Assembly: GCA_964247055.1 (NCBI GenBank)
Contig: OZ176052.1
Location: forward strand, 1,674,001-1,738,000
Length of the DNA stretch: 64,000 nt
Reading direction: 5' to 3'
Source of the DNA: Paragordius varius
Taxonomy: Eukaryota; Animalia; Nematomorpha
Each line of letters opens with the position of its first letter. The first letter of the stretch is position 1. The position numbers were made by a program, and so were the translations under genes. The notes beneath the pieces were generated by a model that was not told where the DNA came from, made no database searches, and was given only the letters and a program-made list of their open reading frames with translations. Shown one piece after another: positions 1 to 64,000 of this stretch.

Positions 1-730
1 ATCGGCAAGTTCATAAAGATGTCTTTCAATAATTTTATGTCTCTTATCACTAAAACCATGTTTAATGCCCCATTTTATTGCTGTTTCCATGGCATATTTT
101 TTTGCGGTCATATAGTCATCTCTATATTATAATAAGTTTATATTTAAATTTTCGAGCTTTTGCTTTTATAAGGTATATATCATTAGATTTAATATTGTAG
201 AGACTTTATGTACTTTGTCTAATATATGACATAAAAGATGCAAAGAATATAAATTAAAATTTACTTATTTTTTTAATTAACATAGAAGCTTCTTCCCGCT
301 CATTTTCCTTAGTGTTCGTTAATGTTATATTGGTTAGCACCTTAATAATATCAAAATAACGATATTTTGTTGATAAAAGAGACGTTTACCTTCCAGCCCA
401 ACGAGTGTGGGATTTAATTTTTTTAAAACTTAAGATTCCTGAGTATAACTTCTAAAAAAGTACCATCCTTTTATACTGTAGCCAAAAAATGTATATGTTA
501 CCTCCAGAGTTGCCAAAAAATCGGATGCTTCTCAACAAGATTTAATAGAATCATTTATAACTAAATTTAGATTATGAGCGGCAGAATGAACAGAAACTGC
601 CTGGGGCTGATCCTTTCGCACTCAAGATTGTACTCCATTGTAAGCTCCGCTCATAAAACTGACTCCATCCTAACCTTGGCCTATACATTTATCTAATGTG
701 ATAAATTATAGTTTTTAAAGATTTTTTATC
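1..730 (-). pseudogene. Decayed hAT-superfamily (ZMYM1-like type) transposase fragment, runs off the left edge
   Basis: Manual minus-strand translation gives LDKCIGQG*DGVSFMSGAYNGVQ, VHSAAHNLNLVIND, SHTRWAGR, HILDKVHKVSTIL and AIKWGIKHGFSDKRHK. These match the hAT GQGYDGA, CxxH-LNL and TRW blocks in the expected order, with several in-frame stops and frameshifts. Confidence 0.85.
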
Positions 731-1907
731 ATATTATTTAATAATTCATATGCCATTCAATCATTACTACAAATCTGTATATAAAAAAAGTTATAATTTT
801 GGGTCCCCGCAAAATAGAAAGGTGTCCTAAATTTGATATAAATATTAAGGGCCCCTGTTTTGCCTTGGTCCCCCGAACTATTTCCCCACACTGCTGATGT
901 GTCCCAACAAAGATGAAACGCGTCTAACAATATGGTACGTAATAAACACTGTCCTCTTTAAAATTTTCATTTCATAAAGCCACCAATTGCCTGATAGGAA
1001 GTATTATAACTTCTAATTGTATGGTAGCCTATAAATAATGATTCCATACTATGTTGTTGTTAAAAATAGAGATGGCGTCTTTTACCTTAGGATCTATATG
1101 AGCACAACAATATATTATAATATTACTAAATTTGCTGTTGAATTGTACTAATATGTGCAAAAACATAAAATTTGATAAGATGCTTGGACAAAAACTTATT
1201 TTTATATACTTATGCCATTGATAGCACAAATATAATCAAAAATTCTATTCGAGAAATTGATGAATTTTTTCAGCGAAAACAACTTAAACTTAGACCCAAT
1301 TAAATTCCTTTGAACTGTGTTTAGCATGGAATTTTTTAAAGAATATATAAGAAATATGTGTATAGGCTACTGAGGAATCTTTTATAAATTGTATTAAAAT
1401 CAAATCCAATATCTTAATAAAGATTCTCTGCTTGTATTACTTAGATATGAACATATTCCTATGACATTGACCCAAGTGGTTAGAAATATAATTATATGTA
1501 TAATCATCTGCTCTAAGATAAAATTTCGAAATATGGCTGTTTTACTAAATAAATAAAAAATATTTACCAATTCCTAATATACTCGAATACGTATAATTCA
1601 ATAATATGGGTATTGCTATATTTCAAATGGAACTGTGGTTATCGAAAATATGGCTCTTTCACTAAATAATTACCAAAAAAAGTTTACTAGTGGCAAGTAT
1701 TCTAAATATTTTCCGATTAAAAAGAAAATAAATGATTAATTAAATGTGATGGTAAATAATAAAAAATATTATGAAAAATTATATGAAAATCAATATTTAA
1801 CTTTTACTTTTTAAAAAATTTTAACATTTACATTGCCACTAAAAAATTAAACTTTTTTGCAAAATTATTTTTTTCCAAAATTTTGAAAGAGCACATATAT
1901 TTTTCAA

Positions 1908-1949
1908 GGAGCCACAAGTGGCTACTGAACCACCTGTTGGATACCCCTT
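1908..1949 (-). mobile_element. hAT-type terminal inverted repeat (AGGGGTATCCAAC on the minus strand), possible 5' end of the fossil hAT element
   Basis: The plus strand reads gagccacaagtggct...gttggatacccct. This resembles the CAGGGGTGTCCAC/CAGGGGTGTTCAAC ends of the MITE at 21327-21598. The partner TIR is not visible in the window. Confidence 0.4.
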
Positions 1950-3784
1950 AGTAAGCGGCCGAATAAAGCATTTTCTTTGTCTAGGGTCCTACACTTTGTA
2001 ATACCGACAAATATTGCACGGTTGTGTGACTCATAGCTTAAAGAAATTATTTAAGGCCATAAAAGCATATTTAGGGCTACATTTGGTAGGGGGCCGCGAT
2101 AGTACCACTGCTATAGATGTTACAAAACTGTAAATATGAAAGTTATTTGTCTAATTTATCAAACATTTTAGGTTTTAGGATAAATTACCCTAGAATCTAT
2201 TTATAATATACATATTAAAACAGTGAATAATATATGTCAATCTAATATAATATTTTTTTCAAACGTGACTCAATTTGATATAATTTAAACAAAATGCCTA
2301 AAAGCAAAAAAAGTTCGTAAGCTATTGTCAAAATATTTTAAATTCCACACTGACCGTAATAAATGACATGCTAAATTATATTTTCATAGAAAATCTATCG
2401 AGATTTTGTGGTGCAATTATTGGACCAAATTTGGACAACTTTTGGTGTAGCTTTCTATACCATTTTTAGAAAATAGCGATTAAGTCAACTGCTTTTTCGC
2501 GAAAAATACATGAAGTTGCCTAAACTTTTTCTGGAAACGTCTAAACTCTGTAAAATGGAAGATTATTCACTTCTTTTTAAATGCGCCGACTATAGTCGAT
2601 CATCTTTTTTAAATGGACCATCCATTAAGCCTTACACTTGTGAAAATAAGGTTGAAAAAGATAAGTCCAGAAAATAATGTCTTAAGATCTCGAAAACGTG
2701 TGAGCCCATTCAAACTCAGTCTTGGAAAATTTTTATTTAATTATTTATAAATGCCCAGACTATCACCTTTTTATAGCCAAAAACTCCATCTAGTCTGAAT
2801 AAAAGGATTTTGAAAAATAAAGTCTCCAAGAATCATGTCTTTTAAACAATATTCTGAAAAACGTGCAATCAAAATTAACTTTTTTATTAATGTGTCTAAC
2901 ATATTCGGCTATTTTAATTTTAATCCGCTTTCCCGTAAAATAACATTTTTTCCACTATAATATAAATCTCAAAATAAATATGAAGCAATTTTGCCCAGGT
3001 TAATAGATTATAACAAGACAATAGTGTTATTCCCTATATAAAGCTAAAATTTTAAACAGGGCGCTTTTTCCAATTACGGACCGGTTAGAGGGCCATCCTA
3101 TGTCGAATAGACCACCATATGAAAATAACAGTCTTTGAAAGCCATATAAACCTATGAAATCAATTTAAGAAAAAAATTTTACGCCTCTTAAAATAGTTGT
3201 TAGGTAGGGCTCTACCCTTTCTAAAATAGGCCACCATATAAATAACGAGGATTCAAAGCTGACTTTTAGGAAACATGGGGGACCATATGGATTAAAAATA
3301 ATTTTATTTATTTCTGATTTAAGGAAAAAATTTATGTTAAGGGCTTTTTCAACCATGGCTAAGGCCCATCGTATAATTATACGCATCCAAACAGATAAAT
3401 CGTTTTAAATTGTTTTGTCTTGTCTGACCTATTATTTTGCTAAGATTAAGTCTTATACATATATCTACGCAGTTCATGAGTAAAGGAATCTCTGTCGATT
3501 CGATTATTTTTTTTTTAAAAAAAGGTTGATGCTCACCATGTAATACTTTGTAAATTGACATTTTTATGGACACTTTATAAAAATAAAATGAAATCATCTA
3601 TCTAAATATATACCTATATCATAACCTCTATAATTATATATATATATATATAGATATATATGTGATAATTATTATCAATAATATAATTGAATATTAAGCA
3701 ACAATCATATTATAAACTTCATTTTCAACTTAAACATTCTAAATTTATTTTAACATCACTAATATCCTTATTTAAACTTTCATC

Positions 3785-6182
3785 ATGACTTTCTGGATTA
3801 GAAAGAAGAGAAATGGCGAAAGAAAAGCGAACGGGAAAGGTTTTAAATTTTTTATCATTTTAACAAAGCAAAAGAAAGAGTTATTCTAATTTCACGATTG
3901 AAATTATTATGTAATTTACCTATTTAATCATTTTTTCAACCTAATACAGTAAAAAGCCATGATGTATACAGTTTGAGTAAAATATGCATTGCTAGTTTTT
4001 CTTAATTGCCAGATAACACATATCGATAGCATAGAGAAATATTATTTGAGTAATGTGATGCGCTTTTCACAGCTATTAACCAATAATAAAGCTCTTTGCT
4101 GTTTCGTCTGACAACAAAAAACTGGCAACTTTCGTTAACTCATATGGCATAATTCGTTTAATGAATCTTTAGATTCGTCTATGCAAAAAAACGAAACATT
4201 TTACTTGTCTAAGTTTTTCTCTACTAACGATTTAATAAACCCAAAATGGCTGTTTACACATCTTAGCTTAGAGATATTACATGATAACTAGTAAAGATAT
4301 TTAACAATGTCGAAAAAAGTAATTGCTAGGCAAAAACGGGATAACGAAATAATTCTTTATTCCTTAAATAAAATTTATATTTTAAAATTGATTTTAAATC
4401 AATAAATTATTAAACTCTTTATTTCAATAAATTTTTATATAATTTAAAGATTATCCCTAAAAAACTTTTTACCAATTTTTAACTGTTTATTATAAAAACA
4501 TAATATATTTTACTGCTAATTACTATAAGGACTAGGTCAATGGTAAAACTTTTAGAATGCAACAATCAAATAGATTATACTTTTACTAAAAATTTTAATT
4601 TTTATCAACATCGCTTATTAATGAAAAATATTTTTGCTAATTGGATTCGAAAGAACGAATATAAAGAAAGAATAGTTATTGGACAAGGTTAATATGTTTT
4701 AAACTACAAATTTTTATAAGATATTCCATAGTTTAAAATACAAAATTTAATTTTAACGGACATGATAGTGTTTTTAAATAAAATTCTATAGACAAATTGT
4801 ATGTAAAATTAGTTAGTTATTTTATATTTATTATATAGTGTGTTGAGTAAAATCAACATATAATTGATCTAAATTTATTGGGTTTAAGAAGAGAAAATTT
4901 TCAAATAACAGTAACTAGTCTTAAGGTTTATACTAACGTCATACACTGTAAATTTCGATTCAAAAAGGGTATTAAGGCAGCATCTTGGTATTTGGATAAG
5001 TTTTTAAAATAAAATTTAATTATTAATTTGTAGATTTGAAGAAGTGGTGGCATCGTGTATTCGCTTGTTTTGGAAAGACGAAAGAGGAGGACGCTTTGAT
5101 TGGTAAGTAAATTAGTATTTTGCTTGGACCATATTAAAGTTTATAAAACATGCCATTAATAAATTAATTTGATAAAAAAAGTTGAATTTGCATTTAGCTC
5201 TTTCAAGGGCAAAGGTAAATAATAACTAATATTTTTGAATGGTGATGATTGATGAAAATTACTTTTTATTTTAATATGTGTACATTATATCTTTAACCAA
5301 AATAAAAATATGTTACTCTCGGCTTGAAGATCAAAATTTAGCTATGTAGATTCAGTTTTTAAAGTGAAATGTGGTAATTTTTATTACAAAACCAATTTTT
5401 CTCTGCATAAATTAGTTGTTTGTCCGCCTGGTAAGCCTGATGCGCTTCAAAAGAAATCCAACATTAAGGGCCGAAACGGATGCAAAAATGGTATTTTATA
5501 CATATTTTTTTAATAAAATATATTTTGTTTAAACCTATAATGATAATAAATGTAATCTAGATACTATTTGAGCCCATTTAAAATTAGTATCAATGTCAAA
5601 TTATGCATATAATTTATTATACTAGAACTAAATATCCCAAAAAGAGTGGTTTTCAATGAAGACGTTGAATATTTCCGTTGGACTCCGACTTCCCCTGTCG
5701 GAGAACTGTTCTATCCAGAACCTAGTTGGTCAGAAATCAATGCGATAGAAAGCGATAATTCATGCGATGAAGATTGTGCTTCGCCTGAAATAAACGGTAA
5801 TAAAATATTTCGAAACATTTTTTTCAACACCGAGATTAATGCAAAGAGCAATCATTATTATCGATATTGCTACAAATATTCAATTAAATGTAGAAAAAAC
5901 TGTTCCGAAAAGAACAGTAAGATTCAATGACGAACCTCAGTATTTTACATGGACCCCTTCACCTTGTGATGAGCTGTCTCTAGATTCAGGCTTACCAGGA
6001 ATAGCTTTGTTGGAATGCAAGGGTGGTACATGCGATTATGAACCTGTGGTGACTGATTGTATTATTCGAGAGACATACAGTAAGTTTTAAATAAAAACAA
6101 TTATATCATTAAAACAATATAATCAAACATTTTACTTATTTTTTGATGTTTAGGGCTTTTTTATTTGGAGACCCGTGTATGA
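3785..6182 (+). CDS. Unnamed ~194-aa protein with two RVxF (PP1-docking) modules and C-terminal ETRV, copy 1; spliced
   Basis: Exons 3785-3839, 5034-5102, 5416-5490, 5626-5796, 5894-6079, 6154-6182. All introns are GT-AG and phase 1, and the joined frame is open to TGA (585 nt). Exon lengths are identical in copy 2, with synonymous differences in this frame. Contains KRVVFNEDVEYF, KRTVRFNDEPQYF and LETRV*. Confidence 0.8.
4621..4687 (+). CDS. Probable alternative first coding exon of the RVxF gene, copy 1 (MKNIFANWIRKNEYKERIVIGQ)
   Basis: Runs from ATG to a phase-1 GT donor that is in frame with exon 5034. An equivalent exon is retained at 37946-38015. Confidence 0.55.
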
Positions 6183-6199
6183 CGTTGGTTGGTGTGTTT

Positions 6200-7780
6200 A
6201 ATGAATTCAAATATCAAACACACATTATATATATTTTATGTATCATCATTTATATATATAATATATTCTATTTCTATATTCCATATATTCATATTTTTAC
6301 TATCATTCTTATTCTACAAAATACATTCCATTACATCATACCTCAACTCATCTCACCTAACACATACACACCCACACACATCACATGTCCTACTTTTGAC
6401 ATGCTTTTTTATATTTTACCCATCCTTACATTGCATCAACATACATATCTTCCATTCTCTATCCTTACAAATTCACCCAAGATTTATATTCATCATACTA
6501 CACTCACCTTACATAAAAACATCACCTATATTCTATCTATTTTTGGACACGCTATCTTTTATTCTATATTTAAATTAATTTTTTTATTATTAAAATATAT
6601 TCCCTTATTTTATATCAAAACATGTCCATTCTCCATCCTTACAAAATCACTTAAATCATCACATCTCTCTACCTTACATAAACATCTTCAAACTCACCAT
6701 TCATCACATATTTTTATTCTCTTTGATTATATTCCCTTACATTACATCAACACACATCTCTTACCACCATCTCACCTCATCTTACCTCTTACATATAACA
6801 AACTCATCACATCTATCCATGATTTTTTGGATACTATATTTTTATTTTTATACCATAAATAGATTTATTTTTTATTTTGATTAAATTTTATTCCCATATT
6901 ACCTTAATTTACATCAACACATGTTATACGAAATCCCTCTCATCACACTCTCACCTTACAACTCATGAACCCACATATCACATCACCTCTCTCCAATTTA
7001 CTCTTTCTTTCACCATATCTTTATATTTGATTAATATTTTTTTAATTTTACATACCTATCTTCACAAAATCACCTACCATTTACCATTACACCGCACCTC
7101 ACCTTACATATACATCATCAAAAATCTCATTTTTGGATACTTTTTATTATATATGAATATATTTTACTTTATATTCCCTCATTTTATATTCCAATATTCC
7201 CTTGCTTTACATCCCTATTTTTACAAAATCACCTCACCTTACATATACATCATCAACCTCATCAAATCTCATTTTTGGACACTTCTTATTATATATGAAT
7301 ATATTTTTACTTCAAATTCCCTTATCCTTACGATATACCTAACATTTATCATCACACCTCACCTTACATTTACATTGTCAAACTGAACACTTTTGAATAC
7401 TTTTTATTTTATATAAAAAATTTTTAATTATTCCCTTACTTTATATTCCCATTTTCCCCCTTACATTTTCCAAAATATCCTAACATCTATTGTCGCATTA
7501 AACATCACCTTACATCTCACACACTCATTACATCATCTCTCCTATTTACTTTTTAACCATTTTCATTTTTTATATTTGATATTTTATTATTTTATTAATT
7601 GATATTCCCATATTCTCTTACATTACATTAACACATCTCCAAACTCTTCCTTCCTATTAAATCACCCAACATTTATCATCACACCTCACCATACATATAC
7701 ATTCTCAAACATCTCACATTACTCAAACTATTTTTCCCAAAACTTACATTAACCAACCCTTCCAAAATGCTTTACAACAT
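6200..7780 (+). repeat. G-depleted degenerate tandem array (~120-147 bp units), copy 1; probable 3' UTR
   Basis: Sampled 60-nt lines have 0-2 G (6661-6720: 0 G, 18 C). Recurring anchors are ttttggatac/ttttggacac (6541, ~6825, 7131, 7272) and ctcaccttac. Confidence 0.9.
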
Positions 7781-7840
7781 CTTTTATTATAATGTTTTTT
7801 AAATATGTATTAGTTAATGATTTTGTTACATAATATTGTA

Positions 7841-7846
7841 AATAAA
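7841..7846 (+). promoter_or_regulatory. Candidate polyadenylation signal for the RVxF gene
   Basis: First AATAAA I found after the stop. It lies just past the G-free array and is conserved at 41524-41529. AATAAA is common by chance in AT-rich DNA, and an ATTAAA lies at 6589. Confidence 0.4.
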
Positions 7847-8816
7847 TTTTTTTGATTTTGTTATAATTAAATTTATATGATATAATCAGTTTTGGATGTC
7901 TATCAAACATCGAGTCACTTTAAAATCGGAACTGAGATTGGATTGCAATTAGTTTGATATTTTTTTTGTTTAAGTGATTATTCTCAATATAGAATTTATA
8001 TAGGATTCAAACCAAAACCGTTTATAGAACCTGAGCAATTAGTTTTTTTATAAATCGTTTTAACCACGGTATCGTTCTCTAAAAACAAATATAATTTTAA
8101 AATAATCGTTGTTTAAAATTTAAATTTTGTTACCTATTTAACATTTGTTATGAAAGTATTTTTATGTCTGTATTTTAAAAGAAAATTGGTTAATGAATCT
8201 TGAAATAGATATCTATAGGTTAACACAACTAAAAAGAAATTAAATAAAGAAAAATAATAGAAATGTAGAGAATATTTTATACAAAGTTTCCCAATAATGA
8301 AAAATATGTTAAAAAAGGAAATTTCAATTTCAAATGAAAAATACTTCGCAATAATATTACCTTTAACGAAAGGCATCTATCTTAATGACAGTGTTGGGAA
8401 AAAATAAAACCCAATTATTATTGACAAAAAAATGGAACCAGAATTAAACTTAAGAGCGGCTTACTAAATCATTTGATCAAGAACCGTTTTATATCTTAAC
8501 TCCCGGAATCAAAAAATTGCGAATTCAATCCCAAAGCATCAGTCCATTTATTGTTTTAAATATATTCTCATTGAGTCCTATAAAATGGTTATGATAATAT
8601 CTTAAAATATCTTTTTTGTGGTAAAAATATTAAATACAAAATATTTCAATTTGAATATGTATTGTAAAAAAAAATGTTAAAATAATATAACGGCCTTTTT
8701 TTGAGGTAAAACTTATTTAGGGAAACCCTCCATTTTCATATTTATATAGGCATCTGATTTTAAAACATTTCGCATGGTTTGCCGCCTTATAATTTAGTTA
8801 AACTCAGAAAGATATA

Positions 8817-9004
8817 TAGTATGCATTTTAATGGTTGCTTATTTCACACTATATTTGGGCAATTCGCAACACAGTAGGCGTATGGAAAAAAGACAGAAAA
8901 AAATTGTTATTCAACATTTTGTTGTTTTTCCATACACTACTATTTTGGAAATTGCCCATCTACATACAATGTGAAATAAGCAACAACCATTAAAATGCAT
9001 ACTG
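8817..9004. mobile_element. Palindromic MITE family A (Tc1/mariner-like, TA-flanked)
   Basis: TIR (c/t)agtatgcattttaatggttgcttatttcaca with its inverse at the other end, a largely palindromic interior and TA flanks. Other copies at 17050, 42535, 50729 and 52925. Confidence 0.85.
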
Positions 9005-9586
9005 TATATTAAAAAAAGCCCGGCCATAATTTAAATAATCCAAAAAATTAACGCAGAAAATATATAAAAGTTTCTGGAGCTTTTTATATCCAATCCTATT
9101 TCTAAATTGGTCAAGCCCAAATTGATTTGATAGTTTATAAAAAAAACTGACTTTTAATAAGTTCTTAAAGTTTTGTTACGCTAAATGGTACCATGCAAAG
9201 ACTATATATCAAACCCCTTATCGCAAACCATAGTCAAAATCTAGCTCATTCTATATATAAATATTGCGTAAAAACTTATTTTTTTATCATAAGATATAAG
9301 ATGAACTTCATCGAAATGGCACAATAATTCTGTTAAATCCGTATCGAAATAGAATGCATGGGACATTTGTCACAAATTTTTTACGATTTATTGTAATAGC
9401 TTTGTGGAAAAAAATAAAATTATTTTTAATATTTTTACATGCAAAAATCAAAATTTAACAAAAACCTAAAAAGGGTAATTTTCACAACAAGGTAAAAATG
9501 GCCAATTCACAAAAACTTGGTACCATAAATTGTTTTTAGTTTGGTGTCTTTGCTAGGTTTAAAGCCATTTCCAATTCAATAATGTA

Positions 9587-9829
9587 CCGTAAAAATTGAA
9601 ATTATAGGGACAAAACGTAAAAATATAAAGATAATATTATTTTCCAAAAGACAACCACACTTTTTTATTTTTATTCTTTTAATAATAACTGATTTTTTAC
9701 TAGTTAATTGGTATCAATTAATGAATGTAATTGAATGAAGGATAAATTATGGTTTAAAAAGATATGGTTGTCTTTTTATAAAAAAACTTGTCTTTAAACG
9801 TTTTGTCCGCATAACTTCAATTTTTACTG
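9587..9829. mobile_element. MITE family B (TIR CAGTAAAAATTGAAATTATACGGACAAAACGT)
   Basis: Long imperfect TIRs at both ends. Related copies at 13589, 28320, 43282, 44795, 47424 and 62385. Confidence 0.85.
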
Positions 9830-9855
9830 CACTATTTTTTGGTTATATATACTAA

Positions 9856-10145
9856 TAACACCTCGAATTCCCCCCTGAACATTTTAGATTCACCCTTGAA
9901 CAATTCAAATTGACCCACAAAGATTTCAAATTAAAAACAATATGTTATAAAATTAAAAATACCTATATTTAGTTATTCAAACAAAAATAAGTTTCGTTAT
10001 AATTGACGTAACCCTGAATAATATGATAGACTACATAAAAAAGAAAAATTTTACATTAACACCGAGTCAAATTAACCCCCAAAAATATAATTAATTTTTA
10101 GGGTGAATTTTAAATGAATAGGGTAAATTGAGGTGTAAATGGTAT
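9856..10145. mobile_element. Foldback/MITE family C (ACCATTTACA terminus, 21-bp subterminal repeat ttcaaattcacccttgaacaa)
   Basis: Inverted arms ending tgtaaatggt; abuts a family B element. Confidence 0.75.
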
Positions 10146-10216
10146 ATTTCAATTAATTATGTTATTAAAAAAGGCACAATTTTCCGTTGACAAATTAGAT
10201 TCTGATAACACATATA

Positions 10217-10222
10217 TTTATT
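10217..10222 (-). promoter_or_regulatory. Candidate polyadenylation signal of the BIG3-like gene
   Basis: AATAAA on the minus strand ~40 nt after the stop; conserved at 43947-43952. Confidence 0.45.
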
Positions 10223-10262
10223 TAAGAAAACAGTTTTAAATATACATTTTGTAAACATAATA

Positions 10263-13200
10263 TTAATTGACAATAATCATTTTAAAATAATGTGTGAAAT
10301 CAGTGATATGAGTGAATTGTTGAAATACAAGGCTTAATTGATTAACAAGCATGTCTGATAAATGTATTTTCTCCTTAACTAAAAGTTCCAGGAAAGCAAA
10401 CGTAATTTTCATCCATATACATTTGTGCATTTCATTATCCTAATCATAAAATTTAAAATATAACCAACAAAAGTTAAATAGGTTATGGATAAAAAATGTC
10501 TTGACAGGTGATGGTTTTTTTAGTTTCAGTAAAAAAATTTAAATAAGCGAGATTAACAGCGTTTTCAATAGATTTTTTTGAAAAATAAAAATTAACTTGA
10601 CAAAAAGCCCTTTAAAAATTTGCAAATTAGAAAATTTCAATCACCTATAATTCTATTTAAAGCAAAGTTAAAATATATACTAATATATTAACAAAAATAA
10701 AAAAACTCAAAGAGTATTTTTTGTGTCAAATAACCTTTTGTAAAGAATCTAAATGACTTTCAATTTGTCGAGGATGGTGTGACATAATAAATTTATCAAA
10801 ATGTTGAATGTTTACGACAGGGCTTGTTTCCTGTTCCAAATTAAGGCTTTTCTGTTTTCGTATTATGGGTTGTTTTTGATTTTTTTCCAATCTTTTATGG
10901 GTGGAAATCGAAGATTTTATTCCGCGTGTAGTTATATTTGACAATGTAATATTTTTATTTGAAGGGACAGGAGTGTTGGAAAAAAGATTGGCAAATGTCA
11001 GTGGTGTGGTACAACTACTAAAGCGTTTATTTTTACTCTTATTGTTTTTCGGTAAAGATGGTTTTCTGTATATATAAATATATATACCATTTACAGTTTA
11101 AATTCAACCTTGAACAATTCGAATTCACCCTAAAATAAATTATGGATTTTCGAGATTAAAATTCACCTTTATTTTATAATATTTTCACAAAATATGGAAT
11201 TCTGTTTAAATGCTGAAAAAATAATAAACTATGTCGTAAAAATATATTTCATATTAATGGTGAGTTATATTATCCCGAAATCACAATCGATTTTTTTAGG
11301 GTTAATTTGAATTGTTCGAGGGTGAATTTGAATTGTAAATATATATTATATCAAATTATTTATAAATAATGGATAGTAACTATAATATATTATGAAGGCC
11401 TAACCTATATTGCCGTTTCTATAATTTATGACTTTTGAAAAATTTATAGCGTGTTTATAGATTCCAATCTCTTTGTATGGTTAAAAAATTAAATTATCAT
11501 AGTCAATATTAATTCTTGAATCAGTCAGTTATGATAGAAAAAATTCCACCAAAAGGGAATAATATTATTTTAAGAAGCATTACTACAACTCTAAATTTTA
11601 TAGTTTCTTACGGCATACTCAGAAAAGTAAACAGTATAAATTTCTCGATTTTCACGCAACTTAACTATAACCTTCTTTCTGTTTTGGAAAACTAGATATA
11701 AATTATAAATATGATAATTGACTTAAATTTTATAGGGTTATAAATACTAAATGTCGTCATATGGAAAAAAATTTATATATTGTGCAACAATAAATATGTT
11801 AACTTGGGTTAACTTAATTTAATCAAAGCGAGAATAGTGAAAATAAATTTTTATAATGGTTATTTAAATAATTACTTAATATCTTGGTTATTGAGTACAC
11901 AATAAAATGTGAGGAGAGAATCCAAAAAACTCAAAAATAATTTGCAATCATCATTCAAGTTCCCGTTTGTGAGACCATCAATATCGTTTCTGAGTATATA
12001 TGGTAATGAGAGCAAATTATTTTAAAAAATCATTTAAAATGTTAAATGTTTTTTTAGTTATACTTACAAAAAATAAGATCATAAAATTAGTATATGGACA
12101 TTAAATAAAATTTGACAAATTAACTAAATATAGTGTTTATATTTTGGTTTCTTTTGTGTTGATATTAAATTGGAAAAAATATTTTTTGTTAGAAAAAAAA
12201 TTCAAAGATACCTTTTAACAGTCAGGTGAAACAAAATTAATCCATAGTAAGCAAATGCTAAACTTCCAACCCTATATAGATTGGGTAAAATAGTTGTTGA
12301 TTCAGTATTTTCCAAATTAGTCTTTGAGTAGGATTGATTAGAATTTTGGACATTTTCATATGGAATGCCGCTATTTTTATTGAAATTGTCCTTACTATTT
12401 TTAGCGGATATTATTTGGGATTGATGAATATAAAAGCATCTTTTAAGTAAAAATTTGAGACCAGGTCTTCGATCAAACGCACACGTTAAATGGTATGTTT
12501 GGGTTAGCGCATGCAATAAAAAGCTAAAAATAAGAGGTAATATATATATATATATATTTGGCGTTTTGATGATCACACTTCACTTTATATAATTTGTGCA
12601 AAAAATTATTTTTTTAAGTTACTTATTAGTTAACAACTAAAATATCACAATAACATTTTAGAATCATGGCAGATTGCTATTTTTTTTAATATTAAGTAAT
12701 TTGAAAAAAAAAATAGAATACCGAAAAAAGATTCAGCCATATAAAGTCATTTGTAACTATATGGCAAACTTTAAATCACCATACTTAATACCTAGGACCA
12801 AGATAAAAGCAAAAAATATATATTATTATGGAAAATGGCAAATTACTTAATTTTAGGAAAAAATATTATCATATCCATTAAGAATTCCCTACTTTTATAA
12901 TTTTTTATCATAACATTCGTAGTTTGATCTGGATGCTTCATTCAATCCTTTCGATATACTTATATTCTTATTTATGGTTGTGCCCCCTTGTTTGCGATCA
13001 ATGAAAAGATTGACTTGACTGGGCACAGTGTTAAAATGCGCCGTATTTATTATGTAATGACTTTGGCAAAGTTTTAAGGCTAAATCACCCAATAATTGGG
13101 TATACAACCACGTTCCTAGCAATGAATTAACAAACTCGTCAATGTACATTGTAAATCTAAGAGACGCAAAAAAATAAAATACGTGGAGAAATGATTGAAT

Positions 13201-16200
13201 ATAATAATATATCATAAATCTCTAGAATTATTTTTGTAATTTACAGAAAATTTAGTGTTAAAGCATGCTATATATATAATTTATTTTCTTAAATTGAGGC
13301 AACAATAAAAGTTTGATTCTTACAATTTAGAATAAAATCACATTTAAAAAAACGTAATTGAAAAAAGTGAAATACTTTAAATTAGTGTATATGCCTGATG
13401 CGGATATACTTATAATTTCATCCAACTTAGGAGAATCGTTATGTGTAGTATTTGCTGGTAGATGAGCACTTTTTATGACAGAGTTTTCATTGTCAAAATA
13501 AAATACCTAATTATGTAACATCACAAAATAATCCATTATAAATATTTGGATTTTAATATAAACATTAAATTAAGCTTTTTTATGAGAACTGTAAAAATTG
13601 TAATTATAATACGAACAAAACGTAAAAATATAAAGACAAATTTTTTTTTAAAAAACAATACTTTTTTAAAGCTTAGTTTTTCCTATATAAAGTAATTAAT
13701 TACAATCATAAAGTGCATAATTGATTGTGTTATTAATATGCATCTCTATTTTATACTTTGTAGTTTAAAACAATGATTTATATTAAATCGTCTAGCAAGC
13801 ATGGTTCTATTTTTTAGGAAAAAATTTCAATTTTACTGTACAAATGATTTTAATTTTAAACACTTTTAGGTGTCTTAAAAAAAAATTTAAAATTAAATAT
13901 CATAATAGTATATATCACCTCTTTTATCATATCCATTCGTAACTTTGTTTCACGTTTAACCCATTTATTTCCTGCTTTAACCATTGTTTTACTATCATCA
14001 CAGGGTAAATTCTCAAAATTATTATTCGAGTTAATTGGTAATACTTTTTGTCGTTTGTTGGTATGCTTTAAAACACCCAATCGTATATCGAAATTTAATT
14101 CATTCCCATTCATATTCCAATTTCCTGGTTCAAAAATGATTGTAATCAATTGACATTTATGCAATAAATGGTTTTGACAAGCCGACAGACACAACAGTAT
14201 TTGATCAATCAAAAGTTTTTTGTCAAAATTATCAATGTTTATTATATTGGTGGAACTTATATTTTTATTATTGGACACAAATGTAGAATCAGGATGGGTG
14301 TTGGACAATATTGCAGTGTTAAAAAACGATGATGACCATTGAAATAAATAGTGTCTAAATGGTGGAAAAAATATTTTTTCATCGTTTTTATATTTTGAAT
14401 AATTGGATGTAAAAAATGGAATAAAACATATTTTTTGGTAATTACGGGACTACACAGAAAAAATTAGCCCCAAATATTTAATTATATCAGGTCAAATGAA
14501 TTAAAACTGCAAAAAAATGATGATAAAGTAGTCTCTAAAAAATTTGTCATTTTTTACTAAAAATAACATTATTTAAAGAAAAAAGGGATAATATCAAAAA
14601 TAATTTGTCTATCGCACGTAAATTGGTTTATTGATATAACAAACTAAAATTTATTTTGATATTTATATCCTAAAAATAAAAGTTACCTTAAACTACTTAT
14701 GCTACTATTTATGCACAAAATGTCATTTTGCAAAAAGCGGTTTAATTATGTCGTTTCAAAATTTAACAATATTAAAAAATCATTTTTGATGTTTAAAATT
14801 ATTAAAACAAAATAATCACCTTAAACTACTTATGCTAGACGCAGTAAGGGCAAAACTGCGATGATTGCATACAGCCAATGTATATGTGGTTAATAATTGG
14901 GAATTTAGCTCTAAACAGCTGTTGATGGCTTCCTTAATCTGTGGTTGTAAATGCTGAAACTCTCTATTCAGTATTTTCTTTTCATTTACGAAATATTTCT
15001 CAGTTATTTTCAAGAGCGAATCAGTTAGGATTGCAAGCAAACTTTTAACATTTTCCACACGACTTGCAATGTAATTTTTATGCATTTTTTCGCCGTTTTT
15101 GGATATTGTACCACCTTGGGAAATAGCATCTTTATTTATGCTTATATTATTATGTGAAAATGTGTCGGATATAATACAATCATTTAGTTTGGTAAATACC
15201 ACCATATAAATGTTGACGAGATATGTATTAATTAATGACTCTTTATTATCGTTAGTGCCTTGTTGTGACAAATCTTGTCCAATCATCTCAAATATGGATT
15301 CATGATCTAAAGAATATATTAGTTGAATTTTGAAAATTTGTATTACAAATCATAAAATATTCTTACAATATTTAACATACATACCATTTAGTTTTGGTTT
15401 TTTAGTTTTGGCTTGAGAATAATATTGATTTAGAGCTAAATCAAAAATACGATCTAAAAATTTTGAGACGGAATTCGATATGGTAAAATTTGCATTTGGA
15501 TTGAAACATAACTCCGTTTTATCAATTTTACCGTTAGGGGGTGAGTTTGTAGTATAAATATTTGGCTAATATAAATTAAATAATATATATATATATATAT
15601 ATATATAAGGCCCTTTTAAATAAGGTAATAAAAACATTTATGTAAAATTTTAAAACCAGTTCTAAAAAATACCATAAATATATCGTCGTAATCAGTAATT
15701 AGGGTAGAGAAGGCAATAAAATCTATGTTGCTTGCAGATTGGGATTTTATATGATTCTTCAAGTATTGCTCGCGTCTTTGTCGAAGGATAATTAAAAGTC
15801 TATGGAAAAAATTGGTTTTATATAATAAAATGTCTAATTATAATTTAAAAAAAATTAAAATTTTATTTGCATACTCTTGCAGGTGATTTAAAGATTTGTT
15901 ATCATAATGTAAGACATTATTTGATGATTTTCGGCACAAATGTATGAAAAGCTGTGTCCATATATGGCATATTGGCGCAAATGCTTCATGAGTACTAACA
16001 ATCCCTATCAATAAGTTAATGCAAAAATTAATTTTTTCAACATTACAAACATAAACACATAAACAGAGTTTCCCAGTAAGCTGCATAAAATTCATTTTTA
16101 AAATTATATACTTTCAATAACTTGTCTATCCACATCTTTAGTATTGTCGCCGAAATAGAGATATGGAATATTGTCAAATACAAAATTTTGGACATAGCCA

Positions 16201-16634
16201 TAATGCAGTAATCGACTCAGGAAATCCATTAAATTTTCAGACCATTTTATAATTTCTTCTTTGCAAATGCCAAAGTTTGAAGTATCCAAATAGGCAGAAA
16301 GGGAAGTTAATACTTTAGTTAACATAAGTATGGTTGAACATTCATGAGCGGTTAAATCATACCCCTTAGGTATATAACTAAGAGGTGAGGTTAAATTTTC
16401 TTTCAAATTATACGCATTTAGTTTGCTACAGTGTTTTTCCACAAAGGCAATTACATATAATTTCAAACAAGTTAATATGGAAATTAGGCCTGAGCCTAAA
16501 TTGTGTTCTGTATTGTTAGTGTTAATATTATTATCATTCTGCGGTATAAATGGTCTTTTTTCAAATTCTGAAGGTTCAGCCGGAGATGAGACCATAATAA
16601 TAATCGAGTTAATTTGTTCAAATATCTATCATAT

Positions 16635-16690
<56 letters not shown>

Positions 16691-19600
16691 TGTATGTTAC
16701 ATATTAAAGTTACCAATGACCAAAAGCATATAAATAGATTTTAAGGTATTTTTAATAAATAACGGCTAAAAATTTGTCAAAATATAAGCTTGATCTTGAA
16801 TATATATATCGTATAACTAGTAAAAAAAAATTTGAATATAAAATAAAAAAATTAGAGGCAAAAATGAATTGACCTACTACCTTAGCTATAAATTTTTGTC
16901 GACACATATTGTTTCTTTCAACGCGATGGGGAGATGGAGATTCATTCAAAGTAATGAGGGAATCATCCAAAGCCAACATCATAAATTCATAGTATATGGA
17001 CATAATCTAATAAGTAATATTACAATAAAATATGCCAATATATCATATACAGTATAGTTTGCATTTTAATTGTTGCTTATTTCAAACTATAGTTGAACAA
17101 TTTGCAAACAGGAGTGCATGGAAAAAAAGAAAAGAAATAATTGTTTATTCACCATTTTGTTGTTTTTTCCATACACTACTGTGCATTGCAAATTGCCCTA
17201 CTGTAGTGTAAAATAAGCAATCATAAAAATGCATATTGTAATCACAAAAATCTAAAAAAAACCATATCAATCAGGAATTTTATTTTTAGAATTCGCCCAT
17301 TTTATAACCATACGAGTAAATTATTTTAAAAATTACCTTTTGATTTATATGAAATCCTGGCTGTTCTGCAAACGTAGAACTAAAAGCGTCAATTAACTTT
17401 TGGTTAATATCTAATACAGTTTTACAGTATTCCCAACCTATCTCCCAACCCATATATACCATCTGTAATATAGAATTTAATGCAAAATTATAAAATATAA
17501 AAATAGTACATTTGATATTTAGTCAAATCAATATATGAATCTTTTTTTTAGAAAAATTGCTTCTACAATTGAAATAGAGTTTTGTTTTTATTTATAAATC
17601 CATTGTTTTTAATCATCATCATTGTTTTAAAAAATTATATAAATTATAATGATAAAAATTCTGTAGATATAATTTTTACTGATTATTATTTTTATAAAAA
17701 AAACTTAAATTCTCTCTCCAACCTGTTTCATCGTTTTAAGATAAAAATTTTGCCAAATATTCATGATTTGTATCAATGGTTTCCCCGATTTTAGTGTTTG
17801 ATGTAAAAGTTCATATATTTGACTGATGATCCATTTTATATGGTTTAAATCAAAATATTTTTCCATTTTTAACGCTTGTTTTGAATGACCTTGTACAGGA
17901 TTCTCATTAACTGCCTTTGGCTTTGATTTTGATGTTTCTAGTAAAAGTTAAGTGCTTTATAAGCATTTATATACCATTTACAATACAAATTCACCTACGA
18001 ATAAATTATGTGTTTTTTAAGATTAAAAATTACCCTTATTTTGAAATATTGTTAAAAAATGAAATCACGTTTAAAGTTAATATAATACCGAAAAAATAAA
18101 AAAAAACTATGTTATAAGAATATATTTATTATTAATGATGAGTTATATTAGCTCGAAAACACATAATTTATTTTATTGTAAATGTTATATTAAAAAAATA
18201 TGAAATGATAATTAAACTTAATAAAAAGAAAATTTTAATGAATAAAAAATACCCTTTCTACCGATTATTGTATATTTATCTCGGTAAGCTTGTATATAAT
18301 ACAAGGCATATGAATGCAGTGATTGACCCAAAATTAGTAATTTTTCAAATTCGATCCCAATATAAAGATCTTGAAGAACTCTAAGGAAAGGAAAATGAAA
18401 AAATTTGCATTTTATAATTGACTGACTGAAATAATGATAAGATTTTATTTATGCTACACATTTTTATACTACAATTATTCAAAATCATGTAAAAACAGCT
18501 CAGAATTGAATTGCAGATACGTTTGTTTAATCTCCTTAAAAAAAGGCTATCCGGTTATCTTGATATAAACAAGCGTAACCATGTAAACTTTAAGTGAGAT
18601 TAATTACAATTTTAATATCGATTTAAAAAGTTAAATATAACTATAATTTATGACAATTTTTGTTAGTTCATTGCCAAAATTTGAAAAGATATTGTATTCA
18701 ATTAAAATTTGATTAAGCAATATCATTTTTTTGCTTAAATTTAGCATTACTTATAAAAAAAATTGTCTGATATTTTTTGACAGGAGTAAACTGTAAAAAT
18801 GGCCGCGTGTTGGACACCCGATATTTAAATGATTATCTTCGATACCAGAAAATAAAAGAAAATAAAAAACAACCCAATTTAAATTAAAGCCCAATCAATC
18901 AATTTTAGCTGTCCAAATTTTAGCGAAATGCAATAAAAATTACTTGTTAAGTTGGTTGAAAAGATTATTAATCGCAGGTGAGAAAAGATGAAATGGAAAT
19001 TTATTTATATTAATACTATAGTTATTATTAGTGCTATGAGGTGATGTTTTTGATTTGAATTCATGAACAGGATCTAAATTATATATCCAATGCATAAAAT
19101 TTTTGTAGGATAAATCTTGCAGGGTACATTCATTGCCAAACTTTATAAGTGAAAATAGTGTATCACAAAAAAATGTGGAATCAGTATTTGAAGTATTGAT
19201 ATCACCTTTTTTTGTGGATTGATTTTCATTTCCATTTCTATAGATTGAATATTGGAAATATCAAAAAATAAATATCTTAAAACAAATGCCTTACTACAAT
19301 TAAAATGCCAAACTGTAAATGTCAGCAGGTTTTAATCGTAAAAAGATGTCTTTAAAATAAAAACTGTCACCGATATAAGTCTATATAATCTAAAGTTTTA
19401 AGGCTGCAAAATATGAGATAAAAAAATAAAATTTTATTGTTTCAATTTATGTCCAATACGATTATTCCGACGAAATTTGATTTGAAAATTCCATTCCATA
19501 TATTTAAAATGCTATTTATTAATAATAAAATTACCTATTATTTTCTGTGGTATTTGCGTTTTTTTGATGAGGGCACAAAATTTGCCTTACATCTTTAACA

Positions 19601-22600
19601 AATGGTTCTAAATGCGTACTTGGCAACTCAAAAAATGCTTTTATCCGAACAATCATTCCATAAAATCTATTGAAAAATTGAAAATTAAATATAGTAAAAC
19701 TTTAAACCCAAAAAAATAATTTTACATTATATGATTACATATATTTAGATAATAATATTTCTAAGAATTTATAATTAAATTATAAATATATATTTTAGAA
19801 ACGTCAGTGTTAATAATTAACAAAAAATACAGAAAAAACGGAGGAAAAAGATTTAGATAAATTTTGAAACTCTTTACACGTTTTTAGGTTTTTTAAAGCG
19901 CTAAAATAATATAGCATCTCCATATTTATAAATTTGGGCCAATATTAACGGTATAGTATCAAAGAATAAATTTTTTTGAAAAAAAAAGTATAACCTTAAA
20001 ACATGGGACCATAGACGTGAATCTTGCCGCAAGGATTTACAGATAAATATTTTACTGGTCGTATTTTGTATCCCATATAAAATGTATAAACCAATAGCCA
20101 GTATAGTTAAATCAAACATTTTTCTACCATTCGTCGTAGATGTCCGTATATTCTCATGGGTTTGTTTCAAGCGGCTTTTTTGGGATTTTTGTTTAAATTG
20201 AAATTTTTTAGGAGTACTTTTCGTGTAATGTTTTAACAAATATTTGAATTTACGATTAGCAAGTCTTTTAAGTGACACTTGTCCATCCAAAATAGATGGG
20301 TAGGCGGTGGCATTAATATCCAATCTATTTGAAAATTTTAAGAAAATATATAATATTAATGCTCTAAGAAAAATAAAATAACTCATAACAGAATATGAAA
20401 AATAAATAAATTGGCTTTTGTATTTTAAAACAACCGAATTATCTTTTCCAATTGTTAACAAATGTAAAAAAAGTCTTATGGAAAAGATAATAAATCAATT
20501 TTTAAGTATTTAAATTTGATATATTTCTATTGTTTTCTTTCTAAAAATATAATAATATTTGATTTCATACCCCATATCATACAAATTAATGGTGGAGAAA
20601 AATTGAACAAATTGTTGTAGTATTGTGGAAAACATATTACCGATATAACATAAATGATCCATGTAATCTAACAATAAACGAATTTTTTATAATATATAAT
20701 CTTAAATTTATTGTTTTAGGACAAGTGATTTGGTAAAAATAATTATATTAGGCTAAAATCTATATATTTTTTACATGTTGAAAAATAAATGAACATTTAA
20801 AATATCTAAGTTTAAAAAATTATATATGTTATCTTTTGCTCAAAAACATTACTTATTCGCAATAATTATTGTTTAAGGTTAATATATTGTAAAGGAAGGT
20901 TTACCACATTGTGCAATTATTTGCACCAACATAAAATTTGATTCAATTTTCCGTAATAAATGAATCAAAAAAGAGTTATCTGATGATTGCCTTGGTAAGA
21001 AGGATTGTGATAATATATTTCCAGAATTAATATTGTTGTAGTAATTTTGTTGATATAAGGTCGACGGTTCTAAATACAGCATATTAATGAGGATATTTAA
21101 AACATGTTCCTTGTCTTTAATAATATGATTATAGGTGACACTGTTAAGGCTATTTTTACGATTGGGTACTAGGATACCCCCGAATGTTTTAGCATCGCAT
21201 GCACTTTTAAAGAACTGATCCAAAAATTTGGCATAAATTTTCTTTCGATCGTGATGACCTAAAAATATAAATATATATAAAAAAGGGCAAATTTAACATG
21301 TATAAAAAATATTTAACGGACTATATCAGGGGTGTTCAACACAAACGGCTTCGCCGGCCGCATTCAATAAATACATATGGGAATTAATAAATATTTAGTT
21401 AGATTTCAAACATAAAACTAATGTAGAAAAATCAAAGTGCTATTTATTTTGCCAATTTCTGATAGTTTGTTGCTATTATTAAAAAACCTTTTACTATTTA
21501 ATTTTACTGTTATTGAGCCATATTATTGCGAATTGTGTAATCTGTGTTAATTGATAGATTTCCAAAAACTCCGCAGGCCTCGGTTGTGGACACCCCTGGA
21601 CTATACTTAATAAAAACCGTTAAAATTGTTTTAAACATACCATCTTCGAGAGAATTATCACAATGTGAGTTAGGATTGATTGTTTGACATAATACTCGAT
21701 ATGAATGGGTAAAATTTGTGCAAAAACATTCGTGATCTTTATGACTGTTCAATGTTAATTTTAAACCTAACCTTTCACTATTTACGCAATCTAATTTAGG
21801 AAATGATATAAAAAGAAATGTTATACCAAATATCTTATGATACCCGATAAAACCTAATGAAAATCAGCCTAACAGTAAATTTTTGCAATTTAGACGCATA
21901 TATGGATATGTGTTAATTTTGAAATTATAGCATTCATTAATAATTGTAAAAACAGTTCAAAAAAATTTTCTTTACCTAAAAATATTCATCAATCATATGC
22001 CACCTGACATATTTTTAGTTATACCAATTTACAAGTAAATTAGCAATATAACAGCAAATTAAAAACCCCAGGACATAAAACAATGTACAAATGAAAATAA
22101 TCATTTAATAAAATGGACTTATTAATAGCGAGCAAGCGTTGGTTTTTCGGTAAAAAAGGCAAATTTCAAACATATTTTAGGTATAAAAAGTATTTTTTCT
22201 ATAAGCTTTTACCTTTAATAAAATTGATAAAATTAGATTTTTTGGTAGCATTTTCCATGGTGAAGGAAATAATGGGTTGTTTTAGAATGTTGTCAAATAT
22301 TTGAGAGATCCAACATTCAGTATATACCATGTTAAATGAATCACATTTAAAAGCTTGCTTGAATTCTTTCAACTATAAAATTAATATTTAATAAAAGCGA
22401 AATTTTAAAACTTGAAATTGCATATTATTTAAAATGTTATAAATTAATATTTATGTATATTAGTTGGGGGACGGATTAAAATTTATTTTTTTTTAAAATA
22501 ATGAAATAATAACCAAAAATATATAAAAAAAATAAAAATATATATATATATATTTAAACATTTTTAGGCTCTACTATAAAATAATTACCAGTTCATCTTG

Positions 22601-25600
22601 TATTAAAATATTCCCTTCGGTAATAAATTTTTGTACAATGTAATCCAAACATAGCGATTGAAATGTTGTGAAATATATAAAATCCGCATTAAAGAAATGA
22701 TTTTGTACTTCATTTTTATTATTAAAGTTATGTTCGAAACTAAATTCATCCTTTTCAAGAGCTAAAAAAATGATCAAAAAGGATTATTATATTTTAGTAG
22801 ATTTATAAACGTTTCAAAAGTTATTTATAATTCAAATACGTATAACTACTTTTAATTTAAAGTCTATAAATTAATTTATCCATAAAGTTAAAGATGGTAG
22901 TCATTAAAAAAAATGGCAAAATAAACAATTTTTTCAATAATTATTACAATTTTATAGATATTTTTAGGCAAAAAAGCAAAATGTAATAATTTGCAAAAGC
23001 CTTTAATAAATTTATTGAATAAAAATTATAACAAAAAAGGAAAAATTCATAATATTTGAAAAAATGTTTATGATACCTGATCATATAAGACAATGACAGA
23101 CAATAGGAATACAAAAGAAAGGAAATTTAACATGACATCAAAACACAAATATCCATGCAACAGTATTACACTAATATATTTAAAAAAATTATATAAATCT
23201 ATATATAAAAGCAAAAAATCTAGTGGTATTCCAGTGTATGCATTTTTGATAATTTTTTTTAAAATAATTTAAAAACTGATTAGATAAACGGGTTATTAAA
23301 CCATACTTATATAAAAATTAGTTCTATTTCTTGTATACCATAATTAAATATATAATCAATAATAGATAAGAACGCTGATTTTAAAAAATGTTTAGGCTTT
23401 AAGTGATATATCATTTATAAGGTTCTTATGTTAAGTTATAATGATATAACCGAAATATTGATAAAAATCAGCTGTTTATCGCATTTTCTCTTTCAAACTT
23501 AATTCGTTCTAAATATAACACCGAAAAAAGTAATCCAACCCATTCACTTTATCCAAAAAACTTTTTTTATTAATCATTTACTAAATTTTCGTTTCATACC
23601 ATGATATTGAGAGTAGAATTGTGAACTAAACTGTATTAAAGCCAAATCGATTTCAACACCCGACCTTAAATGCATTAAAATTCCGGTTTCTGGATGACAC
23701 AAACGAGTACGTATTTGAGTGAGAAGGTTTGTCACCAAATGACTTTTTCCCATTTCCTGTTTCACAAAAAAAGTAAATTTTTTTCAATTATTGTTTATTA
23801 TAATTAAAAACTGAATATAATAGGACGGCCCAAAAAAATAATATTCGTTGAGAATATACCATTTGCACTTTAAGAGTGTCCTTGAACACTTCAGGTTGGT
23901 CCTTGAACACTTTAAGTTTTTCCTTGAACATTTCAAGTAGGTTCTTCAACATATCAAGTTTCCTTGAACATTACAGGTGGGTCCTTTGATATTTTTGTTT
24001 TGTTTTTAACTTTTATCAATCAAATCGTATATCATTCATCTAATGTATCGTTTTTAACCTATTTTTTATTATTTACGATAAATTTTAAATCAATATCAAC
24101 TTTTAATCATTGACCGTATATCTTTATTAATATCTTATAATTAATTTTGATATTTATAAGATTTTTTTAAAACGTAATTAAAAAATATATAAGTTTCCTG
24201 AGGTATTATTTACAATTATTTTGAAAACATTTATAAGTTTATAATTTTTTGGAAAAAAACTAGTTTGAAACAAAAAAGTAGTTTTTGAATAAAATTTTTT
24301 ATTTTTAAATGAATAAATATATAAATAAAGAAAATTAGGTAAAAAAATTAAAATTAAAAAATACATGCAAAAATTATGGTTAAATCAAAATTTAAAAATT
24401 TTAAGGACCAACTTGAAGTGTTCAAGGACAAACTTAAATTGTTCAAGGACCAACTTGAAGTGTTAAAGGACACTCTTGAAGGTATACTTATGAATGCAGT
24501 CATTTATGATTATAAACAATTAATAAGATTACAATCGGAAAAAATTATAATTAATTGCAAAACAAATAATTTAACCAAAATAATATATAATTAATTAATA
24601 CTCTTATTATTATTATATGTAGTTTTATATATGTATGTATCACATATTAATTGATAATGTTCAAAATTCTGATTGATTATTTTTATAATCCTAACCTAAA
24701 CCAGCTATCTACGACTAAAATTTAACAAATTAAAATATTATTACTTTCCCAGTTGTTAATTTAACCCTATTATATTTTTCAATGTTAATCATATAATTAT
24801 GTTTTAAAGTGAAAATACCATTTGTCCATCCTTAAACTTTTTCTCTTCTACCATTTGTCTTATTGAAGTGAAATGCAATTTTTGTTTGGAGTTTATTTGC
24901 TGGTTTAAATCCAAAGATATTTCGGTAAATATTGCCTCATCAACTTTAGAGATTTTAGTCTTATTTTCTTTGTGGGCGCTATGATCTATAAAAAATTTGT
25001 GGTGAAAAAGCATTAAAATTTTTACTTTAATTAGATCAAAAATTATTACTTTTAATATTGTTAAAATAAATAGATATAATGTTTTTTCGTTTAATCGCTA
25101 AAATCTCTGAGGTTAATTTATTAAAATAACTTTTTATATAATAATTTTTACCATAAAAATAAAAAAAAATAAAAGGTTTGGTATTGTGTGTTTTGGGGTA
25201 TTCTATATAGCATAAAGTTGCGTTTTTAATATTGCAATATAATAAAAAATATACTTAACAAAAACACGCAAGATTATTAGCCAAAAAATATATTTTAAAA
25301 GAATTAAAGTATACTATCCAAACTTCCAATGACACCAGGTGTAGTTCCATGATTTGAAAGCTGAGTTCCAAAATCAAAAATATCGCATATATCTTCATCT
25401 GTTTCCGATGATTCATTATTTTCATGAGGAGTTAAATCATTTTCTTGGAAATTTACCATATTATTATTGCTAGATAAATCATTAGATGAAGCCGTATATT
25501 TCATTTTGTGATTTTTATCAAATAAATTTTCTCCAATTTCGTCAAATTTTTCTCCGTTTGATGGCTCAACAATTAAAGCGACGTCCGTTTCTAATAAAAT

Positions 25601-28600
25601 TTCAATAAAAATTTAAATTAAAAAATAAATAGTTGATTATTTTGTTTCTCTAATGAATCGAATCTTTCGAAAAAGAAATTGCTTAAAAATATTTTTATCC
25701 TTAACCTTTCTCTGTATTGTGTAAATATTATAAACTAAAAAATTGTCGTTAAATGTTTATTTAAGATGTTATTAAAAGATATTTATATAAAAAATAAAGT
25801 TTTTAGGACAAAAATCTAATTAAATAATACCATCAATTTCTACATCGGCGTCCGATGGTGTTTCATAATGCGATTCGGTATCGAAAGATGTTTGATTACT
25901 ATCGTTAAACGAGCTTGTATTTTGATTCTCATCCTTATAATAATTGTTCAGGGTATATTGACAAGCCGTATTTTCTATTAATTTTAATATTAAATTTTCG
26001 CATGTGATTAAATATATATACCTCAAATCGAACTCTCTCTTAAACAATTCATATTCGCCCTAAAATTATGTGTTTTTTGGCTAATATAACTCAATCAATA
26101 ATATGAAATGTTTCTTTATATGTCATAGTTTAATATTATGTTATAATTTTAAATAAAATATATATTTTATAAAATATTTATTTAGGGTGAATTATAAATT
26201 TTTTCGAGGGTGAATTTCAGTTTAAATGGTATATATAAATAAGTTTGATGAGTGCATAAAAGTCAACCTTACATATTGATAACTTAGTCTTAATATTTAA
26301 TTGGTATATATTGTAAAAAATGTTTAAAAAATTAATCTAAAACAAACTATTGAAATCACTGTGTTATTAAACTATGAATTAAGTTTTCATAAAAGTATGA
26401 GTTGGGATTTCCCAATTACATGCTTTTTATATCATTTCGTTTTGAAGGTTACTTGCAAAACGAAAAGACATTTAAATGGTTCATTTGGCATAAGGTTTAT
26501 AATCTATATACATTGATCATTTGATATAGAGACCTTATATATATAAGTTTTTAACTTTCACTTTAATACAAATTTTATTAGAAATTACATACCTAATATT
26601 TCAATTCCATCCAAATTGTGTTTAATTGACTGCAGGGATAACAATAAACGATGACAAAAATGTATAATTGAATCATTTAAGAAAGAATACTGAACATTGT
26701 CACATGATAACATAGGGTTAGGATTACAAGATTGATATATTGTATTCCAAACGACATATATGAATTGAATTAACCTAGTTAGTTAAAATATATTAATAGG
26801 GTTCAAAAAATGTGTATTAAAATAATATAATAATGTTGGGAAAAGCTCTTTAAATAAGATTTGCTTTGTAAAATAAAATACAACAATAATATGATTTATT
26901 TGGCTATAATCATTCAAAATAACCTAAAGATTATATTATGAAGCCATTTTAATTTGGGGCGCTCTCATCCATGTATATAACGGACTTATAAAACCGTTAT
27001 TTATTAGTTTTTTAAAAGGATTAATGAATGAAATTATTGGACATACTCACTTACTTAGGTTCAAAGAAAAATCGTAGATTAGTAATATTAAAAATTTGCG
27101 GCAGTGCTTACTTAGACTTTAGTAGTTTACCATAATCTTTCGATCGAATGCACAGTATATAAAATGATGCGATTTTTTACTTTATATATATGTAAAAAAA
27201 ACTTGCAGAATAGATGTTTTCGAAAAATATCAGAAAAACTATAGCCTTTGCAGAGTTCACCAAAAGTGATTTAACAACATCACAAAACTAATAAAGGTTT
27301 ATAAAAAGCTTTAAATTAATTACATTTGTATCATATCCATATCATAGATACCATTTTCCAAAACATAAAACCAATAATATTCTTTTTCCGGAATTTCAAT
27401 TTTTTGATCTATGAAACTCTCATGTTGATGATGTATAGTTAAAATAGTGTATAAAGTTTGCGGTTCAATTAAATTGCATACTGTTTGCTTAATGAATAAC
27501 TTTAAACCTTTGCAGACTATATTTGAATCATTAACATTGGCATTATTGGGTAATAGAGTTGAATTGAAATAATTAGCATGTGCACATAGAGCGGATTGCA
27601 TCAAGGATTGCCAAATTAGACTGAGGGCCCCACCAGTAGTAATGTTTCCACCCTTTTTTTCTTCCCCTAACAATATTATAAATGGTTAAATTCTTTAATT
27701 TTTACACAATATAGAAAAACGTTTTTTTAAATTTCTATATCTATGTCGTTATAAAAATGCAAATGAAACTTTATTTGTGGGAAAAAATCCAAAAAAGGTT
27801 TTTCATGTATAGGTATAGATGTAAAAATAAACTTCTCAAATAGAAAAAACGTTTAAAATATGTTGTAAAATATCAATTTGCCTTTGAAAACATTTCATGC
27901 CGGGTTTAGTGTGCAAAAAATATTATTGAACAAAAACGGATCAAAAAAACTTATTTTTTACAAAACAAAAGCGGTAAAAACGTTTTAATTTTAAATACTC
28001 AACACACATAAAAATTAGAGTGTATAACCCAAAACTTGTGAAAGCTAAGAAAAAAATGCTAAAATTATTAATTATTTTAATATAAATATTAACTCACCTT
28101 TAGTGTGCCCAATATAAAGACAAATGTGATACAATAATTGATTGATTGAATAATAATAATCTGGCCTAAGGAATAATGGACTTTCAGGGATTGAAATAGC
28201 TGCCCCGTTCCAACACACCATGGGTTTATCATTTGCCAAACAACTAAAATATATAAATAAACGAGGAAATATATTTATTCTTATTATAATTTCTCTTTGG
28301 TAGTTTTAGAGAAAAGATTAGTTTAATATAATTTGCTTCAGGAAAAAACGTAAAATAAAGACAAAAAAATTTGTCTAAAAGACAATGATACTTCTTAAAT
28401 CTTGATTGATTCCAAAAAAACTCATTGTTTTAAAGGACCAAGTGTGAAATAGAGTTATATAACACTAACACAACATATTTTACAATTTACGATTGTGAAA
28501 TAGCTTATATAGAAAAATTAAGGTTGAAAAAAGTAGGGTTGCCTTTTAAATAAAAAAATTTGTCTTTATATTTTTACGCTTTGTCCGTATAATTTTAAAA

Positions 28601-30469
28601 TTTACTGTTTAAAAACAAGTTATTTAGCCCTTATATTTGTAAATTTATTGAGAATACATTATCAGTCTATCAGTAAAAACCTATTTATAAACAACTCCAA
28701 TTCAAAAAAAACAATTTTAAAAACAATGTACAAAAAAGTGTTGTTTAAAAACCTTTTAGTGTCACCATCATAAACATTATTCCGACACTTATATTGAACA
28801 GAATAAGCTTGATCACTTGAGGGAATATTAGTGGAATATCCTTTATTTTTGCCATTCATAATAATATAATAATTGGGTAAATTATAAAGATTTGCTAGGG
28901 CTGGGCAAACATCTTTCCTAACAAAACATATATAATACTTTTTAAATATTTGAAAAAAAAATAAAAATATTGCACGATTATATTATACAGGAGACTATTG
29001 AATCCAAAATTAAACTAATTTATATATGTTAGATTATACTTTATGGAAGGGAAATAAAATGTTGCTTATTAATCAAAGGCAAAACAAATAGTAGAGAGTT
29101 ATTTGAGTTAAAATAAATTTTAAGAGTACAATTTTGTGTTCAGGTATTATTGATTAGAATTTTATATGAATCTATATATTTTATTTTATGTGAGGAATAA
29201 AAAGATGATTTTTACCATAGAGTTTCCGTTAAAACATCTGACGTATAGATATAATTATTTTTCGTGGCGATTAAAACCGTAAGTATACCATTAAAAGCTT
29301 CAAAAACGCAGCAGAGAGCTGAATTTGACCTATAGATATATATATATATATATATATAATGCTTTTTTCAAAAAAAATATGGATAAAAATATGTAAAAAA
29401 TTAAATTTCCAAAAGAACACTTTATTGTTTTAACCTTAATTTTTACATATATTGGGGTTTGAAAATAAAGCAATAGAGATCTAAATTGGTAAGAATTTAA
29501 ATTTCATGCATCACCACAATTATAATCATATGGGTAAAATAATAGGATAAAATCATGGATTTTAAAAATATGGTTTACCTCTAAAAAAAATAATTTAGTT
29601 TTTACTCTTTATATTTTTTTGTTTATATTATTAATTATTGCAATTGTTTCATATTTAACATAATCTTTTTATGGGAAATAAATTAAAAGATCGAAAACAA
29701 AACCATATAAAAACGACAAACTTGGTATTATAAAATTTACAATCATCCGATACGTAAAGAATGAGTTTATCAATATTTGCCATTATTACTAATTGTGAAT
29801 ATAAATTTGTATCATTAATTTGATCAGGGGTATTATTATTTGCGTTAAACAAAGATTCATTTTCCAAAAATTGATGATAATATTGAATGTAAGTTTGAAA
29901 CATTTGAAAGATATTAATTCTAATGCGTTTTGTAAGTTGCGTTTCGTGGGTCACCGTTTCGTACGTTTGCAATAACAGCTAAAAATTAAAAATATATATC
30001 ATTTAAGGTCAAATTTACCCTTGAACAATTTAAATTTACACTTAAACAATTCAAATTAACCCTCGAAACCCTAAAATAAATTGTGTGTTTTTTAAGATAT
30101 AAAATTATCTATATTTTTTTATATTTCGAAAAAATGAAATTACGTATAATAATAATAAAATAATACTGAAAAAATAATAAACTATGCCATAAGAATGTAT
30201 TTCTTATTAATGAGCCCAATAATTTATTTTTAGGGTGAATTTGAATTGCAAATGTTATATTAAAAATATTATATATTAAAAGATTATTTCTATAAAATTA
30301 AAATTTCAGTTAACCTACCTTATATATTTTGATAAATTGGCCAGGATGTGAAAAATGGTGAGGGTAAAGCGTGGCTATCTTATGGATAAGCTAACATTAC
30401 AAATAAATAAAATGATTTATTTTAACAGAAAATATTAATAAATACAATAAAATATCTAAGGTATCCTGC

Positions 30470-30511
<42 letters not shown>

Positions 30512-32981
30512 TGAAAATATATTCCGAAGAATGCTTAAATATCCTATCGTATTTCCATTTTAAGATATAGTGATTTTATTTTGATTCCTGTAATTACACT
30601 ATATATCCAAATATTTATTATTATTATTATTAAAAGCCACTAGTAATTGGAAAAATTAAATATGGACAGCTTTGTAATGACACTCTCTTACGCTAAGCTT
30701 TCGTGGAAAAACAGCACTTTTAAACAAAACATCTTATATGAGAATAATAAAATTTCCAATATTTAATGATCCTATAATCTTAAATATTATAAAGCGATAG
30801 AAAAAAATTAAAACATCATATTTTCAATCAAAATTTGTTACAATAAAAAAATAAAATAATATGTTATGTTTTAATGACAAATATTTGATTATAATCATAA
30901 TTTTATGGAAATAATAATAATTTATATTTTGTTAACACTACCCTTAATTAAAAGCAATGGGTGCTTATAATTAATAAAAAAACCTCTATTATTCGAAATT
31001 TATCGGTTATTTCTTCAACTAAACCATGCGTTAGAGCAAATGACAAACTCATCAAAATGTTGTTTGCAAAATCGGGAGGACGGGATTGATCTCCATTATT
31101 TTTTACGCCATCTATTTTTTGGTGGACAAAAAACTTTTTTTCGCTGTCTGTTTCGCCCTCTTTTACTAAAATCTATGAAATAATATAAATATTTTGCGAC
31201 ACATTTTCCATTATTTTGAGTTTTATCAAAAAAAATGATTAAAATTTACCAATTGTAATGTTAATAATTACTTCGAAACCAGTCAAAGTAATAGCTAACG
31301 GAATATCCCCGTTCTTGACCATCAAATCCAAAATTTCAATATACTTTAATCTAATTAGATATATATTATATATATATATATAATAAAAATATTGTGATGA
31401 ATTGAACTGACATACTTTCAATTTTTTTTAGATAGCATTTTAAAAGCGATAAACTTTTAATATCTGATTGTTTGTAATTTTTCTCAATAATTGAACCAAT
31501 CCTATTTAATTCCCAAACTAAATTTACAGTTAAAATTGTGTCTTCATCATTATTAACAGCTATATTATTGTTAATACATACAAATAATTTTCTAAATTTA
31601 ATTTTGTTTTAACATAAAATAAACTTTATTTGATCAAATCTAATTCGTATAAGTACCCAAAATAAAGTATATATTAAAAGGTTAATTGTATTGGAAAAAG
31701 GAAATTAATCATTATAAAATGCAGAAAAAATATTAATGACTTAAAAAACATTAATTTATTGTTGGAGAAAGAGTTTTATTGTCAGTGTATTCAGACATAT
31801 AAAATGTTAATTTTGCGTAAATCATAATTCACCTAATTTTTCTTCTAATGGATTCCATAATAAAAAATATGCTTTAAAGACTGTAAAAAAAGTATACCTG
31901 ATAAAATCATAATTTCCAATTTGTGGACGACTTGTTTGAAAATCTATCGATTTCAAATAACATAATAATAATTGAGCCAAAAATGTGAATTAACAAAAAA
32001 ATATAGCTTTAAATAACCATATTAATAAGATCCAATTTAAACATTTGTTAGAAGTATATATATATATATATAAATATTCAGAACCCACACAAAATATTTG
32101 ACAGTAATTATACCAGAAATTATTAAGTCATAATTTAATTTATCATAATTTACCACCATATATAAATCAATAAAATTTATAAATCTATATGAAAATAAAT
32201 TTAATGTAGCTGTGTAAGGAAATTAAAAAAATCACTAATAGCTCTCTATTTCTTTTAAACTTAATAAAATTTTAACCGTTTCCTTAATAATTATATGAAT
32301 AAAAAAATATATTTTTATTATATATAATATTTATAATATTTAGCAAAATATATATATATATACATATATCGGAAAGTATAATAAAATATTTTATCACCGA
32401 ATCCCATTATAAATTGGTGCAACAATTTTTATTTTATCTCTTAAAAAAAAGATATAATACCTAAACATTAATAATAATATTGTGTGAAAAAAATGATTTT
32501 TTTAATATGGAATAAAAATATAATTGGGATATATGTAAATTGATATGTATTAATCTAGGTTCCCAATTGTAATTAATTTACCTAATTTTCGAATAAATAA
32601 ATTGTGATAATATGCTTTTCAATTTTTTTAAAAATATGTGATTATTCCGATTCCGTTAATTGAGGTAATTTTATCGATTAATTTTTTTTAAAAAGGCATT
32701 TTGTTTTAAAATTTTTCTTGAGTTAAATTTGAATTAAAGTGTCTGTTATTATTATTGAAGAAGAAATAATTCTACATCAAAACCAAATCATAAAAATTTG
32801 ACACCAATTATATATAACTATCGATTATATTTGTTCAGAGGTGATATATAAAATATAATATAAGAAGATAAAATTATCAAATTATATTAGATATAAGATA
32901 ATTATTACTTTCTATTGCTTTAAAAATATCACTATCTGATCCAGGCAAAAACTCCAAAACTTTTTCAAAAATATCATCCAT
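10263..32981 (-). CDS. ARFGEF3: BIG3/ARFGEF3-like protein (degenerate Sec7 family), copy 1, multi-exon, complete span
   Basis: Exons match remembered human BIG3 motifs in order. First exon 32981-32909 MDDIFEKV..KAIE (~MEEILRKL..KAIKE); QTYETVTHE..RINIFQMF; TLWKDVCPAL (~LIWKNLCPAL); EIDLALIQFSSQF near 23617-23655 (~EVDTALQNFASTF); FNADFIY (~MNADSLY); WSHVLR (~WPHVFR); FDRRPGLKFLLKR near 12439-12477 (~FDTSPGLKCLLKK); NLYRVGSLAF (~NLYRQSAMSF); last exon 10439-10263. Not every internal exon was resolved, especially between 30.3 and 32.9 kb. Confidence 0.87.
11086..11340. mobile_element. Family C element, present only in copy 1 of this BIG3 intron
   Basis: accatttacagtttaaattcaaccttgaacaa...gggtgaatttgaattgtaaat; absent from the equivalent intron at 44770-45100. 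Confidence 0.85.
13589..13838. mobile_element. MITE family B, intronic
   Basis: c(t)gtaaaaattg...caattttactg; counterpart at 47424-47680. Confidence 0.7.
16638..16687. repeat. (AT)n microsatellite
   Basis: Uninterrupted AT run of ~50 nt. Shorter runs at 15583, 29336 and 63392. Confidence 0.95.
17050..17238. mobile_element. MITE family A, intronic
   Basis: Same TIR and palindromic interior as 8817-9004; counterpart at 50729-50880. Confidence 0.8.
17973..18186. mobile_element. Family C element, intronic
   Basis: accatttacaatacaaattcacc...ttgtaaatgtt; counterpart near 51616-51880. Confidence 0.7.
21327..21598. mobile_element. hAT-type MITE with 8-bp target-site duplication
   Basis: TIRs caggggtgttcaac and gttgtggacacccctg; flanks gactatat (21319-21326) and gactatac (21599-21606). 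Confidence 0.85.
23858..24484. mobile_element. Foldback family D with inverted arrays of a 21-bp repeat (ttcaagttggtccttgaacac)
   Basis: The left arm starts accatttgcac and has ~5 tandem 21-mers. The right arm has ~3 inverted units. An AT-rich spacer separates them. Confidence 0.85.
26020..26230. mobile_element. Family C element, intronic
   Basis: Degenerate left arm; right arm ...gagggtgaatttcagtttaaatggt. Counterpart at 60046-60315. Confidence 0.7.
28320..28607. mobile_element. MITE family B, intronic
   Basis: aaacgtaaaataaagac...gtctttatatttttacgctttgtccgtataattttaaaatttactg; counterpart at ~62385-62668. Confidence 0.7.
30000..30256. mobile_element. Family C element, intronic
   Basis: Three 21-bp-type units on the left and tagggtgaatttgaattgcaaatg on the right. 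Confidence 0.75.
30473..30508. repeat. (AT)n microsatellite
   Basis: Direct reading of the sequence. Confidence 0.95.
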
Positions 32982-33400
32982 TTTTCAGTTGTTTCAGTGC
33001 GTAGGTGATAAACTCATGTTTTTATCAATATAATTTATGTTTAATAACATAAATATATAGGACTTTGTTTGGTTTTAAATGTCTGATATAAAACTTGATT
33101 TTTTTATATTTAAGTGGTATTAAATATTATTAAACACTATCAGGTCGTTTTAGGCGTGTATTGATTATATAAAAATAATGGCCAAACACATTTAGATTTT
33201 GCTAATCGGCGAAATAAATTGATTTTTTTTGTCAGCATACAAGAAAGCAGTTTTTAATATCTCTTCCGGTTATCCTTCCAATTTATTACTGGTTAAATTA
33301 ATATTTTTAAAAAAGTTAAAACCTCCATTATAGTAATTTTTAAAGTAAACTGTTACCTGTTGTGCAATAAAGCATTGTATTTTAACCGGTTACAGTAATA

Positions 33401-33986
33401 TTAACACTTGGATACAACACACTCATTTTAGTCCTTCGATTCAAAGGGTAGTTGGATACCCCATCCCTGTTTAAAATCAAATACTTTAAAAAATATGGAA
33501 GGAATCGAAACCATGGCAAAATATTGCACTTATATAACATTAATAAACCGAAATATATAAAAAATTTTATTCAAAAATACTTGATATTACTTATTTTAAG
33601 TTAAAACCAAAAGGTAAAAATTTCATCAACGTGACATGTGTCAAATTGTAAAATTGAAAAATTATACAAACTAAAGCGCTTTTTCTATTTCTATCAATGT
33701 TAGATGTAATTTATATAAAAAATTAGCTTTAGTTTTACCCTTAAATTAAATAAAAACGATATTTTGCAAAAATTTTGTAAAATAAAAATGGCGTCGAAGT
33801 AGTTTGAGATGAAGCTTTTTTTTCAAAACAAAATTTTATCAATATATTTTGGCATATTTGTATAATATTTATCAGGATAGAAGCATAAATTTATATTTGA
33901 ACCGTTTCCTTCAGTAGTTTTTTAAAAATATAAATTTAAATTTAGTCTGGGGTATTTAGATACCCCAATTTGAATCGAAGTGTTAA
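33401..33986. mobile_element. TTAA-flanked non-autonomous element (piggyBac-like ends)
   Basis: The left end ttaacacttggat and the reverse complement of the right end, ttaacacttcgat, match at 12/13 including TTAA. There are inverted subterminal ttcgattcaaa and ggatacccc-like motifs. Confidence 0.55.
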
Positions 33987-34816
33987 AAATATACATCAAA
34001 TTGTAAAATAAAGGCAAAATTTTCTAAAGCCAACCATATGTTTAAAACATTTAATTATAATATATCCTTTTGGACTGCAGAATGGTATTTCAAATTATAA
34101 TAGTTTGTGTAGAAAAAATCCAAAACTAAAAATGTATTTTTAAAAAAACGTTTGTTTATATATTTTTACATTTTGTCTTAAATTTTAATAGGTCAACAAA
34201 TTAAATGACTTTCCCCTTTTTGGTGTGGAATACGGATCATAATGAAATGGTTGGCGGTTTTTCCATGCTAAAACTCACCGAGTTTATATTTATGTGCCAG
34301 GGATCCCAGAACAAGTTGAGAATGCAATAATTATTTTGTTAAAAATCAGTGGAGTTCGCCTAAAAATAAAACATTTCTCATTAAGTTTAAATAAATAAAT
34401 TTTTAGCATTTTTCCAATTATAATTTATATGGTTATTAAACTAATAAATTTTGCAAAAATATGGTGAAGATGAATATTATACAGAGCATGTTTGTTTTCC
34501 CTTACTACGGAAGATTGGTCCATACTCACAAATTCCAAATACAACTTTCCAGAAACATTGGCTGATTATGAAATAAATTGTACACTCTTCAAATATTTCA
34601 TTGCAAGTTATGATAAGCACATCATGAATTTTTAAAAACTTAAATCCACCTAAAATAATAGGTATCCCATTAAAAATTAAATAAAATTAAAAGTTTTCTG
34701 CAATAATTAACTCACAAATAATGAGCTAGATAACTTTTAAATACTCAAAATTGGATCTAGTTTTGAAAATTCCAGTAAACAATTTTTAATGTGTTTGGAT
34801 AAATTAATACCCTTGT

Positions 34817-35040
34817 ATCCCATTTACCAAATTCACCCTTAAACAATTCAAATTCACCCAAAAATAAATTTAATGTTTTCGGGCTGATATAACTCAGCAT
34901 AAATATGAAATATACCTATATGGCATAGTTTATTATTTGTATTATATAAATTTATCATATATTTTTTTAAATATATAAAAATAGGAATAATTTTAAATCT
35001 TAAACAACACAATCTATTTTTAATTAAACTGTAAATGGTA
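34817..35040. mobile_element. Family C element in the non-duplicated spacer
   Basis: ccatttaccaaattcacccttaaacaattcaaattcaccc...ctgtaaatggta. Confidence 0.7.
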
Positions 35041-37162
35041 TGTATATCTTATATTTTTTTATCAAAATAAACATGAAAAAGTCATCTCAACATTGAACTG
35101 AAAAATATATTTTTATATCATATTTTCTAACAGTCCGATGTTTAATCGACGCTATGAGATGTGGATTGAAGCGGATAACACAGAAGTAAACCATATATGC
35201 CAAATTCCCAGAAGCAATTATGTCTAGATATCATAAAACCACAACTACATTCAAACATGCATTATTTAGAAATTGTAATATATAAAGTATCAATAAATAT
35301 TACATAGTGTCCGAAAGCTTACATTTTTTTAAAACTTTATGGGTATAATACAAAAATTTTAAAAAATTCGGTTGGGCTAAACTTTTGAATTTTGTTGTTT
35401 GTATGATAATTAATTGTAATGATTTTAAAGTTTTGGTTTTAATTTTGACTAATTTTCACTAAATTTGATTTAAAAAACAATATATTTTATTATTATATTT
35501 AATAAGCGGCATATTACACTTAAGCTGTATAAAATTCTTATGCTTCATCTCATGAATTCCAAAAGCTTAAAACTATATATCTTTATTGAGTATTGTAATT
35601 ATACCATATTATATGTGTTTTGGCAGGGGAATTCCGCTGGTTAATATAAAATTTAATATCCGCAGATGTGCGGGTACGGCTAAAATGTATGATCAGCTAT
35701 GTATAATCATGTCCAATATAACCAAATTTATATACAAAAATAGCATAAATTAATTTAAACATTTTTCCTAAAAAATAAAAAAAGTCCCTTTAAGTTAAGT
35801 GTTTTAACTGTTTACGCCTCTATTCCAATAATATTATGAATATTTAACGTTAAAAAATTATTTGATGGCATCTTGGTTTTTAAGACGCTGGTTAGTTGGA
35901 CCCCCGATTTCAAAGAAATAATAAAAAAGTATTTTTGGATGATATAAAATTCATTTTATTTTTGGTCATCTAAGATTCTGATTATTCAGTATTTAATTGA
36001 ATAAAGTTTATATATTTACAGCCTTAACACTCCTCAATTGTGTCATGGTTGAGTGTGAGTTGTAATTCATTTATGTTAGCTAGTGGTTTATTGATAATGA
36101 TATGTGGATTAATGGTCATTTAAGCATACCTGTCGCCCTATATTATATAATTGAAATTATACAGACAACATGCAAAAATAAAGACAAATATTTATTTTCA
36201 AGGCGGCTATTCTTTTTTCATCCATAATTTTTAGATATTATTCATTGTTTTAAACTGCAAAGTATGAAATAGTCATGTGAATTGGGTTTTTAAGAGTAAT
36301 AATATAGTTTATATAGAAATTAAAGATTAAAAATATATCGTTGTCTTCTAGTGACAAAAAAATATTTTTTACGTTTATTTGTATGAATTTAAATTTTAGC
36401 GCACATTGGGGTTCACATATCGTTTATAATTTCTATTTATACTTTCATTAAATTCTATTTAATTTCTTTATCGTTATCTTATAGATTTTAACAACTGTTA
36501 ATACATATATAATGTTCTGCCGACGCTTTTTTTGACGGTATTCTAGAGTTTTGGTCTTCTGATTGCTTTGATTGAAGCCATTCAGTTTCATAAATGGTAT
36601 CATTCCTACAAATATGAAATATATCTTCTATAATCAAACAAACTAAAGTTCGTTCAAATCGTTTTCAATAGTTAAAATATTATAATCATATTAATTATGG
36701 AAAATTTAAATAAAATTTTAAATTTTTTTATTTTTTTCCAATAACTTAAATTATTGTGATCGGTTCAATTAACAGAGATCCCTCTCCCTTACAAAGATTA
36801 AATTGTTATAGATATTACAATAAAAGTTATTACAATGTTAAAAGTCTAAAAGCTGGAGAAAAGTATTTTAAAGAGGAGAGAATACAGCTGTTTTTCTAAA
36901 AAAATATTTGTCTATTGGATCTTAGGCTTTTATAAATTAATTTTGACTGTGATTAGAGCCGATCATTTACAAAAAAAATTCCTTAGTTAATTCCCATGTA
37001 TATTTTTATAAAATTAATTGATGACAGTATTAAAAATATAACAACTATTTAATTATAACCATATAATTATGCATGATAAAAGCAACAATCATTTTATAAA
37101 CCTCAATTTATACTCTAAAATTCTAAATTTATTTTAACATCTCTAATATAAAATCTTTTATC

Positions 37163-39404
37163 ATGACTTTTTGGATTCGAAACAAAAGAAATGGCCAAAG
37201 AAAAGCGAACGGGAAAGGTTTCTTTTATATTTCTCTTTTAATGAAGCCATAGAAAGAGTTATTCTAATTTTAATTGAAATTTTTATCATGTATACTTTTA
37301 TGTTTAATTTATACTGTTAAAGCCAAATCTAACACAGTAAACAGCCATATATACAGTATACAAGTAAAAAATCATTGCTAGTTTTTCATGAAATATTGTC
37401 GGGTCTTTGAGTGTAAGATTAGTTCATATAAGAAAAAACGAAAAAAATACTGCTGAACTTTTTCCCTATTAACGAACAAGAATCCAATAACCTATGATAT
37501 GGATGTTTTTTGTAAGGAATTACATGATATCTAGAAATTTCGGGCAAAAAATTTTAAAATGTGAATGTAACTTATCCATATCATCAAAAGGGTAAGTTAT
37601 TAATAGAAATCCAAGTATTGTGAATACCTATCAAACAACTTATTTTCTTAAGGATATTTTTAAAAATTTAGATATCCATAAAACAAATAAAATATATTTA
37701 TAAGGTTGATTTTTTGGTTCGGGGCCCCGAATATTACACTTTATAAAACTCATAATAATTTTTAACCAATTCAATTTGTGCAAAAGTATTAAATAAGTTT
37801 TATAATCTCACAATACTATAAAAATAATGCGTTTACAATCACCACAAAAACTTGATAGTTAATGATAAAACATTTTAGCATGCAACGCAACAATCAAATA
37901 ATTAAATTGCTTTTGTAAATTTAAATTTATATCAACATCATATTAATGAAAAATATTTTTGCCCGGAATCGTATTCTAAAGAAAAATTATAATGAAAGAA
38001 GAGTTATTGGACAAGGTTATTATGTTTGAAGCTTCGAATTTTTTAAATATTTTTCATAAAAATTTAAATTGAGATATCGAATCCGATGCATTAGCAAATA
38101 TAAGGGAATTAAAAAATATTTTATTATAGAATTAACAGAAAAGATTTTGTAAAAACTACTATTTTTTAAAATTTTTGTTTCAATTCCGAAATTGGCAACT
38201 GATTCAGAAAATTTGTTTAAGAATATTAATTTTACTCAGATTTTCTAACTTATATATATATATATATATATCAAATTTCTTGTGGGCTAAAATGTTTAAT
38301 TTAATAATTCATAAATATCAATTTTAAATTACAGGTTTGAAAAAGTGGTGGAATCGTTTGTTTTCTTGTTTTGGGAAGATGGAAAAGAATGACGCTTTAA
38401 TTGGTAAAAATTTATATTTTATTTATATTGAATATTTATTTATAAAAAAAGCATTTTTTATCAAATATATCTAAGATGAGTACATTTTTTAAAGACAGTA
38501 GGGCATAAAGCACTTGCGTCAAAATTAAGCTATTTAGAAACAATATCTATAAAACCTTGACGAATATTTAATAAACTAAAAGGTGGGATCAATATTAATA
38601 TCTAAGAAAATCTAAAAAACTGATGGGGTATTAATATTACGAATTCGATTTTACTGTTAAATTAGTTGAATGTCCCCCTGGTAAGCCTGATGCGATTCAA
38701 AAGAAATCCAACATCAAGGGTCGAAATGGATGCAAAAATGGTAAAAAATAATTTCAGATTTTTATTAGAACTAAAAAGTAAAAATAATTAAATATTTTGG
38801 GTATGTCACTTTAATAATATCCATATCAAAATAAAAATTTATCTAACTAGAACCAAATATCCCAAAAAGAGTGGTTTTCAATGAAGACGTTGAATATTTC
38901 CGTTGGACTCCAATTTCCCCTGTCGGAGAACTATTCTATCCAGAACCTAATTGGGCAGAAATTAATGCGATAGAAAGTGATAATTCATGCGATGAAGATT
39001 GTACTTCGCCTGAATCAATCGGTAAAATAAATATTTCGAAACATTTTTTACAACAGGGACATTAATGCAAAAAGCAATTATTTTTATTGATATTGCTACA
39101 AAATTTATTCAATTAAATGTAGAAAAAACTGTTCCAAAAAGAACAGTAAGATTCAATGACGAACCTCAGTATTTTACATGGACCCCTTCACCTTGTGAGG
39201 AACCATCTCCAGATTCAGGCTTACCAGGAATAGCTTTGTTGGAATGCAAGGGTTGTACATGTGATTATGAATCTGTGATGACTGATTGTGTTATTCGAGA
39301 AACATACAGTAAGTTTAAAATAACACTTTTAAATTAACAATATAATTAAACTTTTTTTTATTTTTTGATGTTTAGGGGTCTTTTATTTGGAGACCCGTGT
39401 ATGA
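37163..39404 (+). CDS. Unnamed RVxF/ETRV protein, copy 2; spliced
   Basis: Exons 37163-37217, 38335-38403, 38666-38740, 38851-39021, 39123-39308, 39376-39404; same lengths and phases as copy 1. Ends RVFYLETRV*. Confidence 0.8.
37946..38015 (+). CDS. Probable alternative first coding exon, copy 2 (MKNIFARNRILKKNYNERRVIGQ)
   Basis: Runs from ATG to a phase-1 GT donor. An in-frame TAA lies upstream with no AG between it and the ATG, so it can only act as a first coding exon. Confidence 0.55.
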
Positions 39405-39429
39405 CATTGGTTGGAGTGTGTTCAATGAA

Positions 39430-41470
39430 TTCAAATATCAAACACACATTATATATATTTTATGTATCATCATTTATATATATAATATATTCTATTTCTA
39501 TATTCCATATATTCATATTTTTACTATCATTCTTATTCTACAAAATACATTCCTTTACATCAAACCTCAACTCACCTAACACACACACACACACACCCAC
39601 ACACATCACATGTCCTATTTACTTTTTGGACATCATACTTTTTTATATTTTACCCATCCTTACATTACATCAACAAACATATCTTCCATTCTCTATTACA
39701 AATTCACCCAATACACTCACCTTACATATATACATTACCTATATTCCATCTATTTTTTGGATACTATCTTTTATTCTATATTTAAATTAATTTATTATTT
39801 TATTAAAAATATATTCCCTTATTTTATATCAAAACATGTCCATTCTCCATCCTTACAAAATCACTTAAATCATCACATCTCTCTACCTTACATAAACATC
39901 TTCAAACTCACCATTCATCACATATTTTTATTCTCTTTGATTATCCCTTACATTACATCAACATACATCTCTTACCACCATACCACCTCATCTTCCTTAC
40001 CTTACATATAACAAACTCATTATATCTATCCATGATTTTTTGGATACTGTATTCTTTATATACCATAAATAGATTTATTTTTTATTTTGATTTAATTTTA
40101 TTCCCATATTACCTTAATTTACATCAATACATCTTACGAAATCACCTCACCTTACATCTCATTCACCCACATATCACATCACCTTTCTCCAATTTACTTT
40201 TTCATCATCTCTTTATATTTGATCCATATTTTTTTATATGATTAATTTTATTTCCATACTCCTTTACATTACATACCTATCTTTACAAAATCACCTACCA
40301 TTTACCATTACATCACACCTCACCTTACATATACATCATCAAAAATCTCATTTTTGGATACTTTTTATTATATATTAATATATTTTTACTTTATATTCCC
40401 TCATTTTATATTCCCATATTCCCTTGCTTTACATCCCTATCTTTACAAAATCACCTCACCTTACATATACATCATCAAACTCATCAAATCTCATTTTTTG
40501 CACACTTTTTAACATATAAGAATATATTTTTACTTCAAATTCCCTTATCCTTACGATATACCTAACATTTATCATCAAACCACACCTCACCTTACATATA
40601 CATCCTCAACTGAGCACTTTTGGATACTTTTTAACATATAAAAATATATTTTTACTTTATATTCCCATATGCTTACGATATACCTAACATTTATTACACA
40701 TCACCTTACTTATATATCCTCAAACGGATCAAATCTCATTTTGGATGCTTTTAAAATTATATAAAAATTTATTTACTTTATATTCCAACATTCCCTTACA
40801 TTAGATCCCTATCCATACAAAAACTCCTAACATTTACCATCACACCCCACCTTGCATCCTCATTCATCAAATCTTATTTTTGGATAGTTTTTATTATATA
40901 TGAATATATTTTTACTTCAAATTCCCTTATCCTTACGATATACCTAACATTTAGCATCACACCTCACCTTAAATTTACATTATCAAATTCAACACTTTTG
41001 GATACTTTTTATTATATATTAATATATTTTTACTTTATATTTTCATATCCTTAAAATATACCTAACTATCATCACACCTCACCTTACAATTACATCCTCA
41101 AACTTATATCACATCTCATTTTTGGATGCTTTTAAATTTATATAAAAATTATTTCAACTATATTCCCTTACATTACATCCTTAACTTTATAAAAACTCCT
41201 ATTTATCGCATTAAACATCACCTTACATCTCCACACTCATTACATCACACCTCCTATTTACCTTTTTAGCATTTTCATTTTTTTATTTGATATTTTTTTA
41301 ATTCCCATATTCTCTTACATTACATCAGCATATCTTCAAACTCTTCCTTCCTACCAAATCACCCAACATTTATCATCATACCTCACCTTACATATACCTT
41401 CTCAAACTCAACATATCTCTGATTTATATTTCCACACAACTTACATTAACTAACCCTTCAAACAAAATTT
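39430..41470 (+). repeat. G-depleted tandem array, copy 2 (longer than copy 1)
   Basis: ttttggat/ttttggac-like anchors at ~39623, 39755, 40038, 40352, 40496, 40618, 40740, 40880, 40997 and 41120. Confidence 0.9.
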
Positions 41471-42534
41471 ATATATTATAATGTTTTTTATATCTGTATT
41501 TAGTTAATGATTTTGTTATTGTAAATAAATTTTTATGATTTTGTTATAATTAAATTGATATGACATAATCAGTTTTCGATGTCTATTAAACATCAAGTCA
41601 CTTTAAATACGGAGCTGAGTTTAGAGTGCAATTAGTTTAAAATTTCTTTTGTTTAAAATCAATTGTAATAAATTATCATAGCATTTATATCCGGATTCAA
41701 ACCGAAACAGTTTATATAGAACCGGAGCTATTAGCTTTTTTTAAAAAGCGTTTTAAACCATGATATCGTTCTTTAAAAACAAATATTTTAAATTTGAATT
41801 AATCATTGTTCAAATTTTGTTACCTACATTTGAGCTATGAAAGTATTTTTATGTCCATATTTTAAAAAAATTGGTTGAGGGAGATTTTATTTTTACTCTT
41901 GAATTAGATATCTATAGGTTAACAACTCAAAAGGTTGAATTAAAATAAGGTAAAGAAAAATAATTGAATGTAGAGAATTATTTTAAACAAAAAATAAAAT
42001 TAGTTTTCCCTGGAAAATATGTTTAAAAAGGAAATGACAATTTCAAAAACTACGTAGCAACAGTTAATTTTATTACCTTTAACGAAAGACATCTATCTTA
42101 TTGACAGTGGTGGAAAAAAATGAAACCCAATTATTTTTAACAAAAATAATGGACCAGAATTAAACTTGATAGCGGCTACCAAATCATTTAATCAAGAACC
42201 GTTTTAAGGCCTTACAACTGCCCCCGGAATCAAACGAATTAAATTGCATATTCTCTTTCCATCATATTAAATCGTTATTATAATATCTCTTATAAAAATA
42301 TCCCTTTTCTCGTAAAAATATATAAAAATATTTCAATTTAGAATATATATTGTAACTAATAAAATGTTAAAATAATATAACAGCCTTTTTTTCTGAGGCA
42401 AAAACATATAAACCTATGTAGGAAAACCTTCCATTTTCATATTTATATTGGCACGGCATCTATTTTTAAAACATTTTCGCATGGTTTGATGCCGCGGTGT
42501 AATTTGAAATACGTTAAACTTAGAAAGATATATA

Positions 42535-42717
42535 AAGTATGCATTTTAATGGTTGCTTATTTCACACTATAGTTGGGCGATTCGCAAACAGGAGTGAGTG
42601 TATGGAAAAAAGACAGTAAAAAATTGTTATTCAACATTTTGTTGTTTTTCCATACACTACTGTGTTGGAAATTTCCCATCTAGAGTGTGAAATAAGCAAC
42701 TATTAAAATGCATACTG
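42535..42717. mobile_element. MITE family A
   Basis: Counterpart of 8817-9004. Confidence 0.85.
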
Positions 42718-43281
42718 TATACAAAAAAAGCCCGGCCAAATAAATAGTCCAAAAAATTAACGCGGAAAATTTATAAAAATTTCTGGAACTTTTTATATCC
42801 AATCCTATTTCGGTCAGCCTAAATTGATTTGATAGATTTATAGAAAAAACTGACTTTCAATGATTTCTTAAAGTTTTGCTTTTTTACGCTAAATGGTGCC
42901 ATGCAAAGACTATATATATGTATAAACCCCTTATCGCAAACCATAGTCAAAATCTGGCTCATTCTACATATAAATATTGTGTAAAAACTTATTTTTTAAT
43001 CATAAAATATAAGTTGAACTTCATCGATATGACACAATAATTCTGTTAACTCCATATCGAAGTAGATTGCATGGGACATTTGTCACAAATTTTTTACGGT
43101 TTATTGTAAGCTTTTATGGGAAAAAATAAAATCATTTTTAATCTTTACATGCAAAAATCAAAATTTAACAAAATATTCACAACAAGGTAAAAATGGACAA
43201 TTCACAAAAATTTTGTACCAAAAATTGTTTTTAGTGTGGTGTCTTTGCTAGGTTTAAAGCCGTTACCAATTCAATAATATA

Positions 43282-43551
43282 CAGTAAAATTGAAATTATA
43301 CGGACAAAACGTAAAAATATAAAGACTAATACTATTTTCCAAAAAATAACCCCACACTTTTTAAATCTTTATTCTTTTAATAACTGATTTTTTAAACTAC
43401 AAAACAAAAAATATAAATGTTAATAGGTAACTTAATCAATGATTGTAATTAAATGATTTTATAGGATAAATTATGTTTTAAAAAGATATGGTTGTCTTTT
43501 GAAAAAAAATTGTCTTTAAACGTTTTGTCCGAATAATTTCAATTTTTACTG
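43282..43551. mobile_element. MITE family B
   Basis: Counterpart of 9587-9829; ta|cagtaaaattgaaattatacggacaaaacgt. Confidence 0.85.
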
Positions 43552-43580
43552 TTATATTTTTTGGTTATATATAACAATAA

Positions 43581-43869
43581 TACCTCGAATTCACCTCTGA
43601 ACATTTTAAATTTACCCTTGAACAATTCAAATTGACCCACAAAGATTTCAAATTAAAAACAAAATGTTATAAAATTATAAAATACCTATATTTTGTTATT
43701 CAAAGAAAAATAAGTTTCGTTATAATTGCGAAACCTTGAAAAATATAATAAACTACATAATAAAGAAGAATATCACACCAATACTGAGTCAAATTATCGC
43801 CCACAAATATAATTAATTTGCAGGGTGAATTTGAAATGTTCAGGAGTAAATTTGAGAGGTGTAAATGGT
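43581..43869. mobile_element. Family C element
   Basis: Counterpart of 9856-10145. Confidence 0.75.
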
Positions 43870-43979
43870 ATATATCAATTAATTATGTTATGTAAAAAAG
43901 GCTCAATTTTCAGTTGGCATATTAGATTCTGATAACACATAATATATTTATTTAAAAAAAGAGTTAAATATGCATAATA

Positions 43980-46216
43980 TTAATTGACAATAATCATTTT
44001 GAAATAATGCGTGAAATCAGTGATATGAGTGAATTGTTGAAACACGAGGCTTAATTGATTAACAAGCATGTCTGATAAATGTATTTTCTCCTTAACTAAA
44101 AGTTCCAAGAAAGCAAACGTAATTTTCATCCATATACATTTGTGCATTTCATTGTCCTAATAATAATAAATTTAAAATATAACCTAATAGGTTATGGATT
44201 AAAATGTCTTCAGAAGTGATGGTTTTTTTAGTTTAAGTGAAAAAATTTAAAAAAGCTAGAATAACGTTTCAATAGATTTTTTTATGAAAAATAAAAATTA
44301 ATTTCTCAAAAAGCCCTTTAAAAATTTGCAAATTAGAAAATTTCAATCACCTTTAAATCTATTTAAAGCAAAGTTAAAATATATACTAATTAATATGCTA
44401 ACAAAAATAATAAAACTCAAAGTTTTTTGTCAAATAACCTTTTGCAAAGAATCCAAATGACTTTCAATTTGTCGAGGATGGTGTTGCATAATAAATTTAT
44501 CGAAATGTTGAATGTTTACGACAGGGCTTGTTTCTTGTTCCAAATTAAGGCTTTTCTGTTTTCGTATTATGGATTTTTGATTTTTATCCAATCTTTTATG
44601 GGTGGATATCGAAGATTTGATTCCGCGTGTAGTTATATTTGACAATGTAATATTTTTATTAGAAAGGACGGGAGTGTTGGAAAAAAGATTGGCAAATATC
44701 AGTGGTGTGGTAGAACTATTAAAGGGTTTATTTTTATTCGTATTGTTTTTCTTTACTAAGGATGGTTTTCTATTAATAATGGATGGTGACAATAGAGTAA
44801 AATTTGAAATTATACGGACTAAACGTTAAATATAAAGACAATATTTTTTTTCAAAAGACAACGATACTTTTTTAAACCTTAATTTTTCTCATAATTATAT
44901 AATTACGATTGTAAAATATATTATTGATTGTATAACCAATATACATATCATTTTTTATTTGAATTTAAAACAATGAGATATCTTTATAAAAATGAAGTTT
45001 AAAAAAGTATGGTTGTCTCTAAGAAAATTACTTTATATTTTTAGGTTTTATCCGTATACTTTCAGTTTTTATTGTAATATAATTTTAAGAAGACCTAACC
45101 TATATTGTCGTTTCTTATAATTTATGACTTTGAAAAATTTATAGCGTGTTTAAAGATTCCAATCTCTTTGTATGGTAAAAAAATAAATGTTTATCATAGT
45201 CAATATTAATTCTTAAATCAGTTAGTTATGATAGAAAAGAATCTACTAAAAGGAAATACTTTATTTTAAAAAGCATTACTACAACTCTAAATTTTATAGT
45301 TTCTTACGGCATACTCAGAAAAGTAAAGTGTATGAATTTCTCGATTTTCACGAAACTTAACTTTAACATTCTGTTTTGGAAAGCTAGATATAAATTAGAC
45401 TTAAATTTTATAGGGTTATAAATACTAAACGTCGTTATATGGAAAAAAACTTATTTATTGTGCATCAATAAATATGTTAACTCGGGTTAATTTAATTAAA
45501 TCAAAGCGAGAATAGTTAAAAATAACGTATTATTATTATTATTGGTTATTTAGATAATTACTTAATTTCTTGGTTATTGAGCACACAATAAAATGTGAGG
45601 AGAGAATCCAAAAAACTCAAAAATAATTTGCAATCATCATTCAAGTACCCGTTTGTAAGACCATCAATATCGTTTCTGAGTATATATGGTAATGAGAGCA
45701 AATTATATTAAAAAATTATTTAAAATGTTAAAAATTTTTTTTAGTTATAAGAAAAATGATTAAAATTAGTAACTGGACATCAAATAAAATTTGACAAATT
45801 AACTAAAGATAGTTTATATATTGGTGTCTTTTGTGTTGATATTAAATTGAAAAAAATATTTTTTGTAAGAATAATATTTCAAAGATACCTTTTAACAGAC
45901 AGGTGGAATAAAATTAAACCATAGTAAGCAAATGCTAAACTTCCAACCCTATATAGATTGGGTAAAATAGTTGATAATTCAGTATTTTCCAAATTACTCT
46001 TTGAGTAGGATTGATTAGAATTTTGGACACTTCCATATAAATTGCCGCTATTTTTATGGTTAAAATTGTCTTTACTATTTTTAGCAGATATTATTTGCGA
46101 TTGATGAATATAAAAGCAACGCTTAAGTAAAAATTTAAGACCAGGTCTTCGATCAAATGCACATGTTAAATGGTATGTTTGGGTTAGGGCATGCAATAAA
46201 AAGCTATTAAGTAATA

Positions 46217-46270
<54 letters not shown>

Positions 46271-49200
46271 GGCGTTTTGATTTGGGTTTAAAAAAATATA
46301 ATTTATAAAATTGCTTGCTTTATGGCAAAAAGACTAAGAGTAATTGTTAAAAAATTAATATGAAATAAATATTTTAGATATATTTGTAAACTAAATCGAT
46401 AGAGTCAAAATAATTACACTTCACTATATATAATTTGTGCAAAAAAATATTTATTTGAGTTACTTATTAGTTAACAACTAAAATATCACAATAACATTTT
46501 AGAATCATGGCAGATTTCTATTTTTTTTAATATTAAGTAATTTGAAAAAAAAATTGGAATACCAAAAATGTTTCAGCCATATAAAGTCATTTGAACAATA
46601 TTGCAAACTTTAAATCACCATACTTAATACCAAGGACCAAGATAAAAGCAAAAATTATATATAATGGCCAACTACTAATTTTTTTTAATAAAAATGTCAT
46701 ATCTATTATAAGAATTCATTACTTTAATAATTTTCTATCATAACATTCGTAATTTGATCTAGGTGACTCCTTCAATCCTTTCGATATTTTTATATTCTTA
46801 TTTAAAGTCGTGCCCCCTTGTTTGCGATCAATTAAAAGATTGACTTGACTGGGCACAGTGTTAAAATGCGCCGTATTTATTATGTAATGACTTTGACAAA
46901 GTTTTAAGGCTAAATCACCCAATAATTGGGTATATAACCAGGTTCCTAGCAAAGAATTAACAAACTCTTCAATGTACATTGTAAATCTAAGAGTCGCAAA
47001 AAAATAAAATATGGGGAAATGATTAAATATAATTATACATAAATTTCTAGAATTTTTGTAATTTACAGATCATTTAGTGTTAAAGCATGCTATACATGTA
47101 ATTTAATTTCTTGAATTGAGGCAACAATATAAGTTTGATTCTTACATGCATTTTGATAATCACAATCACATTAAAAAAACGTAATAAAAAAGTAAATACT
47201 TTAAATTAGTATATTTGCCTGATGCGGATATACTTATAATTTCATCCAACTTAGGAGAATCGTTATGTGTAGCATTTGCTGGTAGATGAGCACTTTTTAT
47301 GACACAATTTTCATTGTCAAAATAAAATACCTAATTATGTAACATCATAAAATAATTTTATTCATTATAAAAATTTGGATTTTAATATAAACATTAATTT
47401 AAGTTTAAGTTTTTTTATGAGAACAGTAAAAATTGTAATTATAATACGAACAAAACGTAAAAATATAAAGACAAATTTTTTTAAAAAAACAATGCTTTTT
47501 TAAAGCTAGATTTTTCCTTAAATTAATTAATTACAATCATAAAACGTATAATTGATTGTGTTATTAATATACATCTCTATTTTATACTTTGCAGTTTAAA
47601 ACAATGATTTATATTAAATTGTCTAGCAAGTATGGTTTTGTCTTTTAAAAATATATTTTATATTTTTTCAAATTTTACTGTACAAATGATTTTATTTTTT
47701 ACCATTTAGGTGTCTTAAAAAGATATAAAATTAAATATCATAATAGTATATATCACCTCTTTTATCATATCCATTCGTAACTTTGTTTCACGTTTAACCC
47801 ATTTATTTTCTGCTTTAACTATTGTTCTATCATCACAAGGTAAATTCTCAAAATTATTATTATGATGGTCAACTGGTAATATTTGTCGTTTGTTGGTGGT
47901 ATGCTTTAAAACACCCAATCGTATAACGAAATTTCATTCATTCCCATTCATATTCCAATTTCCTGGTTCAAAAATGATTGTAATCAATTGACATTTATGC
48001 AATAAATGGTTTTGACAAGCCGAAAGACACAACAGTATTTGATCAATCAAAAGTTTTTTGTCAAAATTATCAATGTTTATTATATTGGTGGAACTTTTAT
48101 TTTTATTATTGGACACAAATGTAGAATCGGGATGGGTGTTGGACAATATTGCAGTGTTAAAAAACGATGATGACCATTGAAATAAATAGTGTCTAAATGG
48201 TGGATTTATATATATATATATATTGAAATGAGAGAAAGCATAAAAATTTTTTACAGGTAAGTAGGGTTAAATTATTTGTGCGATACTATAAAAAGATATT
48301 GTACTAAAAAAACTTAAGTTTCAAATAAAGTTCCCACCCATATAAAAAGTATTTTTTGTGCTAAAAAATTTAAAAATAAAACTTTTTGTTTTATTAAACA
48401 TAAATTTCAACATAATTAAATCTAAAAAAGCGTTTTTAATGTAAATATTATATTGACGCGGAAAAGCTATACTATTCATGCATAAAATGTCATTTTGCAA
48501 AAAGCGGTTTAATTATGTCGTTTCAAAACTTAACAATATTAAAAAATCATTTTTGATGTTTAAAAATCTCAAAAATAAAAAAGCACCTTAAACTACTTAT
48601 GCAGGACGCAGTAAGGGCAAAACTCCGATCATTGCATACAGCCAATGTATATGTGCTTAATAATTGGGAATTTAGCTCTAAACAGCTGTTAATGGCTTCC
48701 TTAATCTGTGGTTGCAAATGCTGAAACTCTCTATTCAGTATTTTCTTCTCATTTATGAAATATTTCTCAGTTATTTTTAAGATAGAATCAGTTAGGATTG
48801 CAAGCAAGTTTTTAACATTTTCTACACGACTTGCTATGTAATTTTTATGCATTTTTTCGCCGTTTTTGGATATTGTATCATCTCGGTATATATTATCCTT
48901 ATTCATATTATTATGTGAAAATGTGTCGGATATAATACAATTATTTAGTTTGGTAAATGCGACGATATAAATGTTGACGAGATATGTATTAATTAATAAC
49001 TCGTTATTATCGTTAGTGCCTTGTTGTGACAAATCTTGTCCAATCATTTCAAATATGGATTCATGATCTAAAGAACATATTAGTAAAATTTTGAAAATTT
49101 GTATTACAAATCATAAAATATTAGAACAATATTTAATTTAACATACCATTTAGTTTTGGTTTTTTAGTTTTGGCTTGACAATAATATTGATTCAAAGCTA

Positions 49201-52200
49201 AATCAAAGATACGATCCAAAAATTTTGAGACGGAGTTCGATATGGTAAAATTTGCATTGGATTGATACATAACTCCGTTTTATCAATTTTACCGTTAACG
49301 GGTGAGTTTGTAGTATTAATATTTGGCTGATAAAAAGTTAAAAAATTACATAAGCCCTTTTAAATGAGGTAGGAAAAACATTTATAAAAAAATTTTAAAA
49401 CCAGTTCTAAAAATTACCATAAATATATCGTCGTAATCAGTAATTAGGGTAGAAAATGCACTAAAATCTATGTTGCTTGGATAATGCGATTTTCTAAGAT
49501 TTTTCAAGTATTGTTCGCGTCTTTGTCGAAAAATGCTAATTAAAAGTCTATGAAAAAAATTTTATATAATAAAATGTCTAAATATAATTGAAAAAAATTA
49601 AATTTTATTTTCATACTCTTGAAGGTGATTTAAAGAATTGTCATCTGAATGTAAGACTTTATTTGATGATTTTCGGCAAAAATTTAAGAAAAGATGTGTC
49701 CAAATATGGCATAATGGCATCAGTGCTTCATGAGTACTAACAATCCCTATCAATATGTTAATGCAAAAAATAATTTTTTTAACATTTCAAACATAATTAC
49801 ATTACATAAATAGATTCGTAGAGAGTTTTACAGTAAGCTGCATAAAATTCATTTTTAAAATATTATACTTTCAATAACTTCTCTATTCATATCTTTATTG
49901 TCACCGAAATAGTGATATGGAATATTGTCATAAACAAAATTTTGGACATAGCCATAATGCAGTAATCGACTCAGGAAATCCATTAAATTTTCAGACCATT
50001 TTATCATTTCTTCTTTGCAAACGCCAAAGTTTGAAGTATCCAAATGGGTAGAAAGGGAAGATAATACTTTAGTTAACATAAGTATGGTTGAACATTCATG
50101 AGCGGTTAAATCATACCCCTTAGGTATATAACTATGAGGTGAGCTTAAATTTTCTTTCAAATTATACGAATTTAGTTTGCTACAGTGTTTTTCCAAAAAC
50201 GCAATTACATATAATTTCAAGCAAGTTAGTATGGAAATCAGGCCTGAGCCTAAATTGTGTTCTGTATTGTTAGTGCTATTATTATTATTATTATTCTGCG
50301 GTATAAATGGTCTCTTTTCAAACTCTGAAGGTTGGGCCGGAGATGAAACAATAATAATCGAGTTAATTTGTTCAAATATCTATGATATTATATATGTATA
50401 TATATATAAATGTATATGTATACATATTAAAGTTTCCAATGACCAAAAGCCTTTAAATAAATAAAATTCTAAGGTATTTATATAATTTATAACTTGTAAA
50501 AAAATTATTTTAAATATAAAATAAAAAAATTTAGACGCAAAAATGAAAGGACCTACTACCTTAGCCATAAATTTTTGTCGACACATATTGTTTCTTTCAA
50601 CGCGATGGGGAGGAGATTTATTCAAAATAATGTGGGAATTATCCAAAGCCAACATCATAAATTCATAGTATATGGACAGTATCTAATAAGTAAGTAAAAT
50701 TACAATAAAATATGCCAAAATATTATTACAGTATAGTATGCATTTTAATGGTTGCTTCACACTAAAGTAGATTTGCAACACAGGAGTGTATGGAAAAAGA
50801 AAGGAAATAATTGTTTATTCACCATTTCGTTGTTTTTTCCATACACTACTGTAGTGTAAAATAAGCAACCATTAAAACTGTAATCACAAAAAACTAAAAC
50901 TAATATCAATCATGAATTTTATTTTTATAATTCGCCCATTTTATAACGATAAGAGTAAATTATTTAAAAAATTACCTTTTGATTTATATGAAATCCTGGC
51001 TGTTCTGCAAACGTAGAACTAAAAGCGTTAATCAACCTTTGGTTAATATCTAATACAATTTTACAGTATTCCCAACCTATCTCCCAACCCATATATACCA
51101 TCTATAGAATAGAATTTAAACAAAATTATAAAATATCAAAATAGTACATTTGATATTTAGTCAAATCAATATATAAATCTTTTTTTAGAAAAAATTTCTT
51201 TTACAATTGAAATAGAGTATTATTATTATTTATAAATGCCAATTTTGTTTTAAATCATCATCATTGTTTTAAAATAGTATAAAAATTATAATAAAAAATT
51301 CTGTAGACATAATTTTTACTGATTATTAATATTAAAATAAAAAACTCAAATTTCTCTCTCTCCAACCTGTTTCATCGTTTTAAGATAAAAATTTTGCCAA
51401 ACATTCATGATTTGTATCAACGGTCTCCCCGATTTTAGTGTTTGATGTAAAAGCTCATATATTTGACTGATGATCCATTTTATATGGTATAAATCAAAAT
51501 ATTTTTCCATTTTTAACGGTTGTTTTGAATGCCCTTGTACAGGATTCTCATAAGCTGCCCTTGGCTTTGATTTTGATGTTTCTAGTAGTAGAAGTGCTTT
51601 ATAAAGCGATTTTATACCATTTACAGTTCAAATTTACCCTTAAACAATTAAAATTCCCCCTTCGAACAGTACAAAAGGTAATTTTTATTCTTAAAAAACA
51701 CATAATTTATTCGTAGGTGAATTTGAATTGCTCGTGGGTGAATTAAAAATATTGTTAAAAAATGAAATCACGTTTAAAATTAATATAATACCGAAAAATA
51801 AAAAATGCCATAAGAATATTTTATTATTAATGATGAGTTGTATTAGCCCGAAAACACACAATTTATTTTATTGTAAATAATATATTAAAAAAATATGATA
51901 AATGAAACTTAATAAAAAGAAAAATATAGAATAAAAATACCCTTTCTGCTGATTTTTGTATATTTATCTCGGTAAACTTGTATATGAAACAAGGCATATA
52001 AATGCAGTGATTGGCCCAAAATTAGTAATTTTTCAAACTCGATTCCTATAAAAAGGTCTTGAAGAACTCTAAGGAAAGGAAAATGAAAAAATATGCATTT
52101 AATAAATAATGAGATTTTATTTACTGCACATTTTTATACCACAATTATTCAAAATCATGTAAACAGCTCTGAATTGAATTGCAAATAATATCGTTTGTTT

Positions 52201-55200
52201 TATCTCCTAAATAAAAAAAACTATCCGATTATCTTTGATATAAACCAGCGTAATCATGTAAACTTTAAGCGGGATTATTAAAAATTTTAATATCGATTAA
52301 TAAAGTTAAATATAACTATACCATTTATATCAATTTTTGTTAGTTCATTGCCAAAATGTGGGAAAAGGTATTCAATTAAAATTTGTTAAGATTTATCATT
52401 TTTACCTAAATTTAGAATTTTTTTAATTATAAAATTTTTTGTTTGATATTTTTTGAAACTCGTAAGCGGCCAGAAAATAAGATAACAAACAACCTAATTT
52501 AAATTAAGGCCCAATCAATCAATTTTAGCTGTCCAAATTTCAACGAAATGCAAAAAATATTTACTTGTTAAGTTGGTTGAAAAGGTCATTAATTGCAGGT
52601 GAGAAAATATGAAATGGAAATTTATTTATATTATTACTATGGTTATTTTTATTAGTGCTATGAGGTGATGATTTCGATTTGAATTCATGAACAGGATCTA
52701 AATTATATATCCAATGCACAAAATTTTTGTAAGATAAATCTTGCAGGGTACATTCATTGCCAAACTTTATAAGTGAAAACTGTGTATCATAAAAAAATGT
52801 GGAATCAGTATTTGAAGTTTTATTGTTATCACCTATTTTTGTGGGTTGATTTTCATTTCCATTTCTAGAAAAATTAGTGATGGAAATATCAAAAAATAAA
52901 AGTTAGGTTAAAACATGAAAAATACAGAGATGCCTTTAAATGGTTGTTATTTCACATTAAAGGAGAAGGGCGATTTGCAACACAGGAGTGTATTGAAAAA
53001 GCAAAGGAAATAACAGTTGTTTATTTAACATTTTGTTGTTTTTTCCATACACTACTGTGTGTTGCAAATTGCCGTACTATAAAATAAAATAAGCAGCCAT
53101 TAAAATGGCAAACTGTAAATGTCAGCAGGTTTTTGCGTAAAAAGTTGTCTTTAAAATATAAAAACTGACACCAATATTCTAAGTCTATTAATTTGTTCCT
53201 ATATAATCTAGCGATTTATGGCTGTAAAATATGAGATAAAAAATAAAATTTTATTGTTTTAATTTGTCAAATACAATTCTCTATTTGAATATTTTAATTT
53301 TTCATACATTTAAAATACTATTTATTAATAATAAAATTACCTATTATTTTCATGGGTATTTTCATTTTTTTGATGAGGGCACAAAATTTGCCTTACATCT
53401 TTAACAAATGGTTCTAAATGCGTACTTGGCATTTCAAAAAATGCTTTTATCCGAACAATCATTCCATAAAATCTATTGAAAAATCGGGAAAAAGAATGTT
53501 TAAAAATAGCATTATTACATCTTTAAACCGAAAAAATAATTTTACATTATATGACTACATACGAAATTTTTTCCATAATTAAATATTTCCAAGAAATTAT
53601 AATTAAATAATAAATATATATATTTTAAAAACGCCAGTGTTAGTAATTAACAAAAAATACAGAGAAATATTGTAAAGAAAATATTTAGATATTTTGAAAC
53701 ACTTTACATGTTTTTAGGTTTCTTTAAAGCGTTCAAATAATATAGCATCTCCATATTTTTAAATTTGGCTTAATATTAACGGTATAGTATCAAAGAATTA
53801 ATTTTTTTGAAAAAATAAAATAAAAAAATTGGATAAAATTAAAAATTTATAACCTAAAAACATGGGACCATAGACGTAAATCTTGCCGCAAGGATTTACA
53901 GATAAATATTTTACTGGTCGTATTTTGTATTCCATATAAAATGTATAAACCAATAGGCAGTATAGTTAAATCAAAAGTTTTTCTACCATTCGTCGTAAAT
54001 GTTCGAATATTCTCATGGGTTTGTTTCAAGCGGCGATCTTGAGATTTTTGTTTAAATTGAAACTCTTTCTCTTTAGTACTTTTCGTGTAATGTTTTGACA
54101 AAATTTTTTTGAGTAGTTTACGATTAGCAAGTCTTTTAAGCGACACTTGTCCATCCAAAATAGATGGGTAGGCGGCGACATTAATATCCAATCTATTTGA
54201 AAATTAAAAAAAAATATAATATTACTGTAAGAAAAATAAAATACTGATAATAGAATAAGAAAAAAATAAATAAATTGGCTTTTGGTATTTTAAAACAACC
54301 GAATCATCTTTTTTAATTTTAAAAAATGTTAAAAATAAGTATTTTGTAAATAAAATTGATAATAAATTCATTTTTTAATTTTTTTTTATATATATCATCT
54401 TTTCGCTTTTTGAAAATATAATTTTATTTGAATTCATACCCCATATCATACAAATTAATGGTGGAAAAAAATTGAACGAATTGCTGTAGTATTGTCACAA
54501 ACATATTACCCATATAACATAAATGATCCATGTAATCTAATGATAATAAACGAAAAAAACACATTTTTATAAAATGTAACCTAAAATTTATTGTTTAGGA
54601 CAAGTGATTTAGTAATAATTATATTAGGCTAAAATCAATATTTTTAATTACATGTTGAATGTTTAAATAAATGAATATTTTAAATAAATCCATGCTTAAC
54701 AAAATATTATATATACCTATATCTTTTGCTCAAAAACATTACTTATTCGCAATAATTATTGTTAAAGGTTAATATATTGTAAAGGAAGGTTTACCACATT
54801 GTGCAATTAATTGTACCAACATAAAATTTGATTCAATTTTCCGTAATAATTGAATCAAATAAGAGTTATCTGATGATTGCCTTGGTAAGAAGGATTGTGA
54901 TAATATATTTCTAGAATTAATATTTCCGTTGTAATAATTTTCTTGAAATAAGGCTGAAGGTTCTAAATACAGCATATTAATGAGGATATTTAAAACATGT
55001 TCCTGGTCTTTAATAGTATGATTATTATTGTGACTGTTAAGGCTGTTTTTACGATTGGGTACTAGGATACCCCCGAATGATTTAACATCGCATGCACTTT
55101 TAAAGAACTGATCTAAAAATTTGGCGTAAATTTTCTTTCGATCGTGATGACCTAGAATTAGATTAAAAAAATGTAAATATATATATAAAAGGGTAAATTT

Positions 55201-58200
55201 AACATGTATAAAAAAATATTTAACGAACTATATCAGGGGTTTCCAACACAAACGGCTTCGCGGGCCGCATTTGATAAATACGTATGGGAATTAATAAATA
55301 TTTAATTAGATTTCAAACATAAAACTACTGTTGAAAAAATCCAAGTGCTATTAATTTTGCCGTTTTCTGCGTGTTTGTTGCTAATATTGAAAAGACTTGT
55401 TTTGAAAATTTGTATAAATTTTACTGATATATTGAGCCATATTATTGTAAATTGTAGAACTTGTGTTAATTTGATAGATTTCCAAAAACTCCGCGGGCTG
55501 CATATTATCTTGAAGGGTTGCGTTGTGCACACACCTGGACTATACTTAATAAAAACCGCTAAAATTGTTTTAAACATACCATCTTCGAGAGAGTTGTCGC
55601 AATGTGAGTTAGGATTGATTGTTTGACATAAAACTCGATATGAATGGGTAAAATTTGTGCAAAAACATTCGTGATCTTTATTACTATTCAATGTTGATTT
55701 AAAACCTAACCTTTCACTATTTACGCAATCTAATTTAGGAAATGATATAAAAAGCAATGTTACCAAATATATCTTATAATACCCGATAAAACCTAAAAAT
55801 ATCAGCCTCAGAGTAATTTGCAATTTCAAGACGTATTTATGGATATCTGTTAATTTTGAAATTATAGCATTAATAATTTTTTGGGAAAACAGTTCAAAAA
55901 AATTTTCTTTCCCTAAAAATATTTATCAATCATATGCCTTCTGACCTATTTTTAGTTATACTCGTGTACAAGTCAATTAGCAATATAACAGCAAATTAAA
56001 ACCCCCAGGACATAAAACAATGTACAACAAATGAAAACTTTAACTTTTTGTATATAGTAAAAATTTTATAGCAAACGTTGGTTTTTCGGTAAAAAATGGC
56101 AAATTTCAAACATATTTTAGGTAAAAAGTGTATTATTTCTATAAGCTTTTATTTACCTTTAATAAAATTGATAAGATTAGATCTTTTGGTATCATTCGCC
56201 ATGGTCAAGGAAATAATGGGTTGTTTAACAATGTTGGCAAATATTTGAGGGATCCAACATTCAGTATATACCATGTTAAATGAATCACATTTGAAAGCTT
56301 GTTTGAATTCTTTCAACTATAAATTTAATATTTAATAAATATTAAATTTTAAAAAACTTGAAATTGCATATTAGTTAAAATGTTATAAATTAATTTTTAT
56401 GTATATTAGTTGGGGGAGGGATTAAAATTAATTTTTGTTTAATAAAATAAAATAATAATCAAAAATATATAAAAAAAGTTAAAAATATATATTTAAACAT
56501 TTTTAAGTTCTATCAAAAATATATTGTAATTTTTTTAATTTTAAACTAGGATGAAATATAATTGCAATTTTTCAAAAAGCTATAAACAATTACCCGTCCA
56601 TCTTGTGTTAAAATATTCCCTTTGGTATTAAATTTTTGCACAATGTAATCCAAACATAGCGATTGAAATGTTGCAAAATATATAAAATCCGCATTAAAGA
56701 GATTGTGGACCTCATTCTGATTAAAGTTATGTTCGGAACTTAATTCATCCTTTTCGAAAGCTAAAAAAATGATTAAAATAGGATTGTTATATTTTAGTAG
56801 ATTTATAAATATTTCAAAAGTTATTCATAATTTAAAATACGTAAAACTACTTTTAATTTAAAGTCTATAAATTAATTTATCCATAAAATTTAAGAAGGTA
56901 GTCATTACAAAAAAATGGCAAAATAAACAAATTTTTCAATTGAATTTTTATATAAATTTTTAATTAAAAAAACAAAATGTAAAAGTTATAATTTGGTAAG
57001 GCCTTTGATAATTTATTGAATATAAATTATAACAAAAAAAGGAAAAATTCAATAAAAATATTTGAAAAAATTTTATAATACCTCATACGTATACGACAAT
57101 GGCAGACAATAGGAATACAAAAGGAAGGAAATTTAACATGACATCACAACACAAATATCCATGCAACAGTATTACACTAATATATTTTAAAAATATTTAA
57201 ATATATATATAAGCAAAAAATTCTAGAATTATGTAAACATTTTCGGCTAAAATTTTTGAAAGTTTTTTTAAAAAAAATTATTTAAAAAACTGATAAGATA
57301 CACAGGTTATTATATCCTGAATATACCATATTTATATAAAAATTAGTTCTATTTCTTGTAAACCATTAAATATAAAATCAATAATAGTTAAGAACGCTGA
57401 TTTAAAAAAAAAATTCGGCTTTAAATGCTATATAAAGTTTTTATGTTAGGTTATAATTATATAACCAAAATATTGGTAAGAATTAGCTGTTTTTCGCATT
57501 TTCTCTTTCAAACTTATTTCGTTCTTATTTTAACGCAGAAAAAAAGTAAACCAACCCACATTCACTTTACCCCAAAAAATACTATTTTAATCGAGCATTT
57601 GCTAAAACACATATATATATATTTTCGTTTCATACCATGATATTGAAAGTAGAATTGCGAACTAAACTTTATTAAAGCCAAATCAATTTCAACACCCGAC
57701 CTTAAATGCATTAAAATTCCGGTTTCTGGATTACATAAACGAGTACGTATTTGAGTGAGAAAGTTTGTCACCAAATGACTTTTTTCCATTTCCTATTGCA
57801 CAAAAAAAAGTAAATTTTTTTCAATTCTTGTTTTTTTCGGTTTTTTAAAATATGAATATATAAATAAGGCGGCCCAAAAAAAGATATTCGTTTAGTATAT
57901 ACTATTTGCACTCCAAGAGTGTCCTTGAAAATTTCAAATTGGTCTGAACATTTCAAGTTGGACCTTCAACACTTCATCCTTGAACACTTAAAGTTTGTCC
58001 TTGAACAGTTCAAGTTGGTTCTTCAACAATTCAGGTTGGTCCTTGAACACTTCAAGTTGGTCCTTTGATTTTTTGTTTAGTTTTTATCATCAAATCGTAT
58101 ATCATTCATCTATTTTATCGTTTTTAACCTATTTTTTTTATTAACGATAAATATCAAATTAATATCAACTTTTAATCATTGAGAAACCGTATATCTTTAT

Positions 58201-61200
58201 TAATATCTTATAATTATTTTTGATATTTATATGATTTTAATACGTAATTAAAAAATATATAAGTTTCCTAGGATATTATTTACAATTTTTTTTGTAAACA
58301 TTTAAAAATTTATAATTTTGTTAAATTGGAAAAAAGTAGTTTTTGAATGAATTTTTTTTAAATGAATAAATATAATATAGATAATTAGGTTAAAAAATAA
58401 TAAAATTAAAAAATACATACAAAAATTATGATTAATTTAAAATTTAAAAATTTTAAGGACCAACTTGAAGTGTTCAAGGACCAACTTAAATTGTTCACAA
58501 CTTGAAGTGTTAAAGGACACTCTTGAAGTGCAAATGGTATACATATGAATGCAGTCATTTATGATTATAAGCAATTAATAAGATTACAGTCAGAAACATA
58601 AATTTTAACTAATTGGAAAACAAATAATTTAACCAAAATAATATATTATTAATTAATATTTCTTATTATTTTTATTTGTAGTTTTATATACATAATATGA
58701 ATTGATAATGTTCGAAATTTTGACTGATTATTTTCATAACCGAAACCTAAACCAGCGATTATAAATTATAATAATATAACTTTCCCAGTTGTTATTTTAA
58801 CCGTATTATATTTTTCAATATTAATCATATTGTTACGTTTTAAAGTGAAAATACCATTTCTCCATCCTTAAGCTTTTTCTCTTCTTCTATTTGTGTTATT
58901 GGAGTCAAATGCAATTTTTGATTGGAGTTTAATTGGTGGTTTAAATCAGGATCCAAAGATATTTCGGTAAATATTGCCTCATCAACTTCAGAGATTTTAG
59001 TCTTATTTTCTTTGTGGGAATCTATAATAAATTTGTGTTGAAATAGTAGGAAAATTTTTACTTTAAATAGATCAAAAATTATTACTTTTAATATTGTTAA
59101 AATAAATAGATATAATGTTTCGGTTAATCGCTAAAATGTCTCAGGTTAGTTTATTAAAATAACCTTTTATATAATAATTTTTACCATAAAAAGAAAAAAA
59201 ATAAAAGGTATAAAATTTGGTATCGTTTTGGTATTCTATATAGCACAAATTTGAGTTTTTGATATTACAATATATTAAAACACGCAAGGTTTTAGCCAAA
59301 AAATATATTTTAAAAAATTAAAGTATACTATCCAAACTTCCAATGACACCAGGTCTAGTTTCATGATTTGAAAGCTGAGTTCCAAAATCAAAGATATCGC
59401 ATATATCTTCTTCTGTTTCCGATGATTCATTATTATCATAAGGAGTTGAATCATTTTCTTGGCAATTATTTTCAATATTGGTATTATAATTATTATTGCT
59501 GGATAAATCATGAGATGAAGCCTTGTATTTCATTTTGTGATTTTTATCAAATAAATTCTCTTCAATTCCGTCAAAATTTTCTCGGTTTGGTAACTCACAA
59601 AGTGAAGCGACGTCCGTTTCTAATAAAATTTCAATAAAAATTTAAATTAAGAAATAAATAGTCGAATATTTTGTTTCTTTAATGAAGTATATCTTTTGTA
59701 AAAGAAATTGCTTAAAAATATTTTTATCCTTAACCTTTCTTTGTATTGTATATATGTTATAAACTAAAAAATTGTCGTTAAATGTTTTTTTAACATGTTA
59801 TTAAAAGATAATTTATATAAAAAATATAATTTTTAGGATAAAAATCTTAAATTTTAAAATAATACCATCAATATCTAGATCGGCGTCCGAAGGTGTTTCA
59901 TAATGCGATTCGGTATCGAAAGATATTTGATTACTATCATTATACGAGCTTGCATTTTGATTATTAACATTATAAACATTGCTCAGGTTATTGATTTGAC
60001 ATGCCGTATTTTCTACCAATAAATAATTTTAATTATATATATATAAACCTCAAATCGATTTCACCCTTGAACAATAAATTCACTAACCTAAAAATAAATT
60101 ATGTGTTTTTTGGGCCAATATAACTCATCATTAATATAAAATCTTTCTTTATATGTCCGTCCATAGTTTTATATTTTTTTGTATTATGTTATGATTTTAA
60201 ACAAAATATTATTTTTATAAATATAAAAAAATTAGGTAATTTTAATATTCCCTAACACATAATTTTTTAGGGTGAATTTTATATTTTTTCGAGGATGAAT
60301 TTCAATTTAAATGGTATATATAAATAAGTATGATGAGTTCTATGTAAAAAAGTAAACCTTACAGATTGATAACTTAGTATTAATTTTGTTATTGGTATAT
60401 TGTAAAAAATGTTTAAAAAAATTAATCTAAACAAACTATTGAAATCAATAAGTGCTATTAAACTATGAATTAGGTTTTCATAAAATTATGAGTTTTGATT
60501 TCCCAATATGTTTCTTAAATCATTTCGTTCCCTTAATTTTACCAATTTTTGAATTCTACTTGCAAAACAAGAATACATTTAAATGGTTAATTTGGCATAA
60601 AGTTTATAATTTATATGCATTGATCATTTGATATAAAGGCCTTATATATATAAGTACTTTAAAACAAATTTTATTTTTAGCATGCAAAGAAAGAAATAGT
60701 ATACCTAATATTTCAATTCCATCCAAATTGCATTTTATTGACTGAAGGGATAACAATAAACGATGACAAAAATGTATGATTGAATCATTTAAGAAAGAAT
60801 GAACATTGTCACATGATAACATAGGGGTAGGATTACAAGATTGACATATTGTATTCCAAACGACATATATATATTGAATTAACCTGGTTAGTTACATATA
60901 ATAAGACGGTTTAAAAAATGTGTATTATAATAATATAAGAATGTTGGAAAAAGAAAGATCTTTAAATAAGTTTTGATTTGTAAAATAAAATACTACAAAA
61001 ATAGGATTTTATTTGGCTGTAATCATTCAAAATAAGCTAAAGATTACTCCTAATTTTGCATTTTAATTTGAGTTAGTTTTTTTTAATATGAATATTATTG
61101 GACATACTCACTTAGGTTCAATAAAATCGTAGATTAGTAATATTAAAATTTGCGGCAGTCCTTATTAAGGCTTAAAAAAAGTAGTTTACCATAATCACTC

Positions 61201-64000
61201 GATAAATACAGATATAAAATGATGCGATTATACATACCGCATATGTAGTAAAAAAAACTTCTTGCAGAGTAGATGTTTTTGAAAAATATCAGAAAAACTA
61301 TAGCCTTTGCAGTCAATTCACCAAAAAAGTATTTTAACCAACATAACAAAATTAGTAAAAATTATAAAAAGCTTTAAATTAATTACATTTGTATCATATC
61401 CATATCATAGAAATCATTTCCCAAAACATACATCCACCAACAATCTTTTTTACTTGAAATTTCAATTTTTTCCATAAAACTCTCATGTGAATGATGTATG
61501 GTTAAAATAGTGTATAAAGTTTGCGGTTCAATTAAATTGCATACTGTTTGCTCAATGAATAACTTTAAACCTTTGCAGATTATATTTGAATCATTAACAT
61601 TGGCATTATTGGGTAATAGAGTTGAATTGAAATAATTAGCATGTGCACATAGAGCGGATTGCATCAAGGATTGCCAAATTAAACTGAGAGCCCCACCTGT
61701 AGTGTTTCCACCCTTTTTATTTTGCCCTAATAATCAGTAATAAAACGGATTAATTTCTTTAATTTTTACACAATATAGAAAGTATTTTAAATTTGATATA
61801 TTAGTATCATATATATATATGTTCGTTATAAAAATGCAAAATGGGAAAAAAATGCAAACTAAAAAGTTTTTCATACATGAGCATTTGTGTAAAATAAATT
61901 TCTGAATTGGAAAAACAAATATATTGTAAAAAATTATCAATTTAGGTTAGATAGCATTTCATGCCGAGTTTAGTGTGCAAAAAATATTATTGAACAAAAA
62001 TGGAACAAATAAACTTATTTTTTATAAAAAAACGGTAAAAACGTAGTTAATTTTTACTCAACACACATAAAAATTCGAGTGTATTACCAAAACCTGTAAA
62101 GCTACGAAAAAAAAATGCTAAAATTATTAATTCATTTAATAAAAAATAAATATTAACTCACCTTTAGTGTGCCCAATATAAAGACAAATGTGATACAATA
62201 ATTGATTGATTGACCAATAATAATCTGGCCTTAAGAATAATGGATTTTCAGGGATTGAAATAGCTGCCCCGTTCCAACACACCATGGGTTTATCATTTGA
62301 CAAACAACTATAATATTTATAAATAAACGAGGAAGTATATTTATTCTTATTAAAATTTCTCTTTAATTATAGATCTAGTTTAATATAATTTGCTTCAGGA
62401 CAAAACCTAAATATATAAAGACAAAAAATTTTTTCTAAAAGACAATGATACTTCTTACATCTTGTTGATTGATTCAGAAAAAACTCATTGTTTAAATGGC
62501 CAAGTGTGAAATAGAGTTATATAACACTAACACAATCTATTTTATAATTTACGATTGTGAAATAGTTAATATACAAAAATTTAAGGTTTAAAAGTATGGT
62601 TGTCTTTTAAATAAAAATATTTGTCTTTATATTTTTACGCTTTGTCCGTATAATTTCAATTTTTATTGTATAAAGAACAAGTTATTTAGCCCTTATTTTT
62701 GTTTTAAAGAAATCGTTATTTCTATCAAATATATCGGTAAAAACTTAATTAAAAACAACTCCAATTCAAAAAAACTTTAAAATGTAAGGAAAAAAAACAA
62801 AGTACAAAAAAGTGTTGTTTAAAAACCTTTTAGTGTCACCATCATCTTTATTGTTCCGACACTTATATTGAACAGAATAAGCTTGATCACTTGAGGGAAT
62901 ATTGGTGGAATATCCTTTATTTTGGCCATTCATAATAATATAATAATTGGGTAAATTATAAAGATTTGTCAGGGCTGGGCAAACGTCTTTCCTAACAAAA
63001 CATATATAATACTTTTTAAATATTTGGAAAAAAAATGAAATATAAAAATATTACACGAATATTTAATTCCAAAATGAAACTAAATTATATAAGTTAGATT
63101 ATACTTTATGGAAGGGAATTAAAATATTCATTAATCAAAGGAAATCAACATAGGTAGTAGACAGTTGAGTTTAAATAAATTTTAAGAGTACAATTTTGTG
63201 TTCAGGTATTATTGATTAGAATTTATATAAATCTATATATTTTATTTTATGTGAGGAATGATGATTTTTACCATAGAGTTTCCATTAAAACATTTGACGT
63301 ATAGATATAATTATTTTTCGTAGCCATTAAAACCGTAAGTATACCATTAAAAGCTTCAAAAACGCAGCAGAGAGCTGAATTTGACCTATAGATATATATA
63401 TATATATATATATATAATGCTTTTTTCAAAAAAAATATCGATAAAAATATGTAAAAAATTAAATTTCTAAAAAAACACTATATTGTTTTAACCTTAATTT
63501 TTACATATATTGGGGTTTGAAAATAATAAAGCAATAGGGATCTAAATTGGTAAGAGGTTAAATTTCATGCATTACAATTATAATCATATGGGTAAAATAG
63601 TAAGATAAAATCATGGATTTAAAAAATATGGTTTGCTATTTAGCTTTTACTTATATTTTTTCCTTATAACTTTAATCTTTATTTTTATTTTAAGTAAAAA
63701 CAATTCTTACAAGAAAAATATTGAAAGATCAAACAAAACAAAAAAAACGACAAACTTGGTATTATAAAATTTACAATCATCCGATACGTAAAGAATGAGT
63801 TTATCAATATTTGCCATTATTTCTAGGTGTGAATATAAATTTTTATCATTAATTTGATCAGGGGTGATGGTTTTACTAGAAAAAGAATTAATTTCCGATT
63901 GATGATATTGAATGTAAGTTTGAAACATTTGAAAGATATTAATTCTAATGCGTTTTGTAAGCTGAGTTTCGTGGGTTACCGTTTCGTACGTTTGCAATAA
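43980..64000 (-). CDS. ARFGEF3: BIG3/ARFGEF3-like protein, copy 2, multi-exon, 5' part beyond the window
   Basis: Same exon series as copy 1 (for example ORFs 63707-63997, 57562-57789, 53847-54191, 45879-46268). The terminal exon 44156-43980 is identical in amino acids to copy 1. Confidence 0.85.
44795..45074. mobile_element. MITE family B, present only in copy 2, TA target duplication
   Basis: acaaTA[gagtaaaatttgaaattatacggac...gtatactttcagtttttattg]TAatat, versus the empty site actaTAatat near 11380 in copy 1. Confidence 0.85.
46217..46265. repeat. (AT)n microsatellite, expanded relative to copy 1 (12540-12557)
   Basis: Direct reading of both copies. Confidence 0.9.
47424..47680. mobile_element. 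MITE family B
   Basis: Counterpart of 13589-13838. Confidence 0.7.
50729..50880. mobile_element. MITE family A, shortened
   Basis: Counterpart of 17050-17238 with small deletions. Confidence 0.75.
51616..51880. mobile_element. Family C element
   Basis: accatttacagttcaaatttacccttaaacaatt...; counterpart of 17973-18186. Confidence 0.7.
52925..53115. mobile_element. MITE family A, full length only in copy 2
   Basis: Family A interior is present; copy 1 keeps only a ~34-nt end remnant at 19282-19315. Confidence 0.75.
55234..55537. mobile_element. hAT-type MITE, copy 2
   Basis: caggggtttccaac ... gcacacacctg; flanks aactatat and gactatac. Confidence 0.8.
57901..58538. mobile_element. Foldback family D, copy 2
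   Basis: More 21-bp units on the left arm than copy 1 and an intact right end ...gaagtgcaaatggt. Confidence 0.85.
60046..60315. mobile_element. Family C element
   Basis: Counterpart of 26020-26230. Confidence 0.7.
62385..62668. mobile_element. MITE family B
   Basis: Counterpart of 28320-28607. Confidence 0.7.

Follow-up and report, generated by a model that had tools for sequence, protein, structure and literature searches.

A lineage-restricted family of small spliced genes encoding modules that resemble PP1 docking strings

PP1-binding regions of proteins are usually disordered, and motifs of the RVxF type yield many false positives. In RepoMan and Ki-67, an acidic stretch that has a hydrophobic residue at +4 comes after the sequence K-R-V-x-F. 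The general RVxF consensus reads [K/R]-x(0-1)-[V/I/L]-x-[F/W], and a PhiPhi element lies 5 to 8 residues downstream of it, frequently with another hydrophobic residue (the "Phe" motif) behind it (PMC10731240). In human PNUTS, these elements take the form of TVTW (398-401) and YF (410-411), with F413 located in the "Phe" pocket (PMC10731240), while in PPP1R15B the RVxF phenylalanine is F643, Y650 takes the second PhiPhi position (+7), and I652 takes the Phe position (+9) (PMC4394352). Phosphorylation by Cdk1 lowers the PP1 binding of RepoMan (PMC4703885).

Here, we describe a gene family that was identified in a 64,000-nucleotide stretch of animal DNA, referred to as the window (positions 1674001-1738000 of contig C3). 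The window is filled by a 33.7-kb tandem duplication and holds two members of the family, copy A and, in the second unit, copy B (Table 1). The source genome is that of an AT-rich invertebrate (110.6 Mb in 44 contigs, 25-28% G+C), in which genes for PP1-type phosphatases are present. Its COX1 gene, on contig C44, reads TGA as a sense codon, as in an invertebrate mitochondrial code, and its best database matches are 76-79% identical. The copy A product, obtained by joining six exons, has about 195 residues and contains two modules with the pattern RVxF-x5-YF-x-W, so that, counted from the RVxF Phe, F lies at +7 and W at +9. KRVVF and RTVRF both match the consensus [KR]-x(0-1)-[VIL]-x-[FW] in its form that bars proline from the x positions, and also a stricter Hendrickx-type pattern. 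A sequence-only reading of this DNA had assigned both modules to the RVxF-PhiPhi arrangement; they do fit it, with the spacing of PPP1R15B and with a third aromatic residue where the Phe motif would lie. The best explanation overall, to which we give a probability of about 0.5, is that the family consists of small, largely disordered cytosolic proteins whose modules would serve as PP1 docking strings.

Table 1. Features of copies A and B, in window coordinates
Feature	Positions	Strand	Description
Exon 1, copy A	3785-3839	+	from the start ATG; 18 mostly basic residues (MTFWIRKKRNGERK...); donor G/GT, phase 1
Exon 2, copy A	5034-5102	+	basic/aromatic peptide KKWWHRVFACFGK at 5036-5077; invariant Cys at 5066-5068
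Exon 3, copy A	5416-5490	+	basic linker (PPGKPDALQKKSNIKGRNGCKN); indels among paralogues are multiples of 3; splice sites preserved
Exon 4, copy A	5626-5796	+	module 1, then conserved GELFYPEPSW, then an acidic, poorly conserved end
Module 1, PKRVVFNEDVEYFRWTPTSP	5637-5696	+	KRVVF 5640-5654; YF 5670-5675; W 5679-5681; TPTSP 5682-5696
Exon 5, copy A	5894-6079	+	module 2, then conserved SGLPG...EC..TC...RETY
Module 2, PKRTVRFNDEPQYFTWTPSP	5905-5964	+	RTVRF 5911-5925; YF 5941-5946; W 5950-5952; TPSP 5953-5964
Exon 6, copy A	6154-6182	+	tail LFYLETRV; ETRV 6168-6179; stop TGA 6180-6182
Copy B	37163-39404	+	all exons open; dN/dS versus copy A 0.30
Copy B exons	37163-37217, 38335-38403, 38666-38740, 38851-39021, 39123-39308, 39376-39404	+	

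Among the described systems, PPP1R15B/CReP and PPP1R15A/GADD34 (PF10488) resemble the family in having a disordered PP1-binding core with an RVxF motif and hydrophobic residues at +7 and +9, which here is a candidate core with disorder predicted for exon 5, and in having an N-terminal membrane-associating part, which here is putative. However, the family has two modules rather than one, is much smaller, carries a PDZ-type tail, and is not matched by the PF10488 HMM. On reading the modules, equivalents of R658 and W662 of PPP1R15B are absent, module 1 having V-G-E-L-F and module 2 having E-L-S-L-D at +15 to +19, and so is the actin/eIF2-binding segment of PPP1R15; judged by its sequence, the family falls outside PF10488. 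PNUTS (PPP1R10) shows the same Y-F-x-aromatic succession after an RVxF motif in a disordered region (Y410, F411, x, F413, compared with YFxW here) (PMC10731240), but its RVxF-PhiPhi linker has 8 residues compared with 5 here, its TFIIS-like and nucleic-acid-binding domains are missing from the family, and the two are not sequence relatives. RepoMan and Ki-67 share with the family the K-R-V-x-F sequence, the acidic stretch with its hydrophobic +4 residue, and proline-directed sites adjoining the string. In contrast to the family members, they are chromatin proteins of large size that have a single module, and there is no detectable homology. Neurabin/spinophilin and SCRIB are similar in that PP1 is coupled to PDZ-mediated recruitment (PMC12185105, PMC13737739); these proteins carry the PDZ domain themselves, whereas the family would carry a PDZ ligand and need a separate scaffold.

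The ORF track splits the gene. The sequence-only reading had nevertheless proposed a small spliced gene, and this model was recovered exactly, with six exons and five GT..AG introns; each of the peptides that it quoted, including the exon-2 peptide LKKWWHRVFACFGK (read in the window sequence at 5036-5077), as well as the ETRV end, was found at its position. Its statement that all introns are in phase 1 is true of all five introns of copy A and extends to the paralogues. The start ATG of copy A is preceded by an in-frame stop 4 codons upstream, and this ATG and the open frame that follows are preserved in nine paralogues. The last intron (6079/6154) has the donor GTAAGT and the acceptor TTTAG behind a pyrimidine run, both of which are conserved. 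Indirect support for an ETRV end reached via this junction comes from these splice consensus sequences, from the preservation of the tail in ten genes, and from the endings that would result from intron retention, which vary from copy to copy.

A search of the window's own genome revealed 12 near-complete genes, of which 8 are located on C3, 2 on C4, and 2 on C5. The eight C3 copies, two of them inside the window, lie within 330 kb (1.61-1.94 Mb) and are about 87-92% identical, while the C4 and C5 paralogues are more diverged. This level of identity among eight copies, together with the paralogues on two other contigs, rules out a haplotype or assembly artefact. The 5' end appears to be missing in two C3 copies, with copy F lacking exons 1 and 2 and copy G lacking a clear exon 1. 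When the genome was searched with a profile of the module only, the 24 modules of the 12 genes were found together with seven weaker matches at C4:3.38-3.46 Mb, which represent a second subfamily of about 7 genes. Its members have a single module, PKKSVTF-x5-YH-x-W-TP-x-SP, an N-terminal Cys cluster (LCCISSCCF), acidic repeats, and, again, phase-1 introns; one module and a basic, Cys-bearing N-terminal patch are all that the two subfamilies have in common.

Several lines of evidence indicate that these are selected coding genes. When the exons were aligned with their flanks, each paralogue was seen to preserve AG/GT borders and phase 1 at all introns next to the exons it possesses, exon indels among paralogues were always multiples of three, and the exon frames were open. 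The exons are 68-94% identical among paralogues, while intron similarity in the C4 and C5 paralogues does not exceed the shuffled baseline; even between window copies A and B, introns 1-3 are at the shuffled baseline and exons 1-3 are 80-91% identical. The dN/dS ratio was below 1 in every comparison (0.15-0.7, mid-range about 0.38), and the synonymous excess was significant in the independent pairs tested (Fisher p 2e-5 to 1e-2). Because splice sites, phase, and frames are conserved, introns have diverged to background, and dN/dS is below 1, we conclude from sequence conservation that copy A is a real six-exon gene under purifying selection.

The core of the module, written as a degenerate DNA pattern, has 4 matches in the window compared with 0.01 expected, and copies A and B contain two of them each. 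Modules 1 and 2 can be aligned over about 29 columns, in which P, K, F, F, P, and S are invariant. A profile of exon 4 matches exon-5 sequences with E values down to 1.7e-8, and the reverse profile does likewise; since the exons are, in addition, symmetric phase-1 exons, the alignments support the view that the two modules are homologous and stem from an internal exon duplication, as had been suggested from the sequence alone. As duplicates, the modules do not count as independent events. The RVxF motif is kept in module 1 of 12/12 genes and in module 2 of 10/12. The earlier claim that the RVxF and YF residues are unchanged between gene copies thus stands for window copies A and B and for most paralogues but not for module 2 of both C5 genes, where the RVxF motif is lost (KNDIF). 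In module 2 of copies C and H, R or S replaces the W.

Constraint is unevenly distributed over the protein. Module 1 and the ten residues that follow it are its most constrained part, with a pN/pS of 0.30 for each, compared with 0.84 for the rest of exon 4 and 0.62 for module 2. Within the modules, the hydrophobic contact positions (V, F, Y, F, W) are conserved and the intervening positions are variable; the TP and SP that follow are as invariant as the RVxF residues. When the residues of the protein itself were shuffled, a loose RVxF motif arose in 35% of the shuffles, a strict one in 11%, and a strict one twice in 0.5%, while the full RVxF-x5-PhiPhi-x-Phi string arose in 0.15%. Exon 5, folded alone and out of context, gave a mean pLDDT of 48.7, a prediction of disorder.

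Searches for relatives were done with single exons and, for Pfam and ESM-Atlas, also with the natural open frame of copy D, a 150-residue sequence that reads through intron 4. No Pfam match was obtained even at an E value of 10 with any exon, with the exons of four paralogues, or with the copy D frame. Word matching with the open frame of exon 4 produced no candidates, a profile search of the PDB produced a single chance match, and a scan of metagenome contigs produced no relatives. An exhaustive hmmsearch with the exon-4 profile against 1.84 billion representatives found no true relatives; its seven matches (E values of 5e-5 to 1e-3) were rejected as false positives, being bacterial repeat-derived open frames with FNPxSPCGER units. 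Nor did the protein library yield this genome's own gene, and unannotated relatives in sister species are compatible with these results. The absence of relatives from all searches supports a lineage-restricted family, in agreement with the sequence-only reading, which had called it lineage specific.

A class I PDZ ligand is a free C-terminus of the form [ST]-x-[VLI]. In 10/12 genes, namely, the 8 on C3 and the 2 on C5, the stop codon comes directly after ETRV, the codons for E, L, and V having undergone synonymous changes, and the sequence fits a class I PDZ-ligand-like C-terminus in most members. The PDZ tail that had been claimed for the protein is not a feature of the whole family: the C4 pair ends in EIDV, a sequence outside class I, and an ETRV-type tail is absent from the second subfamily. 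A class I PDZ tail arises in 2% of shuffles of the protein's own residues. In the C3 and C5 genes, conservation continues for about 15 bases past the stop, so part of the conservation of the tail may not come from coding.

At the N-terminal end, the W, R, and C-F-G of the exon-2 sequence W-x-x-R-x-x-x-C-F-G are conserved in all paralogues. The stretch comprises 13 residues, of which W, W, V, F, and F would line up along one helix face, and has basic flanks and one invariant Cys. The membrane anchor proposed in the sequence-only reading survives only in this reduced form, as a short basic and aromatic stretch with a single invariant Cys; a transmembrane segment was ruled out by the lack of any long hydrophobic stretch. 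A secreted protein was likewise ruled out, as the N-terminus is not signal-like. The exon-2 stretch is a putative interfacial helix with a putative S-acylation site, and S-acylation is plausible because the second subfamily has its Cys cluster (CC..CC) at the equivalent place. It is equally possible that the basic first exon encodes a nuclear signal.

What the conserved modules do can be explained in more than one way. The family may be real and the module may serve a partner other than PP1, such as a phospho-dependent reader (of the WW/Pin1, Cks, or F-box type) that recognizes the invariant W-T-P-x-S-P, or the proteins may simply be targets of a proline-directed kinase; the likeness to RVxF would then be a coincidence. 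The equal invariance of TP, SP, and the RVxF residues would fit such a partner, as would the GELFYPEPSW segment after module 1, which has no counterpart in known PP1 strings, and the fact that neither the HMM nor the PDB searches matched a PP1 regulator. However, the conserved V, F, Y, F, and W fall exactly on the offsets that contact PP1, with variation confined to the positions between them (PMC4394352; PMC10731240), and the full string is rare by chance, which makes this explanation doubtful, if still one to be taken seriously. Quite unlikely, in our view, is that the proteins are PP1 inhibitors or sequestering decoys, with two strings per chain to titrate PP1 and with copy number raising the dose. 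They are small and predicted to be disordered, their modules are in tandem, 8 recent copies lie within 330 kb, and no substrate-binding domain is present, all of which such a decoy might show. The conserved N-terminal Cys patch and C-terminal tail nevertheless suggest a localisation that a simple inhibitor would not need, and no recognisable pseudosubstrate or active-site-blocking element is seen.

It is highly improbable that the family is a very divergent counterpart of PPP1R15/GADD34, i.e., the membrane-associated subunit of an eIF2-alpha phosphatase. The RVxF-PhiPhi-Phe spacing is that of PPP1R15B, and the N-terminal part of PPP1R15 also binds membranes (PMC4394352). Moreover, two ESM-Atlas feature searches (with exon 4 and with the copy D frame) ranked clusters of PF10488 (PP1c binding) first with scores of 0.80-0.82, a range reached by a third of shuffled proteins, and we take this pointer to PF10488 as a lead only. 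The PF10488 HMM itself failed to match the exons of four paralogues or the copy D frame at E values up to 10, and the Arg-site residue, the W about 15-19 residues past the RVxF Phe, and the actin/eIF2-binding end of PPP1R15 are absent. No PF10488 match was found elsewhere in the window's own genome, which by itself would fit this view, but the same search was silent in every control genome, so that it is uninformative and does not show a true absence of PPP1R15. Just as improbable is the view that the genes are unexpressed or decaying duplicates left by segmental amplification, with their open frames as remnants. Two copies are 5' truncated and the genes sit in a recently duplicated region, but the conservation of exons, splice sites, and phase extends over three contigs against introns at the random baseline, and no comparison gave a dN/dS of 1 or more.

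We return to PP1 docking, for which the family is a candidate with roughly even odds of binding PP1. Most likely, its members would act as small, disordered interactors of PP1 that dock mainly through module 1. The RVxF pocket of PP1 would take up the V and F of K-R-V-x-F, the Y-F pair, six and seven residues past the RVxF Phe, would go into the PhiPhi pocket, and the W at +9 would occupy the neighbouring "Phe" pocket, much as residues of PPP1R15B, PNUTS, and spinophilin do. If the modules are PP1 docking strings, it follows that each protein would have room for one or two PP1 catalytic subunits. Localisation to a membrane, or possibly to the nucleus, would be brought about by the basic N-terminus together with the aromatic stretch and the invariant Cys, and attachment to a PDZ scaffold, in most members, by the E-T-R-V end; these putative localisation parts (membrane, PDZ) are possible but less general. 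A proline-directed kinase could phosphorylate the T-P/S-P right behind the string and thereby lower PP1 binding, in the way described for Cdk1 and RepoMan. The TP..SP and GELFYPEPSW sequences are part of no described PP1 string, and by analogy they may represent a kinase switch or a site for another partner. A far more elaborate proposal, namely, that these are acylated, membrane-tethered bivalent PP1 adaptors, species restricted and recently amplified, which carry two PP1 catalytic subunits each by means of two RVxF-PhiPhi-Phe strings, deliver these subunits to PDZ scaffolds, and release them on TP/SP phosphorylation, is unlikely as a whole.

In summary, here we describe a family of unannotated protein-coding genes, recognized by their conservation, that ORF-based tracks miss, and such a family it would still be if its modules bind no PP1. 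In terms of mechanism, it would be a lineage-restricted newcomer to the known PP1-interacting proteins and no new kind of system. If PP1 binding is true, this would be a phosphatase-targeting family that was invented in a single lineage and amplified to about 19 genes, and it would provide a compact two-module PP1 binder to set against PPP1R15, PNUTS, and RepoMan. It would also be an example of how short docking motifs, together with exon and segmental duplication, build signalling adaptors from disordered sequence.

The eight copies of the gene family on contig C3 fall into two groups of opposite orientation, with three plus-strand copies at 1.667-1.713 Mb and four minus-strand copies at 1.823-1.940 Mb that are spaced at about 39 kb; a single further minus-strand copy lies at 1.610 Mb. 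The window itself contains a tandem duplication with a unit of about 33.7 kb, and the two units are 85-97% identical. Each unit carries a copy of a large minus-strand gene with multiple exons, for which a Pfam search gave no match above threshold.

The similarity between the two copies in the window, A and B, is unevenly distributed. Introns 4 and 5 share 81-87% identity, whereas introns 1 to 3 (window 3840-5625 versus 37218-38850) have identities of 0.61-0.67, which is the shuffled baseline. Together with the presence of two exon 2 types in the array, one in copies A, C, and H and the other in copies B, D, E, and G, this contrast between sequences suggests that the array was shaped by a mosaic history or gene conversion.

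Individual copies also differ in their exons. In copy D, the intron separating exons 4 and 5, which encode the two putative PP1-docking modules, is open and in frame. No recognizable exon 1 or 2 was found in the 3.3 kb upstream of copy F, and copy G has exon 2 but an exon 1 that is doubtful. Both copies may be 5' truncated.

In addition to a single module, PKKSVTF..YH.W.TP.SP, each member of a second subfamily on contig C4 encodes a cluster of Cys residues in its N-terminal part, along with three repeats of an acidic, FPEVEEIY type.

In the mitochondrial COX1 gene on contig C44, six TGA codons lie in frame and Arg codons occupy positions where Ser is usual; these features point to the use of the invertebrate mitochondrial code. 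The database entries nearest to this gene are only 76-79% identical.

Features located in this analysis (G000, the window's own genome; C, its contigs; L, loci)
Feature	Location	Strand	Remarks
Gene array	G000:C3:1.61-1.94 Mb	both	8 gene copies
Natural open frame of copy D	L009:1622-2071	-	150 codons spanning both modules
Copies F and G	L011 and L012, G000:C3:1.823 and 1.901 Mb		5' exons missing or doubtful
Large multi-exon gene, two copies	window 12200-28000 and 44400-62000	-	open frames of 114-186 residues
G-poor tract	window 6183-7780		after copy A stop; equivalent place in all paralogues (L009-L017)
Second subfamily	G000:C4:3382848-3458663 (L020-L022)		~7 small genes
Mitochondrial COX1	L018, G000:C44:7480-8820

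Across the 1 kb 3' of the stop codon, the G content is just 2.4-3.4% in all of the paralogues examined (11/11; L009-L017). Since this low-G stretch is also present in the C4 and C5 paralogues, where the introns have ceased to align, it has stayed associated with the family, probably as the 3' UTR of these genes or as a linked element.
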